In this document: one piece after another, positions 1 to 64,000 of the stretch
Numbering within the stretch: position 1 is the stretch's first letter
Layout of the letters: every line of letters starts with the position of its first letter
Source of the DNA: a virus
Virus record (IMG/VR): IMGVR_UViG_3300042351_000809
Direction: 5' to 3' (one strand)
DNA: 64,000 nucleotides
Notes under the pieces: generated by a model
Database searches by the model: none
Seen by the model: the letters and a program-made list of their open reading frames with translations, nothing else
What the model was told of the DNA's origin: nothing
Program-made: the position numbers and the translations under genes

Positions 1-897
1 AGTGGCTCCCATCACAGAAACGGCTTGGACAGCGGTTTCTTTGCCTGAAGCCGCATTTTTATCTTCATGAAGCTTTTCAAGATTGCTACTAGACTCATAC
101 CAATCAATAATCTTATCTACATCATTATTGTACTCATCAGGATGCTTGACACTAGACTTGCTCATTAAGTCTTTGAAGTATCTAGCATAACCAAATAACT
201 CAACCTGATAAAATGTTAGGTGAGTAACTGGTTTACCATAAAAAAAGTAAGGGTTATCGTCAGCTAAATAGAAATAATTAAGAAAAAATCCACTAACACC
301 AATTCTTTTGATATTATGATTATTAAATTTTTGGGCGCATTTAGAATATCCAGCAACTAAATTAAATAATTCATTTTGATCTACATCTTCAAACTCCTCT
401 ACAGTAAAAGCACGTTTTTCGCATTTATCATCAGAATAAACTGAGTAATAAACATAAAACTCATTCATTCTCTTAGAACAGTATGTTTCACAAGTATTCT
501 CTAACAGCTCATTCTTTTTATGTTCTAAAAGGCGGATCTCTTCAGAGATTTCTTTCATCTGCTTATCAACGCTGTCAAGGTCTCTAGTCAAGTATAGTTT
601 GCGACGAGTTTTTGTTAAATTAGCAAGAGTTAATTTGTTATTTTCTATCTTTTTATCGTCTTTTTCGCTGTAAATATTTTCTTTAATTAGTTCTTTTATC
701 TTTTCTTCGTTCGTCGGAATGCCCTGAGATTTGGCTTTATTATAATAATAATTTTCTTGAATTTCTATTGTTCCTGCGTCTTTTGGAGACAAGTGTTTCA
801 TATAGTAAGTTTTGCCGTTTAAGGTAAATGCAGAAGAGCCTACTATTATTTCCCAATAGAGAGACTTTAAATTTTTATTGAATGCTTCTATGTCCAT
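1..897 (-). CDS. Hypothetical tail-module protein, possibly tail assembly chaperone (runs off the window edge)
   Basis: Not in the ORF track. Read by eye from ATG at 897 (MDIEAFNKNLKSLYWEII...), same frame at position 1 (...AVSVMGAT). Lies downstream of the tail tube gene. Confidence 0.6.
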   Translation of the reverse strand, partial: MDIEAFNKNLKSLYWEIIVGSSAFTLNGKTYYMKHLSPKDAGTIEIQENYYYNKAKSQGIPTNEEKIKELIKENIYSEKDDKKIENNKLTLANLTKTRRKLYLTRDLDSVDKQMKEISEEIRLLEHKKNELLENTCETYCSKRMNEFYVYYSVYSDDKCEKRAFTVEEFEDVDQNELFNLVAGYSKCAQKFNNHNIKRIGVSGFFLNYFYLADDNPYFFYGKPVTHLTFYQVELFGYARYFKDLMSKSSVKHPDEYNNDVDKIIDWYESSSNLEKLHEDKNAASGKETAVQAVSVMGAT

Positions 898-902
898 ATA
901 CT

Positions 903-928
903 AAAAAGCCCCCGCTTTCGCAGGGGCT
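903..928 (-). terminator. Rho-independent terminator
   Basis: AGCCCC/GGGGCT stem followed by a U-tract on the minus strand. Confidence 0.7.
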
Positions 929-949
929 AGGATTAATTTTTGCAAGAAA

Positions 950-1690
950 TCAGAAAATCTTTTGCTCTAGTTTTAGTAAATCGAAGTCTTCTCTAGTATT
1001 TGCTCTTCCAACATACCAGAAGCTAATAAAATAAATAAAAGCGTTAGCTGCTTTAGTTAAATGAGGGTCTTCCGATTCAAAAATTTCGTCATACCTGTTC
1101 ATTCGGGCTTCATAATCTCCTTCGCCAAAGAATGGCAGTTTCTCCCCGTTTTTCTCATAGTATGACAAAAATAATATCCACCAAGTAATTACCTTATTAC
1201 GCGCCCTCGTCTCTGCGGTATTATCAAACAAGGATTCTTTTTGCATCTCTAATTCAGTTAGAGAGCTTTTAATTACAGTAATTTTGGTTTCTAGTTCTTC
1301 CTTCTTAGTTACAAAATATTCTGGCCGATCTTTCTCCTCTAAAGCGACAAGTCTTTGTAGCTCATTTTGAGTATCATATAGATCCTTATAGGCATCTGCC
1401 TCTGCGCTCTTAGTCTTGTCTGCTAAGATTCCGCCGTCATCAACATATCTCTTATTTAGGAGTGTACGAGTAAGCAGTCCAGCTTTAACGCCTTCAGAGA
1501 GCTTAACTCCATAAAATAACTCAGCTTCATCAAATAAAGCTCTTGTTGGCTTCTTGATAAAATAATTATGAGGGATTTGAGTTACTACATCTTTGGTAAT
1601 CGTAACCTTTTGTCCAGCTTCATTTACAGACTCTTCTGTTTCTTTTACAATACCCTCTTTATTTACTGCAAATTCGTATATTGTTTTCAT
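950..1690 (-). CDS. Hypothetical coiled-coil protein, putative tail assembly chaperone
   Basis: 246-aa ORF; position after the tail tube gene. Confidence 0.5.
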   Translation of the reverse strand: MKTIYEFAVNKEGIVKETEESVNEAGQKVTITKDVVTQIPHNYFIKKPTRALFDEAELFYGVKLSEGVKAGLLTRTLLNKRYVDDGGILADKTKSAEADAYKDLYDTQNELQRLVALEEKDRPEYFVTKKEELETKITVIKSSLTELEMQKESLFDNTAETRARNKVITWWILFLSYYEKNGEKLPFFGEGDYEARMNRYDEIFESEDPHLTKAANAFIYFISFWYVGRANTREDFDLLKLEQKIF

Positions 1691-1908
1691 TATAAATCTA
1701 TATTGTTTAGCTCTTCTTCAAACTGTCTAATAGCATCATTACCAGAATCAAGAACTTTTTTTCTTAATCTTTGGTACTTATCTTCAGATATATTATAACC
1801 ATCTTCTTTTAAATCTTCAAGTAAGATTAAAAAGTTTTTATATAGATTAATAACTTTGCGCCGATTTTGAAAGAGGATGAACTCTTTCATTTTTATATCC
1901 ATAGCCAT
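1690..1908 (-). CDS. Small hypothetical protein
   Basis: ORF track 1690-1950; ATG at 1908 (MAMDIK) preferred because the longer start overlaps the GTGTAA motif. Confidence 0.6.
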   Translation of the reverse strand: MAMDIKMKEFILFQNRRKVINLYKNFLILLEDLKEDGYNISEDKYQRLRKKVLDSGNDAIRQFEEELNNIDL

Positions 1909-1956
1909 AATACCTTTGAAATGCCTTTGCCTAATAATCTTTACACACACAAAAAC

Positions 1957-1987
1957 AAAAAAGCCCCAGTTTTTAGGCTGGGGCTTT
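1957..1987 (-). terminator. Rho-independent terminator after the tail tube gene
   Basis: AAAGCCCCAG/CTGGGGCTTT stem plus U-tract. Confidence 0.8.
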
Positions 1988-2006
1988 GAAGTTGATATTT
2001 ATTTAA

Positions 2007-3191
2007 TTAGTGGAGAGGCAAGGTCTCAAGCATGAATAGTCCTCTATCATTTTGTTGAGGAGAACCGACTTGAGTAGAGAAGTTTAATGTAACTTGCTTG
2101 TTGGCTCCGATTGAAGAAGAGAAGTCTTGTGAATCCAAGTTAAGTCTCTTTAGAACGTAACCAACTCCTTCGCTGGCGATTAAATCTGTATTAGCGACAG
2201 CAGGAGCAGCGAGAGTAATAACTGCATCATAAATACCGTCTGTATTTACTAAATCAACCAAGTTACCAGTAGTAAGATCTTGCACTAAAGCTGTAACAGA
2301 AAGGGTTACAGTAACTGGGAAATCAATTTCTCTTGAATAAGCATATCTGCTTCCGATCTTTTGCAATGGAGTTCTGTTTAGACCCATTGAGATGGAGAAG
2401 TTTTGAATAGCGGCAGAGGTAGTTAAATCTGTACCACCATAAGACTGACCTTGAGTCTTTGTTAAAGAGAAAGAAATATCTCCGTGTCTGAGAGCAGCGA
2501 CTTTTCCAAGAGCGTTTTCGCCATTTGGATTACCAGTAGCTTGAGGAAGAACGAAATTTCCTCCAGCAATATTTCCAGCAGCAGTAACACCGGGAGCAGC
2601 ACCTGAATTTCCATTGCTGAAATTCATATTTAAGCATTCCAAGCTAACAGAAGTAGTTGGGAAATCTCCTACGGCAGCATTAATTGAATAATTAGTTAAG
2701 AAGCCATTGCCTAGTCCAATAGTGCTTCCAACTGAGTTATTTGCAGTTGTATCACTAGCAAAAGAAGAAGCGTCATTTCCTTCACTAACAGTTCTAATGA
2801 AATAGTTCTTTGTATTAACAAATCCACTAGTAAGAATTCCAGATAAACAAGATTGAGTAGCAGCGGCACTAGTTATATTGACAATACCAGTGATTCCTGC
2901 ATCGATAACTGAAAAACCAAGATTTTTTTCATTAGCCATGTCTGTTAGCAAGTAAGTAAAATCAACTCCTACAGTAGGCTGTTCTAGAATAATACGATCA
3001 ATAGCGGCTAGATTGCCGAATTGGTTAACGTCTCTTCTTGTAATATTGAAATTATAATTACAAGATTGAACGCGAGAAAACTGGTTAATATATAAAGCCC
3101 CAGTTTGTGGTGGCGTAGAAGCAGATACATCAACAGTATCTTTTGTATTGAATAGAGCTTCTGATTGGTAAATTACACGATTTCTTGGCAT
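2007..3191 (-). CDS. Major tail (tube) protein
   Basis: 394 aa, beta-rich, S/T/G/N-rich; follows the neck genes; has its own promoter motif and terminator, as expected for a high-copy virion protein. Confidence 0.65.
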   Translation of the reverse strand: MPRNRVIYQSEALFNTKDTVDVSASTPPQTGALYINQFSRVQSCNYNFNITRRDVNQFGNLAAIDRIILEQPTVGVDFTYLLTDMANEKNLGFSVIDAGITGIVNITSAAATQSCLSGILTSGFVNTKNYFIRTVSEGNDASSFASDTTANNSVGSTIGLGNGFLTNYSINAAVGDFPTTSVSLECLNMNFSNGNSGAAPGVTAAGNIAGGNFVLPQATGNPNGENALGKVAALRHGDISFSLTKTQGQSYGGTDLTTSAAIQNFSISMGLNRTPLQKIGSRYAYSREIDFPVTVTLSVTALVQDLTTGNLVDLVNTDGIYDAVITLAAPAVANTDLIASEGVGYVLKRLNLDSQDFSSSIGANKQVTLNFSTQVGSPQQNDRGLFMLETLPLH

Positions 3192-3271
3192 ATTTTTAAT
3201 CCTTTAAATTTCTTTTTATTATTACATTTTTTATTGTATTTTGAGAAATTATTATATTCCTCGCCATATTT

Positions 3272-4120
3272 TTATGTTTGTCTTGGCTCTCTGAATTTAA
3301 CTAACTCAAAATCAATCAGCCCATAATAAGAACCGGGATTGATGTTATTCTCCCTGTCTCTTACACCCGCGACCTTTGATACGGAAACTCTATCTATCAT
3401 GCAGTAGTCTTTGCCGCTTGTAATCTTATTATAATTAAAAACTACCCCACTCTTAAAGCTGCCTAAAACATTAAATGGATTGTATGTTGGATCAATTAGA
3501 GGAACATTATCATAATTTCTATCTCTAAATAATGAACAAACCGCATCTAATGTATATTGTGAATCAGCAATAACAATAGCTCTAAAGTCTACTCTCGTTT
3601 CGTCTGTGCCTCCAAAAGCCCAAGGATCGTTTGTGCTTCCATTGTTTTTAATGAAAATTACAGGATAAGTTATTGTATTTTCTTTTAAAGAATCTTTCAA
3701 AGATCCAGCAGGGGTTTTGTTTCTTCTAACATATTGAGTTTCGAATAACAATACCTCTTCTGGCTGAGATGTCATTAACACGTTAAATTCTTTAACTGAA
3801 TAAGTTCCAGAAACGCTAAGAGATCCAGAACTTAAATAAATCTGGCCTTCTGAATAATTTATACCGCTTAGAGGGCTTTGACCTAAATTATAATTCGTGC
3901 CATTTATGCTAACCCCTGTCATTACTGTCGCTCCAGCAATTGAAGAATCATAAACCAATCCTTTGTAAGGTCCGTTATAAGCATAGAAACCATTCACATA
4001 AGAAGAATTGGCAGGAAATGTAGTAGTTACGTTATAGTAAGCCTCACCCTTGGATAACAGAGTGTGATCAAACCACATTAAAAACGATGAAGATATTTGG
4101 TTGTCAAATTGCGGTTTCAT
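3272..4120 (-). CDS. Putative tail terminator/completion protein
   Basis: Position between neck genes and tail tube. Confidence 0.45.
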   Translation of the reverse strand: MKPQFDNQISSSFLMWFDHTLLSKGEAYYNVTTTFPANSSYVNGFYAYNGPYKGLVYDSSIAGATVMTGVSINGTNYNLGQSPLSGINYSEGQIYLSSGSLSVSGTYSVKEFNVLMTSQPEEVLLFETQYVRRNKTPAGSLKDSLKENTITYPVIFIKNNGSTNDPWAFGGTDETRVDFRAIVIADSQYTLDAVCSLFRDRNYDNVPLIDPTYNPFNVLGSFKSGVVFNYNKITSGKDYCMIDRVSVSKVAGVRDRENNINPGSYYGLIDFELVKFREPRQT

Positions 4121-4731
4121 TATTTAAGTTTATCCTTTAGATTTTTTAGTATTGTACTTAAGTATTTTACAGTAGAGAAAGAGCCTGATCTAACTTTGTC
4201 ATCTGACTGAATACCGCCTCCAGATCGGCTAGGTTCAGGAGATTTGAATTTTCCAGACAAGTAATATCCCAATCCAGAAATACCTCTTTCAATTCCTCTA
4301 ACCCAGCTTCTTCCTGTTTCCCAAGGCAATGGAGTTTTTTGCTCTATTGATTTTAAAGTAGGAACTGAAACAGAGAATTCGAATTGAACGCCTGTTTCTA
4401 TTGTTTTTGTTTTTGGAATTCTATTTAATAATATTTCTTCTTCTAAAATTTGTCTTACCTCTTGTGTAGGCTTAGAATCTTGATCGAATCCAATAAATGT
4501 AAATAAATTAGAGTCAGGTTTAGTTCCGGGCAATGTTTTTGACACGTTCTTTCCTTCAACTCCCATTTCTAATTCGACAGTAACTGGATGCTGATCAAAT
4601 TCTTTTAGTGTTTGGCCTTTAATTTTTTGAAATTCTTTTTCAGCTCTTTGATAAGCTAAATTTTGAACATCTTTACTGAAAAGAAGTTTTTTAACTTCTC
4701 TATTTAAAACTGCTTTATTTATTGTGGCCAT
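4120..4731 (-). CDS. Putative neck/tail completion protein
   Basis: 203-aa basic ORF; synteny only. Confidence 0.4.
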   Translation of the reverse strand: MATINKAVLNREVKKLLFSKDVQNLAYQRAEKEFQKIKGQTLKEFDQHPVTVELEMGVEGKNVSKTLPGTKPDSNLFTFIGFDQDSKPTQEVRQILEEEILLNRIPKTKTIETGVQFEFSVSVPTLKSIEQKTPLPWETGRSWVRGIERGISGLGYYLSGKFKSPEPSRSGGGIQSDDKVRSGSFSTVKYLSTILKNLKDKLK

Positions 4732-5171
4732 TACATTATTTCCTTCATCATGTACTCATAATAAGGTTCATCAATGTATCTTTTAACTACAAAACCATAT
4801 TGCACATTCCAAGATTTATTGTCAAAAGTTATTCTTTCTGTTTTGCCATTTTCAATGTAATCTTTAGCCTCTAAACGGACTCTTATTCTTGCAGTAGTAT
4901 TAGGATTTTTAATCTCAGAATTTAAAGATACAATATCTTCATCTGGGCTACCATAAAATATTCTAGCTTTGTAAACTCCAGAGACTGGTGTATAAGTTAC
5001 ACTATCAGGCAATTGATCTGTAGGATAACCAAATACAGGAGTTTCATTAACAGAAGTTATATTTTTAATAGGCTCTTTGTAAACGACAATATCCCTAGAC
5101 AATGTATCAAAAAGATCATTGTAATTTGATCCAAAGCTAAGTCTTTGTGCGTCTGTTAGTAAAGATGCCAT
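4731..5171 (-). CDS. Putative head-closure protein
   Basis: 146 aa, beta-rich; synteny after the adaptor. Confidence 0.45.
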   Translation of the reverse strand: MASLLTDAQRLSFGSNYNDLFDTLSRDIVVYKEPIKNITSVNETPVFGYPTDQLPDSVTYTPVSGVYKARIFYGSPDEDIVSLNSEIKNPNTTARIRVRLEAKDYIENGKTERITFDNKSWNVQYGFVVKRYIDEPYYEYMMKEIM

Positions 5172-5173
5172 AA

Positions 5174-5668
5174 TTAGATTCTATTAAATGGTCTGATTGA
5201 ATAATACTTATCGGTAATATAAGATCCAGCCACAGTATCGTCGCCAGCAACTTGCAAAGGACCAACGTCGTTGATATTATAATCATTAATCATCATAGTT
5301 AATTCATTAAGCATATTTTTCTTAGCTTCTAAGTATATTTTGCTGGTTTCATTTTTATTAATCCTACGGACAGTTCCACCGCCGTCTGTAACTTCCAACA
5401 AACTATCTCCATTTATTGCATTTAAAGTTTGCTTGACTTTTAAGTCATAGAAATAACATTCGTAGATTTTTTTATAAATAGACTTCTCTGTTTCGCCCAA
5501 ATTAGGCACAAGCTCCAAAGTATTGTCATCAATAACAATATCTTTGTTCAGCTTATTATTAAGAATACCTATATTGCTCCTAAGCCAATAACTAATAGCT
5601 GGTACTGATAGATCACTTGGTTGACCTAATTCGAAATATATTTCTTGAGCCATGTCTACAATTTTCAT
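5174..5668 (-). CDS. Putative head-tail adaptor
   Basis: 164 aa, helical; synteny. Confidence 0.45.
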   Translation of the reverse strand: MKIVDMAQEIYFELGQPSDLSVPAISYWLRSNIGILNNKLNKDIVIDDNTLELVPNLGETEKSIYKKIYECYFYDLKVKQTLNAINGDSLLEVTDGGGTVRRINKNETSKIYLEAKKNMLNELTMMINDYNINDVGPLQVAGDDTVAGSYITDKYYSIRPFNRI

Positions 5669-5669
5669 A

Positions 5670-6050
5670 TTAGTATGTTATTTCTGGATTAATTATAAAA
5701 TAACCGCCTTCAATAGTACGAGCATAATCTTCTCCCGAGAAAACTTGAACATCGTATAGTAAGTAACTGCAAGGTAAAGCCGCCATTCCTGTTCTGCCAA
5801 TGCTGATATCGATATATCCACTAACAAAGCTTTCTCCTGCGGCTCCTGATATGATTTGTGGTTTTAAGTTTAATAAAATACCAGAATTGGGCACATATAC
5901 ATCGTCATTTGTATATCCTGCCCCATAACTTGCCCTTACATAGCCAGAAGCCGTGAAGCCTGATAAGTTTATAACAACTCCATCAGAGTCACGGGCAACA
6001 AGTCTCTTATAAAAAGAGTTTCCTTGTGTACCTGTTAAATTCATACACAT
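5670..6050 (-). CDS. Virion structural protein, BppU-N-like fold
   Basis: Pattern QGxSF...INLSGFTA...YDV...IEG.F.I.PEIT is typical of these small phage structural proteins. Confidence 0.5.
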   Translation of the reverse strand: MCMNLTGTQGNSFYKRLVARDSDGVVINLSGFTASGYVRASYGAGYTNDDVYVPNSGILLNLKPQIISGAAGESFVSGYIDISIGRTGMAALPCSYLLYDVQVFSGEDYARTIEGGYFIINPEITY

Positions 6051-6057
6051 TATTACA

Positions 6058-6082
6058 CAAAAAAAGCCCCTTTCGGGGCTTG
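6058..6082 (-). terminator. Rho-independent terminator
   Basis: AAGCCCC-GAAA-GGGGCTT plus U-tract. Confidence 0.8.
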
Positions 6083-6101
6083 AGAAGAGATATTTTAAAA
6101 A

Positions 6102-6929
6102 TTAAGCATTATCTCCAGTTGGAACTGGTGGAGGAGGAGGTGGAGGAGTTGGCTCATTTACAGTTACGATAGCAAGATCACTCTTTACAGATCCAGCAAC
6201 ATTGCTAACTGTTACAGAGTAATTTCCAGAATCAGAGATTTGAGCATTCGTAATTTCAAAAGCACTTCCAGTGGCAGCTAGAATAATCTCACCATTTTTA
6301 TCCCATTGGAAAGCAAATGGCTGATCTCCCATAACTCCCACGTTCAAGTAGCCAACCCCACTGACCATCAAGTCAAGATTTTGAGGCTGAGATGTAATTA
6401 CTGGAGCTTGGAATAAATTCAATGAAGCGTTAGAGCTAGTAATTGAACCTGCTGGATTGTTGATCTTAACATTATAAGAACCCAAATCTCCAGTTCCAAC
6501 AGTTGGTATAGAATAAATTGAAGAAGTCGCTCCTTCGACATCTGATCCATTTTTAACCCATTGATAACTTAATGGAGAATCACCGCTTGCCACTACGGAA
6601 AATTCAGCAGCTTGTCCATCTAGAACTTTTTGATCTACTGGTTGAGAAGTAATAAATGGAGCAATAGCTTGAGTGTATCCTAAATTTTCTAATACCACAT
6701 TCTTTACATAATCATAATCGGCTGTAGCAGTTTGCTCAGGTGGCCAGTCTTGCCAGTCGTCTCCTGCAAGATTAGTAAAAGTTTTATCTAAAACTAGACC
6801 TGCTGGATTTTTCATTACAACTGAAAATCTTATTCCTTCATGAGGATCAAATGCATTAAAATCAACACAAAGTTCTGTCACATTTGCGCCAGATGGCTTT
6901 GGATAAACGGGGATAAATATTGTATTCAT
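6102..6929 (-). CDS. Immunoglobulin (I-set-like) domain protein with two Ig domains
   Basis: Two repeats of P.ITSQP...(Y/F)QW.KNG..I.GAT...D.G.Y.V...N.AGS; Pro-rich C-terminus. Confidence 0.8.
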   Translation of the reverse strand: MNTIFIPVYPKPSGANVTELCVDFNAFDPHEGIRFSVVMKNPAGLVLDKTFTNLAGDDWQDWPPEQTATADYDYVKNVVLENLGYTQAIAPFITSQPVDQKVLDGQAAEFSVVASGDSPLSYQWVKNGSDVEGATSSIYSIPTVGTGDLGSYNVKINNPAGSITSSNASLNLFQAPVITSQPQNLDLMVSGVGYLNVGVMGDQPFAFQWDKNGEIILAATGSAFEITNAQISDSGNYSVTVSNVAGSVKSDLAIVTVNEPTPPPPPPPVPTGDNA

Positions 6930-6976
6930 TTTCTTATTTTAATCTAAAATTAAGTTATTCTAATATTTTTTACACT

Positions 6977-9064
6977 TTATAATCCGAATCTTCCTTTTGT
7001 AGCGTTGTAATTTTGCAAAACTTCAGCAGCAGATAATGTTCTAGTGTAAATTCTTGCTGTTGCTATTTTTCCATTCCATACAGAAGTCCCTCCATCATAT
7101 CTTGAACCAATACTTACATTTGTTGTGTTATCATTAACCGCACTTGTTGGATTTACAGTAGTACTTGATAGAAGAGAGCCATTTACATATATTTTTATTG
7201 TAGAAGATCCCGCTACCCTTTCGTGAGTGCCTATTATATGATACCAAGTATTCAAGGAGAAAGAATAAGTAGCGTCTGTGTATGGACCTCCGCCAGCTCC
7301 AACGTCCATATAAACTTTAGAGTTCGCCGAATTGACTAATAAACAATACTCTTCTTGGGAATCTGATATTCCTTTCCCTATAATACCACCATAGTAACTC
7401 ATAGCAGAACTAATGAATACCCATCCTTCTAAAGACAAATTAGAAGTATTTTTAATAGAAGCGGCGCTTGGTATTGATACATAATCATTGCTGCCATCAA
7501 ATACTATATTTCCACCTGCATCAGAGTTATAAGTCGGACCATTTGTTAATGTTCCACTATTGCTATTTCCACTAACATCGTACCAAGTTGTTCCAGCCCC
7601 CGCATAACTATATGGATTACCTGCATCAAGTTCCATAACTAATCCAAATCTAACAATATTATTATCAAATCTAGCTTTGAATGCTTGATAATTTGAAGCA
7701 ACTTCACTATCACTTAATCGTCTACCGTACATTCTTAATAAATGATATTCATGTTGTCCAGCCCAAATATATCCTTGAGTTGTCGGATTTCCTTGATATG
7801 CGGCTCCAATATTTATTTGACTATAAGATACTGGTGAAGTTGTAGCGGCTACAGTAGTAGGTCCAGAAAGTAAAACACCATTTATATAAAGACGCAATAC
7901 ATCTCCAGTTCTAGTAGCAGTAATGTATATTATTTTATCTATATAACTTGAAATACTAACGCTTATACCCACAGTACTAGACTGAGTATTCCAATATTCA
8001 TAAATAATTGTATTCTGATACACACGCAATCCACTATGTCGTCCTGTCCATATAACTATGGATTGCCCATCTTGTGTCGTAAGAGTATTGTCATAGCTAT
8101 AAACGCTTCTGAATCCTTTTGCGTTAAATGCAACTTCTATTGTGTGGTCTGAATATAATAAATTTAAAATATTACTCGTTAAATTTTGACCTCCGTAAGA
8201 ACTAACCGCAAAAGGACTAGTGGTATTAAAATTAGAAACAAATGTTTTAGCATTATATCTTGGATTTGCACCATTAAAAACAAAATCAAAACCATTACCA
8301 CTCAAATCAAATACACATCTATCTGTATTAAAAATACCCCATTTTTGACCAAGATATGTGTGAACTAATCTTCTTTCTGTGGTTGTTAGAACTCTATTGA
8401 AAACAATAATTTCTGCTGCTTCACAAGCACTTGGTTCTCCACTTTGATAATTAATTCCCAGTCCTTTCGGCCCTGCTGAAGCTGCGGTGCTTCCAGTAGC
8501 CAATGCGGTTCCATTGCTATAAAAATTTGCTAAATCTGTTGAAGACCCGCTCCAATCTCCCATATACATTCTCCAAACAGTATCTGCTGGATCTGTTGCG
8601 CCATATACCCATCCTTCAGCATAATATTTATTAAATTGCGATCCCCAATGACCTAATAACCAATTATTATAATAAGCAGTTAAAACTCTATTCGTGTTTA
8701 ATGAAGACGATGTGTATCTACTAACAACAAAAACTGTATTAGCTGAAGTTTCCATAGTAAAAGATAAACTTCCTATGGTTTGTGAAGTCGTAAATGTTAA
8801 TACTTTTCTAGAATTTAAAGAAGAGCTTCTTGTTGGTCCAGCAGATATTGGAACCATATGATAATTAAATCCACTCTTATCTCTCCATTGACTTACAGTT
8901 GTACCTGAACTATAACTAAATGTAGTATCATCAGATGCGTCCATCCACATAACCAATCCGCCTTTGACTGGCAAATCTGTTGTTGGATATGATTTATTTT
9001 GTGATGCGTCTAAACACATCACTAAACTATCTGTTACTATTTTTGGAGAATATATTTTCGACAT
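6977..9064 (-). CDS. LamG/concanavalin A-like multi-domain virion protein
   Basis: LDAGN..SY, WYDVSGN, FDGSNDY, WYHI.GT, YVNG and R.Y.R.LS..EV.QNY motifs. Confidence 0.8.
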   Translation of the reverse strand: MSKIYSPKIVTDSLVMCLDASQNKSYPTTDLPVKGGLVMWMDASDDTTFSYSSGTTVSQWRDKSGFNYHMVPISAGPTRSSSLNSRKVLTFTTSQTIGSLSFTMETSANTVFVVSRYTSSSLNTNRVLTAYYNNWLLGHWGSQFNKYYAEGWVYGATDPADTVWRMYMGDWSGSSTDLANFYSNGTALATGSTAASAGPKGLGINYQSGEPSACEAAEIIVFNRVLTTTERRLVHTYLGQKWGIFNTDRCVFDLSGNGFDFVFNGANPRYNAKTFVSNFNTTSPFAVSSYGGQNLTSNILNLLYSDHTIEVAFNAKGFRSVYSYDNTLTTQDGQSIVIWTGRHSGLRVYQNTIIYEYWNTQSSTVGISVSISSYIDKIIYITATRTGDVLRLYINGVLLSGPTTVAATTSPVSYSQINIGAAYQGNPTTQGYIWAGQHEYHLLRMYGRRLSDSEVASNYQAFKARFDNNIVRFGLVMELDAGNPYSYAGAGTTWYDVSGNSNSGTLTNGPTYNSDAGGNIVFDGSNDYVSIPSAASIKNTSNLSLEGWVFISSAMSYYGGIIGKGISDSQEEYCLLVNSANSKVYMDVGAGGGPYTDATYSFSLNTWYHIIGTHERVAGSSTIKIYVNGSLLSSTTVNPTSAVNDNTTNVSIGSRYDGGTSVWNGKIATARIYTRTLSAAEVLQNYNATKGRFGL

Positions 9065-9067
9065 ATT

Positions 9068-10258
9068 TTATAGTCCGAATTTTGTTTTTGCTGCTTCGTA
9101 ATTTTGTGATATTTCTGTTTGACTCAAAGCTCTATTATACATTCTAAACATTGCTATTTTACCAACCCACTTTTCAGTGTTGGTTGCTGGATTTATTCCT
9201 ATTCTCGGATCTGCCGTAGCTAATGATAGTGTTGAACTATTATTAGTTGTTGATGCTACTGTGTTTATATAAACTACATATTGATTAGATGCATTTCTAA
9301 TTCCAACCACATGATACCAATTGCCTATCAAAAGGCTTGCTGTATTTGTGGTTGTAACTCTTGTAGATCCATTAAAATCTGTTAATTGAAATCCAGTTCC
9401 ACTAGCATAAACTAATCCGATAAACCCAGATACATTTGAAGATTGTGAACAATAAATTATATTATTAGTAGTAGAAGAAGACAAATTGACCCAAGCTTCG
9501 ATAGTAAATGTTCCAGTTCCAAACGCAAGACCACTAGTTGGCAAAGCTATATAATTAGTATCAAATAAAATATTTCCTTTATTAGAAACATTAGATGTAG
9601 GGCCATTTGTAAGAGTTCCATTGTTTGTATTTCCACTTAAATCGTACCAAAGTCCAATATTGCTTGTTGCACTGAAAGTGTTATTTCCAGTATCTATATT
9701 TGTCAATTCTACTTTTGGATTTCTATAATAAATTGTACCAGCGTCAGCTAGTCTTGTCGCTCCGCAAGCGCCGGGATATAAATACATGTTTAAGTTTCCA
9801 CTTGTGCTTATTGGCCCAACTGTAAAACTTCTACGTTGCCAAACATTTTGTAATGTATTTGCTATTCCAATAGATCCATTTGCGACTCCTTCAAAGTTAG
9901 CAAGATAATCTGTGCTTGGATAATTTGTAGCTCCAGTAACTAAATAATCAAAACTAAAAGTAGCATAACTTCCTGCAATTACTGGCGCAGAATTTCCGTG
10001 ATAATGACATCCATTTACTCCCAAAGTATAACTGTATACTACATCATTGGGTCTTACAGTATAGCCACCAATCACAGTTCCAGCCGCGACTCTTTGGAAA
10101 GTGCCAGTACCATTAATAGGAAAAGTAACATTTTCTGTTATTAAACCAGAACCTAAAGATTGAAATCTATTTGTGGAATAACTTTTTTTATTTCCAGCAT
10201 CTAGATTCAATATTAGTCCACTCCTAACTATTTGCGGCCCATTATTTACTGTACTCAT
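9068..10258 (-). CDS. LamG-domain virion protein
   Basis: Same LamG motifs; paralogous to its neighbours. Confidence 0.8.
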   Translation of the reverse strand: MSTVNNGPQIVRSGLILNLDAGNKKSYSTNRFQSLGSGLITENVTFPINGTGTFQRVAAGTVIGGYTVRPNDVVYSYTLGVNGCHYHGNSAPVIAGSYATFSFDYLVTGATNYPSTDYLANFEGVANGSIGIANTLQNVWQRRSFTVGPISTSGNLNMYLYPGACGATRLADAGTIYYRNPKVELTNIDTGNNTFSATSNIGLWYDLSGNTNNGTLTNGPTSNVSNKGNILFDTNYIALPTSGLAFGTGTFTIEAWVNLSSSTTNNIIYCSQSSNVSGFIGLVYASGTGFQLTDFNGSTRVTTTNTASLLIGNWYHVVGIRNASNQYVVYINTVASTTNNSSTLSLATADPRIGINPATNTEKWVGKIAMFRMYNRALSQTEISQNYEAAKTKFGL

Positions 10259-10261
10259 ATT

Positions 10262-12013
10262 TTAGACACCATAAGTTTTGCGTGTTGCGTTGAAATTTTG
10301 TTGTATTTCTGCCACAGTCAAAGCTCTACTATAGGCTCTTGCAGTTGAAACGATTGCATTACTAGCATAATCTATACTCGCTGCACCAATATAATATGCA
10401 GATGTGTATTGTCTTAATTGCTTTGTTAATGTAGCGCTACTTTGTATGATACCATTAATATATAAATATCTCATTGAAGCTTCTACGTCTGCGACATATA
10501 CGACATGATACCATGTATTTAATGCTCCTGTGTATGTCATTCCTGTGTTCGTTGAATCGTTATACCATGTAATTATTCCAATAATATTATTACTTGCTTT
10601 ATAATGCATTATACCTTCATGATATCCTGAACGACCGAAAAGATAACCATCATATGCTCCCGGCGGAGTTCCTAATAATTTTATCCAGCATTCATATGTG
10701 TGAGTATTATTACTTAAAGAATCTAAAGTAGAATTAGATACAGGAGTGATATATGGTCCTGCCGTATTTCCATTAAAATAAAATCCGCCACTATCAAACA
10801 AAACATTAGCGCCGTTTAAATCAATATTATAGTTATTTCCGCTTATATCCAATAAACCTCCGCCGTTTGCAGCAGTATTTGCAGAACTAGTTCTACTTGT
10901 TAGAGTAAAATCTGTAGGAAATGATTTTGCTTCTAATTGAACATTTGCAATTTCAATCCAAGTACCATTAGACCCTGCGTGAGTTAAATATGGATACTGA
11001 GTACTTCCCGCATGAGTAAATTTAGCGCTATATTTATACCACCCAGTAGCAGCATCAATAGAATAAGATTTTATAGTTCCTAAATTTTGATGATTTATAT
11101 TTAGCGTTGTCGTGATATTTGATCTTGCCCAAAATGAAATTGTATAGACTACTCCATTTATAAGAGTATTCCAATTAGAGCTAAAAAAATCCATAGCGCC
11201 AGCCGCTGCCCTTGTTACTCTTAGAGGTATTGCGCTATAAGATGTACTTCCAGAAGAATAAATCACTGTTGAAGACTGAGTAACATAAGAATTTCCTGTT
11301 CCACTCCAAGATCCAAAAGTCCACCCATTCTGCGTTCCTCCAGAATCTGTTCCAGATATAGCAGAAGCAAAGTTTGCATTGTTCGTTATATTTGTGGTAT
11401 TCTCTGGTCTTGCACTTAATTCATTTGCCATAGAAGCAAATGCCTTTGCATAAGAACCAGAATTAATCATTATATCTCTTATCCAAAATGGCTCACCGGG
11501 GTATATAGCAGATGATCCACTTGTCGTTCCATTCACTACTCTTACCATTTGGATTTGAACATAATTATAACCAGTACAAGTAAAATTTTCTCTTTTAATT
11601 GTTTGCCAAGTACCAGTGCCTGTTACACTTGCCGCAAATTCTTCTCCTTGTGGATAAATTCTAAATCCAAAAGTAAAAATAGAATCTTTTGGCAATAAAA
11701 CTTTTGCAGAGAAGCTATAAACACCGGGAGGTTGAAATCCACCATTGCCAGCTATAATACCGCAAGACGCCCAAAAACCGGGCGAAAACTGATATCCTCC
11801 TGCCAATGGAACTACTTTAAGAGCAGTATATCCAGTACTTGTATCTTTTGTTATTGTTGATACCCAATAAGAAGAAGCACTTTCGCAATTAGCAGTCACT
11901 ACCCCAGCATAATTTGTAGCAGCTTCTCCTCTAAAGCTTTTCAAAAATTCACGGTTATAATATAACTGTAAATCTTTCTTTACTACTCCTCTGTTGCCGT
12001 GCTGAATGGACAT
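10262..12013 (-). CDS. Carbohydrate-binding module plus LamG virion protein
   Basis: YTISFWARS...W.KYS..F (CBM-like) and a C-terminal LamG domain. Confidence 0.7.
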   Translation of the reverse strand: MSIQHGNRGVVKKDLQLYYNREFLKSFRGEAATNYAGVVTANCESASSYWVSTITKDTSTGYTALKVVPLAGGYQFSPGFWASCGIIAGNGGFQPPGVYSFSAKVLLPKDSIFTFGFRIYPQGEEFAASVTGTGTWQTIKRENFTCTGYNYVQIQMVRVVNGTTSGSSAIYPGEPFWIRDIMINSGSYAKAFASMANELSARPENTTNITNNANFASAISGTDSGGTQNGWTFGSWSGTGNSYVTQSSTVIYSSGSTSYSAIPLRVTRAAAGAMDFFSSNWNTLINGVVYTISFWARSNITTTLNINHQNLGTIKSYSIDAATGWYKYSAKFTHAGSTQYPYLTHAGSNGTWIEIANVQLEAKSFPTDFTLTSRTSSANTAANGGGLLDISGNNYNIDLNGANVLFDSGGFYFNGNTAGPYITPVSNSTLDSLSNNTHTYECWIKLLGTPPGAYDGYLFGRSGYHEGIMHYKASNNIIGIITWYNDSTNTGMTYTGALNTWYHVVYVADVEASMRYLYINGIIQSSATLTKQLRQYTSAYYIGAASIDYASNAIVSTARAYSRALTVAEIQQNFNATRKTYGV

Positions 12014-12030
12014 ACTAAGTTATTATACTT

Positions 12031-12306
12031 TTAATTTGAAGGTAAGAATACTTTTCCTACGATTGAATTATTTGAAGCTTTAAATTTTTGAATTGTATCA
12101 TTTATTTGAGATTTTAATCTGTCAAATGCTAATTGACATATCTCTTCTTCGGATAACCCATTCGTTTCAGAAAACATTAAAACGCTTTCATAATTAACAT
12201 GTTTCCCAAAAGATAAATCAGTGATTAAAAATCCTATCACAATAGAATTAGGGTTTGGCACTGGGCATAACTCGTATTTGTATATTTTGTATTCAATTTC
12301 TTGCAT
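12031..12306 (-). CDS. Hypothetical protein
   Basis: 91-aa ORF in operon. Confidence 0.6.
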   Translation of the reverse strand: MQEIEYKIYKYELCPVPNPNSIVIGFLITDLSFGKHVNYESVLMFSETNGLSEEEICQLAFDRLKSQINDTIQKFKASNNSIVGKVFLPSN

Positions 12307-12312
12307 AAAATT

Positions 12313-15300
12313 TTATTTGAATAATGGTATGTAAACTGTATCTGCGGGACTAAGCGCCCCAGTCTGTATTGGCATCCATCCAACGAAAGTTTTACCAGCA
12401 GTACCTCCTGCGGCTCCTGCAAGCATAGCAGATTCTACTCTCAGGACTGGATTAAGACCATCACCTTTAATATGAAGCCTTGCGGCGACGGGAGAAGCCC
12501 CAATTCCCACATTTCCATCATAATTAAAATTAACAGTATTTATCCACGCATTTGAAGAGTTGTAAGCCCAAAGAGCTAAATTTGTACCTGCGGCATTTGG
12601 TTGAAAATTGTAAGCTCTACTATTCGCTGCGTTTGCTAAATATAATGTAGAAGAGATTGAATCAGAGCCATTTTTTAGGACTCTCGCTCCAAGGTCTGCA
12701 CCTCCTACTGTTAAAGTATTTGTAACTACAAAGCTGCCATCTGTTTTAAGTTGACTTGTTGACGATCTATAAATATTAGCCGCAGAATCTGCTCCAAAAG
12801 TTATACCACTTGCAGCCGATGTTGAACCGGCACCGCCAACACCTAAGATTGTAGCTGAATTCGACAAGCCTATTCCAACGGTTCCTGCAAAGAATCTATT
12901 TCCGGGTTGATAAACTTTTATAACTTTCCATCCAGAAATACGACAAGCCCTTGTTCCAGTTCCTGCTGTGTAATTAAATAAAGCTAGAGGAGTCCAATAT
13001 TTAGTACCTGCTTTAAATTGACCAATTGTATTCGAAAATCCACCAATATATCCAGTTACTTTAATCCAGCTAGTACCGGGATTATAATTACTCATTACCC
13101 AATAACCATAAGAACCGGGATTGCCTCCTAAGTTGCCAAAATTTTGATCTAAGTCTTGACTTCCCATGTAGTGGCCTTGAGCCGTTCCTACATTTTGTAT
13201 CCAGCACTCCATGTAGAAAACATCATTAGTATCTACTGGAATATATGGGAAACCAGAACCATATGGTCCCCCAACATCAACTGAACCATTAATATAAATA
13301 CAATAACCACCGGGAGCATCAGCCACTGCCTCCCAAGTGACATTAGAATTGTTAAAATATCTTTGAAGTTCAACTTGACTCCAAGTAGGATCTATTTCAA
13401 AGACGGTTTCTCCTGCGGCATAATGTCCAACTGGATAAAGCTCAGTATTGTCAACCCTAGTATTTGTTCTTAAAATTCCCCCTCTAACATCTAATTTTTC
13501 AAATGGACTTGTAGTGGCTATTCCAACATTTCCATTGCTTGCATCAATACGCATTCTTTCAGTTGAGCCACTAGCATAGAATCTTAAATGAGCCGCAGTA
13601 GCGCCGTTACTATTATAATTAACATACATTCCATCCGTATTAACGGTAGATTCATTTCTAATAACTCTTATATTAGCGTATATATCATTAGCATTAGATG
13701 ACGTATTTAATACTGAGACTGCTCCAAACCTTAGAATATTTGCAGAAGCAATACTCATGTCTCCACCAGAAACAACCAATCGATAAGCAGGATTTGTAAT
13801 TCCAATACCTACATTGCCTAAGTTATCAATTCTTACTCTTTCTGTATGCTCAAGATCAAATGCAGAAGTATGCAATGCAATACCAACTTTTCTATTATAA
13901 CCAGCACCACCAGCAACATCTTCTTCTGAAACAGCATATATAGCAGCAGTTTTTGAATTAGTATTTGGACTATCAATACTACCATTTAATTTAATACCCC
14001 ATTTTGCATTATTATTTGAATTAGAAGCTGGAACAGCATTAAATGGAGCAGTTAATATTAAGAAATCATTAACCCTACCAGCATTCATGTATGCATTAGC
14101 AGATGCAGTATCTAATTGTATTCTAGAACCTGTAGGAGTAGTTTCTACAACATGTAATTTACTTGTAGGAGTAGATATATTTATACCAAAATTTCCACCA
14201 TTCTTTAATGTAACTTGTTGAGATCCAGATCCTGCTGCGCCGAGTATTACATCTCCACCATTTGTATGTAGACGAACATCATTTGTTCCAGCCGCTCTTC
14301 TTATTCCATGAGATTGATTGCCTAAGAAAAATCCTCCTTCTACGGAATTGCTATTTACATCAGACACAACAAAGCCTCTAACATCTAATTTTTGAGAAGG
14401 CGTTGATGCTCCAATTCCTACATCTCCAGCAGTAGTGATATTAAATCTATTTGCAACACCATTAGCATGAAATGCGAAACCTCCATTGCTACTATACAAA
14501 TTCATCGAATCTGCGCCACCCCAACTTGTACTGCTTCTATTTTTAAAGAACTGAGCATTACCATTGCTAGTGGTCCAAACTATATTTGTAAATAATGTAT
14601 TATTAGTACTACCTAAAATTAATCCAAATGCAGTTTGATTATTATAAAACCTAACTGCGTCTTGATTTGTGCCATATACATCTAATTTATATTGAGGATC
14701 TGTACTACCTATGCCAACATTACCAGCACTAGTTATGCGCATCTTTTCTGTTGGCAAAGTGTTTGTAGCATTAGTTGCAAATACCAAAGATTGACAATTA
14801 TCACCTGCGCCTCCTAAGTCTATTCTTCCTCCAATGTAAGAATAAGCATTTGAATTAGTTGTTGTGTTAGTGAACGCAAGCACAGAAGCAGTATTAAAAA
14901 CATTAGATCCAGCGGTGCTGCGCATCCTTGTAATTATATTAACTGCGGCATTTGTTCCAGCCCCAACAATATCTAATTCGTATTCAGGATTATTTGTTCC
15001 TAATCCTATCTTATTGTTAGCCAAAACAAAATCATTCGCACCATACTGACCCATTACAATTCTGTCATCTGCGAATACTTCAAGCACAGGCAAACCTGCG
15101 CTATTATTTACAGACATTAATGAATCAGACAAGTCATCAACAACTGAGAAAAGTATTCCATTTGTACCATCTGCTCTAAGAACAGTTTCGCCAGCTACTG
15201 AAGAAACCACATGAAGCTTGCCGCTCGGAACATTTGTTCCTATTCCAACATAACCTCCTTGATTGAATCTAATTGCTGATAACCAAGCATTTCCTGCGAC

Positions 15301-18300
15301 ATTTCCTACATTAATATCAATAGGATTAGTAAAAGCATTAGAGTATAGATTACTATTAAATTGAATATAATCTAAAGACCTTATGCGCCCAGCCGCTAAA
15401 AATCCACCATCTGTTCTAATAGAAGCACTTGAATCTCTATAAAGATTTGCAGAAGCATCTCCACCAAATGTTAGACCACTCGCAGCAGTTGTAGAACCAG
15501 CGTTACCAACAGACAATAAAGTAGTGGGTGTATTAGTTCCTATACCAACTAAACCAGCAGCAGTAATACGAATTCTTTCAGCGCCATTAGTTCCAATAGG
15601 CATGACGTTTGCTGCATTTAGCACCAAATTACCACCCATTCTTATTTGAGTGTTTGCGCTTGGGCCTTGGATCGTACTCTCGTCTTGAGACAAGAGAATC
15701 GCAGCTACACCAGCAGCGTTACTTTGTACAATTTGTAATCTAGCTGTAGGATTAGTAATTCCTACACCTACATAACCCACAGCATCAATAACCATCCTTG
15801 TTACTCCGCTTGTGCCAAGTGAAAGAGGCTGACCGAGTATTGTTTGTAATTTAACTTGATAGTTGGTTCCATCTCTTACAGTAGAAAACTCTCCTAAAGC
15901 AGTTCCCAATTCGCTCAATCTAAAACTTACTTTATTAGCAGCAGAAACTCCATTGCTTGCGATATTCGCTAGTATATTTTCGCCGCTATTTAAGTTAACT
16001 TGCAGTTTGTCTCCGGGATTACTTGTACCAATACCTACGTTTCTGGTGCTATTGATTACCATTGCTGGAGAAGCGGTAGGAATTCCAACGTCAATACCCG
16101 CTACATTATTACTAGTAGCTGTCCAAAACCACAACTCTCCTCCATGCCAGTTAGCGTCAACTACTTGAGAACGTCTTCTACCGGCAATTACAGCAGTAGC
16201 TTGAGAGTAGTTTGATGAATTTGACTTGCTTCCAAATACTAATGCAGGAGAAAATGTATCATTTGTATTTGAATCATTGTGAAGAATGATTCCAAGTTGT
16301 TTTGGCTGAGTAGTAGCGGTATTATCAGAGTAGCTTACAACCAATGCTCTGGTCATAGAGTTACCTTGCAATTCTCCGGGATTAAAATTTAAATATCTAG
16401 CATTTGGAATTGTTACATCTCCATTAACATGGAGCGCAAATTTAGGAGCAGTATTTGAAATACCAATATTAGCACCTGAACCTACATATAAATCAATACC
16501 TCCTATTGGATTCGTAAAGGAAATATTATTGGTTCCAATTCTCATCGCTGGACCATTATGTGTTCCAACTAGCCAAGTACTTCCTAATGAATTAAATAAA
16601 GCAGAACCTCCTAATACAGAAGCATTATTCCATCCTCCCGCAGTTGTATATGGCACATAGCTTAAACTATTTGCAGCATCACCTGCCATTAGTGATTTAT
16701 TATTATTTGCTGTTGCTCCTCCATATACTTGCAATGTCGCACCGGGATTATTTGTGCCTATGCCAACGTTTCCTATATTATTAATCCTTAATCTTTCAAC
16801 ACCGCTGGTATAAAATCTTGTATTACCATGTGTAAAACTAGCATTGTTTTTTGTTAATTGTCCTATTTCTAGAGACCCACCAGCTACACCAACAGTACCG
16901 GGAGTATAAGCTATTCCTACTTGACTATCCCAATCCCAATCTTTACTTATTAATATTGTGCTTGTGGCATTATTTCCCATCATCCACAAATTACCATCAT
17001 TGTATCCTAATAAATCAAACCCATTGTATCTTACGCGTTCATTTCCTTGCGTTAATTTAGCAACTACAGCATTAGATGTTCCAGCAGCTATTTCAAGTTT
17101 ATAACTAGGATTTGTTAATCCAATACCAACATTTCCACCGCTTGCAATATAAACAGTATTACCTCCTATATTATCAGTAAACTGAATACCATTTGCTCTA
17201 CCATATAATTGACCAGCAAAAGTATTAGTTCCACCATTAAACAAGGCAAATCCATAACCATTAGCAGGTCCAATTTGCCCAACTCCAGTAACTCTTAAAG
17301 CTCCAGCTACTTCTAATTTTACAACTGGACCTGTAGTGCCAATACCCACATTTCCATTTTCATTTGTATATATTTGTTTTGTATTTGCGGAAGTTGCAAT
17401 TTGATAAGTATAAGGCTGACTCCACGAACTTGATGATAAAACAAACTCATTAGGTGATGGACCGTTTACTGTTACAACAATATTATTAGCGTAACCAGTA
17501 CCATAACCACCATTTATAGCGCCATTAGTTTTTAAAACTAAAGATGGCGTTCCATATTGACTAGTGCTAGAATTAGATAATGCTAAAAGAGTAACGTCAT
17601 CATTACTGCAATTATAAGTGGCGCATTCTAAAAGTTTTACATTAATCCATGTTTCATTTGGTCGATAAGAAAGATGGCAACTAGCCAAAAATGTTCCTGC
17701 CCAAACGAGGTTTCCACCATTTACTGAAACTTGTATCAACTGACTAGAATAAGAAGCATTTCCTAATACTACTGTATATTGACCCCAGTTAGCATTAGTT
17801 GATTTAGAAAGAGAAGAATAATAAGCAGAATTAGAATTATAAATTAATCCTGCGACGTTAAGAGATCCATCTGTTTTAATGGTATCTTCGGCAGCGCGAT
17901 AAAGGTTTGCTTGAGGATCTGCTCCGAAAGTTATTCCACTTGCTGCGGTTGTTGAACCTGCGCCACCAACTCCAATAAGACTATCAGGACTTAACAATCC
18001 TACTCCTAAGCGACCAGCGGCAGTAAGGATCATTTTAAATGTTTGATTTGGTCTAAAGAACAAATCATTATTACCAATTGTATCAATAAATCCTTGACCA
18101 TCCCATCTGATTATTTCTCCACCAGAAATTCTAATACTTCCAGCAACATGGAGTCTATCAGAAGGATTTCTTATTCCTATACCAATGTTCCCACCAAGGG
18201 GATTTAATAATAATGGCCTTGCAGTGCTGCTAAGAGTTCTTACTTGTTGCCATATACCATAAGGAGAAGTATCATCTGATCCAAATGCTATCTGACCATT

Positions 18301-20133
18301 TTCACTACGAATAATTGCAGCAGCGGGTTTATTCCAAGTTAAAGAAGGAGGATATAAAACAGTATCTAAGACATGAAGCCTTCCGCTTGGATCATTAGTA
18401 TTTATTCCTAATCTTGCTTGGTCAGTTAAAATCATTAATGTCGCAGAATCAGCAGCATTTTGCCAAAATATTGATCCACTAACATTAGTATTATAGAAAA
18501 AAGTATTGGCTGAAGCGGTTGCAAACCAAGGCTTGAGGACTCCACCGGGAGTTCTAGTATAAGCACCATAAGAGTTATTTATACCAGCAATTATTGCACC
18601 ATTTACATCTAATTTTTGAGAAGGAGTCGTTACTCCCATTCCAATATTACCATTGCTAATAATAGACATAGCAACTGTGCTATTATTAACAAGAAAATGC
18701 ATAGGATCTGATGTGACCTGTCTAACATAAGCACCAGAACCAGCAAGAGAAGAACCTTCGTAATATCCTAAAAGCAAACCATAACCACCATTTCTATTCG
18801 CAGCAAACCATTTTTCTGTTCCCGGTCCAGTTGAACTTATTTGTATAGGTACATTACCATCAGACAATGATCCATTGCCTACAGAAAGGAGAGCTAATGG
18901 ATTCGTTGTCCCTATTCCAATTTTACCATCATATTGAAAGTATGCAATTGTAGCTGCATCAGAAGAATTTTTTATTGATAAAGCAGACAAAGTGGCATCA
19001 TGCATTCCAAAACTCATGTTATATGATGAACCTCTATTGAATCTAATTCTAGATGCAGAGCTATATAAATCCAATAGTGCAGCAGGATTTGTTGTTCCTA
19101 TTCCTATATTTCCATCAGAACCAATTACCATTTGCGGTGAAGCTTCAGGAGTTCCACCGCCATCAACTTTAGTATAAAAATATAATTTACCACCAGCAAT
19201 TGTGCCATTAGTTCCACCTTGAATAGCCTTAATAGCAGCTATTTGTAAATGTGCATCTGTTTGTCCTCTTGCTCTTGTAAAATAAATGCCACCTACTCCA
19301 GAGCCGTCTCCTGAATTATTTGAGATTAGATTTATATCTGCTTCATTTGTTTCAGAATATAAGTCTAAAAATTTAGCACTAGGATTTGGTCTAAAATAAG
19401 TAGCATTGCTATTTATTAAAGATCCCGGATTACTTATTCCAATGCCAAGATCACCAGCAGCATCAATTCTGACTAACTCTGTATTGAATCGTGTAAATAT
19501 ATGTGCAGCAGAAGCTGCGGCAGTATTACCTGCATCTACCCTGTAAGTCATTACAGAGTTATTGTTTGATATACTATTAGTATATAATGCGTCATCTATA
19601 ATTGTTATCGTAGTCGCGGCAGATCCAGAGACGAGCATGGAACCAGAGACATGCAGTTTAGATGCGGGATTTGTTACTCCTAGACCCACATCACCAGCAG
19701 CAGTTATACGCGCAACTTCAACAGGACTTGTAGCATTAGTTAAAAACCTAATTCCATCGCGTGATTGAGAAGCTATTTCTAAACCCAAATAAGCTGTGGC
19801 ACTCGTCCTCGCAAGACGTATGTAAGCGGAAGCATTAGCAGTGCTATTATTTAATTGAAAATTATAACCGCAATAACCCACATTTGAAGTCGCATCTCCA
19901 GATACGTTGTATCCAAAAGCATTTGTATTTGTGCTAATCGTCCCTAAATTTAAATCAAATGGATAATTTGGACCAGTAGTCCCTACGCCAAAATAACCCG
20001 CAGGAGTAATGTAAAGTCTATTAGCATTATTTGTCTTCAATGACATTGCTTGGCTATCAGATGTCCTGATAACTAGCGTTCCTGCTGTTGAATTTACATC
20101 GTTTGACGCTGGTGTAATTACGATATCGCCCAT
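12313..20133 (-). CDS. Giant tail fibre / receptor-binding protein (2606 aa)
   Basis: Dozens of GNVGIGTTNP..KL.V repeats separated by variable modules. Confidence 0.8.
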   Translation of the reverse strand: MGDIVITPASNDVNSTAGTLVIRTSDSQAMSLKTNNANRLYITPAGYFGVGTTGPNYPFDLNLGTISTNTNAFGYNVSGDATSNVGYCGYNFQLNNSTANASAYIRLARTSATAYLGLEIASQSRDGIRFLTNATSPVEVARITAAGDVGLGVTNPASKLHVSGSMLVSGSAATTITIIDDALYTNSISNNNSVMTYRVDAGNTAAASAAHIFTRFNTELVRIDAAGDLGIGISNPGSLINSNATYFRPNPSAKFLDLYSETNEADINLISNNSGDGSGVGGIYFTRARGQTDAHLQIAAIKAIQGGTNGTIAGGKLYFYTKVDGGGTPEASPQMVIGSDGNIGIGTTNPAALLDLYSSASRIRFNRGSSYNMSFGMHDATLSALSIKNSSDAATIAYFQYDGKIGIGTTNPLALLSVGNGSLSDGNVPIQISSTGPGTEKWFAANRNGGYGLLLGYYEGSSLAGSGAYVRQVTSDPMHFLVNNSTVAMSIISNGNIGMGVTTPSQKLDVNGAIIAGINNSYGAYTRTPGGVLKPWFATASANTFFYNTNVSGSIFWQNAADSATLMILTDQARLGINTNDPSGRLHVLDTVLYPPSLTWNKPAAAIIRSENGQIAFGSDDTSPYGIWQQVRTLSSTARPLLLNPLGGNIGIGIRNPSDRLHVAGSIRISGGEIIRWDGQGFIDTIGNNDLFFRPNQTFKMILTAAGRLGVGLLSPDSLIGVGGAGSTTAASGITFGADPQANLYRAAEDTIKTDGSLNVAGLIYNSNSAYYSSLSKSTNANWGQYTVVLGNASYSSQLIQVSVNGGNLVWAGTFLASCHLSYRPNETWINVKLLECATYNCSNDDVTLLALSNSSTSQYGTPSLVLKTNGAINGGYGTGYANNIVVTVNGPSPNEFVLSSSSWSQPYTYQIATSANTKQIYTNENGNVGIGTTGPVVKLEVAGALRVTGVGQIGPANGYGFALFNGGTNTFAGQLYGRANGIQFTDNIGGNTVYIASGGNVGIGLTNPSYKLEIAAGTSNAVVAKLTQGNERVRYNGFDLLGYNDGNLWMMGNNATSTILISKDWDWDSQVGIAYTPGTVGVAGGSLEIGQLTKNNASFTHGNTRFYTSGVERLRINNIGNVGIGTNNPGATLQVYGGATANNNKSLMAGDAANSLSYVPYTTAGGWNNASVLGGSALFNSLGSTWLVGTHNGPAMRIGTNNISFTNPIGGIDLYVGSGANIGISNTAPKFALHVNGDVTIPNARYLNFNPGELQGNSMTRALVVSYSDNTATTQPKQLGIILHNDSNTNDTFSPALVFGSKSNSSNYSQATAVIAGRRRSQVVDANWHGGELWFWTATSNNVAGIDVGIPTASPAMVINSTRNVGIGTSNPGDKLQVNLNSGENILANIASNGVSAANKVSFRLSELGTALGEFSTVRDGTNYQVKLQTILGQPLSLGTSGVTRMVIDAVGYVGVGITNPTARLQIVQSNAAGVAAILLSQDESTIQGPSANTQIRMGGNLVLNAANVMPIGTNGAERIRITAAGLVGIGTNTPTTLLSVGNAGSTTAASGLTFGGDASANLYRDSSASIRTDGGFLAAGRIRSLDYIQFNSNLYSNAFTNPIDINVGNVAGNAWLSAIRFNQGGYVGIGTNVPSGKLHVVSSVAGETVLRADGTNGILFSVVDDLSDSLMSVNNSAGLPVLEVFADDRIVMGQYGANDFVLANNKIGLGTNNPEYELDIVGAGTNAAVNIITRMRSTAGSNVFNTASVLAFTNTTTNSNAYSYIGGRIDLGGAGDNCQSLVFATNATNTLPTEKMRITSAGNVGIGSTDPQYKLDVYGTNQDAVRFYNNQTAFGLILGSTNNTLFTNIVWTTSNGNAQFFKNRSSTSWGGADSMNLYSSNGGFAFHANGVANRFNITTAGDVGIGASTPSQKLDVRGFVVSDVNSNSVEGGFFLGNQSHGIRRAAGTNDVRLHTNGGDVILGAAGSGSQQVTLKNGGNFGINISTPTSKLHVVETTPTGSRIQLDTASANAYMNAGRVNDFLILTAPFNAVPASNSNNNAKWGIKLNGSIDSPNTNSKTAAIYAVSEEDVAGGAGYNRKVGIALHTSAFDLEHTERVRIDNLGNVGIGITNPAYRLVVSGGDMSIASANILRFGAVSVLNTSSNANDIYANIRVIRNESTVNTDGMYVNYNSNGATAAHLRFYASGSTERMRIDASNGNVGIATTSPFEKLDVRGGILRTNTRVDNTELYPVGHYAAGETVFEIDPTWSQVELQRYFNNSNVTWEAVADAPGGYCIYINGSVDVGGPYGSGFPYIPVDTNDVFYMECWIQNVGTAQGHYMGSQDLDQNFGNLGGNPGSYGYWVMSNYNPGTSWIKVTGYIGGFSNTIGQFKAGTKYWTPLALFNYTAGTGTRACRISGWKVIKVYQPGNRFFAGTVGIGLSNSATILGVGGAGSTSAASGITFGADSAANIYRSSTSQLKTDGSFVVTNTLTVGGADLGARVLKNGSDSISSTLYLANAANSRAYNFQPNAAGTNLALWAYNSSNAWINTVNFNYDGNVGIGASPVAARLHIKGDGLNPVLRVESAMLAGAAGGTAGKTFVGWMPIQTGALSPADTVYIPLFK

Positions 20134-20137
20134 ATTT

Positions 20138-23100
20138 TTATTCCATATCCCTTTCGATTACAAGTTTAGAAACATCCTTACGTTCTGCAAAAATTGTATA
20201 GTAATAATTATATATATTATCATCACTATCTGTATAAATGTACACTTTGTTGTGCCCTATTTGATCTACACTATAGTTTCTTATTTTCCCGTCTTTACGC
20301 TTTCCTACTGCTGTTAAATTAACAGTAATAGAATCATCATGAACCAAACCTGACCAATAATGAGGTAGATCTATTTCATTGTTATTGTTTTGACCTCTGT
20401 AATAAACGCCATTTTCTGGACCTTCTAGAGAGGCATAGGTTAGTCTCTTGCCAGAAACCGTTGGGTGAACTATATCGAAGCTCTTTGTTGTAGCAGCGAA
20501 GCTGCCATTAACTTGTAATTTATAAGAAGTACTTGTAATGCCTATTCCAATTGTTCCATTGGAGGCTATTCTCATTGCTTCTGTGTTTCCGACTCCAACC
20601 CCAAAAGCCATTCCATAAAGCGAGCCGCTTGGGTTAAATTCAATGTAAGCTTGATTTGTTACATCTGTACGCTTTTGAATCTTCGTGCTGGCAGTTGTCC
20701 AGTCTCCTCCTGTTGCAAAACGTGTTTCTACAAAATTAATTTGTGAAACGTTTCCATTATTGACAGCATAAGTAAATCCAGTAATAGTAGATCCAGCAGG
20801 AATGCCGGGTAATAATCCTGCATTTATATTTAAGGTAGTAACAGTAACAGTATTAGTACTGAAATTACCATTGACTACTAAACTGCCATCTGTCTTTAAT
20901 GTGTCTGTTGCGCTTCTATAAAGATTAGCTTCACTATCTCCGCCAAATCTTATTCCTTCTGTATTTGATGTAGCCCCTGCTGAACTTACATCTAACAGTC
21001 CAGAAATATAAGCGGTTCCAATTACTACTAATTTTTTATCAGGATTAGTCGTACCTATACCGACATTTCCATTTGCTGCGATGTAGAGACTTTCATTAGA
21101 AGTGTTTGTTCTAAGATACATGGCAGCGTTTGCTGCTAGTATTAGATTTCCATTACTAGTTGATTTTGTTAATATTGAAAATGAACCACCCGTTCTACCG
21201 CCAACTATTTGAGCAGATCCAATCGTACCAATTTGGACCTCATCTCCATTAGAGCCAGTAACATGAAGTTTAGCAGAAGGATTAGTTAATCCAATTCCTA
21301 CATTTCCATTTGGGAAAACTGCTCTATTATTTGCTCCGCCTCCATCAGCATAAATTCCAAAAAACTCTGTAGCACTTGCACTATTATTAGCTACTGCAAT
21401 TGTAAATGGATGAGTCGCATCATATATAGAAGAAATGTTTGCGAAGTAAGCTCCGGGACCACTTGCAGTTTGGAGCCTTAATTGAGTTCCATTTGAATGG
21501 ATTGTTAAAACTCCAGTTGGAGCGATAGTGCCAATACCAACATTACCATCATTAGCTATTCTTACTTTTTCAGATGATGCAATTGAAAATGTAATCGCTG
21601 GAGATACTGCCCCTGCATAATCTGTATTTAATCCTACAGTATTACTGCTTTCATTAGCATATATAGCTAATGCTGGATTAATTGTAGCTCCAATTCTTCT
21701 AAAATATCCAATAGTACCATCAGATGTTTTTTGTACATCTAATTTATAACTTGGAGCCGTTGTTCCAATACCAACATTACCACCATTTGGATTTAATAGT
21801 AATGGATAACCTAAAGATAAATCTACACGACTTGTAGATTGTAACCAATTTCCATTTCCGCCGTTGCCGCCAATATCTAATACTAAATTGGAATCACTAT
21901 TTCTTAGTCTTAAGTTGACTCCTGTTGCAGTTGTACCTGCTGCGATTGGGAAGCTTCCAATTGGTCCTACAACGTCTAGTGCAACGACTGGTGAAGTAGT
22001 TCCAATTCCTATACCATTAGAGTTTAATGAAATAGTTCCTTTAGTTACAAATCCATAAGTAAGGTCTAATCTATTACCAGCATAATAAATTAATCTAGCA
22101 TTAGAATCTCCTCCAACAGAATTTGTAAAGTCAATATAAGCTCCATTTGCTCCTAGTAATTGTAATTGAGCATAAGCGTCTGCGTAATTAAAGCCCATTG
22201 AACCTACTTTATTTAATCCATATCTGCTTCCAGAAGAAGAATTATCTGAAACTACAAAAGGCCAGTTAGTATCAGAAGTTGAAGCATTTATTCCTAGTGA
22301 ACCATTTACATCTAGTTTAAATGAAGGATTAGTGTTGCCAATTCCAACTTTATTATTAACAAGAACAAAATCGCCGCTTCCATATTGCCCTGCGACAACT
22401 CTATCGTCAGCGAATACTTCAAAAACTGGAAGACCAGCAGAATTATTAACCGACATCAAAGAGTCACTTAAATCATCAGTGACTGAGAAAAGAGTACCAT
22501 TAGTTCCATCTGCTCTTAAAACGGTTTCTCCAGCGACAGAAGAAACTACATGAAGCTTTCCGGTTGGTTGTGTTGTACCTATTCCTACATAAGAGCCTCT
22601 TCCAATGTACAGAGCGGTTTCCCAAGCATTTTGAGCTACATTCCCAACAAATACACTCAAAGTTCCATAAGGTGCCCCTCCATAAATTTCACCAAGAGCA
22701 GTTTGTAAATACGAAGCAGCATATATATAAGAAGAAGACGACAAAGAAGCAGCAGTAAAAGCGGCATCTGTTTTAAGAAGATCTTCAGAAGCGCGATATA
22801 AATTTACTTGAGCATCGCCTCCAAAAGTTAACCCACTTGCTGCTGATGTTGAACCGACACCACCAACTGATAAAAGAGTTGTTGGAATATTCGTACCTAT
22901 TCCTAATTTACCATCAGATGTAATTCTTACTCTTTCTGTTTGTTGAGTATGAAATGTTGTATGATTCCAACTGCTTAAAATCATTCCGTCAATTACAGAA
23001 TCATATTTTAGATACTGAGAAGAAATATCATTAGCCCAACTAATAGCAGATCCACTTCCAGCAGCCATATAAATACTGCCGCTGACATTTAATTTTAATG

Positions 23101-26100
23101 GAGTAACATTTGTACCAATTCCAACATTTCCGTCAGCCTGAATTCTGACTCTTTCGTTAGCGGTAGAAACAGATTCAGTACCAGCAGTGTTATTTGTATA
23201 AAATGTTAAAGCTCCTCTTCCGTAGTTATTAGTTCTTACAAAACCAACTGAACCTTTGACTCCATATACAGTAGATTCTCCTGCTGCAAAACCGATGCCT
23301 ACTATGTCGCCTTGATTAGGCGTACCCATATTAGTTAATTGAAGTTGATTAAATATTTGAGAAGTGCCATTTCCAGAATATATATGTAATGCAGATACAG
23401 GATTCGTAGTTCCTATGCCAACATTACCATTGGAAGAAATGCGGAAGCGTTCTGAACCATTTGTTATTAATCCAAGATAATTTGAACCAGCACTTAAAGT
23501 AGTAACGCTGCCTAATAACGCTAGAACAGATGTCGTGCTGTATGCCAAATACGTTCCATTTGCTTGATTTAATCTTAAATAAGGCGCAGTAGTGTCTCCA
23601 TAAATATATCCACCATCTGTTAGCTTTATGTTTCCACTAACTTCTAATTTTTGTGCGGGATTTGTTGTTCCTATACCAACATTGCCATCGTAATTTATTC
23701 TTACAGCTTCTTGTAATTCCGGCGTTCTACTTTGTTTGGCAGTGTAAAATCCCAAACCAGCATAGGCTCCATTAGAAAATTCTGATATACTTGCTATTTT
23801 ACCAGCTACAATACCGCTAATAGAAAGATCTCTTTGTGCAAATTCCAATGCAGAATTAATTTCTCCAACAGCAAGAACATTTACTTTTCCGCCATTTATA
23901 CGAATAGTACCCGCTGTTTCGGATGCGCCCAAAACTTCAAAATTTACAGCAGGATTTGTAGTGCCTATTCCGACACCTGTGCCGTTGTCATAAATACTAC
24001 CTGTAACCAATTGTTTAGTGCCGCTCCAGCGAGGGACGTAGTTGGATACTCCGACTCCAGAAAGGAAAGTGTTACCTGCGTAACCGCTCAGAGAGTTAAT
24101 CTTCGTATCAAGGACCGAACCAGTTGCAGCTAGGTTAAGGATCGTCGCAAAGTTCGCGTTGGAATAACCGCTCAGAGAGTTGATCTTAGAATCAAGGGTT
24201 GAACCTGTGGTAGCGAGATTTCCGCTTAAAGAAGTAATAGTTGGAGAAATAATTCCAACAGAAGCAATTAAATGACCAGTAGAAGAAGTAGAGACAGGAA
24301 TAACAGAGCTATAGTTTTGATTTCCTAAAGATCTAATTTTATTTACTCTTAATGCACCAGCAGAGATAGCTTGATTTGCTACAAAAGAAAATCTAAAATA
24401 TCTTGAAATACCACCCGCCTGAATTGAATTAGCAACACTTAAAGCAATTGTTCCCCTTGTATTATTAGTAGGGAAATTTTGTTCTGTTATGCAATTGGTC
24501 CAATTTACTAAGTCATTACTATTTTCAACATTTAATTTGAATCCCCACCAGTTTTGACTCCAATCAGTATTTAAAAGTATAAAATTTGGTCTTCTGTAAT
24601 AATCTGCTAAATCTACAACGAACCTTTTTCCAGAAATTCCAACAGAATATTCTGAAGAAGTTACTACATCTAAATAAGATGTCGCATTACCATCCAATAA
24701 ATTACGATATGACAAAGGTGCTGGATCTGCATACCAGTTATCACCAGAAAAATACTGACCGCTAAGAGTAGTTTTAAATCTTAATGGATCATTGACACCA
24801 ATAGCATTAGATAGTGCATCTATTAATTCTAAATTGGATTGTGGAGCAAAAGCTGTGTTTGCGGTATACCCTAAATAAGCACTACCCGTATTCGAAGGAT
24901 AAGCTAAATCTTCACCAACAATTATATAATCAGAAAATCTAGCGTTTCCACCGGAAACATCTAGCTTAACTGCGGGATTTGATAATCCTATTCCAACATT
25001 TCCATTACTTTTTAATATAAAATTAGAAGTAGTATTTCTATAAAATTCTACAACATCGTTTGAACCATCATCTTGTTGAACATAAAATGCAGTACCAGCA
25101 GTATTATTTTGAACTCTAGCTCTACCTCTTACGTCTAAAGCAGTAAGTGGGCCAGTTGTGCCTATACCAACATTACCAGCAAAAGTTCCATTTGAAGTGA
25201 CTACTAAAGAACCATCTGTTTTAATTGTGTCTTCAGCGGATCTATATAAATTTGCCTGAGCGTCTCCTCCAAAAGTTAATCCGCTTGCTGCTGAAGTTGA
25301 TCCAAGTCCACCAAGAGAAAGAAGTGTTTGTGGATTTATAGTTCCAATTCCAACTTTGCCATCAGCCTTAAATACAGATATACCACTAGCACCAGCAGAA
25401 AGAACAATAGAATTAGGATTAGCTGAAAGTAAAATCAAATCATCAGAAAGACCTCCGGTGACAGCAGATGCCAACCCGATGCTGGCTTCTGGAGTTTGTG
25501 CTTTATAAAATTCAATTTGAGAACCAGCATTATTTCCTGTACTCCCTACTAATCTGACTGTAGCAATGCTTGATACTGTACCGCTATTTATTATATGTAA
25601 TTTTACGGTAGGATTAGTTGTTCCTATTCCAACATTTCCACCATTTGCTACAGTAACAGCATTAGCGTTAGTGGTTCTATTGAAAATAGCAAATCCATTT
25701 GTGCCATCTGCACCAGCGGACCATAAATTACTTGTACTGCTTTGGAAATCCATCCAAGTACCAGCAGTTGATCCAGAAATAAATACCAATTGGTTGTCGC
25801 TTGAAGTGATATGAAGTTTTCTAAGTGGATTAGTTGTGCCGATACCAACATTACCATTTGTATCTATTGTTAAACGTTGCGTATTTGATGTATAAAAATA
25901 AAGATTATCAGCGGAATAACTTATTATACCGGCACTATTAGTGCTATTTGAAAATTTTATAGCAGCAAAAGCAGCAGAAGATGCAATATGTAATTTTTGT
26001 TCTGGAGCAGTTGTTCCTATACCAATATTACCATTATGGTAAATACGCATTCTTTCAGCATAAGTTTGGTCATTGAGTTGATTTGTATAAAATGCTAAAC

Positions 26101-27937
26101 TTGTGCCTCTATTGTAACCCAAAGTATCTTCGCTGACAGCATAAATTGCTGAAGTTTTCCCTAAGCTATTTGAAAGAGAATCGACCGCTCCAATAAATTT
26201 AATACCCCATTTTGCTCCAATATTAGAAGTTGTCGCTGAATTAACGCCATAAGGAGCATTTAAAATTAATAAATCATTTGTAGAACCCGAATTCATCAAA
26301 GCACTTTCAGAAGAAGTACCTAATTGAATTCTTGTTCCTGTTGCAGTAGTTTCTACTACATGTAATTTAGAAGTAGGCGAAGTCGTATTTATGCCTACGT
26401 CACCACTAGGATCAATATAAACGGCATTAGTTAGACCATTTGTTTGAAAGTATAAATCTGAACCACCTAATATTAAACTTTGATAAGAGCTAGATAAAGT
26501 ATTATCTACGCCCTGTATATAAGTGCCAGCAGAGTTGAGATTAAATCTTACTCCTTTAGTTGCACCTGCCACAGAAAAAGCATATGTACTATCAGGACTT
26601 ACAACATGTAATCTACCATTTGGAGTAACTGTACCTATTCCTACATTTCCTCCAGAAGTTATACTCATTAAAGTACTTCTTCCGCCACCACCAACAGAAG
26701 TCTGAGTACTAAAATATAAACTTTGACCACTTGCCCAATCAAAATAATTTATTCCATTATTTCTAAACAAAGAAAGTCTAGAGTTATTTCCTTCGCTAAT
26801 TAATTCTCCGCTTGCTCTTACTGATCCAATTACATCTAATTTATAACCGGGGTTACCTATTCCAATTCCTGCGTTTCCACTAACTAATAAATTTGAGGTT
26901 ATATTGGTAGTGCCATTTATTTTTGAATCACCAAATACTTCAAAAGTATCAGAAGACTGAGAGTGCGCTCCAAATCTTACTAGATTTATGTATTGATTAG
27001 CAGTGCCTCCCGCTTGTTGTAAGTATAAAGGAATATTTGAGGAGCGATCTACTTTTATGAATCTATGTCTATATTGACCATTTGTATATGTATTATGATC
27101 GAAAACTAAACCAAAAACTCCAGTAGCATTTGGATATGAGTTTGTATCGGGAATTCCTGATTGGGCGGTAAATCCCATATTTCTTAAATGCAATTGACCC
27201 GATGGAGTAGTTATGCCTATTCCAACATAGCCGCCATTTGGATTTAATAAAAGTGGATAAGTTGCAGATAAACTAGTTTCATCAGTTGATTGTATCCATC
27301 CACCTAAACCTCCTCCTCTGATACCAAAATCTATTACTGCATTATCCGTGGTATTACTAATTCTAAATATACCGCTTTGAGTTGTGCCTACAGAAGCAGG
27401 ATTACCAACGGTTCCATCAACTTGAAATTTTTGAACTGGGTTAATGCCAATACCTAAACTACCATCTATTTTTAAAGCCCCCGCTGCTGATCTGTATAAA
27501 TTTGCAGTAGAATCTCCACCAAAAGTCAAGCCACTTGCCGCAGAAGTAGAACCTGCACCACCAACAGACAAAAGGGTTGTTGGACTAATAGTACCTATTC
27601 CAACATTTGTACCATTATCATATATACTTCCAGTAATTAATAACTTGCTCCCATTCCAACGAGGAACATAATTAGTAATACCATTTCCTGATAGGAAAGT
27701 ATCATTCGCATATCCACTTAAAGAATTAATTCTATTATTTAATAACGTTCCAGTAGCAGCAATCTGCCCACTTAAAGCAGCAAGATCAGCATTACTTGAA
27801 TCTGCTTGCCACATTACGCCAGACGACGTAGCTGTTAGGACTTGGCCATTAGCTCCTATACTATTCGAACGGTCAAATATAAAACCAGATATCTGAACGC
27901 CCGTAGCGAATAATTCATCTATAGCAAATTGCGCCAT
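20138..27937 (-). CDS. Giant tail fibre (2599 aa) with C-terminal chaperone-like domain
   Basis: GNVGIGT repeats; C-terminal KSFDIVHP...L.YASLEGPENGVYYRG motif common in phage fibres. Confidence 0.8.
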   Translation of the reverse strand: MAQFAIDELFATGVQISGFIFDRSNSIGANGQVLTATSSGVMWQADSSNADLAALSGQIAATGTLLNNRINSLSGYANDTFLSGNGITNYVPRWNGSKLLITGSIYDNGTNVGIGTISPTTLLSVGGAGSTSAASGLTFGGDSTANLYRSAAGALKIDGSLGIGINPVQKFQVDGTVGNPASVGTTQSGIFRISNTTDNAVIDFGIRGGGLGGWIQSTDETSLSATYPLLLNPNGGYVGIGITTPSGQLHLRNMGFTAQSGIPDTNSYPNATGVFGLVFDHNTYTNGQYRHRFIKVDRSSNIPLYLQQAGGTANQYINLVRFGAHSQSSDTFEVFGDSKINGTTNITSNLLVSGNAGIGIGNPGYKLDVIGSVRASGELISEGNNSRLSLFRNNGINYFDWASGQSLYFSTQTSVGGGGRSTLMSITSGGNVGIGTVTPNGRLHVVSPDSTYAFSVAGATKGVRFNLNSAGTYIQGVDNTLSSSYQSLILGGSDLYFQTNGLTNAVYIDPSGDVGINTTSPTSKLHVVETTATGTRIQLGTSSESALMNSGSTNDLLILNAPYGVNSATTSNIGAKWGIKFIGAVDSLSNSLGKTSAIYAVSEDTLGYNRGTSLAFYTNQLNDQTYAERMRIYHNGNIGIGTTAPEQKLHIASSAAFAAIKFSNSTNSAGIISYSADNLYFYTSNTQRLTIDTNGNVGIGTTNPLRKLHITSSDNQLVFISGSTAGTWMDFQSSTSNLWSAGADGTNGFAIFNRTTNANAVTVANGGNVGIGTTNPTVKLHIINSGTVSSIATVRLVGSTGNNAGSQIEFYKAQTPEASIGLASAVTGGLSDDLILLSANPNSIVLSAGASGISVFKADGKVGIGTINPQTLLSLGGLGSTSAASGLTFGGDAQANLYRSAEDTIKTDGSLVVTSNGTFAGNVGIGTTGPLTALDVRGRARVQNNTAGTAFYVQQDDGSNDVVEFYRNTTSNFILKSNGNVGIGLSNPAVKLDVSGGNARFSDYIIVGEDLAYPSNTGSAYLGYTANTAFAPQSNLELIDALSNAIGVNDPLRFKTTLSGQYFSGDNWYADPAPLSYRNLLDGNATSYLDVVTSSEYSVGISGKRFVVDLADYYRRPNFILLNTDWSQNWWGFKLNVENSNDLVNWTNCITEQNFPTNNTRGTIALSVANSIQAGGISRYFRFSFVANQAISAGALRVNKIRSLGNQNYSSVIPVSTSSTGHLIASVGIISPTITSLSGNLATTGSTLDSKINSLSGYSNANFATILNLAATGSVLDTKINSLSGYAGNTFLSGVGVSNYVPRWSGTKQLVTGSIYDNGTGVGIGTTNPAVNFEVLGASETAGTIRINGGKVNVLAVGEINSALEFAQRDLSISGIVAGKIASISEFSNGAYAGLGFYTAKQSRTPELQEAVRINYDGNVGIGTTNPAQKLEVSGNIKLTDGGYIYGDTTAPYLRLNQANGTYLAYSTTSVLALLGSVTTLSAGSNYLGLITNGSERFRISSNGNVGIGTTNPVSALHIYSGNGTSQIFNQLQLTNMGTPNQGDIVGIGFAAGESTVYGVKGSVGFVRTNNYGRGALTFYTNNTAGTESVSTANERVRIQADGNVGIGTNVTPLKLNVSGSIYMAAGSGSAISWANDISSQYLKYDSVIDGMILSSWNHTTFHTQQTERVRITSDGKLGIGTNIPTTLLSVGGVGSTSAASGLTFGGDAQVNLYRASEDLLKTDAAFTAASLSSSSYIYAASYLQTALGEIYGGAPYGTLSVFVGNVAQNAWETALYIGRGSYVGIGTTQPTGKLHVVSSVAGETVLRADGTNGTLFSVTDDLSDSLMSVNNSAGLPVFEVFADDRVVAGQYGSGDFVLVNNKVGIGNTNPSFKLDVNGSLGINASTSDTNWPFVVSDNSSSGSRYGLNKVGSMGFNYADAYAQLQLLGANGAYIDFTNSVGGDSNARLIYYAGNRLDLTYGFVTKGTISLNSNGIGIGTTSPVVALDVVGPIGSFPIAAGTTATGVNLRLRNSDSNLVLDIGGNGGNGNWLQSTSRVDLSLGYPLLLNPNGGNVGIGTTAPSYKLDVQKTSDGTIGYFRRIGATINPALAIYANESSNTVGLNTDYAGAVSPAITFSIASSEKVRIANDGNVGIGTIAPTGVLTIHSNGTQLRLQTASGPGAYFANISSIYDATHPFTIAVANNSASATEFFGIYADGGGANNRAVFPNGNVGIGLTNPSAKLHVTGSNGDEVQIGTIGSAQIVGGRTGGSFSILTKSTSNGNLILAANAAMYLRTNTSNESLYIAANGNVGIGTTNPDKKLVVIGTAYISGLLDVSSAGATSNTEGIRFGGDSEANLYRSATDTLKTDGSLVVNGNFSTNTVTVTTLNINAGLLPGIPAGSTITGFTYAVNNGNVSQINFVETRFATGGDWTTASTKIQKRTDVTNQAYIEFNPSGSLYGMAFGVGVGNTEAMRIASNGTIGIGITSTSYKLQVNGSFAATTKSFDIVHPTVSGKRLTYASLEGPENGVYYRGQNNNNEIDLPHYWSGLVHDDSITVNLTAVGKRKDGKIRNYSVDQIGHNKVYIYTDSDDNIYNYYYTIFAERKDVSKLVIERDME

Positions 27938-28037
27938 TTTAAAACCTTATACCTTATTATTATTTACACAAAAAAATCTTTAGCCCCCTAAAAATCGAGA
28001 GCTAAAGATTGCGTTTCTAATATTTTGATCTAATATT

Positions 28038-28262
28038 TTAGACCTGCATCTTTGGGAATGGAGGGATTTCTGGACCCTTTGCCCCATTAATTGCGGCTTG
28101 AAGAGCAGCGGTACACTTATCAAGATATACATGCTCATCATAACTCAATCTGCTTTGACGAGCTAGACCTACAAAAGTGTTTAGCGCAACTTGTGCAGTA
28201 GGATCTGGCAAGTCTTTGACGGATGGAGGTTGCTGTGGTTGCTGTTGATTAGTCTGTTCCAT
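28038..28262 (-). CDS. Hypothetical protein
   Basis: 74-aa ORF. Confidence 0.6.
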   Translation of the reverse strand: MEQTNQQQPQQPPSVKDLPDPTAQVALNTFVGLARQSRLSYDEHVYLDKCTAALQAAINGAKGPEIPPFPKMQV

Positions 28263-28271
28263 ATATTTGTA

Positions 28272-28628
28272 TTATCTTCCTTCGGCTAAAATTCGCTTTG
28301 CAATATCAGAAACACTAGTATCAGTAACTCTTTTATTTGTAGATACTTTTAAATAAGAGTTATTGTGTCTGCGAAATTCATTCAATAATCGTTCTCTCAA
28401 CATCTTCATGTTATCAATGGGAATGAGATTCATTTTGAGAGCATGATTTTGAAGATCGCTTTTAGTCATTGCGTTTAGCTGACTCCAATATTCGTCTTCA
28501 TTAAAAGTACCATACTTATCTGATCCAGAGTCGCCAAGAATCTGATCAAGAGTTTGATACTCCTTTTCTTCGATCTTGGCATGAGTCTGACTTAGCTCTT
28601 CTAAATTTTGCTTCTTCTTTTTAGCCAT
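28272..28628 (-). CDS. Hypothetical protein
   Basis: 118-aa ORF after the capsid gene. Confidence 0.65.
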   Translation of the reverse strand: MAKKKKQNLEELSQTHAKIEEKEYQTLDQILGDSGSDKYGTFNEDEYWSQLNAMTKSDLQNHALKMNLIPIDNMKMLRERLLNEFRRHNNSYLKVSTNKRVTDTSVSDIAKRILAEGR

Positions 28629-28664
28629 ACCATATACTAATGTATATAAACAAAAATATAAAAT

Positions 28665-28694
28665 AAAAAACCCCGGAGGGTTGCCTCCGGGGTT
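28665..28694 (-). terminator. Terminator after the major capsid gene
   Basis: AACCCCGGAGG-GCAA-type stem-loop followed by T6 on the minus strand. Confidence 0.85.
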
Positions 28695-28713
28695 AAAACT
28701 AAAGAAGTTTTAA

Positions 28714-29859
28714 TTAGTTGGTGATAACGCCACCGATTGCGCGAGCGTCAACACAAATGCGACCTTCCTCTAGGAAGCCATAGAAACCAGTCTTCTCTGC
28801 GCGAGAGATAAATTGGTCATCAGGGAGAACAGTGAGTTGACCACCGCTCTCAGCGTTAGTAGCGACAGGGCGAATGAAGGCATCGCGGCTCAAGTCAAGA
28901 CCGATTGAGAGGTCATGAGAAGCAGTGGCGAAGGTAATAGCATTTGCTCCATTGATGTCAGGATAAGTGGTTACGTCAAATGAATCAAATAGAGTGTTAT
29001 ACTTTTGGTTCTTACCGAGTTCGACTAGTTCGATAATGTTAATACCGAACAAGCTCTCCATTCCGCCACCTCTATAAATCTCAGTGCGGACATCTTCAGA
29101 CAATTGAGTTTGAGTAGTAGAAGAAGTTCCGAAAAGAGGATTAAATGAGAAAGCGCGGATCTTAGCCTTGATTTCAGGGCTAATGAAGAGATCAGTCAAT
29201 CCGCGAGCAGAAGCATCAGAAGGAGTGCCGCCAGCGAATGAAACATTAATTCTCTTAAAGCGGAGAATCAAGTCGTTCAAGCAGCCCATATCAAAAGCTC
29301 TTGCACCACCAGTTGGAGCGATAAGATGCTTCAAAGCTCCAGAGGTTGAATAAGGAATTGAGCGACCATTCAAGGTAGCAGCAGCACCGAGAGCCTTTAG
29401 AATAACAGCCCACGCATTGCGCTCTTGCTTAACAAGAACCTCTTGAGCCATACGATCCAAAGCTCCGCTAACTACGTCAAGACGAGCTTTGCGAGCATAC
29501 TTCTTGTTGAAAGAAACGGCAGAGTCAAGACGATAAGTAGCGATCTTCAACTCTTGAACTGGTTGATCCATGTAGTTAGTGGGTAGACCACCAGCGACAT
29601 TTTGTGACCAAACGGAAACTAGACCAGCAGCCTCATTGTAATAAAGGTCAAGAGGATAAGAAGGACTATCATCCTCATTAAACTCCATATCTCTATAGAT
29701 CATACCGGCAGTACCAGCTTGAGCGAGTACCTTTTGGATAACTGGTCCAACGAAAGCGGCCAAAGCTTCCATAGCTTCAGCGGACTCAACAACATTGCGA
29801 GAACCAACCTTTTTGATTAGCTCTACTTGTTCTGGCGTATTTTTTAATTTAAGTCTCAT
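28714..29859 (-). CDS. Major capsid protein (HK97 fold inferred)
   Basis: 381 aa; follows the scaffold and decoration genes; strong terminator; higher-GC biased codons. Confidence 0.75.
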   Translation of the reverse strand: MRLKLKNTPEQVELIKKVGSRNVVESAEAMEALAAFVGPVIQKVLAQAGTAGMIYRDMEFNEDDSPSYPLDLYYNEAAGLVSVWSQNVAGGLPTNYMDQPVQELKIATYRLDSAVSFNKKYARKARLDVVSGALDRMAQEVLVKQERNAWAVILKALGAAATLNGRSIPYSTSGALKHLIAPTGGARAFDMGCLNDLILRFKRINVSFAGGTPSDASARGLTDLFISPEIKAKIRAFSFNPLFGTSSTTQTQLSEDVRTEIYRGGGMESLFGINIIELVELGKNQKYNTLFDSFDVTTYPDINGANAITFATASHDLSIGLDLSRDAFIRPVATNAESGGQLTVLPDDQFISRAEKTGFYGFLEEGRICVDARAIGGVITN

Positions 29860-29896
29860 ATTATTTAGTTAATTAGTTAGTTGTTATTATTGCTTA

Positions 29897-30466
29897 TTAT
29901 AGGTCGAGGTTCAATAATGCATAACCATCATCATCAGCAGAACCTAAATAAGTTCCAACTTTAGCACCACCGCTACCACCATAAATAGTAGCATTGGTTT
30001 CCAATTCACCATTAGCGTTAATGAAAGCAGAGTTACCAGCAGTAGCTCCAGTTGCATAAGCCAAGATGACGCCACGCTTGAGAACTGGTACGGTTTGTCC
30101 AGAGACAACGGCACTCAATTCAGCAGCTTTGCGAGGGTTATAGATTAGTTTCTCGCCGTTTTCGTCTGTTTCACGAACGTCATTGAGAAGAAGTCCGACA
30201 ACCTTACCCAAGTCGCCAGTACCAGCAGTGGTAACGCGAGCAGTGGTAGAATAACGATCAGAAACTACGTTGCTGTAAGAAGCTCCAACAGCAGTAGCTG
30301 ATGTAATATTTAGAGCATCATCGGTATTTTTCCAACCGGCTCCAAGAACTTTAACGAAAGTTCCTTTGTTTACAGTTTCGAGATCGAAAGCGAACATGTT
30401 GATAACTTCATGCTCACCATAACCACGAAATGGTTTAATTAATCTTTTAGTAGATGAATATGGCAT
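29897..30466 (-). CDS. Head decoration/cement protein
   Basis: 189 aa, G/A/T-rich, directly upstream of the capsid gene. Confidence 0.6.
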   Translation of the reverse strand: MPYSSTKRLIKPFRGYGEHEVINMFAFDLETVNKGTFVKVLGAGWKNTDDALNITSATAVGASYSNVVSDRYSTTARVTTAGTGDLGKVVGLLLNDVRETDENGEKLIYNPRKAAELSAVVSGQTVPVLKRGVILAYATGATAGNSAFINANGELETNATIYGGSGGAKVGTYLGSADDDGYALLNLDL

Positions 30467-30497
30467 AGTGTTTTCCTATTATATATTTATTGTTTGT

Positions 30498-31967
30498 TTA
30501 TTTTGTAATAACGAAGCCTTCGTCATTAAAAGCTGATTGATATTTTTGCTTAATTGTCTTTGATGGAGCAACAACGCCAGCAGTGATCTTGTCAGCTTGC
30601 TGAGTTCCATTGCTGATAGCATCATCAACGACAGTAGCATTTTCGGTAGAAGCAACAACTTGGTTATCCTCTGTAGCCATTGTCTCTTTTTTCTCTTGTT
30701 TTGGCATCTTAGAAGCTTTATAAGCCTTGTTCTTCTCCTTCATTAGAACGCCCATTTTCTTTTTGTAGGCGGCGAAAGAATCCTCATCCAAATCTCTGAT
30801 ATCGTTAGCAATTACTTCTCTATCTTCTGAATCAAGATCGAACTCCTCATCAAGTCCAGCCATTCTGGAAGAAAATAGTTCTTGCTTCTCCTTAGAAGCT
30901 TTTTCTTGTTGTAGGGTTTCTAAAGATTGCTTGAGAGCCTCAAGCTCCTTCTTTAGGTTTTCAGAATCGGCAGAGAGACTAGTATACTTCTCTTCAGCGT
31001 CCTTGATTGCGTCTTCTTTAGCTTTCTTTTCAGCAGCAAATTTCTCAGAGGCTTCCTTGAGTTGCTCTCCGATAAAATCTCTGATGGAAGAAGCGGTTGC
31101 TTCTTTAAGCAAGTCATCAGTAATTTGCGATACTTCAGATATTTTCATATTCTTTCTTTCGATAATTACATTAGATTCTAAGGTTTGTGAAATTTCTTCT
31201 GCTTTTTGCTGCACTATTTCTTCTGATTCTGGTTTTTTGACACTAACGCCGACAACATCAGCAGCAGGATTTGCAGTTAAACCAATTCCGAGGGGAAGTA
31301 CTCTTCCTTTAATTTTACGGTAAACAGATTGATTTTCGCTTAGTCTTCCACTACCACCGTATCCAGTTAATTTACCTTTAATCTTCTCAATCTCTTCTTT
31401 GTTGGAAATGATAGAAGCATTTTCAATATTCTTCTCGCCTCCTTCTAAAACAGCTATTTCAAAGTCATTAAATCCCAACTCCCAAGAAGCACTAACCTTC
31501 ATGTAATTATTGGACGTAGGATCGTTTGACTCTTCTATTGTATTTGCGAGATCTTTATTTACTATTTTCCAAATGACACCGCCAAGAGTAACATTATATG
31601 GTTCTTTTTTATCTTTTACTTGCTCTTCTGTAAGAGGCAAATCAGTTCCAAACTCAGAAAATCCTGCTGATAAAATAACGCCAACTATATTTGAGCGATT
31701 ATGTTCAATGTTAATTGGCTTATTTATAAAATTTTTATATACTTCAGTAGCGATAGAAGAATCAATTACGTCTCCATTTTTATTAACACGATTTACAACG
31801 CAAGCATTAAAAGCAATAGGCAAAAGGTCCATATTAGACTCAGCATTAACTTCAGGAATGAAATTCCCTACATCAACTAAGCTGGCTAATGATAGATATT
31901 TATCTTTTTCCTCAGATACTAAAGGTCTTATTGAGGAACTAAATGTTGTTAAAAAATCAAAATTCAT
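30498..31967 (-). CDS. Prohead protease-scaffold fusion
   Basis: N-terminal NKNGD...KPINIEH...SASWE...G.GLTANPA protease-like motifs; C-terminal acidic coiled coil. Confidence 0.7.
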   Translation of the reverse strand: MNFDFLTTFSSSIRPLVSEEKDKYLSLASLVDVGNFIPEVNAESNMDLLPIAFNACVVNRVNKNGDVIDSSIATEVYKNFINKPINIEHNRSNIVGVILSAGFSEFGTDLPLTEEQVKDKKEPYNVTLGGVIWKIVNKDLANTIEESNDPTSNNYMKVSASWELGFNDFEIAVLEGGEKNIENASIISNKEEIEKIKGKLTGYGGSGRLSENQSVYRKIKGRVLPLGIGLTANPAADVVGVSVKKPESEEIVQQKAEEISQTLESNVIIERKNMKISEVSQITDDLLKEATASSIRDFIGEQLKEASEKFAAEKKAKEDAIKDAEEKYTSLSADSENLKKELEALKQSLETLQQEKASKEKQELFSSRMAGLDEEFDLDSEDREVIANDIRDLDEDSFAAYKKKMGVLMKEKNKAYKASKMPKQEKKETMATEDNQVVASTENATVVDDAISNGTQQADKITAGVVAPSKTIKQKYQSAFNDEGFVITK

Positions 31968-31969
31968 AT

Positions 31970-32272
31970 TTATTCTAGGAAATAATTAATACTGCCGATT
32001 GAATTTGCAGGAGAAATAGCGACACCTGAAAAATCAGGAACATCTATTGGAACTGAAAGATTGCAATTACCTTGAGCAATATAAGCCAAAACGCTTCCGG
32101 TCGCAGTTGCGCTTGCGTTCATTAATGTAATAGCATTATTAGTAGCTGTAATATCAGTAATAAAAATTCTTGAATTTCCACTATTAGGAGGTTGAATTAC
32201 TACACCAGAAGTAGTAAAATTAACGGTAATACCATTTACCGCAGCTACTCCATTTTGAATAAAAGATTTCAT
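31970..32272 (-). CDS. Small hypothetical structural protein
   Basis: 100 aa, beta-rich. Confidence 0.5.
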   Translation of the reverse strand: MKSFIQNGVAAVNGITVNFTTSGVVIQPPNSGNSRIFITDITATNNAITLMNASATATGSVLAYIAQGNCNLSVPIDVPDFSGVAISPANSIGSINYFLE

Positions 32273-32638
32273 TTATTTTAAAGTTATAAGATATTTAGTT
32301 TTATTAACACTTCCTAAAATTTCATCTCTAATATTTAAAAGGTCAGTGTCCTTGGCGGGATCTAACTGAGAAGGCAAATCAGAACTAAGAAAAGAAATGA
32401 AATTATTCATAGACTCTAATGGGCTAATAGATTTATAATTTTGAAGAGTTAGTACAAATGAATCTTTAGCTACAATACGACCATATTTACCCATAAAAAC
32501 CTCAACAAATTCATCAATGTGACCAGAAAGACTATCGTACAACTCTCCAAAACTCTCATGCTCTGAATAGCCATAAGTTTGCCAATGAAAAATTTTGACT
32601 TGATTTTGAAATTCTAGCATTGCGGATAAGATATTCAT
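32273..32638 (-). CDS. Ferritin/Dps-like protein (DUF5856-like)
   Basis: HWQT..YSEH...ELYD.L...IDEFVE and LLNIRDEI...NK..YL motifs. Confidence 0.75.
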   Translation of the reverse strand: MNILSAMLEFQNQVKIFHWQTYGYSEHESFGELYDSLSGHIDEFVEVFMGKYGRIVAKDSFVLTLQNYKSISPLESMNNFISFLSSDLPSQLDPAKDTDLLNIRDEILGSVNKTKYLITLK

Positions 32639-32661
32639 ATTCTTTAATATTTGTACACTTT

Positions 32662-33627
32662 TTAACCTATTTGAATTAACTGGTCTTGTGTTTTAGTAAG
32701 GAGATCGCCTTTTTTATATGTTGGCCCTTCATTTGTGACTTCATAAGAAATCACTTTGCCCATGCGATCAGGTAGTTCTTTTATTTCTTTAATAATTCCT
32801 TCGCTGCCAAAATGATAACAGGCTCTATTAATGTTTCTTACCATTTTGCCAACCATAAACATTGGAGTCATATAGTTAGCTTCTGTTAGTTCTGGGCCTT
32901 CTCCAGCGTCTTCAGACTCATCTTCGGATTCATCTTCGGATTCGTTTTCAGATTCAGCGCCATCTTGTTTTAAAAAACCCCCTTTTGGATAAACTAAGTA
33001 AGTGTGGATAGCGTTTATATTATGTTCAGTTATAGCGATTTTATTTATGATCCAAGGCTCTGAAATTTCTAAAGCAATCTCTGGATCTGTTTGAATCTTT
33101 ACAATTAAATCTTGTAGTTTATCTACGCAAAGAGAGAATTGACCGACAGCCATTTCCGCAGCATCTTGGCTATGATACATCATCTCTTCGACATCATCTT
33201 CAATGGGAATATCGTCAGCCTTAGAAAGATCTGGATAAATATTTAATAAATCTTCTTGATTCCAAAGAGTCTTTCCATCCCAATTATCTTGATAAACTTC
33301 AATTGAAGCATTGGTATAGTCTGTTACTGACTTCTTGGCTTCCCACATCTTACAAGACCAATAATTAGCTTTCCATTTTGGACCGGGATTTTTATCGCAA
33401 CCATGTCTAGCTCTATAGCTCTTTCTGCGAGCAGGTTGGTCTCGCTTAATAGTCATATTTGGATCACCAAAATTAACTTTAACGACATTTCCTTTTTCGT
33501 TTTTTACATAAACAGAGAACTTCTTTGGGCCTTTAGGAGTTCTAAAAGGTTTGTTGAGAGTCTTCTTCTCTTTGTCTGCGGCGACAATCTTAAATGAGAT
33601 ATCTATTTCTAGTTCTTTGTTTTTCAT
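32662..33627 (-). CDS. Hypothetical phage protein (DUF6321-like N-terminus)
   Basis: KKFSVYV...KVNFGD...RRKSYRARH.C...ANYWSC motif. Confidence 0.55.
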   Translation of the reverse strand: MKNKELEIDISFKIVAADKEKKTLNKPFRTPKGPKKFSVYVKNEKGNVVKVNFGDPNMTIKRDQPARRKSYRARHGCDKNPGPKWKANYWSCKMWEAKKSVTDYTNASIEVYQDNWDGKTLWNQEDLLNIYPDLSKADDIPIEDDVEEMMYHSQDAAEMAVGQFSLCVDKLQDLIVKIQTDPEIALEISEPWIINKIAITEHNINAIHTYLVYPKGGFLKQDGAESENESEDESEDESEDAGEGPELTEANYMTPMFMVGKMVRNINRACYHFGSEGIIKEIKELPDRMGKVISYEVTNEGPTYKKGDLLTKTQDQLIQIG

Positions 33628-33628
33628 A

Positions 33629-34198
33629 TTAAATATATTCCAACCAGTTTGCTTTTTCTTGTTCTGTGTCTAAGTATAAATCATTCTCATCTTCAAAATC
33701 ATAATCAAGATTATAATCTTGAATATCAGTATCTGCTTGAGAAAAATCACTATCATTTGGCTCCCAAGAATCAGAGATATCAATCTCTGAAGCTCTAGCT
33801 ACATCGCTATCAGCTTTGCGATAAGAATCTTTAACTGGTTTACCAGCCATCATTCTTAGGAATGTATTCACACGGGCCATTGCCCATTGTCCTCTAGTTT
33901 TTCCGGGTCTATGGCTTGAACTAAAAGCACCGGCACCTCTACGATAAACTTTTTTTAATTGAGAAAGGGAGACTTTTTTAGAGTACTTGCTGTTATGCTC
34001 TTTAACTTTAGCTTTTAAAGCTTCTACTACTTTAGCAGAAAACTCTATTGCCTTATCGCTTTTTGTCCCTGCGCTACCGGCAGGATTTTTGCTAGAACCT
34101 TTGCGCCTTTCAGAGGGTTTCGAAGGGGTCTGAGCAGAGCTTTTAGGCCCAGACCTCTTTGATTCTAAAATTTCAATTTCTAAACCCTGTAGATTCAT
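33629..34198 (-). CDS. Hypothetical phage protein
   Basis: LKKVYRRGAGA..SSHRPG...QWAMARVN motif common in viral head modules. Confidence 0.6.
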   Translation of the reverse strand: MNLQGLEIEILESKRSGPKSSAQTPSKPSERRKGSSKNPAGSAGTKSDKAIEFSAKVVEALKAKVKEHNSKYSKKVSLSQLKKVYRRGAGAFSSSHRPGKTRGQWAMARVNTFLRMMAGKPVKDSYRKADSDVARASEIDISDSWEPNDSDFSQADTDIQDYNLDYDFEDENDLYLDTEQEKANWLEYI

Positions 34199-34245
34199 AT
34201 TTTGTAGCTTATTATTTATACACTAAAATTTAACGATTAAGGAAA

Positions 34246-35520
34246 TTATAATGGACCATTGGTATTAAAATTCGTGTAGCTTAATCCTTTCAATAGTCCG
34301 CTCATAAACAAACCATTAGAATGAGGGTAAGAATTTAAATCCATATCACAATAAAAACTAAAATCTAAAACAGCATTTGCGCCGATTGAAGAGTCATAAG
34401 ATAAGTCTTTGAATTTTGCGCCTCTGATATCATATCTAATAATCGTATCAGAACTCTTATTCATCTTAATAACAATATCGTATTTAGAATTGGATCTTAT
34501 ATCTGATAATAAATCTCCTGAATAGTTTAAATTCCTATAAATAGTAGAAAAAGATCCTTCAACAGTAATTGGAGTGTTTATTTGTCTATCTACGGGATAG
34601 ACATAGCCTAATGTTTTTAAAGGTTCTCTTTCTAGCGGAACACTAAAGTTGAAACTTTGTATTGCGGCGTCTTGAACTATTCTATTAGACTTAGTTTTAG
34701 AAACAGAATTTATGTCATATATATCAATAACAATCTCACCGGGAAGCAAAACAGAAATAGCATTTCCAGTTTCTTCTACTAATGAATTGTAGTTTGGAAT
34801 GTTGAAACGAACTCCAGTATTTAGTGAGCCGCTCTTTGGATTTAAATAAGGAGATACTGCGTTTATTCCAGAAGAATAATACATTACATTATCAGCCGTA
34901 TAATTAACGGTAGCTTTAGGAAAATCATTTACTTGAGCCTGAACTCCATAAGAAGTTATGTAGCAATTACCAAAAGCCAAGACTGGAAACCCAGAAATAT
35001 TGTTTCCTATTGCGTCTGTATTATTTGGAGTGATAGTTAAGAATAAATTGCGCTGGTCTCTGTATTTAAATGGATACTTGAATGTATTGTTAGTGGCTTG
35101 AGTCAAGTCTGTATTAAAAGCGTAACTTTGATCTCCAAAAGAAAATCCAGAAAGGATATTGCCACTAGGATAAACTTGACCGCCATCAAATTGATCTAAG
35201 TTTGGAGGCCCAAGATCAACATAGAAACCCATGCGAGCTTCATTTCTTAAATCTTTTATGTTATAATTAAAACTAATACTGACATCAGGAGGAGTTAAGA
35301 TATAATCATAAATTGCAGAAGCATTTCCAATCTCTGAGAATCTTAATGGCTGAGTATTGATTTGATAGCTGAATTGATTTATTCTTTTAAGAGGCTGAAT
35401 TAAATTATAAACTCCAGTATTGAATAAGTTACCATTTGGATCAGAAAAAAAGTAGCCACTCGCTGGAGCAGGTCCAACGAATAGCAATTCGTTATTATAT
35501 ATTACTCTATTTGTAGCCAT
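34246..35520 (-). CDS. Tail-tube-like paralogue
   Basis: Shares NRVIY..E.LF, GN...T.Y...A.V.DFP and AIQ.F..S..L.R.PL...G..Y...R.I..P.TV with 2007-3191. Confidence 0.65.
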   Translation of the reverse strand: MATNRVIYNNELLFVGPAPASGYFFSDPNGNLFNTGVYNLIQPLKRINQFSYQINTQPLRFSEIGNASAIYDYILTPPDVSISFNYNIKDLRNEARMGFYVDLGPPNLDQFDGGQVYPSGNILSGFSFGDQSYAFNTDLTQATNNTFKYPFKYRDQRNLFLTITPNNTDAIGNNISGFPVLAFGNCYITSYGVQAQVNDFPKATVNYTADNVMYYSSGINAVSPYLNPKSGSLNTGVRFNIPNYNSLVEETGNAISVLLPGEIVIDIYDINSVSKTKSNRIVQDAAIQSFNFSVPLEREPLKTLGYVYPVDRQINTPITVEGSFSTIYRNLNYSGDLLSDIRSNSKYDIVIKMNKSSDTIIRYDIRGAKFKDLSYDSSIGANAVLDFSFYCDMDLNSYPHSNGLFMSGLLKGLSYTNFNTNGPL

Positions 35521-37406
35521 TATATTTTGCTATGGTAAAGCAAACTAGCCATGTAAGAATCGACTTGATGCTCACAAGCTATTTCGTGAATTTCTTCAAT
35601 TCTTTGTGGATTTTTGTCAACAGGAGTTTCGATATACTCACTTATTTTAGAAGCCCAATTAGACTTGTCTTCATTAGCGACAATAATCTTAGTAATATCA
35701 AGAGCGACTTCTTTTTGTTTATCGTTTAGTTTTTTAAGCTTGTGTTTTTTCTTTAGAGAATTTTCTACTTCTTCTCCTAGTTTGTTTGTAGCTTCTACAA
35801 TGTTTTTTAATTTCATAACACTGTAATTAGCCTTGGAAGAGGTGCCAATTGGTTTAACGTTTTTGGTAGTTTGTTTAATTCCAGTGGTTCCTCCGGGTCT
35901 ACCTGCTTCTACTTTAGGACCACCAATTAGAGGCTGATAAAATCCTTTGTCTTTTAAATCAACAAATGATGTTTGAGATTGCACAGACTCATCTGGCGTT
36001 GGCAGAACGCCTGTTTCAATTGCTTTGAGACCTTCTTCTGGAGTAAGAACGCCAAGCTCAATAAGACGAGTATAAATTCTATTAAGATTTTGATCTGTCT
36101 TAAGATCCATATCTTCAAAGAAAGGAGTGGGAAATACTTTAAATCCGATCTCTTTAGAAATTCTCTTAACTTCAGGAAGTAGAAAGTCAGTTACGAAAGC
36201 TTGTCTAGCCTGTAGTAATTTTTGACTCAATAAGGAAATCTTTGCACTAGTATTTGCAAACTTTTCATTTCCTGTTAGAATATTATTTAATCCGATATTG
36301 ATATCCTTATCAATTACTTCATACTTTTTAGGGTCAAGAATGTCAGCAATTTGAGGAATAACAAACTCCGCTTTTGTTGTATAATCTGCAATTAAAACTC
36401 TGCCAATCGATTGATTAGCGAAGAGATTCTGCATCGTTTTTAAGTTTTCTTGGTTAACGCCACCCTTATCAGGTTCAGCACCCATCGTTACAAGCAAGAT
36501 GACTTGCTGGATCGTCCTTGTAAGAGCCATATCCATACGGCGCATTTCAATTTTCGCACTAATGTCTTCAAGAACTGGGAAACCCATTGGTACAGCAAAA
36601 GGTTCATAGTCTTGCTTCTTGTAAAATACAGCATAAAACTTCTTAGTATCTAAATGTAAGAGAACCGCTGTAGCTTTTCCTTTTAAAACTTGCTCTTTTA
36701 CTAATGGATCAAGAGAGTCTAATATTTCTTTGTCTTCTTCTGTTCTTGGATTTCTAATTTGCTCAAGTTCGTAATCAGTCAATACTTTATAGTACTGTCC
36801 TCTATTGAAAGAAAGGTTGCCATTTACTTGAACATCTGCTGGATTAATAATTATATATCTAGCAGGTAAAGAAACTTTTGCCGCCAAAGCTTCAGATCCA
36901 AAAACTTGGCTAATTTTAGAGATATCTTCTTCTCTTATGTTAGTGTCGTATCTGTAAATAAAAACATTTCCAGAACGATAATACTCTCTAAAGAATTTAT
37001 CTTGCAGAGCCGTAATATTTATCTTGTTAAATAAAGCTTGAAAGAAATCTCTTGCGCTTTTATTGCCGCCTTTAAGATGTATATTGCCACAAGACAATTC
37101 TGACATTAGATCAATTGTGTTTCTAAAAAGGCCAAAATTATAATAAGCTTTTTGGCATAAGATTACAGTATCTCTTACGTCAATATTGGACTTATTATAA
37201 TTATACCCAGTGGCATAATTAAATGGCACCATTCCATCATCAATATTGCGAAAACGATCCGTTCTCTCAATCGTTGATGCGGCATTTCTACGGCTTCTTG
37301 TCTCGGTAACTCTGCTTGCTACGCCGCCATGAGCAGGAGTAGAGCCTTCTACCATCATTGGAGCGAAAGAAGATTCCTCAAATTTTTCTTTTTTAACCTT
37401 TGCCAT
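35520..37406 (-). CDS. Portal protein
   Basis: 628 aa directly after TerL; FREYYRSGNVF and KQDYEPFA.P motifs. Confidence 0.75.
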   Translation of the reverse strand: MAKVKKEKFEESSFAPMMVEGSTPAHGGVASRVTETRSRRNAASTIERTDRFRNIDDGMVPFNYATGYNYNKSNIDVRDTVILCQKAYYNFGLFRNTIDLMSELSCGNIHLKGGNKSARDFFQALFNKINITALQDKFFREYYRSGNVFIYRYDTNIREEDISKISQVFGSEALAAKVSLPARYIIINPADVQVNGNLSFNRGQYYKVLTDYELEQIRNPRTEEDKEILDSLDPLVKEQVLKGKATAVLLHLDTKKFYAVFYKKQDYEPFAVPMGFPVLEDISAKIEMRRMDMALTRTIQQVILLVTMGAEPDKGGVNQENLKTMQNLFANQSIGRVLIADYTTKAEFVIPQIADILDPKKYEVIDKDINIGLNNILTGNEKFANTSAKISLLSQKLLQARQAFVTDFLLPEVKRISKEIGFKVFPTPFFEDMDLKTDQNLNRIYTRLIELGVLTPEEGLKAIETGVLPTPDESVQSQTSFVDLKDKGFYQPLIGGPKVEAGRPGGTTGIKQTTKNVKPIGTSSKANYSVMKLKNIVEATNKLGEEVENSLKKKHKLKKLNDKQKEVALDITKIIVANEDKSNWASKISEYIETPVDKNPQRIEEIHEIACEHQVDSYMASLLYHSKI

Positions 37407-37430
37407 AAGCCTAATAATTAATTACACATT

Positions 37431-39272
37431 TTAAATTAAAATTGGTGTAAATCCCGCAGCTACTATTTTATTTTCAGTAGTCATGATATCATTATAGCAT
37501 TTAGAACCCCATTTCGCTAACATTAAAGCCGTGTAATTATCTTTTCTTGCTCTATTAGGGGAATTGGAGCGTTTTAAGTGTTGAGGCAAATCGAAATTAA
37601 CAGATCCACGACTACTAGTAGTAAATTCTACAAGTGAGCATTGCTTTTTAGTGTTGTAAACTAATAAATCTTGATGCTCTATAAGGTCTAGCTTATTCCA
37701 ATCTTTAATGTCTTCTATAAATATAAGGTCTTCAGGTATTCTCTTGTTTATTTCTTCATTAAAGAAAGATTCATTGGCTACAGTTTTGGATGCGAACCAA
37801 ATTTTCTTATAGTCAATAGCTGCTTGCAGATTTTCGTTACCTCTTCGAATAAATGTAGTTGTAAATACCTGAGTTACTGCTATTTGTTTATTTTCTAAGT
37901 TGTATTGACTCTTGGCTTTCTGAACCATCTTTGTATATTCAATTCCCTCAAGATCAGAATCGAAGTTAATAAACTTTATCTTCTCAGATTCCGAGTTTAC
38001 ATATTGAGATTCATTATAAGTGTCAAAGAAAATATCGGCACCGGCATTATCGCAAATGATATAAACAATATTAAAGCTAGTCATTAAGTAATGAAAGTAT
38101 TTAATATGACTATTTAAGCTTCCAAGACCCGCGTATGCATGAACAAGAACATCATTCTTATTTTCTCGGTCTATTTCTAAAATTGCCATTGCAAAATAGT
38201 CAGCATTTGGACTGTCGCTCATGTTAGGGTCCATTGCTAAGATATATTGCTTGCCAGAATCTCCTCTGATTTGAGAATGCGGCCTTTCTTCAAACTTAAG
38301 AGTACATTCTTCCATCTTCTTCATGCTGAAATAAGAATCGCTACCGTCAGTAAACTGAGCGCAGTATTCTCTCAAGAAAGAAGCATGAGAAGAGCCACCG
38401 TTTTGAGCTTCTTCTGTAATAGAAGAGTCAATCATCTCTGGTGGCAAAGATTCATAGCTTAATTGTGATACAAAGTAAGTCGCACTTGTTGGTTCTTTAG
38501 AATAAATGTTGTCACACCATTCTTTATAAGTTTTATAAAGGTTTTCAAAAGTATAAGAAGCAGAGGAAAGGGCAATCATCTTGGAAGTATTTTTAAATTC
38601 CATGCGGTCAGCTTCTGTCATTGCGCCTTGGCGAATTAATTCATCTTCTTGTTCACGAATGCTAATACGTTCTTTAATGTCTTGAGGGACAATCAAGAAT
38701 GGCATTAATACATTTTTAATTATGTCTTCTGGCAACAATAAAAACTCGTCTAGTACAAGAACATTAGCACGGAAACCACGAATCTTTTCGCCACTTAGAG
38801 GAATAGCTTTAATAGAGCCTTCGTTTATTGACCAATCATATTCGTCATTGCGTTTTGATTTTGCACCAAATGCTTGCATCAATAAGTCTGCACCTTTAGA
38901 CTCAGTAATTTTTTCTATTGAATTAAAAATGCTTCTTGCTGTTCTGAATGTAGGACCAGCAATTAGAATTTTACTCTTAGGCTCAAAGATACATTGTAAA
39001 AAACAAAATACCGCAGCAGAGAAAGATTTGGATGCACCACGACCCCATACGTTCATGCAGAAATTGCGGTTCAACATTCCTTTGATTACGATCTCTTGAT
39101 AAGGCCATAATTTTATACCAGAAATTAGCTCTGTAGTTATGCCTATATTTGAACGCAAAAATTTAGCCAAAGTTATTTTGGCTTCTTTGTCTTCAAGAGT
39201 GTCTTTTAATTTAGAATATTCATCATTTAAGTTAGGAATTATTCTATTATACTTTTCTGGGGTATACCACAT
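37431..39272 (-). CDS. terL: Terminase large subunit
   Basis: Walker A (GRGASKS), Walker B (VLVLDE), FLREYCAQF, RNase H-like nuclease (AMDP...D...KDNY). Confidence 0.9.
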   Translation of the reverse strand: MWYTPEKYNRIIPNLNDEYSKLKDTLEDKEAKITLAKFLRSNIGITTELISGIKLWPYQEIVIKGMLNRNFCMNVWGRGASKSFSAAVFCFLQCIFEPKSKILIAGPTFRTARSIFNSIEKITESKGADLLMQAFGAKSKRNDEYDWSINEGSIKAIPLSGEKIRGFRANVLVLDEFLLLPEDIIKNVLMPFLIVPQDIKERISIREQEDELIRQGAMTEADRMEFKNTSKMIALSSASYTFENLYKTYKEWCDNIYSKEPTSATYFVSQLSYESLPPEMIDSSITEEAQNGGSSHASFLREYCAQFTDGSDSYFSMKKMEECTLKFEERPHSQIRGDSGKQYILAMDPNMSDSPNADYFAMAILEIDRENKNDVLVHAYAGLGSLNSHIKYFHYLMTSFNIVYIICDNAGADIFFDTYNESQYVNSESEKIKFINFDSDLEGIEYTKMVQKAKSQYNLENKQIAVTQVFTTTFIRRGNENLQAAIDYKKIWFASKTVANESFFNEEINKRIPEDLIFIEDIKDWNKLDLIEHQDLLVYNTKKQCSLVEFTTSSRGSVNFDLPQHLKRSNSPNRARKDNYTALMLAKWGSKCYNDIMTTENKIVAAGFTPILI

Positions 39273-39273
39273 A

Positions 39274-40212
39274 TTATAACATCTTTAGATCGTAGCAAAG
39301 TTGTAGATCGTATTTAAAAAAGTTCTCATCAGTTGAGAACATCTTCTCAATAATTCTGACAGATTCCTTGCGTCCCTTTGCAAATAGGAATTGAACGTGT
39401 GGATATTTTTGTATTAGCTCTCTAACGTTGTGAAAAATGAACTCAGGATTTACCTTCGTTGCTTTCTTATACACATGAGGTAAATAGTTAAATGAGAGTG
39501 TATTGTTTAAGCTTTCCTCAACGATAATAACCATGTTAGCTTTTGCTTCGCTGGCTTTTTCAATCTCTCGACAGAATCTTTCATACCCAGCACTCAAAGT
39601 TCCTATAAAATCAGAGATAGACTTTCTCTCAAAGTAAAGTTTGCCATCATAACTTGGATGGCTAAATCCATAATCACCAAATTTAAGAGTGCGAACTTCA
39701 GAAGCCATATTAAATATAAATGGTTTCTGTTCGCGGGTATCGATATAAATTATTGAGTCTTTGGTTTGTAGCTTGGGAAGATTCTCCAAGCTCTTTGGAT
39801 ATACATATTTATTTTTAAATCCAATTTCTTCAGCGAGTTTATAGTAGTCACCAAAAATTTCTTGCAAATAAATAACACTTGGACTTAAAACGCTCCTTAA
39901 CTCAACTTGAGAAGGAGTATATTCTAGATTTTTCTTTTCTTTGCGTTTAACTAAAAAGTTTCTACAGTACTCTTGCTGTTTCTCTAGAGACTGAGCTTTG
40001 AGCCAGTTTTTAAGATTGTTTTTATTGTTAAAGTCAGTAGAGAAATACTGTTCTTTATTTTTATAATTGATAATAGAATTATCGAAGAGATCATAGCGAG
40101 GCAATTGCTGTTGATAATATTCAATTACTCTTATTTTATGAGCTTTGAGATGGCGATTAAAATCTACATCAGCTTCATAAACTTTTTGACATATTTTGCA
40201 GGTCTCAGCCAT
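39274..40212 (-). CDS. C2H2 zinc-finger plus ERCC4-type nuclease
   Basis: CxxC...HxxxH N-terminus; IDTREQ, GDY, ERKS..D motifs. Confidence 0.8.
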   Translation of the reverse strand: MAETCKICQKVYEADVDFNRHLKAHKIRVIEYYQQQLPRYDLFDNSIINYKNKEQYFSTDFNNKNNLKNWLKAQSLEKQQEYCRNFLVKRKEKKNLEYTPSQVELRSVLSPSVIYLQEIFGDYYKLAEEIGFKNKYVYPKSLENLPKLQTKDSIIYIDTREQKPFIFNMASEVRTLKFGDYGFSHPSYDGKLYFERKSISDFIGTLSAGYERFCREIEKASEAKANMVIIVEESLNNTLSFNYLPHVYKKATKVNPEFIFHNVRELIQKYPHVQFLFAKGRKESVRIIEKMFSTDENFFKYDLQLCYDLKML

Positions 40213-41323
40213 TTAGCACCTCGTCTTCTGAAATTCCCAAGATACGACATTTGATTTCGTCCATTGTAGAAAGCCTGTCGATCTCGTTTTTAACCATCGC
40301 TTTTCTTCTTTCGGCAAGCTTTAGTAGTTGAGCGCGGGACTCTTCTTCTTTCCACATCTGAACAAGATTAAGAATGCTGGCGTTTTCTTTTATTTGCTTG
40401 CTAAGGCGATCACTGCGCTTTACTTTGAGGTCATTTAGAAGCTTTTGTTGGCGAATAGTAGATTGATTATACTCATCTCTTGCTCCGCTAATTGCTTCAA
40501 TAAGACCCATTGGAATTTTGCCGCCACCATCTACTTCTACATCAATCTGATCTTGTAAAGTTTGAATTGTTTCTTGAATATTAGCCGAGATTACTACTTC
40601 AGTAGCCAATACAATATATTGGTCTACTTCTTCTTGAGTGAGATCTGGCTTATCAAACGTATAACGGACAAATGAGCTTTCAAATAATTCACGATCAATG
40701 TTAGAAGTATAACTATTTATCTGATGCAAGAAACGATAAGTGTGCATGTAGCCAATAATAGCATTAATAGCAGCTTTCTGGCGTGAAGTTACTTTATCTT
40801 TATCAATACCTTCGTGAACATATTTATTTATGCGAAACAACATCCGCTCAAATGTCTTTGGCGGCATATATTCAGAGTCAGAAAGGCTCTCTACTTCTCT
40901 CTGAGAAACTGGACCTGCTTGAATTACTTTCTGGTCAAGTGTTTTAATGAAATCAATAACAGTACGAGTCTCTTGACTGAGACTAGTAAGATTTTGATTA
41001 TTAAAAATACTCTTAGTGATCTCAAGTGCGCCCATTGAACCAGCATTATTAGCAATAAATTCTCTTTGGTCTGGAGATAGTTCAATTTTATCTTTTGCTA
41101 AGTATTCGTATGAAGCTCTTGCTTTAATTTGTCTTGTTGACAAGAACTCTTTGACTTTTTTACCGTGCCAACTTCTACCGTCTGCGCCATCAACGTTAGG
41201 AAAAGCAAGCCTGACAAGTTCAAGCAAAGAAGGAGGATTAGTAGGGCGATTGTTCCACTCATTTAAAATCGCCAATCTCTGTTGATCATTAAGTTCTTGA
41301 GGCTGGTTTCCATTTTCAGACAT
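40205..41323 (-). CDS. Hypothetical protein, possible terminase small subunit
   Basis: 372 aa with coiled-coil C-terminus; upstream of terL. Confidence 0.4.
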   Translation of the reverse strand: MSENGNQPQELNDQQRLAILNEWNNRPTNPPSLLELVRLAFPNVDGADGRSWHGKKVKEFLSTRQIKARASYEYLAKDKIELSPDQREFIANNAGSMGALEITKSIFNNQNLTSLSQETRTVIDFIKTLDQKVIQAGPVSQREVESLSDSEYMPPKTFERMLFRINKYVHEGIDKDKVTSRQKAAINAIIGYMHTYRFLHQINSYTSNIDRELFESSFVRYTFDKPDLTQEEVDQYIVLATEVVISANIQETIQTLQDQIDVEVDGGGKIPMGLIEAISGARDEYNQSTIRQQKLLNDLKVKRSDRLSKQIKENASILNLVQMWKEEESRAQLLKLAERRKAMVKNEIDRLSTMDEIKCRILGISEDEVLNG

Positions 41324-42008
41324 AAATTTCTACTTCTCCATTTACAATGCACTTCTTAGCTTTGACTATAATGGAACGTTTAAGATTCTTTATTTGCTTG
41401 TAACCGGGGGAACGATTTTTTTCAGTAGTCTTAAAACCCAATACTTTTGCCACTTCTTCTTCTCTTTTATTTCTTAGACAAAGCATCTCGTAAACAACCC
41501 ACTCTGCTGGCTTTAATACTTTCTTTAGTGCTGACGATAAACTCTGAGTGCTTCTCAAAAGGTCAAAGCCTTCGTTTGTCATGTCATGAACTTCTTTAAT
41601 ATGATTTTCGAGAGGAAGAGTTACCTTTGTATTGAAAGCGTCTTTTTTATTATTCTCCCAATGAGCATATAAGGGGCATTTCTTGCACTGTTCACCATAT
41701 ATTGAACAAGAGTCATCCCATTCTGCCGCCGCACACTTCAAACAAGGTCTAGCATAATTGCCATAGTTGTTTCTTATGATGTTCTTTATTTGATTAGAAA
41801 TGATAATGTTTAGCCAAGGAGCAAGAGGCTTCTTTGGATCATATAAAGTCCATTTTTTGTAAATATGAATCCTTAGTATCTGCTCAACGTCCTCGAAATC
41901 AATCCAAGACAATGCAGCAAGGTTCCACTTGTTCTTGCGTTTGCGAATTTCTTCGTCTATTATAGCAATGTTCTTTTCAAATGATTCTTTTTGGACTTTA
42001 TGAGCCAT
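41316..42008 (-). CDS. Phage RNA polymerase sigma factor (sigma70/ECF-like) with Cys-rich insert
   Basis: Region-2-like DFEDVEQ...YDPK..L..W...II.NQIKN; region-4 HTH EEEVAKVLG. Confidence 0.75.
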   Translation of the reverse strand: MAHKVQKESFEKNIAIIDEEIRKRKNKWNLAALSWIDFEDVEQILRIHIYKKWTLYDPKKPLAPWLNIIISNQIKNIIRNNYGNYARPCLKCAAAEWDDSCSIYGEQCKKCPLYAHWENNKKDAFNTKVTLPLENHIKEVHDMTNEGFDLLRSTQSLSSALKKVLKPAEWVVYEMLCLRNKREEEVAKVLGFKTTEKNRSPGYKQIKNLKRSIIVKAKKCIVNGEVEIYV

Positions 42009-42009
42009 T

Positions 42010-42411
42010 TTATTTTTGCCTTAATGTACCGGCTTCTTGTTTAAATATTTTCATCATCTCTTTGCTAGAGATGCTTTGCCCTGTTCTCTCTACGCCTTGA
42101 AGAAATTGATCTGGAACAGTTCCAGCAATCTTAGAAAGAGATTCTTTTCTTGGCGCATCAAATTCAATATCAACATCTAGTCCTCCTGTTAACTCAGGAA
42201 TAGGAGTTGACTCTTGCTCCTCTTCGCCTTCATCATCGTCTTGCTCATCGTACTCTTCCTGAGCGCGGACTTTATTTTCTTTTACCTTTTTATCTTGTGG
42301 TTTTTCTACGACAACGCCATAGAATGGATTAGCGCAAGCGGAACAAAATTTTGGTTTTGCTTGCGTGTATAAATTAGGACTTCCACATTTGGAGCAGTAA
42401 ATTTTTTGCAT
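42010..42411 (-). CDS. Zinc-ribbon protein
   Basis: YCSKCG...KFCSAC plus acidic tail. Confidence 0.7.
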   Translation of the reverse strand: MQKIYCSKCGSPNLYTQAKPKFCSACANPFYGVVVEKPQDKKVKENKVRAQEEYDEQDDDEGEEEQESTPIPELTGGLDVDIEFDAPRKESLSKIAGTVPDQFLQGVERTGQSISSKEMMKIFKQEAGTLRQK

Positions 42412-42469
42412 AATTCATTAATTTATTATAGTTTAGTAACAGTAAAAAAGCAAGTGTAATTGTAATAGA

Positions 42470-42745
42470 ATGAAGTATTCGTTTAAAAATTACGAAAAAG
42501 TTGAGTATTTCATCAATTGGGTTAAACCTCCTAGAGGGTGCTATGGCATATGCGACTCTCCAGAGATGGAAAACCCAAAGATTAAAATTGACCCAACTCT
42601 AACCAAGCAAAAAACGATCAATATTCTAATACATGAAGTATTACACGCATTCTTCTGGCATGAGTCCGAAACAAAAGTGACTAAATGCGCTAATACTTTA
42701 TCAAGACTTATTCATCAAAGGATGAAGCAAAAGTTTAATGAATAA
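42470..42745 (+). CDS. Small HEXXH zinc-metallopeptidase-like protein
   Basis: LIHEVLHA motif. Confidence 0.65.
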   Translation: MKYSFKNYEKVEYFINWVKPPRGCYGICDSPEMENPKIKIDPTLTKQKTINILIHEVLHAFFWHESETKVTKCANTLSRLIHQRMKQKFNE

Positions 42746-43457
42746 TTGATTTATATTTAGTAATCTTATCAACGATAAAGCGAGTAATTCCACTTCTCAT
42801 AATATCTTCTGGTCCAAGTTTAAAATATTGAATACCATGATCTTTGCTATCTTGATCTTGGAAGATATCACAAAATTCTTTAAAGCCAGACTTCTTGCCT
42901 AAGTCATTTTGCATGATGGTATCACCGCAAATAAACAGTTTGCTAAACTTGCCCATACGGGTAGCAGCAGTTACAAGAGAATCGAACATCATGTTCTGAC
43001 CTTCATCCAAAATAACGGAATTAACATTGAAGGTATAGCCGCGAAGTAGAGAAACAGGATATGTTTTAATCCTTTCTTGCTTATTTAGTAATTCGATGCT
43101 GGACTTATTTAGTAATTCTTCCAGCTTATCAAATAGAGGTACATTATAGAAGAAGGTTTTTTCGTCTAGATCGCCAGTTAAGAAGCCAGTTTGACCATCT
43201 GTGCTTTGAATTAGAGATCGGATATATACAATATCGGATATCTTTTTAGCTTTTAGTAGCTCTAATGAGCAATAAACGCTCAATAGCGTTTTAGCTGTGC
43301 CGGGAAGCCCATCAAGAATAATAATATTAGTGCTTTTGTCTAAAGCAGCAGCAATAATTTCCTCTTGTTTTGGGGTCCATTTTAATTTACGAATTTCGAA
43401 ATCGTCTTTTACCTTGTCTTTTTGCGCGACATGTGGGGAATTATCTTTTTTTGACAT
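42735..43457 (-). CDS. phoH: PhoH-family ATPase
   Basis: GLPGTAKT, GFLTGDLDEK, LRGYTF, ILDEGQN, TRMG..SK...GD..Q.DL and DIMRSG motifs. Confidence 0.92.
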   Translation of the reverse strand: MSKKDNSPHVAQKDKVKDDFEIRKLKWTPKQEEIIAAALDKSTNIIILDGLPGTAKTLLSVYCSLELLKAKKISDIVYIRSLIQSTDGQTGFLTGDLDEKTFFYNVPLFDKLEELLNKSSIELLNKQERIKTYPVSLLRGYTFNVNSVILDEGQNMMFDSLVTAATRMGKFSKLFICGDTIMQNDLGKKSGFKEFCDIFQDQDSKDHGIQYFKLGPEDIMRSGITRFIVDKITKYKSIIH

Positions 43458-43498
43458 TTTAATTAGCCTTATTATTTTAATTACATGTATTATATAGA

Positions 43499-43840
43499 AT
43501 GAAGAATAAATTAAATGTTACAGTTGTAAACCCTAAGACTTGCAGAAAGAAGATTTGCTGTGAGGGTTGCGAACTGTCATATAGTAAACAAGATTATTTA
43601 TTATTCTTCACTGTGCGTAAACTTGTTTATTTTAATATGCTTGCAGAAGACGGTAAACAAATAAAGATTTGCGATTCGTGTTTAGTATCTCTCGCGTCCA
43701 TGACTTGTGCGAAATATGATTTACCATATATTAGTATTATAATTAAAGGAGAGGAAAATACAAAACAAATAAATATAGAATATAGTAAAGACCCCGAATT
43801 TGAGCAAGAATTAATTAAAATTTTTAAGAAGATTAAGTAA
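43499..43840 (+). CDS. Cys-rich hypothetical protein
   Basis: 113 aa with CxxC motifs. Confidence 0.55.
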   Translation: MKNKLNVTVVNPKTCRKKICCEGCELSYSKQDYLLFFTVRKLVYFNMLAEDGKQIKICDSCLVSLASMTCAKYDLPYISIIIKGEENTKQINIEYSKDPEFEQELIKIFKKIK

Positions 43841-44326
43841 TTTATCTTGTTTTTCGGGGGTCATATCTTCTGGCGGCGAATTTTGTATTATATATTCCAG
43901 CATCTTAACGGCGGAATGGTAATTATTTCTATTCTTTAGGGAGTTGCCCTCATAGGATACTATTTTAACGTTACCTTTTATGTATCCTTTATTTGGATCT
44001 ACTCTATCCAATGATGCTGATCTCCTGTGGTCGATGCCTGATTTGTATAGGATTTCGTGGCCTAAAATGGGGCAGGTATTATTTTTAATGTTTATTAAAT
44101 CCCCCAGCGTAAGGTTGAATTCCAGATTTTTCTTTTTTGAACGCTTTTTTGCTTTACTTAAGATGACTTTTTTGAGATAAACTATCTCGCCTCCATCAAC
44201 GTTTCCCATCTTTTCTTTAATTTTATTGTATTCTTGGGAGTAGCAACAAGTATTGCACTTGCCTTTTATTCTATTGAACTCTGTATCTTCTTTGTCAACC
44301 CCACAGACAGAACATTTGATTAACAT
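43811..44326 (-). CDS. HNH-type endonuclease
   Basis: CPILG...SLDRVDPNKGYIKGNV...N..K motif; N-terminal zinc finger. Confidence 0.75.
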   Translation of the reverse strand: MLIKCSVCGVDKEDTEFNRIKGKCNTCCYSQEYNKIKEKMGNVDGGEIVYLKKVILSKAKKRSKKKNLEFNLTLGDLINIKNNTCPILGHEILYKSGIDHRRSASLDRVDPNKGYIKGNVKIVSYEGNSLKNRNNYHSAVKMLEYIIQNSPPEDMTPEKQDKLLNLLKNFN

Positions 44327-44673
44327 TAGATATATCTACACAAGCTATATCTAAAAAAGGTATTTTTCAGGGGAGGCTCCGGGGATTTTTTGACCTTGCA
44401 AAGTTTTTGGGTCTGGCTTTTGGTCTTATTTTTTGAGAAATAGGGGGGTCTTATATGGAGATATATATATTATTACATAGAGATAGTAAGTATTTATTAA
44501 ATTAAGGGCAGAATAGATAGACTTCTTTAATTGGTATATTAATAAAAGAAGGTTTTATAGATTAAGGGCAGAATGATTTTCATCCCCCCTCCCCCCACTT
44601 TCAGAAAAGAGGTCGAGGATCTTTTCAAAATTAGGGGGGTCTGTCAAGGGCAATCTTTGGCAATCTTGACAAG

Positions 44674-44699
44674 AAAAAGCCCCCTCTTTCGAGGGGGTT
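44674..44699 (-). terminator. Terminator closing the leftmost early unit
   Basis: CCCCCTC-GAAA-GAGGGGG plus U-tract. Confidence 0.8.
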
Positions 44700-44719
44700 G
44701 TGCTTGACTTTCGTTTGAA

Positions 44720-45160
44720 TCAGTCGGCCAGATTGGCGACGTTTTCCAACGCGAAGCAAAGGAACTGCGGTTCCCCCTTGTCGGGGCTATAGTCGCGAAT
44801 GGTGGCGAGTTCCTCGGGGGTCGCTTCGCGGCCATCCACAAGGTAACGGGTGACCCGCTTGGCGGACGTAGGAACGGCGGCCAGATACAAGGCCCCGCTT
44901 TCCTTGTGCATGACCAACCCATCCTTGACCCAAGTGAACCACGGGGCCTTGCCAGCGGGGGCCTCGCCTGTGCGGGCCTCTAAAACGTTGGAGTATGTCT
45001 CAGGCCCCGCCACGGTGACCGTGATGCGGTGGTCGCGGGTCACGCGACCCAAGAGCGGGTTCAGGGGAACGCCAGCGCGGCCCCCCTTGTTCATTTTGTG
45101 TTCGCCAGTCAAGAGGATGGTGGCGAGGCGACCGGCGCGGATGGTGGTGGTGTCAATCAT
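44720..45160 (-). CDS. Hypothetical early protein; high-GC paralogue of 46426-46863
   Basis: 146-aa ORF, colinear with the 145-aa ORF. Confidence 0.8.
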   Translation of the reverse strand: MIDTTTIRAGRLATILLTGEHKMNKGGRAGVPLNPLLGRVTRDHRITVTVAGPETYSNVLEARTGEAPAGKAPWFTWVKDGLVMHKESGALYLAAVPTSAKRVTRYLVDGREATPEELATIRDYSPDKGEPQFLCFALENVANLAD

Positions 45161-45384
45161 GATGCGTTGCTTTCTTAAAACGTCGCCGTGATTGGCGACA
45201 AGGAAAGACTCTCACGGGTCGCTTCCGTTGTCACCTAGAAAGTGAAAGAAAAGTGAAAAACCTTTCAGGGTCATGCATAGGGTCCGAAGCGCGTCAAGCC
45301 AAAAAGTGGAAAAAGATTGTCAAGGAAAAAGAGTTGCAAGAATCGGGGACTCCGTTTTCTGCAACTCTCCTTTGGAAAGAGACT

Positions 45385-45421
45385 TGGCACGGTCCCTGCT
45401 GTCCTAGCAAGAGCCGTGCCA
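45385..45421. promoter_or_regulatory. Convergent pair of sigma54 (-24/-12) motifs
   Basis: TGGCACGGTCCCTGCT (+, 45385-45400) and TGGCACGGCTCTTGCT (-, 45406-45421); both GG-N10-GC. Confidence 0.75.
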
Positions 45422-45434
45422 GTCTAGCCTTGGG

Positions 45435-45692
45435 TCACTCTGCGAAAAGATCGGCCTTGGCGCGAGAGTGAGCCATGATGGCATGAGTCTTGCTCACATC
45501 CGTGGGGATGAAGGAAAGGCGGTAGGTCATGAGGTTCAGAGCGTCCTTGATTTCCTGCAACTGCCGCTTTCGACTAGCGACCAAGGAAGTCCTGTCTTCA
45601 AGGAACACGATGTCGGTTTCCAAGGCGACCATTCCGCCAATCAAGGCGGCGCGGACTTTGGTGGCTTGCTCTGCGGTGATGATGTTTTCCAT
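45435..45692 (-). CDS. Hypothetical early protein
   Basis: ORF track 45435-45773; start moved to MENIIT, downstream of the promoter. Confidence 0.7.
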   Translation of the reverse strand: MENIITAEQATKVRAALIGGMVALETDIVFLEDRTSLVASRKRQLQEIKDALNLMTYRLSFIPTDVSKTHAIMAHSRAKADLFAE

Positions 45693-45802
45693 GTTGTGTT
45701 TTATAGTGTCGCCGTCATTGACGACGGGAAGACTTTCGCACGGATGCATTTTGATTGTCACCAACTTTCTCAAAGAATCTTTGAGTACCCAATCGAAAGC
45801 CC

Positions 45803-45987
45803 AGCACGTTTCATGCCAAGTCTAGGTTGGCATGCTCTTTGCTCCCCAGCATAGACTATGCCAAGTCCGCACTCCAGAGAGTTGCGAGAGTTGGGGTCTC
45901 CTTTTCTTGCAACTCTCGGTTTTCCGGTTGGCATGGCACTTGCTCCCCAGCACGAATCGTGCCAAGTCGGTTGGCATGGAACTTGCT
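45803..45987. promoter_or_regulatory. Six sigma54 (-24/-12) motifs flanking repeat copy 2
   Basis: TGGCAY-N6-TGCT at 45803(-), 45828(+), 45848(-), 45929(+), 45949(-) and 45972(+). Confidence 0.75.
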
Positions 45988-46159
45988 TCCCCTTATACTA
46001 CTATAAGCCATTTCTCACTAATGTTAGTGATAAATCCTTATATATATACAAAAAATCCCCTGTACTAGTACAGAGGATCTGAGGGTATTTGATATTTATC
46101 TATTTAATGTTTAATGTTAGAGAAACAACCAAATAGGAATATCGCAATCAATAGTATAA

Positions 46160-46357
46160 TCATAGCTCGTCCCTATTGTATTTGTATTGCAATTTGGATA
46201 GGGCTTCTGTTATGTGTTGCTTCTTTTCGCTCCAAATAGAATGATCTGTTTTAATACTCTGACATGATTGTATTAGTTTATCGCATTCTTGTATAGCTTG
46301 CTCTAGTGCTATCTGCAAATGAACCATTTCAATATGAGTAAGAGAAGTGTCAGACAT
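46160..46357 (-). CDS. Hypothetical protein
   Basis: 65-aa ORF. Confidence 0.6.
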   Translation of the reverse strand: MSDTSLTHIEMVHLQIALEQAIQECDKLIQSCQSIKTDHSIWSEKKQHITEALSKLQYKYNRDEL

Positions 46358-46425
46358 AGTGTTTATATATAAGGGTTTTAGTATTAAATGCGCGTTTATA
46401 GTATTCGCGCCCCACTGTTTATCAA

Positions 46426-46863
46426 TTAGCCTTCTACGTTTACGACATTTTCAATTGCAATAGTGAGAAACTCGGCTGGCTCACTAGCTGGCTTGTACTT
46501 ATACAAGGTTTCTAGTTCTTCTTCTGTCATAGGGCGACCGTCTAATAAATATTCAATCTTACCAACATTGCTAGTAGGAATACCAGCGATATACAATTGG
46601 TTGGTCTGTTTATGAACAACCAGACCGTCTTTAATAAAACGAAACCAAGGCTCTTTACCAGCTATCTCATTACCCTTACGAGTTTGGATATTAGTATAAG
46701 TTTCCTCACCGGCAATTGTAATAGTAAAACGGTGATTCCTAGTAACACGCCCAAGGAAGGGATTAATAGCAATACCCTTGCGCCCACCTTTATTCATAGA
46801 CAGCTCGCCCTGTAGTAGTATAGTGGCGATCTGACCGGCTTTGATAGTAGCAGTGTTAATCAT
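46426..46863 (-). CDS. Hypothetical early protein; low-GC paralogue of 44720-45160
   Basis: Shared ATILL.GE..MNKGGR, LGRVTR.HR, PWF...KDGLV.HK and Y..DGR..T.EEL motifs. Confidence 0.8.
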   Translation of the reverse strand: MINTATIKAGQIATILLQGELSMNKGGRKGIAINPFLGRVTRNHRFTITIAGEETYTNIQTRKGNEIAGKEPWFRFIKDGLVVHKQTNQLYIAGIPTSNVGKIEYLLDGRPMTEEELETLYKYKPASEPAEFLTIAIENVVNVEG

Positions 46864-47165
46864 GTTGTTTATAAATAAGTGTTGCTGTTTATATAATTAC
46901 CGAACCGACGTTGATACCTTAGCACAGCCACGAATCCAGTAAACACTTTTCTTTAAGTATTTTTCATACCTAAACCGAGAGTTGCACGTTTTGGGGTCTC
47001 CGAAATCCGCAACTCTTTTTTGTTGACAACTTGTACATATATAAGAGAAGTCACTATTTGTTATTTGATCATTTATTATTTAATATTTGCTGATTTAATA
47101 TTTAATGTTTGGATAAAAAAATCCCCGCTGTATTGCTACAACGGGGTTTTGTATTTATTACTATT

Positions 47166-47369
47166 TCACCAATCCGAATCTTGTCCAGTGGGGTCTTCGT
47201 CCCACTCGCGTTGCCACTCAGAATGACAGGGCTGGCAAACCGCGCTCCGTGCCTTCGGGGGCATCAGAACGCTGCAACGGGCGCAATGGAAGCGCTCTGC
47301 GCCGTTTTCATCGATGACAGGGCAACCGCCAGCTTCGTGCCCACAACAAGGGAAGTCTTCGCAAGCCAT
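47166..47369 (-). CDS. Small Cys-rich zinc-binding protein
   Basis: CEDFPCCGH, CARC and CQPC motifs. Confidence 0.7.
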   Translation of the reverse strand: MACEDFPCCGHEAGGCPVIDENGAERFHCARCSVLMPPKARSAVCQPCHSEWQREWDEDPTGQDSDW

Positions 47370-47385
47370 AGTGTGATATAGTGAT

Positions 47386-47589
47386 TTAGTTTTTTAGTCC
47401 GAGAGAGTGACAAACAGAAGCTAGTCTGCAATTGATTCTATCAAGCTCCAAAGCAATATCACTAGCAGAATGATAATTAGCATTTGTGATGTTATTGGCG
47501 CAATTGTTAATTTGTTCAATGAGAGACTGCACCTCATGCGCGAGCGCGAGGGTGGCGGTGGCAGGGGCGGGGCAGGAAGAGGAACTCAT
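47386..47589 (-). CDS. Hypothetical early protein (near-leaderless)
   Basis: ATG 9 nt after TTGTAT-16-TACCCT. Confidence 0.6.
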   Translation of the reverse strand: MSSSSCPAPATATLALAHEVQSLIEQINNCANNITNANYHSASDIALELDRINCRLASVCHSLGLKN

Positions 47590-47760
47590 GGTGCCCAAAG
47601 GGTAGCACGGACTCATTATGATACAATTTTTTTGTGAGATTTTTTTAGGTAATCATTTCCGAGAGTTGCAAGAGTCGGGCACCCCGAAACCCGCAACTCT
47701 TTTTGTATATAAAAAAACCCCACTGTTTATCACAGCGGGGCTATTGTATTTGTTTAGCGT

Positions 47761-48177
47761 TTATTCATAATGTGGGCGAGGCTCCGCGCTATTGTCACAC
47801 TCGCCCCGCACCTGCTCAATCGTGACCCATAGCTCGCCCCCGTCGCTCCACCCCGTGGGGATGTACCCCTCATCGTGGTACGCCGTGTCGCATTCCTCGC
47901 CCGGAAGCGCGGCCATCGCACGATACCGCGCAGGGGCTTCCTCGCGGTTTTCACGCTCTACCTCCACCTTGGCGTTTTCAAGCCAAGCCTCGGCGGCTTC
48001 CATCGCGGGAAAGTAGATGGACCCTTCCAAGGTGTTGCGGGTGTACCACCAGCCACCCTCCTCCGGTCCACCGTAGTTCTGGCTGCGGCGGTACACGCTG
48101 ACCCACGCGCCTTGCGGCACGTTGAATTCGGCGTGGGCTTCGATTTTTTCGATCAGGGACTGCATTGTTGATTTCAT
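47761..48177 (-). CDS. Hypothetical early protein (leaderless)
   Basis: YGGPEEGGWWY motif; ATG 7 nt after TTGATT-16-TATGGT. Confidence 0.75.
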   Translation of the reverse strand: MKSTMQSLIEKIEAHAEFNVPQGAWVSVYRRSQNYGGPEEGGWWYTRNTLEGSIYFPAMEAAEAWLENAKVEVERENREEAPARYRAMAALPGEECDTAYHDEGYIPTGWSDGGELWVTIEQVRGECDNSAEPRPHYE

Positions 48178-48336
48178 CGTCCCTACCATAACAGGCGCAC
48201 AAGTGAAATCAAGAGAAAATCGCACAAAGAGAGTTGCGAGATTTAGGCTCCCCGAATTCTGCAACTGTTTTTGTATAAAAAAACCCCCGCTATAGTAGTA
48301 TAACGGGGGCTTATCTGTTATTTATTTAAATAGTAT

Positions 48337-48555
48337 TTAAAAGATTTCGTTGCAAACTGAATTGTTTTGTTCTGTTCTAATATTAGCAATAGTGTGAAAG
48401 ATATCCAAAGCTTCTTCCCAAGTATTTAAATCAGAAACAAAATGAATCCAATCTTCTTTACTATAACATTCAACATAGACTTGATAACCATATCCTTTAT
48501 TATAATTATCTTCCGCCAGTTGCTTCAGTTGCTCAATCCATTTTGATTTATCCAT
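48337..48555 (-). CDS. Hypothetical early protein (leaderless)
   Basis: ATG 8 nt after TTGACT-16-TATCTT. Confidence 0.7.
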   Translation of the reverse strand: MDKSKWIEQLKQLAEDNYNKGYGYQVYVECYSKEDWIHFVSDLNTWEEALDIFHTIANIRTEQNNSVCNEIF

Positions 48556-48794
48556 AGGGCACCAAGATAGCAAAAAGAATGAAAAAGTCAATAGATTTGA
48601 GAGTTGCAAGAGTTAGGCTCCCCGAATTCTGCAACTCTTTTGGGCTTGACTTTTTTTTCTTCATTTGGTGAGCGATTTGTGTTGACTCTGAGGGCGAAGC
48701 CGCCCTTTGGTCTATTTGGGGGAGGTCTGGCAATATTTGCGATTATTTGAAATAATTTTTTGACAACCTCGACCAATCTGATACCGTAGGCACG

Positions 48795-49091
48795 ATGAAA
48801 CCAGAAATTAGCGCAAGCATCCAACGCAAGTTCACCTTTGAGATCCAACTTGAAGATCGGTACGACGTTTCCGAGATCGAAGTCCTTGTGGGCTTTGAGT
48901 GGGATTACGAGTGCAACCCTGACGAGATCCGAGGCACAGACTTCCTCGTCATCTCCGAAGTCATTTGGGATTGCGAAGGCTTCACTTGGGCAGAGGAGAA
49001 GGAGATCCAAGCCGCGATCTTCTCCCGCTACGAAGAGTGGACCCGTGAGACCGAAGAAGCCGAAAGAGAGGGTCGCTTGAACGTGGATTGA
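48795..49091 (+). CDS. Acidic hypothetical early protein (leaderless)
   Basis: ATG 7 nt after TTGACA-16-TACCGT; very D/E-rich. Confidence 0.75.
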   Translation: MKPEISASIQRKFTFEIQLEDRYDVSEIEVLVGFEWDYECNPDEIRGTDFLVISEVIWDCEGFTWAEEKEIQAAIFSRYEEWTRETEEAEREGRLNVD

Positions 49092-49107
49092 AAAGTCAAG
49101 AAGAAAA

Positions 49108-49135
49108 TCACCCCGCTACGGCGGGGCTTTTTTTT
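49108..49135 (+). terminator. Terminator; identical 23-bp copy at 49512-49534
   Basis: TCACCCCGCTACGGCGGGGCTTT precedes both repeat 7 and repeat 8. Confidence 0.8.
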
Positions 49136-49230
49136 GAGAGTTGCAACTTTTGGGCACCCCGAATCCAGCAACTCTTTTTTGAGAAAAATTGTTTACAAGA
49201 GTCACGGCCCGTGCGAGACTCTTCTCCGTA

Positions 49231-49506
49231 ATGAAAACACAACACGACAGCATCGATACCGCCAGCGACCTCCGCGACCTCATCGCGCAGACCCCCGAAG
49301 AGTTTGAGCCTTCTCGTCAAGACTCTGAGCCTTTGGTTGTGGTTGACGCGAAATCCTTCCGCGAAATGCGCGTGGCTCTGAAAATGTACTTGTTCGAAAT
49401 AAAGTACTTGACACACTACCGCCCAGAGTACCGGGAGCAAGTCGCCAAAGAGGCTCAAGACCTCTTGGACAGAACGGAATACGATAAAGTCAAGAGAATT
49501 TACTGA
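49231..49506 (+). CDS. Hypothetical early protein
   Basis: Start moved to MKTQHD, downstream of the promoter. Confidence 0.7.
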   Translation: MKTQHDSIDTASDLRDLIAQTPEEFEPSRQDSEPLVVVDAKSFREMRVALKMYLFEIKYLTHYRPEYREQVAKEAQDLLDRTEYDKVKRIY

Positions 49507-49590
49507 AAAATTCACCCCGCTACGGCGGGGCTTTACAGTTGCGCGTTTCGGGCACCCCGAAGCTCGCAACTCTTTTTTTTCTTTTTTCTT

Positions 49591-49619
49591 TTGACGAGTG
49601 GGCTGGTCTGGGCTAAGGT
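49591..49619 (+). promoter_or_regulatory. Sigma70-type early promoter (representative of the cassette promoters)
   Basis: T-tract, TTGACG-17-TAAGGT, ATG 6 nt later at 49626. Confidence 0.75.
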
Positions 49620-49625
49620 TTGGGC

Positions 49626-49826
49626 ATGCAAAAAACGATTGAGTTTTACAACCGCGAAGTCTACGGCAATGTGCGCGAGTACATCGCAAATGAAAATGAC
49701 GCAAACATTGTTTACCGCTTGACGGGAAAGAAAACGATCACTAGTGTGGAGCGCGAGTTGATTCGTGACCTCTCCGGTGGTCTGATTCACTTCAAACAAA
49801 TTTTGCCCCCTTCGAAGTCGAAGTGA
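49626..49826 (+). CDS. Hypothetical early protein (leaderless)
   Basis: MQKTIEFY; REVYGN...Y and LTGKKT motifs. Confidence 0.7.
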   Translation: MQKTIEFYNREVYGNVREYIANENDANIVYRLTGKKTITSVERELIRDLSGGLIHFKQILPPSKSK

Positions 49827-49847
49827 GGGCGGGTTAAGGCAAGCGGC

Positions 49848-49951
49848 ATGGTACGCAGGGAGATCCTGCGGCGGGTTAGTTGAACCTTTAGAAACACTGC
49901 TTTTTCGGTTAGATTCGTGTCAAATGGTACGCAGGGAGATCCTGCGGCGGG
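49848..49951 (+). repeat. Two 28-bp direct repeats with an internal dyad
   Basis: ATGGTACGCAGGGAGATCCTGCGGCGGG at 49848 and 49924. Confidence 0.9.
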
Positions 49952-50105
49952 GTTTTTTGCAAAGAGTTTGTTGTGATTCTCTTTGAAGGTTTTAGCCCCC
50001 ATGAAACAGACACGAATCTTTCCGAGACTTGCAGCAATCCGCCACCCCAAATCCTGCAACTCTTTTCCTTTGACGGTTTTCCTAAATCTGATAATGTTTC
50101 CCCGT

Positions 50106-50498
50106 ATGAAAAACAAATCACTTGTGTTTGCCCTTATTTGCTCATTCTCTTTGACAACCTACGGGAAAGTCACTGAAGAACTATTTTTCAAAGCCCTTGG
50201 CAAAGTCGAGGCTTCTGGTAATCCAAACGCCGTCAACAAAAGAGAACAAGCTTTGGGTATTTATCAAATTCGATTTGCTTATTTCAAAGATTCTGGCGTA
50301 AAAGCCAACCATAAAGACGTATTTGACCCCAACGTGGCAAAAATGGTTTGCAAGGCTTATTTCGCCCGATACGAGAAAAAGGCTCTTGACAATGGAGACT
50401 GGGAAGTGTTAGCTAGATTGCACAACGCCGGTCCCAACTGGCGCAAGAATAAATCATCTACTGATAAATACTGGAATAACATTAAAAAGAACCTGTAA
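50106..50498 (+). CDS. Lysozyme-like / lytic transglycosylase with N-terminal signal
   Basis: VEASG (catalytic Glu), GIYQI and ARLHNAGP motifs; hydrophobic N-terminus. Confidence 0.75.
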   Translation: MKNKSLVFALICSFSLTTYGKVTEELFFKALGKVEASGNPNAVNKREQALGIYQIRFAYFKDSGVKANHKDVFDPNVAKMVCKAYFARYEKKALDNGDWEVLARLHNAGPNWRKNKSSTDKYWNNIKKNL

Positions 50499-50502
50499 TA
50501 AT

Positions 50503-50604
50503 ATGAGCAACAAGACTTTTGATAGAATTATAAATGCTGTAATTGTATCACTCACTATTGCTACTGTTGTTAGTGTTACTGTGGTTTACAACATCATCTT
50601 TTAA
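50503..50604 (+). CDS. 33-aa single-TM peptide
   Basis: MSNKTFDRIINAVIVSLTIATVVSVTVVYNIIF, read by eye; fills the operon gap. Confidence 0.5.
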   Translation: MSNKTFDRIINAVIVSLTIATVVSVTVVYNIIF

Positions 50605-50608
50605 TAAA

Positions 50609-50890
50609 ATGGAACTCACTTTTCTTTCTGACCCCGGCCACGGTTGGCTTCGTGTTCCTCATAAATTACTTGAAGACTGGAATATTGATATCTTAATATC
50701 AGAGTATAGTTATAGAACAAGAGACTTTGCTTACTTAGAGGAAGACTGTGATGCTTCTATCTTCATTGACGAAGCCAAGAAAAGGAATTACAAATACTCT
50801 GTTCATTACAAATTGATTAAAGACTTCGATTACTATCTCAAAAACGTTGGTAATTACTATAGATTTAACAATAACCTAAGAACAGCATGA
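50609..50890 (+). CDS. Conserved hypothetical phage protein
   Basis: DPGHGWL...YLEEDCDA motif. Confidence 0.7.
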   Translation: MELTFLSDPGHGWLRVPHKLLEDWNIDILISEYSYRTRDFAYLEEDCDASIFIDEAKKRNYKYSVHYKLIKDFDYYLKNVGNYYRFNNNLRTA

Positions 50891-51075
50891 GTGGCGAACT
50901 AAAGATAACAATACAAGAAGTTGTAGACCTTCGTGTGGCATTAAATAATGCAGAACGCCGTATCAAAGAGTTAATGGCATTAAAGCATGAAGACTGGCAT
51001 AAATTGTATCATTTAGATATTGATTCAATAGAAAAAGGAAAAGACGCTCTTAAATCTATTATACAAAGAGATTAA
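50887..51075 (+). CDS. Hypothetical protein
   Basis: 62 aa; ATGA overlap with the previous gene. Confidence 0.6.
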   Translation: MSGELKITIQEVVDLRVALNNAERRIKELMALKHEDWHKLYHLDIDSIEKGKDALKSIIQRD

Positions 51076-51186
51076 ATCACACCCGCTTCGGCGGGTTTTT
51101 CTTTGAGACTTGCAGACTCTGGGCACCCCGAATGCTGCAACTCTTTTTGTTTGAAACTCGCGCCGCTTGTGATTACCTTGTCCCCG

Positions 51187-51492
51187 ATGAAACTGCTGAC
51201 GAAACAACTCGCCGAAAAACTCAACAAGGCCGGTTCTGACGGCATGGTCCCTATTTGCAAGCTTTTCACTCCGTGGAGTGACGCTACTTGGTTGATCACT
51301 GGGATCGAAGGTGGCATCCTTTACGGGTTCGCTGACTTGGGCATGGGTTGCGTTGAATGGGGCAGTATCGCTTCCGTGGAAGAATTGGAAGCAATCAAGG
51401 GACCGCTTGGAATGACCATTGAGCGCGATTTGTACTGGCAACCCAAGGAAGGCGTGAACTACTTTGAGCTTGAAACCCTCGCGGCTATTTAA
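51187..51492 (+). CDS. DUF2958-like protein (leaderless)
   Basis: KLFTPWSDATWL...GFADLG...EWG...EL...IERDLYW; ATG 7 nt after TTGAAA-17-TACCTT. Confidence 0.75.
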   Translation: MKLLTKQLAEKLNKAGSDGMVPICKLFTPWSDATWLITGIEGGILYGFADLGMGCVEWGSIASVEELEAIKGPLGMTIERDLYWQPKEGVNYFELETLAAI

Positions 51493-51494
51493 TT

Positions 51495-51677
51495 ATGAGA
51501 GAATCTGTTTATGCTGCCGAATGTTGGGCTACTGATAAATCAAAAGAAGAAATCCAATCAGAAATCAATTACTTACAAAACCTTTGGAAGATTAAACACC
51601 CAAACCCTTTTCCTAAAAACGCACACTATAGTTATATCAGGATTGTAACGCTAAAAGAAATCCTTAAGAATAAATAA
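51495..51677 (+). CDS. Hypothetical protein
   Basis: 60-aa ORF in operon. Confidence 0.55.
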   Translation: MRESVYAAECWATDKSKEEIQSEINYLQNLWKIKHPNPFPKNAHYSYIRIVTLKEILKNK

Positions 51678-51678
51678 T

Positions 51679-51948
51679 ATGACTCTCAAAAACTTAATTG
51701 ATCATGGTTTGTTAAATAATACAAGCATGATTTGTATTGCTGATTGTGAAATAGTTCCGAGTTTTCAAATTGAAGATGATTTTCTAAAATTGCACAGAAA
51801 GAATGAGCGAGTTTTGCTTTTTCCATTAAATAATGAAGTAATCTTTGATGGACTGTTTCTCACTGTGGAAGATGAATTGGAAACAGAATACGATTTGTCT
51901 TTCCTCACTTGTACTACTATAGATCCTGAATCGTTTAAGAATAAATAA
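51679..51948 (+). CDS. Hypothetical protein
   Basis: 89-aa ORF in operon. Confidence 0.6.
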   Translation: MTLKNLIDHGLLNNTSMICIADCEIVPSFQIEDDFLKLHRKNERVLLFPLNNEVIFDGLFLTVEDELETEYDLSFLTCTTIDPESFKNK

Positions 51949-51950
51949 AT

Positions 51951-52124
51951 ATGAAATACAAAGTCGCGCTATACCAAGAGATTTATACTTATTTAGAAAT
52001 TGAAGCTAAATCAGAAGATGAAGCAAGAGATTTAGTCTTAAGCGGAGAATTTGATGATGCTAACACTATTGATAACGAAGTAAAAGAGTCTGAAATCATT
52101 GGTTGTGAAGAAATTAAAGAATAA
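51951..52124 (+). CDS. Small acidic protein (DpnD/PcfM-like motif)
   Basis: 57 aa read by eye: MKYKV...LEIEAKSEDEA. Confidence 0.55.
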   Translation: MKYKVALYQEIYTYLEIEAKSEDEARDLVLSGEFDDANTIDNEVKESEIIGCEEIKE

Positions 52125-52125
52125 T

Positions 52126-52320
52126 ATGAAATCCCTCACACTTCAACAGATACAAGCTAACTTAAAAGAATGGATGGGTGATAGTATAAAGCCCGATACC
52201 AGAAGCGGAAAACTTGCAGAGCGTACTTACATAAAGGCTCTTTTAGATACAGGCGCAAAAGTTCCACCGATTTGCATTATACTACTACAGAGTGGGCGTA
52301 GTATTGTAAACTTTAAATAA
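52126..52320 (+). CDS. Hypothetical protein
   Basis: Start moved to MKSLTL. Confidence 0.55.
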   Translation: MKSLTLQQIQANLKEWMGDSIKPDTRSGKLAERTYIKALLDTGAKVPPICIILLQSGRSIVNFK

Positions 52321-52431
52321 ATAACACGCCCCACTTCGGTGGGGTCTTAGAGTTGCAGACTTTGGGCACCCCGAATGACGCAACTCTTTTTTTTTGACTC
52401 TTTTTCCCACTCAGTGCTACTGTGTCCGCGT

Positions 52432-53304
52432 ATGAATAACACAGTTAAAAACGCTATCCGCCACCTCGTTTGCAAAGCCTACGACGCTTTTGCACAAAAC
52501 AAAACAGACATTGCCGTCACTTCTCTCCCCGGCTCTTCGTGGGAGTTTGAGAAATATGTGATAAATCACAAAGCTTATGGTGATACATTCGGGAATGTAT
52601 ATTCTCTTCAAATGTCACTCTTTGAATGTAACTCACAAGAATATCAAAGCAATCTTCGCCCCATTGCTACTATCTTTCCCCATAATAAGACAAGTGCCTA
52701 CATACTTAACCACTCTGGCGTTACATACAAAAACGAATACATAAACGCCAATAGCGTTAAATCTCTCAAATCAAAGAACATTTTCGCATGGTTTGACTTC
52801 TGTGGTAACCCTACAGAACATAACCTTGATTTGATTAAAACAGCCAAAGACAAAACTGTTACTTTCATTTTTACTTTCAATACTCACTGGCGGTGTGATA
52901 GTAACATTAGCCCGATTGTTATCAATACGGCTAACGAATATAACAAAGGATACGCTATTCAATGTTATCTGTTGACTCTGGCAATAGAGCTTGGTTTGTC
53001 ACTAGTCTGGTCGTTTGAATATGTGTCAAATCAAAATCCCATGATGACTATCTGTGTCAGTAATGACATGAATGTTATCACAAATCGCTCTTTGCAGGTT
53101 AAAGACTTCATCACTCACGAAAAGAAAGACAATAAGGCTGGTGTTAATAAGACTAAATTGGTTCTCAATAAACGCGAATTGAGCGCCGTCTATGCGGATT
53201 TGAAAGAGCGCGTTAGTGATAAAGAGATCTGTGAGAAGCATAGTATTAGTACAGGCACACTTGCCGCTTGTAAAGCTTGGATGACTATGTGGAAAGCTTG
53301 GTAA
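52432..53304 (+). CDS. Hypothetical protein with possible methyltransferase-like fold and C-terminal HTH (leaderless)
   Basis: SLPG, FE, AWFDFCG motifs; ATG 8 nt after TTGACT-18-TACTGT. Confidence 0.5.
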   Translation: MNNTVKNAIRHLVCKAYDAFAQNKTDIAVTSLPGSSWEFEKYVINHKAYGDTFGNVYSLQMSLFECNSQEYQSNLRPIATIFPHNKTSAYILNHSGVTYKNEYINANSVKSLKSKNIFAWFDFCGNPTEHNLDLIKTAKDKTVTFIFTFNTHWRCDSNISPIVINTANEYNKGYAIQCYLLTLAIELGLSLVWSFEYVSNQNPMMTICVSNDMNVITNRSLQVKDFITHEKKDNKAGVNKTKLVLNKRELSAVYADLKERVSDKEICEKHSISTGTLAACKAWMTMWKAW

Positions 53305-53449
53305 TACAATAACGACTGGGGGGCTTCGGCCCCCCTTTAGAGTTGCGAGAGTTGGGCACCCGGAATCCTGCAACTCTCTGGTTGTTTATAAACAAAAACC
53401 CCCTAGTGTTAAACACTAGAGGGTGCTTTATTTGATATTTGATCTGTTA

Positions 53450-53644
53450 TTATTTAATGTTTTCGGTTTTATTATTAGTAAACCTATAGACTTTAAAACG
53501 AATATTATTAAGGTCTTTTCTAATCTTCGTCAATTCAGCACGAATCTTTTCGCGTCTGTTTAGCAATAACCTTACAGACTTTTTCATCTCCTTTAGGTTA
53601 TTGAGTTTAGTTTGCAACTTAGCTATTTGCTTATCTTGTGTCAT
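53450..53644 (-). CDS. Basic coiled-coil hypothetical protein
   Basis: 64-aa ORF. Confidence 0.55.
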   Translation of the reverse strand: MTQDKQIAKLQTKLNNLKEMKKSVRLLLNRREKIRAELTKIRKDLNNIRFKVYRFTNNKTENIK

Positions 53645-53703
53645 TTTTGTTTCCTTCTATTATTATTGTTAATAGCAATACTACCAATAGTAGTATAAGC
53701 ATT

Positions 53704-54336
53704 TTAATGTAATTTATAACTAACGTTTGTCACTGATTTATCCCAACAGGCGCGGCAATTGAGACATTTATTATCTTGATTGGAGGCAGGACAATTGAAT
53801 GTTTTATCTTTTGACACACCAGAAGTCGTTAATCCTAATATCTTAGCAATGCCACTAGGCGCATTGCCATTTATCATTAGGGAAGAAAGACGAATAGTGA
53901 GATTGGAAGGAATATCACCAAATTGTTTCTTGTATTGAGTAACAAATGAATATTCCCTAGTCGGCAACCAGAATTTAATATGGGGAAGATTGATAGCGAT
54001 CTGACAAATCTTTGTCAAATGTTCTACAGATTGAATATCACCACTATCATGCCAACGAAAGAATCCACTCTTTTCTTTTGTAGCAATAGCAATAGTCATT
54101 GCTTCAACCCATTCGGGTTTATTAATAGAGTCAAATCGCTTTTGTAAAGCGTTTCTGACATTGGGCATATTATAGAAACCCTTTAATGCATAACACTTAG
54201 AGCAAACGCTATTCTTAATAGACACTAGCTTTCCGCCCGTTTTGCAGTACTTTGCCGGGATCGAATAGGAAAGACACGGCATTTTTGAGGGCGCAGAGAG
54301 TCCACCAACGAGGTCAAGGGCAAGGTCAAGATTCAT
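53704..54336 (-). CDS. GP88-family (radical-SAM-like) phage protein (leaderless)
   Basis: C..G......C..CYA, FRWHDSGD, FWLPTRE and C..CRACW motifs; ATG 7 nt after TTGACA-17-TAACCT. Confidence 0.75.
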   Translation of the reverse strand: MNLDLALDLVGGLSAPSKMPCLSYSIPAKYCKTGGKLVSIKNSVCSKCYALKGFYNMPNVRNALQKRFDSINKPEWVEAMTIAIATKEKSGFFRWHDSGDIQSVEHLTKICQIAINLPHIKFWLPTREYSFVTQYKKQFGDIPSNLTIRLSSLMINGNAPSGIAKILGLTTSGVSKDKTFNCPASNQDNKCLNCRACWDKSVTNVSYKLH

Positions 54337-54534
54337 CGTGGAAAGGTTAGCGCAAAGGGCAAACGGTGTCAACAGATTCGGTGCGATTTTCTTTGAGAGT
54401 TGCGCGATTCGGGGTCTCCATTTTCTGCAACTCTCTATGAGTATGTAGTTATATAACAATAAACCCCGATCTATCAAATCGGGGCTTATTTCGCTTATTT
54501 GTCTTTAATCTTGTTATTATTTAGAAACAAGCAC

Positions 54535-54732
54535 TTAAAGTATTTTATAATTAAAACTATTAACACACCAACCAGTTCTATCACTAATCATGTCAGCTAA
54601 TTCATCATCCAAAGCCCCTTCCATTATTATTAAAGAATTATCAATTTCAAACTCAAAAGAAGTTGGCAAGTTCTCTACCTTACCATCTTCTTCATCAATG
54701 TCATAAGATATATCAAATACAGAGACTATCAT
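54535..54732 (-). CDS. Small acidic hypothetical protein
   Basis: ISD.TGWCV.SF.Y motif. Confidence 0.65.
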   Translation of the reverse strand: MIVSVFDISYDIDEEDGKVENLPTSFEFEIDNSLIIMEGALDDELADMISDRTGWCVNSFNYKIL

Positions 54733-54841
54733 ATTAATATATTCTTATTTACTTAATTCTGATAAATAGATAGCCAAAGTAATTAAAACAACAGCAGGAA
54801 TCAGATAAGTCAAAAACCTTTTGTACATATTTAATTGCATA

Positions 54842-55105
54842 TTAGTGAAAGAAGATTCGTGATTCGTCTTTGAAAGTTTTCTCTTTGCCAGCTTCGTCCC
54901 ATTCGATACCGTATGTCAAACCTTCTTCGACATGATGTTTATGTAAATAATTGAAACCTTTGTATTGCTTTGCTTCCATCAGCAGGTCCGTCACGAAGAA
55001 CTGGAGAGTTCTGCGCTGGATGATCGCTTCGTTTTTGCTGGTGCAAAAGAAGTGATTGGCTTTCAGTTTGACTGATTCAAGGCTAACCGTTTTACGTTTT
55101 GTCAT
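54842..55105 (-). CDS. Hypothetical early protein (leaderless)
   Basis: ATG 7 nt after TTGATT-16-TACTAT; YKGFNYL motif. Confidence 0.7.
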   Translation of the reverse strand: MTKRKTVSLESVKLKANHFFCTSKNEAIIQRRTLQFFVTDLLMEAKQYKGFNYLHKHHVEEGLTYGIEWDEAGKEKTFKDESRIFFH

Positions 55106-55250
55106 CGGGGAAATAGTAATTCATGCCCAGAGGAAATCAAAGGAAAAAGAGTTGCGAGAAGTGGGCACCCCGGATGGCGCAAGTCTTTGGAGACGCAAAA
55201 AGGGGCACCCCGTAGGATGCCCCGCGCTGGCCGTATTTGGCGATCTGGCG

Positions 55251-56111
55251 TTAGTTGCTGGCGAGCTTCTTGAACTCAGCCTCAATCAGGCTGGCCTTGT
55301 TCAGGGTGACCAAGGTGCCCCGGTTGATGCGTTGCGCCAGTTCGTAGGAGGTAGGCTCGACCTGATGGGAGGTGAACTGCGTCACGGCGTTGTACAGGCT
55401 CCAGAGGCTGCGGTTCTTGTCCTCGCGGTGCGTCGGATCATTCCAGATGATCTTGATTTTATCCACGTTGCGGTCAGCGATCACCTTGGCCTTGGTGAGC
55501 TTGTCGAGGATAATGTGGCCCTGCTCCTGCTTTATAGAGCGTTCAGCCAAGCGGCTGAAAACGGTGGTGCTTTCCTTGAAGCCCTCGACCGCGCCAGCCA
55601 CAACGTCCACAAGGCGGGAAACGTCGAGCTTGTCGGAGTGCTTCTGGGTGAGGCTGAACTCATCCTGAAGCGTCTTCAGGCCGTTGGTGCAAACGAGGCG
55701 AAGGATGCCCATCTCGAAAGAGACGCGACAGGTGCGGTCGAAGGAGTTGTTCAGGATCAGGCGCAAACCAAGGTCATCCCCAACCTTGGGGAGCTTCACC
55801 AGTTGGTTCTTGAAGTCATACTGGACGTACACCCGCGCACCGTCGCGCATGGAGTACTCCTTGCGGGTGAACTCGCCCAACTTGTTGTCCGCGAAAGCGG
55901 TTTCGACAGTATCCATCAGGGAGCGGTTCTGAACGAGAGTGTAGCGTTCAGTGCAAACCCCAAGCACCTGCTTGCTGTCGGTGCGGCGATTGGCGAGCCA
56001 ACCAGAGGCTTCGCCATCAGGGGTGAGGAGCGGGACAGTCTCGACCGTGTAGTCGAGCAAGCTATCGGCGCGAGTGGTGGCAGTGGCGGGGGTGACGTTG
56101 ATTTCGGTCAT
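55251..56111 (-). CDS. DUF932/DUF945-family protein
   Basis: LG....Y..VQN, NSFD, RLVCTNG, H and W.LYNAVT motifs; high GC. Confidence 0.8.
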   Translation of the reverse strand: MTEINVTPATATTRADSLLDYTVETVPLLTPDGEASGWLANRRTDSKQVLGVCTERYTLVQNRSLMDTVETAFADNKLGEFTRKEYSMRDGARVYVQYDFKNQLVKLPKVGDDLGLRLILNNSFDRTCRVSFEMGILRLVCTNGLKTLQDEFSLTQKHSDKLDVSRLVDVVAGAVEGFKESTTVFSRLAERSIKQEQGHIILDKLTKAKVIADRNVDKIKIIWNDPTHREDKNRSLWSLYNAVTQFTSHQVEPTSYELAQRINRGTLVTLNKASLIEAEFKKLASN

Positions 56112-56433
56112 AAGTGCAGTGTTGATGTTAAGTGTTAACTGACGGACCAGAGGTTAGACGGCAATCAAATCAGGCGCAACTCCTTTTTCGCTTTTTCTTC
56201 AGATTTTTTTCGACTGAGAGTTGCTGGCGGCGGGGTGCCCTTTTTCTGCAACTCTTAATAATAAATAATTCTTGACAAATCTATTCTCTTTCTATCTATC
56301 TCTCCCCCTATTAAAACACACCAATCTCTTATTTCGCTTATTTGCTGGTATTATTTCTAATATTTAAGAATAAAATTAACAATATTAGGTAATAAAAAAG
56401 CCCCCTTTATTTAGGAGGCTGGTGTTTATTATT

Positions 56434-56507
56434 TGGTTGGGGATGATGGAATCGAACCACCACAAAGAGCTTCAAAGACTCCTGCACTACCATTATGCAA
56501 ATCCCCA
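56434..56507 (-). tRNA. tRNA-Gln(UUG)
   Basis: Cloverleaf, anticodon loop CTTTGAA, encoded CCA. Confidence 0.92.
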
Positions 56508-56563
56508 GTAAAAGAAAAACCCACTAGTTATATTTAACTAATGGGCTGTTATTATTTGGCTTA

Positions 56564-56779
56564 TTACGCCTTAACGTACTTAATCTTGCCAGACTTAACA
56601 GATAGGATCTTACTGACAGGTACACGACGATCAGCATCAGCATTCACATCATAAAAAGAAACAGTCTTATTAGATGCAGATAGGATCTGAGCGCAGAACG
56701 TGGTGTTCTCCTTCTTAGAACCAACAACTAGGGTAGTGAAACGACCGGCAGTATTATTTAGTGTATCAGTTAATGACAT
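56564..56779 (-). CDS. Hypothetical protein (leaderless)
   Basis: 71 aa; ATG 7 nt after TAGTAT. Confidence 0.65.
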   Translation of the reverse strand: MSLTDTLNNTAGRFTTLVVGSKKENTTFCAQILSASNKTVSFYDVNADADRRVPVSKILSVKSGKIKYVKA

Positions 56780-56789
56780 ACACTACATA

Positions 56790-56930
56790 CTAGTCACCGG
56801 AGAGCTTTTTGTACAAAAAAAATAAAGAAATAACCAACAAAGCAAATCCTGCGGGAATCTTAATCATCACCAATCCAAACAAGAATAAAAAGAAGATAAA
56901 GAAGTAAGATTGATTTGTTTCGATTTCCAT
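56790..56930 (-). CDS. Small membrane protein
   Basis: 46 aa read by eye (MEIETNQSYFFIFFLFLFG...). Confidence 0.4.
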   Translation of the reverse strand: MEIETNQSYFFIFFLFLFGLVMIKIPAGFALLVISLFFLYKKLSGD

Positions 56931-57205
56931 ATAAGAGAAAGAAAAAATAAGTAGAAGGCCCCGATTTTATGAGTTACGGCGCAGGTTTCAATGAGGTACG
57001 AATAACACAGCACAACATGACCAATTCTAGCAGACAATCTAGAATATACTCTTTACCTTTAATTTACTTCTACTTATTTAAAAGGGGTTAATTGCCACCG
57101 AATAGTTGAGCTATCTCCCAACTCTCCAAACCATACTTGACGAATTGCTCTATGTCAAGCTCCTCATACCGGAAATACGATAGGGAATATTCTTCCCCCT
57201 CTTTC

Positions 57206-57370
57206 TTAATGAGAATCATGCTGTGCGGCGGGTAGAGTTGCATTTGATTTCTTTTCGATTTCAATTATTTCGCCGATTAGATCATAAAGTTTGTCACTAA
57301 TATTCCACAAGTTTTTAGTGGCATGGCGATTAATGAACTCCTGCACAATGAATAACTGCTCTTTTTGCAT
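57206..57370 (-). CDS. Small hypothetical protein
   Basis: Start moved to MQKEQL, outside tRNA-Arg. Confidence 0.4.
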   Translation of the reverse strand: MQKEQLFIVQEFINRHATKNLWNISDKLYDLIGEIIEIEKKSNATLPAAQHDSH

Positions 57371-57393
57371 ATTTACTAAGTGTTTGTTAAAGT

Positions 57394-57470
57394 TGGCGTC
57401 CTCGGCAGGATTTGAACCTGCGACCATCCGCTTAGAAGGCGGATGCTCTATCCAACTGAGCTACGAGGAC
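57394..57470 (-). tRNA. tRNA-Arg(UCU)
   Basis: Cloverleaf, anticodon loop CTTCTAA, CCA. Confidence 0.95.
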
Positions 57471-57745
57471 GTTAAATCTCACTAGAATCTTCTAGCAAGG
57501 AAAATATTCGATGTTGGTTTACGGGAAAATCTTCAGTATTTTTATAATCTACAACACGATATCTTGCGTAGATCAACCCACTCACTCTCCACGACATTGA
57601 TACTTGCAATTATCAACTCTTTCTTCAGCATCATGAGCTTGCTGACATCGAATAAAATTATAAAAGAACTAAAATCGACCCATTGTTGTCGCAGTGTAAG
57701 GGGACTTGAAACATTATCCCTTGGGCGCACTGTTTGTTCGCAGAT

Positions 57746-57916
57746 CAGGTCACTCAGACGCTTGATATACCGGAAACTTCCAGCACCCCAAGCTACGTCT
57801 CGCTTGAACGACTGTCCTCATTGCTGCAAAAGTATTTGTGCAGTTTATACAGGATTTTCTGCACTAGCCTCTCTATCAGACTTTGTTAGCTGTCCAAAGC
57901 ATCAAGCTGAGTCCTG
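57746..57916 (-). ncRNA. Candidate structured ncRNA (~170 nt)
   Basis: Long bulged closing stem CAGG-ACTCAG-CTTGAT / ATCAAG-CTGAGT-CCTG with internal hairpins; between tRNAs. Confidence 0.45.
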
Positions 57917-57925
57917 TTGGCAAAT

Positions 57926-58013
57926 TGGTGCCACGGGCCGGACTTGAACCGGCACGACCTGTTAGGATCTAGAGATTTTAAGTCTCTTGTGTCTGCCATT
58001 TCACCACCGTGGC
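57926..58013 (-). tRNA. tRNA-Leu(UAA)
   Basis: Long variable arm, anticodon loop CTTAAAA, CCA. Confidence 0.95.
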
Positions 58014-58018
58014 GTATC

Positions 58019-58094
58019 TGGTAGTCTCGGTAGGATTTGAACCCACAGCCTAGCGGTTATATGCCGCTTGCTCTAACCGTTGAGCTACGAGACC
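58019..58094 (-). tRNA. tRNA-Ile(UAU) with non-canonical A33
   Basis: AGCGG-CATATAA-CCGCT anticodon arm, CCA. Confidence 0.8.
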
Positions 58095-58117
58095 ATCAAA
58101 TTTAAAAGAACAAAAGC

Positions 58118-58194
58118 TGGTGGGCCAAACCGGACTTGAACCGATAACCAAGGAATTATGAGTTCCCTGCTCTAACCAATTGAGCTACTGGCCC
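58118..58194 (-). tRNA. tRNA(CAU), likely Ile2 (lysidine type)
   Basis: Loop CTCATAA; G1-C72 so not initiator; C4-G69 and C5-G68 are TilS determinants in E. coli. Confidence 0.75.
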
Positions 58195-58197
58195 GAA

Positions 58198-58424
58198 TAA
58201 GTAAGATGCAATTCCAATTGCTTTCAAAATCAAGATGTGATCCATAATGATTTCTACTATCTTACTTAAAAATAGAGTAAAGTGTAATTCCAATTACTTC
58301 GAATTTTATCTTATATCGCTCTAAGATAAAGTCTACTTCTTTACTCAAATTAATTGAGCGGGAAGGAAACTATTTCCTTAATTAAATCTAACACACATTA
58401 GATCTAACTGACTCCGCCGCTCAA
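58198..58424 (-). ncRNA. Three tandem tRNA-sized three-way-junction elements
   Basis: 58198-58268, 58275-58346 and 58354-58424, each with an 8-10 bp closing stem and two internal hairpins. Confidence 0.55.
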
Positions 58425-58442
58425 AATGATAAAGAACGAAAA

Positions 58443-58518
58443 TGGTGCATCCAGTGAGACTTGAACTCACAACCCTCGGCTTAAAAGGCCGATGCTACTA
58501 CCGTTGAGCTATGGATGC
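58443..58518 (-). tRNA. tRNA-Lys(UUU)
   Basis: Anticodon loop CTTTTAA, CCA. Confidence 0.93.
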
Positions 58519-58538
58519 ATCTAAAGAACATTTAAACC

Positions 58539-58943
58539 TTAACCCGTCTGAGCCTCACTGTCAACCGCTTTTTTCTTTTTTCTGAAGGCTTTCATGTACT
58601 CAGATTTTGCCTTCTTGCATGTCTTACATTTACAATATCTGTAACTTGATAATGTACCGTGCGTAATCTTAGCCGAAACTCGACCCATGTCAAGCAAAGT
58701 TTTTTCTTCGTGACATTTTTTGCACAGTAATTGACATTTGCTAATTTCTAAATCAAAAACTTCTTTTTTGCTATTCCACAAATGGGCAATAGTAAAATTT
58801 TTTGTTTCTGGATTTATATGGTCAAGTTGTAAATCTTCAATAGAATTACATTTAATACATTTTCCTCCTAATTTATTTCTAGCTTCGCTCATTCTTTTGT
58901 GATAACGAAGCCGCATGTAATCTTTCATGTATGAATTAGTCAT
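58539..58943 (-). CDS. HNH endonuclease inside the tRNA cluster
   Basis: CIKC...LQLDHINP...KCQLLCKKCH..KT; C-terminal HGT...Y..CKC..C. Confidence 0.85.
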   Translation of the reverse strand: MTNSYMKDYMRLRYHKRMSEARNKLGGKCIKCNSIEDLQLDHINPETKNFTIAHLWNSKKEVFDLEISKCQLLCKKCHEEKTLLDMGRVSAKITHGTLSSYRYCKCKTCKKAKSEYMKAFRKKKKAVDSEAQTG

Positions 58944-59045
58944 ACATAATATTACACTAAAAATAAGCTGCTCTACATTATTTTAAAGAACAGGGACAAT
59001 TTACACCGTCCTACACTTTCGTCAACCCTTTTTCGAAAGTTTTTT

Positions 59046-59120
59046 TGGCTCTAGGGGAGGGACTCGAACCCCCAACCAACGCATTAACAGTGCGCCGCGC
59101 TACCATTGCGCCACCCTAGA
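59046..59120 (-). tRNA. tRNA-Asn(GUU)
   Basis: Anticodon loop CTGTTAA, CCA; upstream TTGACG-17-TAGGGT. Confidence 0.93.
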
Positions 59121-59153
59121 ACACAAGCACCCTACACCATACATCATACCCCG

Positions 59154-59360
59154 TCAACCACGAAAAGAGAAAATTTTTCCGCCAAGTATTTTGCTTTTCT
59201 TGAAGGCTTTGTAATCATTATCATCCTCCAAATCAAACCCATAGATGTACTCGTTATCTTCTTTGATGGCATTAATTGTTCGCCACTTAGTAATATTTTT
59301 ATTCGAATAAACAAACTCAAGTGTATTATTTACTCTGTCATTGGTATTATTTGGCTTCAT
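59154..59360 (-). CDS. Small WYL/Sm-like hypothetical protein
   Basis: LEFVY...WRTI...YIYGFDL....YKAFK.SKI pattern. Confidence 0.5.
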   Translation of the reverse strand: MKPNNTNDRVNNTLEFVYSNKNITKWRTINAIKEDNEYIYGFDLEDDNDYKAFKKSKILGGKIFSFRG

Positions 59361-59369
59361 TTGATTTAA

Positions 59370-60110
59370 TTATTTAGTCTAAGATCTGGTAAAATTGTCT
59401 ATGATTAAGTTATTTAGTCTCAAATCGGGCAAAATTGTTTATTATTTCCTAGGGGTTTATATAACCTTATGAGTTATTATTTACTTTTCCCTAGGGTAAA
59501 ATACAATTTAATTCACCAAAACCTACCCCAAATAATAATCATTATTTCGAAAAGTGCCATTTTGCTGGGGTTTTTGCATATTTTTGAATTTGATAGGGAG
59601 TTTTGTTTACTTTTCCCTAGGGGTTTATATAAAAATGAACTTTTGCCTAGGGGTAAATATAAATTTATTGTTATTTAGCAGGGATTAGAATGAAATTTAA
59701 TGATTATTGCGCGAAGAATCTGACAAAATTGCCATTTAAGTGCGTTTTTTTGTGATTTTTGGGGTACTTTGCATTGCAAGGTAGTGAATTAGTAATTATA
59801 TTTTGGGCAAACCCATCATTATCCCCCCCATATCATACAATCCTATCTATTCTTATATACTATTCTACTATATATTACCTATCTTATCTTTATCTATCCT
59901 TAGTATTCTTATAAAGTCAATAAAAAAGACAAAAACCCCAGTAAAACCAGAGTTTTTGCCTTGTTTTCAGAGAGTAAATCTGCCTAGTTTTGCTACTGTT
60001 TTCTCATAGAAAATACAGTAAATACCATGACCATTTTTTTCTATCCTATTAGATACTTTTTGTCTCTTATTTCTATCTATACTATACTATTTCACCCTTA
60101 TCTTAACAAA
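59370..60110. other. AT-rich non-coding tract with short repeats
   Basis: Two ~29-bp imperfect direct repeats (59371, 59411), four CCTAGGG elements, pyrimidine-skewed right half. Confidence 0.6.
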
Positions 60111-60115
60111 GGCGT

Positions 60116-60319
60116 TTAATCCTTTAAAACTATATTAAATAAATCTCCCCCGCGAGCTTTATTATATACCACTTGAAGAGCTTCAGAAGGGGTACAAGTG
60201 TCACAAACTACCTGAGACTTATTAAATTTATCATTAACAAAGTCCCAACCTTTCATCCACGCTTCTTTAGTGTCTTTGAATGTTTCTTTCTTATTGCAAC
60301 CGCAGCACTCAATAATCAT
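60116..60319 (-). CDS. Small zinc-binding hypothetical protein
   Basis: CxxC...GW...CxxC motif. Confidence 0.6.
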   Translation of the reverse strand: MIIECCGCNKKETFKDTKEAWMKGWDFVNDKFNKSQVVCDTCTPSEALQVVYNKARGGDLFNIVLKD

Positions 60320-60321
60320 AG

Positions 60322-60534
60322 TTAATGTGTTTTAAGTTCTTTATTTATTTTAGGAGATTTTGTTGGTGTCCAGTCTATTCTAGCTTTACCATCTGATTTA
60401 AAATTGCCGCATCTTGGGCAAGTGGTATATTTACTATTAACTATTTCGTTACAAGATTGGCAATTATAATTAGTATTTAAATTAGCATCTTTGATTCTAA
60501 CTTGAAGATTAGCATTTTTAGTTTTGTTAGGCAT
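60322..60534 (-). CDS. Zinc-ribbon protein
   Basis: CQSC...CPRCG; start overlaps the upstream gene. Confidence 0.5.
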   Translation of the reverse strand: MPNKTKNANLQVRIKDANLNTNYNCQSCNEIVNSKYTTCPRCGNFKSDGKARIDWTPTKSPKINKELKTH

Positions 60535-61064
60535 TTAGTAGAACCTCTTACTACTGCTTTTATTATAGTATTATAGGGTTTATAAATGTATTTGTAACGC
60601 CAAGTTTGAATAAATTCATGTCTTAGTTTTAGCTTCATCTTGAAAGCTTCATCTTTTTCTTTGCGTTCGCTATTTGGTCTAGCTTCGAAAGTAGTTAGCT
60701 TAACGTCTGTTATTTTACCTTCAATAAATACAGCGTTATATACAATCCAATAATCATAATCAGTCTTATTGGAACTAAGATAATCATAAAATTGAATAGT
60801 ACAGGTTCTATTTACAGTTTCAAGCCAAGTCTTTTTAGTTTTAAGATAGCCTGATTTCTCCAAAAAGCTTTTGCCGTTTGGATCTCCTCCTACCCATTCT
60901 GTTTCTCGACGCTCAATGGATAGTTGACCATCTTTATCGATAATGTAAATATCTAAACTGTTCTCAAAGTCTTTGGTTTGAAAGCCGTATGAGCCAGTGT
61001 ATCCTTTGGGGTCTTCTGGCATTGGCAGTGGATATTCGCATTCTATGCTATCATACATACCCAT
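60477..61064 (-). CDS. Conserved hypothetical phage protein
   Basis: MGMYD.I.C...FQTKD motif. Confidence 0.7.
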   Translation of the reverse strand: MGMYDSIECEYPLPMPEDPKGYTGSYGFQTKDFENSLDIYIIDKDGQLSIERRETEWVGGDPNGKSFLEKSGYLKTKKTWLETVNRTCTIQFYDYLSSNKTDYDYWIVYNAVFIEGKITDVKLTTFEARPNSERKEKDEAFKMKLKLRHEFIQTWRYKYIYKPYNTIIKAVVRGSTKCLTKLKMLIFKLESKMLI

Positions 61065-61065
61065 G

Positions 61066-61293
61066 TTAGTTCCCTCCTTTATCAGCTTTATAATTCATAA
61101 TATCCTTAAAGAATCTGCGAAACGCAAGATAATCTTGATAATCTGCATCATTCATATCTTTAGCATCTACGCGATCCAAATAATCATGAATAATATCTGA
61201 ATAATAAGATGGAATAATGATATTCTTGCCATCAAACTTCAAATCATCCGATACAACAGGATATTTATCTTTAAGATATAATTCTTTTTCCAT
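61066..61293 (-). CDS. Hypothetical protein
   Basis: ORF in operon. Confidence 0.6.
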   Translation of the reverse strand: MEKELYLKDKYPVVSDDLKFDGKNIIIPSYYSDIIHDYLDRVDAKDMNDADYQDYLAFRRFFKDIMNYKADKGGN

Positions 61294-61490
61294 TATAGTT
61301 TCTCTTTGAGAGTGGACTCAGCAGACATTTTTAAATCATTACCATCAAGATTAGAAAACTTATGACGAGTCCCCTTTGCAGGAAGCTCGTCAGTAGTTCC
61401 AAATCTATTAACAAATAGCTCCGCCACTTTGTGCAGCGGGTTTCTATCTTTAATCAGTTGCTTAACATACATTGCCTGTTGGTAAGTCAT
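61293..61490 (-). CDS. Hypothetical protein
   Basis: ORF in operon. Confidence 0.6.
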   Translation of the reverse strand: MTYQQAMYVKQLIKDRNPLHKVAELFVNRFGTTDELPAKGTRHKFSNLDGNDLKMSAESTLKEKL

Positions 61491-61525
61491 AAAAAATTAT
61501 AACCTCCAACGGGCGGAATGTAAAT

Positions 61526-61711
61526 TTATTCTCCCTTTTTAAAGCTGTCTTTGACGCTCAGGAGAAGGTTATGAATAGTATTTAGAGACTCTACTCTATC
61601 CTTGTAAAGTTTTTCAGTTTTATATTTCTCGTCTTCAATTCTTTTAATGAGATCATTTATTTTGTGCATTGTTAGCACTGGCTTGCCTCTTTCAAACTCT
61701 GAGATGTTCAT
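61526..61711 (-). CDS. Hypothetical protein
   Basis: ORF in operon. Confidence 0.55.
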   Translation of the reverse strand: MNISEFERGKPVLTMHKINDLIKRIEDEKYKTEKLYKDRVESLNTIHNLLLSVKDSFKKGE

Positions 61712-61714
61712 ATA

Positions 61715-62044
61715 CTATTGTAATTTTAAGACATACAAACCTCCAGAAAAAGATGCTCTCCAAAAAACACTCCAGAAAGGAGTCTTTTCCATAGCATTAA
61801 TCACTTGTTCATTGCCGCTCCAGCCGCCAGTAGCAATTTCTAACGCTTTGAATTCTTTGTCTTTGAAAGCCGAGAGTTTATTATAATCATTAATAATCTC
61901 CCATCTTCCATAATGTTTATTAAAAGCAGTCTCAGCAAAGGCCAAGAATGATTCAGGCTCCCAGTTATTATTTCTATACCAATAACTGATTAAAGCCAGC
62001 GTTTCATCTGTTGGATAACCGTCTGAATCGAATGTCGCTTTCAT
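61715..62044 (-). CDS. Conserved hypothetical phage protein
   Basis: DGYPT..L and TGGWSGNE motifs. Confidence 0.7.
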   Translation of the reverse strand: MKATFDSDGYPTDETLALISYWYRNNNWEPESFLAFAETAFNKHYGRWEIINDYNKLSAFKDKEFKALEIATGGWSGNEQVINAMEKTPFWSVFWRASFSGGLYVLKLQ

Positions 62045-62232
62045 TTTTTATCAGGACTCCTAAACCACACACAAAATTGCACCAATGTGCGTATCCCCCA
62101 AGCTTGGAGGAGACCAATTTTTTTAGCCATTATTAATTCTGGCATTAGCCAATTCCATAAATAGTAAATACATATTATAGAAATAACATTAACTAATATT
62201 TCTATCAGTATAGCCCTTAATATTATTTTCAT
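62041..62232 (-). CDS. Small membrane protein
   Basis: LWNWLMPEL...I...QAWG motif. Confidence 0.65.
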   Translation of the reverse strand: MKIILRAILIEILVNVISIICIYYLWNWLMPELIMAKKIGLLQAWGIRTLVQFCVWFRSPDKK

Positions 62233-62804
62233 AGGCTATCGTATAAATCTTTTATCCACTTGTTGCGCTGCTTGATATTATTAAGATCTTTGGCTTCATA
62301 TTCTTTATGATATTCAATAGATCTATTGTGTTCCGCAAGCTTCTTTTTTACATAATCTTTGTAAGTCATGGCATAAAGAGAAGCCAATTCGCTTTCATAA
62401 AAACTAACTCCACAATCAAAACTGCTTGAATCAGTCAACTGTTCAATCATAAAAGCTTTTAGTCTCTCATGTTCTTTAGTGGGCGGTTGCCAATTCTTGG
62501 CTTTTTCAAGAATATCGGAGTAACGCTTTTTTAGTTCGTTTTTTTCTTTGATGCTTTTTTCGTAATCAGCTATCGTTTCCTTAATGTAAGAATCAAATTG
62601 AGCTTTAGTAGGCTTTTCAAATTTCTTTAGCTCCTTTAGCTTCTCTGTATGATAAGACTCTTCTGGCATGATCTTTGGCTTTACGTCAGCAGGATCATCG
62701 CGTTGCATTACACAAGCACCGAACGCTCTAGCACAACCTAGAGCGAAGTCCTTGAATGTTACTTCTTTACCATAATATATATTTTCTGTGTATCCAGAGG
62801 GCAT
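62229..62804 (-). CDS. Conserved hypothetical phage protein
   Basis: MPSGYT, CARAFGA and WQPPT.EH..LK.FM.EQL motifs. Confidence 0.7.
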   Translation of the reverse strand: MPSGYTENIYYGKEVTFKDFALGCARAFGACVMQRDDPADVKPKIMPEESYHTEKLKELKKFEKPTKAQFDSYIKETIADYEKSIKEKNELKKRYSDILEKAKNWQPPTKEHERLKAFMIEQLTDSSSFDCGVSFYESELASLYAMTYKDYVKKKLAEHNRSIEYHKEYEAKDLNNIKQRNKWIKDLYDSL

Positions 62805-62806
62805 AA

Positions 62807-63277
62807 TTATTCTTTATTTAGGTTTAGTTCGCGGAGTTCTTTATCGTCTACAAAAACAAAATCGTCCTTAATCTTTAAAGATTCGTGATGGGTTTTTTGC
62901 CAGCCTTTAACATTATAGCCAACATTTTCAGTCTTACCAGTAGTTTCACAAATATATCCGCTAAGATATTCAACAAATGATATCACTGCGGCAATATGTT
63001 CATCACCGCCGCTATAATAAAATCTAAGAGTTCTAAATTTTTCTTTTACTTGAAAAGCTTTAACTTGAGGTATCTCTTTATATTCTTCAGGATATTTATT
63101 AACCCAAGAATTATTGCTATTGATATAATTTTGAATATATTGACTAAGGCGCACTAGTATATTAAACCAGCCATCGTCGCATTCAAAACCAAATAAAGTA
63201 TACGGATGATTTTCCCCGCAATTTGTGTAGATTTCAGGAAAAGTTTTCTGCAAATACTCTTCTCTTTCTTTTGTCAT
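62807..63277 (-). CDS. Conserved hypothetical phage protein
   Basis: C.DGW and QVKEKF.TLRFY motifs. Confidence 0.7.
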   Translation of the reverse strand: MTKEREEYLQKTFPEIYTNCGENHPYTLFGFECDDGWFNILVRLSQYIQNYINSNNSWVNKYPEEYKEIPQVKAFQVKEKFRTLRFYYSGGDEHIAAVISFVEYLSGYICETTGKTENVGYNVKGWQKTHHESLKIKDDFVFVDDKELRELNLNKE

Positions 63278-63279
63278 AA

Positions 63280-63687
63280 TTAGAATTTAATTTTCTTAGA
63301 CTTTCTGCTGCAATTCCATGAGTCAGGGGCAAAATAAACTACTGCTTGATATTTCAGATTATGAAAACAAACATAATCCATTTTCTTATTAAAATCATCG
63401 TAATCCAACTTAACTGAAATACGAGGATTCATTTGGCAATCGTCAATTTTATATGGGTAATCTCTGAATTCTAGCTGTACGCCCACAATTTTATCGTTGC
63501 TGTAAGTAACGCAGCCTTGCGAAGCGTATTTGAGTTTATAACTATCTGTTTTACTATTCCAATCAACGACAACAGCAACAAAGCCATTCTCCATTTCGTA
63601 AGCGTCAATAATCTTTGCGCCGAAACCAATTTTGTCGAGATGATCCAACTCCTGATCAATAAAGCTGAACTCAAGATATGCTCTCAT
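63280..63687 (-). CDS. Hypothetical protein (leaderless)
   Basis: ATG 6 nt after TTGACT-16-CATACT. Confidence 0.65.
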   Translation of the reverse strand: MRAYLEFSFIDQELDHLDKIGFGAKIIDAYEMENGFVAVVVDWNSKTDSYKLKYASQGCVTYSNDKIVGVQLEFRDYPYKIDDCQMNPRISVKLDYDDFNKKMDYVCFHNLKYQAVVYFAPDSWNCSRKSKKIKF

Positions 63688-63717
63688 GTGGGCAGTATGA
63701 ACTATGTGCGGCAGAAG

Positions 63718-64000
63718 TCAAGACTTTTTTTGCACGGCGAAGTCTTCAATGTCAACTTCAACGTATTGTATAATACCAAGCTTTTCAAGTTCGTCTCTTA
63801 ATTCTTTTATAATTCTAGAATCTACATAAGCATGGTGGTGAGTATGAGTCAGTGCGTTTTTTTTGAGAATATATTGATTGATAGCTGCCCCAATAGGCCG
63901 CTCATGAAGATGATTCAAAAGAGCAGCTTTAGCAAATCCTTTATTGCGCCAAACTGTTTTTTTGCTGGCTGTAGTAATAAATTCGCCATTAAATTTAATT
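63718..64000 (-). CDS. Hypothetical protein, 5' end outside the window
   Basis: Frame of the 63718-63918 ORF stays open to the window edge (IKFNGEFITTASKKTVW...). Confidence 0.6.
   Translation of the reverse strand, partial: IKFNGEFITTASKKTVWRNKGFAKAALLNHLHERPIGAAINQYILKKNALTHTHHHAYVDSRIIKELRDELEKLGIIQYVEVDIEDFAVQKKS

Follow-up and report, generated by a model that had tools for sequence, protein, structure and literature searches.

What is the repeated dyad that stands between the small gene units of this phage, and what reads it? In the window (the whole 64,000-nucleotide stretch of IMGVR_UViG_3300042351_000809 that was analysed), a motif search allowing at most one mismatch per copy finds 15 copies of AGAGTTGC-N23-GCAACTCT between 45330 and 56255, where shuffled sequences would give 0.04. 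The coordinates of the 15 dyads, the invariant 23-bp spacer between the 8-mer arms (15 of 15 copies) and the copy-to-copy spacing of 370-1243 bp, all given in a preliminary description of this DNA, were reproduced by this search. The scan of the whole record that it had proposed finds no further copies elsewhere in the 79,412 bp, and the dyads are thus confined to the array. Their total length is strictly 39 bp and never varies, and the 23-bp spacer recurs in 222 of 222 exact-arm dyads when relatives are included. Each dyad consists of two invariant 8-bp half-sites, 31 bp centre to centre, around a G3-N3-C3 core that is flanked by T- and A-rich steps; because 31 bp is about three helical turns, the half-sites would lie on the same face of the helix.

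The array recurs at an equivalent genome position in about 20 contigs of related phages; each has 13-20 dyads, with none elsewhere in those records. The arms come in two versions: type 1, AGAGTTGC/GCAACTCT, and type 2, ATAGTTTy/rAAACTAT, the latter carried by most relatives with the length and the GGGCACCCC core unchanged. Arm positions 2/38 and 7/33 switch together between lineages, each being G-C or T-A, and none of 500 shuffles reaches the observed pairing. Arms are invariant within a genome, one arm type being held by 66 of 67 loci (151 distinct dyads), and no hybrid-armed (type 1/type 2) dyad occurs among the 151. The one mixed array, L098, has a single type-1 dyad among type-2 dyads, showing that a foreign-type dyad can persist. 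The types are kept apart despite 95% identity between the backbone gene of the window and that of type-2 phages, and despite 97% identity of some window cassettes to type-2 cassettes. When the same junction is compared between types, replacement takes in the whole dyad and, on the promoter side, the flank with its -35 box, while on the terminator side the flanking sequence stays conserved as far as the edge of the dyad; identity of the dyad interior between arm types is at background (0.33-0.41). The existence of two lineage-specific arm versions suggests that some protein reads the dyad ends. The motif does not occur in 185,579 prokaryote genomes and is therefore unlikely to be a common host site.

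One dyad lies at each boundary between self-contained promoter-gene-terminator units. The 14 units of the preliminary description are indeed delimited by dyads and their orientation (5 minus, 6 plus, 3 minus) is borne out by the gene calls, but a fifteenth unit lies just left of copy 1. This unit 0 (44660-45329, minus strand; gene 44720-45160, 146 aa, GC3 0.78; terminator 44680-44697) takes copy 1 (45330-45368, core GGGGACTCC) as its upstream element, with a TTGACA box 6 nt leftward of the dyad on the minus strand, before the gene. Unit 1 (45369-45877, minus) holds an 85-aa gene (45435-45692) found in type-1 arrays only. Beyond copy 2 (45878-45916, core GGGGTCTCC), in which the arm motif AGAGTTG recurs in the left N7, 9 nt further inward, unit 2 (45917-46977, minus) contains genes 46426-46863 (145 aa) and 46160-46357 (65 aa), and this entire cassette is inverted in many type-2 arrays. 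The 146- and 145-aa products of units 0 and 2 are paralogues without a recognisable fold, and theirs are the only array genes present in every array that split deeply by arm type. Copy 3 (46978-47016) is followed by a T-run and then by an orphan TTGACA box at 6 nt. The two genes of unit 3 (47017-47661, minus; 47386-47616 and 47166-47369) form separate, differently ordered cassettes in L023, L025 and L029. Copy 4 (47662-47700), a motif match, precedes unit 4 (47701-48229, minus; gene 47761-48177, 138 aa), and copy 5 (48230-48268), with the right arm GCAACTGT, is the right breakpoint of a replacement in L007, L017 and L059. Unit 5 (48269-48599, minus; gene 48337-48555, 72 aa) is missing in L017, where one hybrid dyad is left. 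At the divergent boundary, copy 6 (48600-48638) has TTGACT boxes on both sides at 7-8 nt.

The plus-strand block opens with unit 6 (48639-49136; gene 48795-49091, 98 aa), unit 7 (49176-49534; gene 49231-49506, 91 aa) and unit 8 (49574-50024; gene 49626-49826, 66 aa, with two 28-nt hairpin repeats), separated by the motif matches copy 7 (49137-49175) and copy 8 (49535-49573). Copy 9 (50025-50063) has the unusual core CGCCACCCC and stands before unit 9 (50064-51105), which holds an SLT-domain gene (50106-50498) and three small genes. Between copies 10 (51106-51144) and 11 (52349-52387), both motif matches, unit 10 (51145-52348) holds a DUF2958 gene (51187-51492) and four small genes, and unit 11 (52388-53338) a 290-aa gene (52432-53304). 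Copy 12 (53339-53377) marks a convergent terminator-terminator boundary that is promoterless on both sides, and type-2 arrays keep a dyad at the same junction; promoter control alone therefore cannot account for every dyad. The last three units are on the minus strand: unit 12 (53378-54395; GP88-family gene 53704-54336 and gene 53450-53644), unit 13 (54435-55147; genes 54842-55105, 54745-54840 and 54535-54732) and unit 14 (55187-56216; DUF932 gene 55251-56111). They are separated by copy 13 (54396-54434, core GGGGTCTCC), a member of whose family is the lone type-1 dyad in L098, and by the motif match copy 14 (55148-55186); copy 15 (56217-56255) forms the right end of the array.

The cores of copies 1-3, 13 and 15 had been described as reversed. 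This holds for copy 15, whose core GGGGTGCCC is a true reversal and whose counterpart at this position in type-2 arrays is reversed too, but copies 1-3 and 13 carry a nearly symmetric variant (GGGGWCTCC), and copy 3 is forward when judged by its flanks. Polarity is uniform along the array regardless of gene direction; it tracks array position, not the direction of cassette or gene. A T-run follows the forward dyads of type-1 arrays. The N7 segments do not pair above the expectation from column composition, which confirms the earlier view that they lack compensatory pairing; together with the fixed 23-bp spacer, this favours a double-stranded protein site over an RNA hairpin, as had been proposed.

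Terminator-like hairpins (32, against 12.1 expected) adjoin the dyads; a dyad is placed with the terminator U-tract of one unit directly on one side and the upstream promoter edge of the next on the other. By reading of the sequence, a TTGAC-type -35 box stands 6-8 nt from many dyads, and the predicted promoters have a T- or A-run before this box and a TAnnGT-like -10 box after it. The same reading places the -35 box 6-8 nt from the dyad in type 1 and 7-27 nt in type 2, with distances clustering at 6-8, 16-18 and 27 nt and orthologous promoters moving by about 10-12 or 21-24 nt between arm types. Some promoters are out of phase, at 23 and 33-34 nt from the dyad, and two orthologous promoters shift by merely +2 or -3 nt between types.

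Between relatives, dyad-bounded cassettes are relocated, inverted, inserted or deleted. This agrees with the claim that the repeats delimit cassettes. Related phages differ in cassette order, content and orientation, with dyads at the boundaries; identical order without breakpoints at the repeat, which would have argued against recombination, is not found, as the arrays differ. The DUF2958 cassette (unit 10) occupies three places in two orientations, or is absent, and is always bounded by dyads, while L059 has an extra cassette at the copy 9 site with the CGCCACCCC core in both flanking dyads. Where cassettes are inverted, the flanking dyads retain their polarity. Of the rearrangement breakpoints, about one third are not at dyads but at intra-operonic gene junctions. 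No fixed crossover point is seen within the dyad: when only one flank is shared, the two halves are equally similar (0.71 vs 0.76).

We propose, with a probability of roughly 45%, that a lineage-specific protein recognises the dyad as double-stranded DNA, and that the dyad works both as a transcription boundary beside early promoters and as a joint for cassette shuffling of the PeSL kind. A sequence-specific, probably dimeric protein would read the arms, with a specificity that differs by phage lineage, and once bound it would insulate and/or tune (activate or later shut off) the early host-type promoters, a role that we propose because the dyad lies between a terminator U-tract and the edge of the next promoter. 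The dyads are the only sequence common to all cassettes and their ends are palindromic, so that the two arms facing one cassette form an inverted repeat and corresponding arms of adjacent dyads are repeated in direct orientation. Shared dyads with such repeats could therefore serve as joints for cassette exchange, insertion either way and loss, which would happen when related phages recombine. We infer binding, transcriptional role and mode of exchange from the conserved and nearly pure arrays, the rigid spacing, the unpaired interior and the dyad-bounded rearrangements. The uniform polarity of the dyads is unexplained by this protein-boundary model. No dyad-binding protein was identified among the array genes, and no cognate repressor was recognised in the window, most of whose proteins lack a known family. 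A phage DNA-binding protein site, which the preliminary description had listed as an alternative, is now better supported than the integron- or shufflon-like system that it had favoured.

The nearest precedent, as had been suggested and as the literature comparison upholds, is the PeSL (promoter-early stem-loop) cassettes of T4-type phages (Arbiol et al. 2010, PMC2839356; Comeau et al. 2014, PMC4122927). Both systems repeat a composite module of terminator and promoter within a hyperplastic region rich in small orphan genes (PMC2839356; PMC4122927); in each, a sigma70-type -35 box and AT-rich sequence adjoin a G-run/C-run stem-loop, and relatives differ by gene insertion, deletion or replacement at the modules. 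Accordingly, the array has sigma70-like promoters with an AT-rich upstream stretch in the module (by reading) and insertions, deletions and replacements with breakpoints at modules. As for the stem-loop, there are canonical terminators immediately upstream of the dyads; folding of the dyad itself is conceivable, but its interior is without covariation and it comes after the U-tract. In contrast to PeSL, the present element is a separate 39-bp unit, placed between a canonical terminator and a promoter and built of invariant 8-bp arms around a 23-bp spacer, it exists in two lineage-specific arm versions with arrays nearly pure for one, its cassettes also invert and relocate, and the phage is not T4-like and has giant fibre genes.

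Two further systems offer partial parallels. The stoperators of Cluster A mycobacteriophages (Mavrich & Hatfull 2019, PMC6550527; PMC9283540) are likewise many short protein-binding sites in short intergenic gaps (binding being predicted here), and in both cases the motif varies between related phages, for stoperators in step with the specificity of the reading protein. Stoperators act on transcription beyond classical operators, and a transcriptional role is what we propose for the dyads. However, stoperators are 13-bp, asymmetric sites for a monomeric immunity repressor, oriented with transcription and spread genome-wide in temperate phages, whereas the 39-bp dyad is confined to one array with a polarity independent of transcription. 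The intergenic repeats of halovirus HF2 (PMC8707807) resemble the dyads in fixed length, in conservation of sequence and position among related viruses and in promoter association. Unlike the dyads, they are themselves promoters (archaeal, AT-rich), lack dyad symmetry and are not reported as cassette joints.

An enzyme dedicated to cassette mobilisation, encoded in the rest of the genome or belonging to a new family, would instead cut and rejoin at the lineage-specific arms to excise, integrate and invert cassettes, resembling integrons and shufflons but a member of neither. Such an enzyme would account for the single dyad at boundaries of any kind, the promoterless convergent one included, for the extra dyad that comes with a new cassette (the L059 pair with its rare core), for the mobile, always dyad-bounded DUF2958 cassette and for lineage-specific arms. 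Inverted cassettes between dyads of unchanged polarity are as expected for exchange in palindromic arms, and inter-dyad homology amounts to just the 8-bp arms, a poor substrate for ordinary homologous recombination. Against this, no tyrosine or serine recombinase or Y1 transposase was found in 79 kb (about 45% of the genome) and fragments of four relatives, the crossover point is not consistent, about a third of the breakpoints are intra-operonic and hybrid-armed dyads are missing despite exchange between types 1 and 2. We consider such an enzyme unlikely. A specific form, slightly less probable again, is an undescribed exchange system in which DNA is broken and rejoined at the palindromic arms by a lineage-specific protein outside the known recombinase families. 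If it existed, a phage could take up early cassettes (anti-defence or host-takeover genes), either way round, from other phages that infect the same cell; it would be the functional equivalent, in a lytic phage, of an integron, with arm type as a compatibility barrier between lineages.

Integrons have the IntI tyrosine recombinase, an attI site and mostly promoterless, one-way cassettes read from Pc, and shufflons use Rci and 19-bp sfx inverted repeats to invert segments inside one coding gene. The array resembles an integron in its short gene cassettes bounded by imperfect palindromes whose outer arms are conserved and whose interior varies, as in attC, and in the variation of cassette content and order between relatives. 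The dyad is, however, fixed at 39 bp, compared with 57-141 bp for attC, and no IntI, attI or Pc was found in the 79 kb. A tyrosine recombinase profile (PF00589) matches nothing in this record, about 45% of the genome, and nothing in the G006 and G007 fragments; RYYYAAC...GTTRRRY is unmatched, the dyad placing GTT in its 5' arm and AAC in its 3' arm; and promoters and terminators belong to the units themselves, which lie in both orientations. A shufflon was rejected as well, there being no tyrosine recombinase in that sequence and the units being whole transcription units, not gene segments. Of the originally proposed integron- or shufflon-like capture, excision and inversion, the rearrangement of cassettes at dyads stands, but a recombinase, a consistent crossover point and restriction of breakpoints to dyads are not supported; that no recombinase is visible in the window agrees with the profile search, which extends this to 79 kb.

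The dyad could also be a pure cis element without a dedicated protein (a PeSL-like stem-loop, a back-up bidirectional terminator or a DNA structure), with exchange by ordinary short homology. The order terminator-dyad-promoter is the PeSL layout, including the G-run/C-run stem-loop that precedes AT-rich sequence and a -35 box, and the T-run after forward type-1 dyads and a predicted folding energy of -6 to -24 kcal/mol point the same way. But independent compensatory drift of each copy would then be expected, and instead the arms are the same genome-wide, the length is fixed and the interior does not covary. Moreover, the dyad lies downstream of the canonical terminator's U-tract and is therefore mostly not transcribed, and it has no match in Rfam. 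We regard this explanation as distinctly improbable.

Enzymes that read folded strands include HUH/Y1 transposases, integron-integrase-like recombinases and the RNA polymerases of phage N4 type, which use hairpin promoters. A single-strand hairpin of DNA or RNA, with an arm stem, an unpaired bubble, a G-C stem and a 3-nt loop, could be the target of such an enzyme. Folded as a single strand, the element is predicted to form a two-tier hairpin whose stability slightly exceeds that of interior-shuffled versions (mean z -1.16), with an apical G3/C3 stem and a CAC/GTG triloop in most copies. The arms co-vary, L062 carries a 45-bp, fully palindromic variant, and positions 8-11/29-32 pair below chance in type 1 and type 2 alike (position 10/30 also pairs less often than by chance), although this depletion next to the arms would equally be expected if long perfect palindromes were selected against. 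Hairpin sites, however, do not usually have a strictly fixed length, and no Y1 transposase (PF01797) was matched in the DNA examined. N4-type hairpin promoters were rejected, as dyad polarity is independent of gene direction and the two giant proteins (2,600 aa) match fibre domains of the Bdellovibrio Bd2133 type, not polymerases. A folded-strand site is accordingly very improbable.

A selfish miniature palindromic element that colonised intergenic gaps is scarcely credible: REP/REPIN elements and MITEs depend on a cognate RAYT/Y1 or DDE transposase and are dispersed in the genome, and the dyads, short and intergenic with terminal inverted repeats as they are, occur in one 10-12 kb array only, absent from the rest of the records and from prokaryote genomes, exactly one per boundary, at the same boundaries in type-1 and type-2 arrays, with no visible target-site duplications and no PF01797 match.

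Most proteins of the window are without a known family, and no deposited phage is similar to this one. There are no T4-type matches among the tested window proteins, whose known-family matches comprise the terminase large subunit and a few others.

A pattern search for AGAGTTGC-N23-GCAACTCT, allowing up to two mismatches, found 15 sites in the window, each with at most one mismatch and all within 45330-56255, against a chance expectation of 0.04 from shuffled sequences. The repeat array proposed in the preliminary description is thus real and highly non-random. A scan of the whole 79,412-bp record containing the window returned no further copies, so that the dyad (39 bp, two 8-bp arms around a spacer made of N7, a 9-bp core and N7) is confined to the array. 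From sequence reading and checked ORFs we delineated 14 units between the dyads, and one more to the left of copy 1; along the array they are oriented 5 minus, 6 plus, 3 minus. The array is rich in terminator-like hairpins (32 versus 12.1 expected), and the terminator U-tracts pass straight into a dyad arm. To the right of the last dyad, the interval 56256-56420 holds an orphan TTGACA box 16 nt from the dyad and no ORF before the tRNA cluster; the box is kept in the related contigs L007 and L056.

An exact-pattern scan of IMG/VR revealed two more arrays with the window's motif, in L007 and in a further related contig, L017, and 19 close relatives were found with the conserved neighbouring gene at 43811-44326 as query. 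In most relatives the motif is missing and an equivalent array stands at the same position; its dyads keep the 39-bp length and the GGGCACCCC-like core, and their arms are ATAGTTTy/rAAACTAT. We call dyads with these arms type 2 and those with AGAGTTGC/GCAACTCT type 1. The arms pair at 94-100% across 83 distinct dyads; between types, positions 2/38 and 7/33 change in concert from G-C to T-A, and the observed pairing was reached in 0 of 500 shuffles. The spacer is invariant in 222 of 222 copies with exact arms. A tally over all loci gave 151 distinct dyads, with 66 loci of a single type and one mixed (L098), and no dyad with one arm of each type occurred among the compared arrays. In the records of four relatives, type-2 dyads are limited to arrays of 13-20 copies. 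Every viral and metagenome match belongs to this phage group; these scans contained no third arm type, and none of 185,579 prokaryote genomes has several copies of either type.

Two loci depart from this pattern. In L098, seven type-2 dyads are accompanied by just one of type 1, at 5401-5439, which belongs to the copy-13 family; this mixed array is either a recent recombinant between the types or an assembly chimera. At L062:723-767, the only copy on a 7.8-kb contig of a more distant relative is 45 bp long: its arms are type-1-like (AGACTTGC/GCAACTCT), its spacer measures 29 bp and its interior is a nearly perfect palindrome.

Sequence comparison indicates that the arm type is not simply inherited along with the adjoining DNA. 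Identity of the window's backbone gene is 95% with type-2 phages and only 81-88% with other type-1 phages. In its left half the window's array matches type-1 L007, and several cassettes of the right half are nearer to type-2 arrays (for gene 54842-55105, for example, identity to its counterpart in the related locus L025 is 100% at the protein and 97% at the DNA level); all dyads in the window are type 1 despite these type-2-like cassettes. At junctions common to both types, the terminator-side flank is conserved right up to the dyad edge, the whole dyad interior is unrelated (N7 identity of 0.33-0.41, equal to background), and the promoter-side flank, including the -35 box, has also been replaced. 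From this pattern we infer a trans-acting reader of lineage-specific specificity and selection for a matched set of sites, and this forms the core of the best explanation. One gene was rejected as the determinant of arm type. The minus-strand gene at 41316-42008 encodes a 230-aa protein with a borderline match to Sigma70 region 2 (23.5 bits, cut-off 24) and is probably a phage sigma factor; its stretch is about 90% identical to type-2 relatives and only 85% to type-1 L017, and therefore it does not track the dyad type.

We then considered the form in which the dyad might be recognized. Folded as single strands, the dyad copies have predicted energies of -6 to -24 kcal/mol; shuffling the interior makes the fold only slightly less stable (mean z -1.16), and the difference comes mainly from a central G3/C3 mini-stem. 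The N7 segments show no pairing above column composition, positions 8-11/29-32 pair less often than by chance in both types, and Rfam holds no known RNA family that matches the dyad. Moreover, the dyad would mostly not be transcribed because it is located past the terminator U-tract and ahead of the promoter. Judged on sequence features, a rigid protein-DNA complex would fit better than a folded strand, given the constant length, the identical arms within a genome and half-sites that lie three helical turns apart; a hairpin-recognizing enzyme acting on the dyad is a less likely alternative. In several type-1 dyads (45886-45893, 53347-53354 and others) the arm motif AGAGTTG recurs in the left N7, 9 nt in from the outer arm, so the left half of these dyads may hold two tandem half-sites.

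We mapped genes and dyads in more than 30 arrays and compared nucleotide sequences, which revealed relocation, inversion, gain and loss at dyads, and these support the earlier proposal of a cassette array. The cassette encoding a DUF2958 protein follows the SLT cassette in type-1 arrays and precedes it in one type-2 group; in another type-2 group it is inverted and lies between a 290-aa gene and the next unit. It is missing from a few arrays, and is bounded by dyads wherever present. The 145-aa/65-aa cassette is likewise inverted between arrays. In L017 unit 5 has been lost and one hybrid dyad is left, and the related locus L059 has gained an extra cassette of ~400 bp at copy 9, with both flanking dyads carrying the rare CGCCACCCC core of that copy. 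Genes that form one operon in the window occur elsewhere as separate dyad-bounded cassettes in another order, and unit 1 is found in type-1 arrays only. Many contigs break within the array, which fits population heterogeneity at the locus.

A dedicated recombination system acting on the dyads would account for such movements, but we regard it as unlikely. Cassettes invert while the neighbouring dyads retain their polarity; exchange within the palindromic arms, or at them, would have this outcome, since each cassette is faced by a pair of mutually inverted arms. Other breakpoints lie at gene junctions inside operons (loss of 51667-52126 or of 54524-54742, and the left end of a replacement at 47392). 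When we asked whether each half-dyad travels with its adjacent cassette, there was no left/right asymmetry (0.71 versus 0.76), and a crossover through the dyad's midpoint was thus not confirmed. Searches for tyrosine, serine and Y1-type recombinases (PF00589, PF00239 and PF01797) gave no match in the window's record or in the fragments of relatives, all of them partial genomes. The intra-operon breakpoints, the symmetric half-dyad test and the lack of a recombinase in the DNA examined argue against a precise enzyme, and the integron- or shufflon-like mechanism of the preliminary description was not borne out.

Among the cassette products are an SLT-type lysozyme domain, DUF2958, DUF932 and a GP88-family protein, and many small acidic proteins with a pI of 4-5; we interpret this repertoire as similar to those of early, host-takeover or anti-defence genes in other mobile elements. 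GC3 varies from 0.21 to 0.80 among the genes, with sharp contrasts between neighbours that point to exchange with phages of very different base composition. Within 44300-56700 the mosaic is block-wise, whole genes of 55-70% GC standing beside genes of 25-35% GC, and three genes (53704-54336, 54842-55105 and 47386-47616) have a GC-richer 5' end next to a dyad and promoter. After the gene at 49626-49826, a 28-nt GC-rich hairpin sequence occurs twice, at 49848-49875 and 49924-49951, 76 nt apart, and is conserved in L007, L021, L025 and L029.

In type-1 arrays the TTGAC box lies 6-8 nt from the dyad edge in 22 of 34 flanks and 16-17 nt in 5. The distances in type-2 arrays are 7-8 nt (5 flanks), 16-18 nt (9), 27 nt (4), 33-34 nt (8) and 39-43 nt (10), some boxes at 33-43 nt sitting past a neighbouring terminator, where they may be chance matches. 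By reading, orthologous promoters shift between the types by +10 to +12, +21 or +22 to +24 nt, and two shift by merely +2 or -3 nt. These distances may reflect helical phasing. In most units the -10 box (TAnnGT-like) of the first gene ends 6-8 nt ahead of the ATG (for example at 50078-50108, 52413-52434 and 49611-49628), and translation of these first genes hence probably starts on leaderless mRNAs; downstream operon genes have no obvious Shine-Dalgarno sequences. Copy 12 has a terminator on each side and a promoter on neither, and the dyad is nonetheless kept in both types. Promoter control alone therefore cannot be the whole function, and an insulating or roadblock role would cover this copy. 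The most likely reading, to which we assign a probability of roughly 0.45, is that the dyad is a putative boundary element that a lineage-specific protein would bind and that would double as a recombination joint.

Two further motifs occur near the dyads. At 45385-45987 there are nine matches to the sigma54-type -24/-12 pattern TGGCAY-N6-TGCW (0.59 expected), all flanking dyad copies 1-2 and mostly in face-to-face palindromic pairs of ~38 bp. Among relatives, the pattern occurs singly right beside dyads, directed into them (for example at L007 copies 3-4 and many type-2 dyads), and in L062 it forms 45-bp tandem repeats; the matches could be a second dyad family, decoys or promoters. In L034, L021, L025 and L007, the left flanks of dyads that precede AT-rich minus-strand cassettes have a TTGACA box at 33 nt, with a conserved stretch of ~27 nt (reverse complement CGATTAGGTATGTAAATTGGTCAAAAATA) separating it from the dyad. 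Each array has this stretch at several cassettes, and it may be a second shared promoter-upstream module.

Candidates for the reader are the paralogues encoded at 44720-45160 and 46426-46863 (146 and 145 aa, 54% identical, GC3 of 0.78 and 0.35). They are present in every array and show a deep split by arm type, with 48-61% identity between types. Neither Pfam, PHROG nor the PDB gave a sequence match. A single-sequence structural model was poor; an alignment-based model reached a pLDDT of 77.7, for which Foldseek returned nothing at E <= 0.001 and VIA-align scored Z 2.9 at best. We also considered an HU/IHF/TF1-like reader because the 9-bp core lies between flexible steps, and found no PF00216 match in the records examined, which cover part of the genome. 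A host transcription-factor site is unlikely, the motif being absent from the 185,579 genomes. An N4-like hairpin promoter read by a virion RNA polymerase was dismissed, as the two giant ORFs match Bd2133-type fibre domains and not polymerases.

Hyperplastic regions are where phages keep and trade host-takeover and anti-defence genes, and to our knowledge the movement of such genes is known in outline only for T4-type phages, in their PeSLs. These are the closest system in layout and evolutionary behaviour; however, PeSLs lack a fixed-length dyad and lineage-specific arms, and the present phage is not T4-like. Many intergenic sites whose sequence tracks the specificity of a phage protein have their best precedent in the stoperators of Cluster A mycobacteriophages, which differ from the dyads in size, symmetry and distribution. 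For integrons, shufflons, REP/MITE elements and N4 promoters, the array fails a defining feature of each. New here are the two arm types, the co-variation of the arms, their near-purity within arrays, the rigid spacing and the link to promoters. The array is an unusually clean study system, with a rigid, recognizable joint, two mutually exclusive specificities and dozens of natural variants in which single cassettes have been relocated, inverted, gained or lost. A protein that reads the arms, if there is one, would offer a handle on the insulation and regulation of early-gene islands, might reveal how cassettes are exchanged, and would provide a portable, orthogonal site-reader pair for phage engineering. 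Searching metagenomes for the dyad is also a way to find early and anti-defence cassettes.

The window has no nucleotide match to any deposited phage. Its phage genes include a terminase large subunit, an ERCC4-type nuclease and two adjacent minus-strand genes (12313-20133 and 20138-27937) for proteins of ~2,600 aa, with domains resembling Bdellovibrio Bd2133 and a cell-wall surface-anchor protein; these are probably giant fibre or adhesin proteins. L018 and L008, considered as sources of the remaining genome sequence, are both unrelated. The phage genome is ~165 kb (records of ~163-171 kb exist), and long assemblies of the same phage stop 0-5 kb past the window's right end, which places the array ~7-20 kb from one end of the assembled genome. 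Seven tRNA genes lie directly to the right of the array.

Follow-up and report, generated by a model that had tools for sequence, protein, structure and literature searches.

A clustered array of sigma-54-type sites around a conserved dyad in uncultured freshwater phages: a possible two-way control region

Why would a phage pack sequences resembling sigma-54 (RpoN) promoters, several of them facing one another, into one short intergenic and coding stretch? The question is raised by positions 45385-45987 of a 64,000-nt window, the whole stretch of DNA analysed here, which makes up most of a 79,412-base IMG/VR viral record (CheckV completeness 45%) from a group of uncultured freshwater phages. 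An earlier note on this DNA had listed eight 16-mers with −24/−12 spacing and had proposed that, being unlikely to work as productive promoters, they form a decoy for the host sigma-54 polymerase. A pattern search on both strands found nine exact TGGCAY-N6-TGCT sites within 45385-45987 (Table 1). All eight coordinates and strands given before were correct; the count was short by one, the plus-strand site at 45479-45494. In 100 dinucleotide-preserving shuffles 0.28 sites were expected (sd 0.49, largest 2), the rest of the window and of the 79,412-base record held no further match, and a reversed control pattern had no match anywhere in the record. 

The arrangement of the sites was also as the note had described it. 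Three pairs converge (45385/45406, 45828/45848 and 45929/45949), their TGCT ends lying 5, 4 and 4 bp apart, and six sites flank a 39-nt dyad at 45878-45916 in the near-symmetric order −,+,− and +,−,+. The location at the edge of a cassette region of small, early-type genes was likewise borne out. Sites within the array are packed 20-26 bp centre to centre, so holoenzymes cannot occupy neighbouring sites simultaneously. Sites 4 and 2 face gene 2 and gene 1, respectively, and sites 5, 8 and 9 face no gene. With the dyad centre at 45897, the predicted starts of the four outward-facing sites (4, 6, 7 and 9) fall 105, 60, 58 and 101 nt away. Site 3 keeps its boxes and changes its spacer in the relatives L011, L021 and L023, at a place where constraint on the protein and on the site are inseparable. 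L024-type relatives have the 16-mer of site 4 ahead of gene 1. At 45971-45999 on the plus strand, site 9 also forms a sigma-70-like promoter (TTGGCA, 17 nt, TATACT; 10/12 matches), which is kept in L011 and L023 and weaker in L021, with no plus-strand gene after it. The idea that every TTGGCA serves as a sigma-70 −35 box was rejected, since a suitably spaced −10 hexamer accompanies site 9 alone.

Table 1. Features of the array and its surroundings in window coordinates; mismatches are to TGGCACG-N4-TTGCT
Feature	Coordinates	Strand	Mismatches (of 12)	Remarks
Site 1	45385-45400	+	1	Faces site 2; identical in L011, L021 and L023
Site 2	45406-45421	−	0	Points at gene 1; predicted start ~45395, ~234 nt ahead of the gene 1 ATG at 45160
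Site 3	45479-45494	+	1	Unpaired; antisense within the gene 2 coding region
Site 4	45803-45818	−	2	Outer leftward-facing site; predicted start ~45792, 100 nt ahead of the gene 2 ATG
Site 5	45828-45843	+	1	Inward-facing partner; perfect TTGCT −12 box
Site 6	45848-45863	−	3	Inner leftward-facing site; predicted start ~45837, 145 nt ahead of gene 2
Site 7	45929-45944	+	1	Inner rightward-facing site; predicted start ~45955, 58 nt from dyad centre
Site 8	45949-45964	−	1	Inward-facing partner; identical in L011 and L021
Site 9	45972-45987	+	1	Outer rightward-facing site, without facing partner; predicted start ~45998
Central dyad	45878-45916			39 nt: 8-nt arms and a 23-nt inner part with GGGG..CC core
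Second dyad copy	45330-45368			39 nt; between the site 1/2 pair and gene 1
Inverted repeat	45992-46007			16 nt; directly after site 9
Terminator-like hairpin	46053-46080	−		Ends the unit of the AT-rich paralogue, just before the array
Gene 1	44720-45160	−		146 aa, 63% GC, GC3 0.79; 56 homologues
Gene 2	45435-45692	−		85-aa conserved protein; 14 homologues
AT-rich gene 1 paralogue	46426-46863	−		41% GC; on the array's other side

In all nine sites, exactly 10 bp separate the GG doublet of the TGGCA box from the GC doublet of the TGC box. The fit to the sigma-54 −24/−12 elements proposed in the note proved better than the pattern first used would indicate, with 0-3 mismatches in 12 positions against the extended consensus. 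From 720 validated promoters, a compilation published in 2025 derived TGGCAC-N5-7-TTGCT as the consensus (PMC12316311). Flank statistics were drawn from 72 unique GGCA-N7-TGC matches gathered from seven loci. Outside the pattern itself, positions −27/−26 are T-rich, −21 is a pyrimidine, −20 a purine and −11 a T, with −19 to −15 nearly free. These flanks agree with the sigma-54 consensus apart from position −15, where this clade shows no preference for T (31 of 72). Every TGGCA-N7-TGC match listed from the arrays has its boxes exactly 7 bp apart. The 16-mer is strictly asymmetric: the array sites listed have GGCA in the −24 box and, after the −12 box, T, occasionally A, and never the C required for symmetry. 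Facing partners are separated by 3, 4, 5 or 8 bp, and back-to-back partners by 5 or 7 bp between TTGGCA hexamers (7 or 9 between TGGCA pentamers).

The boxes are conserved where the DNA between them is not. In an alignment with L011, L021 and L023 that was built by homology rather than by pattern, one of 73 TGGCA/TGCT columns was variable, against 17 of 56 columns in the 7-nt spacers (Fisher P = 1.7e-6); the same alignment had 33 of 111 variable columns in other intergenic DNA and 103 of 242 in gene 2 coding sequence. Conservation in related phages, a further check named in the note, was found throughout the near clade. Of the IMG/VR relatives with a gene 1 of 52-97% identity, all 24 have one or more sites next to that gene and 21 have at least five; in 17 of the 24 the array lies 100-360 nt upstream of it. 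Three loci with gene 1 at 28-31% identity have none or one. Eleven divergent relatives share one architecture, in which site pairs, a central dyad with a GGGG..CCCC core and more site pairs follow one another, with boxes fixed and spacers drifting. Because the boxes are conserved while the spacers drift, and because the array is kept beside gene 1, this comparative evidence shows that the sites are real, strongly selected elements.

What, then, is the unit under selection? Facing pairs can base-pair through their outer 6-8 bp and inner 4-5 bp, alternative hairpins are possible between neighbouring units, and an AT-rich stretch follows the array at 45990-46150. These features would suit RNA or single-stranded DNA hairpins acting as terminators, processing sites, attenuator-like structures, or origin or packaging signals. 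If pairing mattered, however, the spacers of facing partners should be complementary, and they match at 2.83 of 7 positions compared with 2.74 for random site pairs (P = 0.39, 18 pairs); some pairs have only 1-2 of 7 pairable positions, leaving 7x7 internal loops. It is the sequence that is conserved, not the pairing, single and tandem co-oriented sites occur as well, and no Rfam family matched. The hairpin or terminator reading was rejected on the spacer complementarity test, and we consider it very improbable. An iteron-type replication origin would have repeated initiator sites beside an AT-rich unwinding region and an initiator gene; here there are repeats and an adjoining AT-rich stretch, no initiator gene was recognised, and in the relatives sites are also spread over several intergenic regions.

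The note had held open a dimeric factor that would recognise the paired 36-37 bp palindromes, a view that the geometry does not favour. A rigid dimer spanning two units was rejected on the varying gaps between units, and a homodimer operator on the asymmetry of the site together with the variable inter-site gaps. Since the hairpin, rigid-dimer and homodimer readings fail, the unit is a single asymmetric 16-17-mer whose two boxes are one helical turn from each other and whose spacer is unconstrained. Sigma-54 reads DNA in this manner. Overall, we consider a sigma-54 reading of the motif somewhat more likely than not.

The dyads and the base composition mark the surroundings of the array. The 39-nt dyad has 15 copies, all within 45330-56255, and varies in 4 of 78 columns among close relatives (both copies pooled); in divergent relatives the centre of the array is occupied by a dyad of similar build whose arms differ. 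The copies sit at cassette borders, most of them followed by a T-run and a TTGAC box, and the copy nearest gene 1 has a T-run and TTGACA after it on the minus strand. The array lies in a GC-rich island at 44600-45990 (48-63% GC, in a genome of 30-37% GC), the first of the GC-rich islands in a sequence that is AT-rich at 32-39% GC, which lie between 44.6 and 56.2 kb. An assembly chimera was rejected as the source of this island because three contigs from other assemblies share both island and flanks. Searches of 45385-45987 gave no Rfam family and no tRNA. A conserved block of ~70 nt is common to the leaders of gene 1 and gene 2 (45161-45245 and 45693-45775); it contains a hairpin and a GTGACAA box, and this box recurs in gene 1 leaders of divergent relatives.

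On the minus strand, the order runs from the AT-rich 145-aa gene (46863-46426) through a 65-aa gene, the hairpin, the six-site array and gene 2 to the site 2/1 pair, the second dyad copy and gene 1. Beyond gene 1 lie genes for an HNH endonuclease, PhoH, a 230-aa sigma-70-family protein, an ERCC4 nuclease and the large terminase. The HNH/endonuclease VII-like gene that adjoins gene 1 (43811-44326, minus strand) has weaker PHROG matches to the T4 Srd anti-sigma and 'decoy of host sigma70' families. Gene 1 and the AT-rich gene are paralogues (55% identity, E 2e-60). Both were present in 15 of 17 loci, always as one GC-rich (54-63%) and one AT-rich (36-42%) copy, and in most loci the two, mostly divergent, flank the site array; a GC-rich copy is kept long-term in an AT-rich phage. 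Gene 1 and gene 2 are real, conserved genes, but neither matched a Pfam, PHROG or NCBIfam family or a PDB sequence. The AF2 model of gene 1 (pLDDT 84.7) has a small beta-rich fold, for which Foldseek returned no match at E 0.001 or better and VIA-align gave Z ~5 to Tudor, Sm, BAH and KOW-type small barrels, a score below the meaningful level.

Throughout the gene 1 clade the array is placed between the two paralogues or next to them, which would suit a reader of another kind. The 16-mers may be operator- or iteron-like sites of a protein other than sigma-54 that binds cooperatively along the array and switches the flanking units, such as a heterodimer of gene 1 and its AT-rich paralogue, gene 2, an early phage protein or a host factor, with the likeness to sigma-54 being coincidental. 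Sites of 16-17 bp with gaps of 3-8 bp resemble familiar phage arrays such as lambda OR/OL. At one locus (L061:7330-7530) five sites point the same way at distances of 26-46 bp, four of them at a 26-28 bp spacing that is too close for holoenzymes, and two decayed sites accompany them. These sites lie upstream of an ORF that by eye resembles a distant gene 1 relative and has two more sites inside it. The asymmetry, with no C after the −12 box in the array sites listed, nevertheless excludes a homodimer. That gene 1, its paralogue and gene 2 match no DNA-binding family, and that the gene 1 model has a small beta-rich fold, also speaks somewhat against this reading. Such a reader would also have to coincide with the sigma-54 consensus at ~11 positions.

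The distribution of the motif bears on the same alternative. The exact face-to-face pair, in which 4 nt separate the two units, was found in 28 viral contigs of IMG/VR and not once in 596 Gb of prokaryote genomes, where the chance expectation is estimated at well under one; a design found in phages only would suit a non-sigma-54 operator, and we count it for the sigma-54 reading as well. Four of the 28 contigs are complete or nearly so, G005 (203 kb), G006 (161 kb), G007 (153 kb) and G008 (124 kb), and have 8-17 sites each, most or all inside 2.4-5.1 kb. In G006-G008 this cluster precedes, by a few kb, a terminase with 30-55% identity to that of the window. The stretches scanned in G005-G008, and in the likewise site-rich L070 and L080, hold no member of the gene 1 family, which argues against a reader tied to gene 1, and any other operator protein would need to have kept its specificity fixed while the terminase fell to 30% identity. 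The stability of the motif across this range fits a slowly evolving reader such as a host sigma factor. A conserved phage protein of the sigma-70 family, encoded near the array region in G006, G007 and the window phage, could also explain this stability; a 7-bp gap between boxes is not sigma-70 geometry. Taking both sides together, we regard a non-sigma-54 operator as unlikely, though a serious alternative. Neither the 45385-45987 stretch nor a G007 promoter module found similar DNA in cultured phages, and literature searches returned no phage described with sigma-54-type site arrays or a face-to-face design.

If sigma-54 holoenzyme does bind the sites, it might do so without firing. The array on replicating phage DNA would then titrate RpoN or polymerase away from the sigma-54 regulons of the host, serving as a sponge, a roadblock or a parking place, close to the decoy of the earlier note. 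Sigma-54 forms closed complexes that need no activator to be stable, the two sites of a facing pair overlap one another's start positions, several sites lead to no gene, each genome carries 9-18 sites, and no activator gene was found in the complete relatives. A sponge, however, needs no fixed orientation or position, and the sites appear to have both. Among unpaired sites at all loci, 16 of 75 had a co-directional sigma-70-like promoter within 130 nt downstream, compared with 3 in the flipped control, a contrast that is overstated because orthologous sites were counted separately and are not independent. Paired sites had no orientation bias (20 vs 26), as expected for pairs. A plain test of the distance to the nearest ORF start had given the opposite sign (9 vs 26) and was set aside because several of its cases lay between divergent genes or on weak ORF calls; the replacement used sigma-70-like promoters as reference, independently of gene calls. 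We take the same-way pointing of single sites and downstream promoters in the relatives as indicative only.

Position points in the same direction as orientation. Early-type genes of G006 and G007 have a fixed order of gene-facing site, 18-nt inverted repeat, near-consensus TTGACx-17-TATAAT promoter, purine-rich stretch and ATG, and the single sites checked there lie 36-37 nt from the −35 box of the sigma-70 promoter. That distance is like that of an activator site, which would also suit a non-sigma-54 operator. In the window, the 16-nt inverted repeat after site 9 is placed like the inverted repeat after these gene-facing sites. The claim that the sites are unlikely to be productive promoters and hence a decoy is not supported in that form: in relatives, single sites run with promoters, in G006 and G007 they keep a fixed module order, and the window's four outward sites start 58-105 nt from a conserved dyad, an enhancer-like geometry. 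The precise layout around that dyad and the modest number of sites per genome weigh against a sponge as well, and we judge binding without firing improbable.

Related modules were observed in other relatives. Early-gene modules in L087 (G007:143500-149500) and L086 (G006:7000-13000) carry a fixed GTCGATATAA between the sigma-70 promoter and the purine-rich stretch, and multi-hairpin units with a GTAAGTCC-type motif stand ahead of each module. In L080 (3400-5640) and L070, a module of ~200 bp, composed of a facing pair, a long GGGGCCCC-capped hairpin and a back-to-back pair, recurs at several cassette borders in place of the bare 39-nt dyads of the window.

Firing from sigma-54 sites would call for an activator and a host that has the factor. 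Searches that covered this record, four related fragments and three complete relatives found no PF00158 activator gene and no sigma-54 gene. One weak PF00158 hit cleared the threshold only through the sum with neighbouring hits, its best stretch (E 0.007) being confined to positions 19-59 of the 168-position model; it was rejected as an activator and read as a generic AAA+ match because the same model matches in all 14 control genomes. A host search with the gene 1 family had no match in 185,579 species genomes, and the terminase, at ~24% identity to those of Bacillus and Microcystis phages, does not point to a host. A Shine-Dalgarno-like GGAG, GAGG or AGGA lies within 20 nt of the start in 8 of 38 genes (long ORFs, whole window). 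So few such motifs would suit a Bacteroidota-type host, whereas the TTGACA boxes beside the dyads would not. Early-type genes have a motif resembling TATAAA(C/T)A(A/C) a few nucleotides before the ATG, which may indicate short-leader or leaderless messages.

The explanation that we prefer, held tentatively and at a little under even confidence, is that the 16-mers are sites of the host sigma-54 holoenzyme in a two-way, activator-dependent control region arranged around the central dyad. The nine sites would be sigma-54 (RpoN)-type elements with −24 GG and −12 GC, read by the host enzyme within a single control region that separates the cassettes of two paralogues and has the conserved 39-nt dyad at its centre. 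Four sites would face outward, with predicted starts ~60 and ~100 nt from the dyad on each side, each paired with an inward-facing partner except the outermost rightward one. Leftward firing would transcribe gene 2, gene 1 and the block behind them with PhoH, the phage sigma factor and the terminase; rightward firing, with no gene ahead of either start, would run antisense into the unit of the AT-rich paralogue. The dyad could be a regulator or enhancer site, an insulating hairpin or both, and the closed complexes would be opened by a host activator or by a phage activator of a kind not yet recognised. The tight packing of the sites, the lack of a gene ahead of site 9 and of the inward-facing sites, the weak T at −15, the negative activator searches and the sigma-70-family protein encoded near the array count against this explanation. 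In this scheme sigma-54 as the reader, the transcription starts and the source of the activator are all inferred.

A bolder form of the sigma-54 explanation is that these phages seize host sigma-54 without a classical AAA+ activator. The pairs would park polymerase for a new phage factor, which would release it in either direction, or would withdraw RpoN from host stress regulons; the small-barrel family of gene 1 would be a candidate for such a factor. We offer this as a long shot.

To our knowledge, phages take over transcription almost only by way of sigma-70 or of polymerases or sigma factors that they make themselves. The array points to a use, or a trapping, of the host's RNA polymerase that we found described in no paper on phages. 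Should host sigma-54 read the sites, a large and widespread group of freshwater phages would tie its early/late switch partly to an enhancer-dependent host pathway, or disable that pathway, by means of a paired design that bacteria themselves do not use. Should sigma-54 not be the reader, the sites would belong to another asymmetric DNA reader whose specificity is fixed across very distant phages.

Like the lambda OR/OL operators, the array has three closely spaced sites of 16-17 bp to either side of a control region that separates two genes. The lambda operators, however, are near-symmetric and bind a homodimer encoded adjacently, whereas the sites described here are asymmetric and adjoin no helix-turn-helix gene. 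The PeSL cassettes of T4-type phages (PMC2839356) are promoter-plus-hairpin modules at the borders of small, variable early genes, much like the window's 39-nt dyads at 45330-56255 and the site, inverted repeat and promoter modules of G006 and G007. PeSLs use sigma-70 early promoters only, with no −24/−12-type box and no palindromic site arrays.

On the bacterial side, widespread non-promoter and intragenic sigma-54 binding sites are reported in E. coli (PMC4591121), where they bind holoenzyme without an obvious transcription unit, as a decoy reading would need. Those sites are reported to be single and scattered over the chromosome, whereas the phage sites form a conserved, ordered array. Bacterial sigma-54 promoters such as glnAp2, pspA and nifH, and divergent pairs with a central activator site, have the same 10-bp spacing of GG and GC, an extended consensus that the phage sites fit, the same asymmetry and the same free spacer. 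The phage sites differ from them in standing as face-to-face or back-to-back pairs packed at 20-25 bp, in lacking a detected activator gene, in being targetless in several cases, in a paired design that is absent from the 596 Gb of prokaryote genomes and in their setting in a lytic-type phage. The likeness to divergent sigma-54 promoters lies in the window's outward sites, which stand 58-105 nt from a central dyad.
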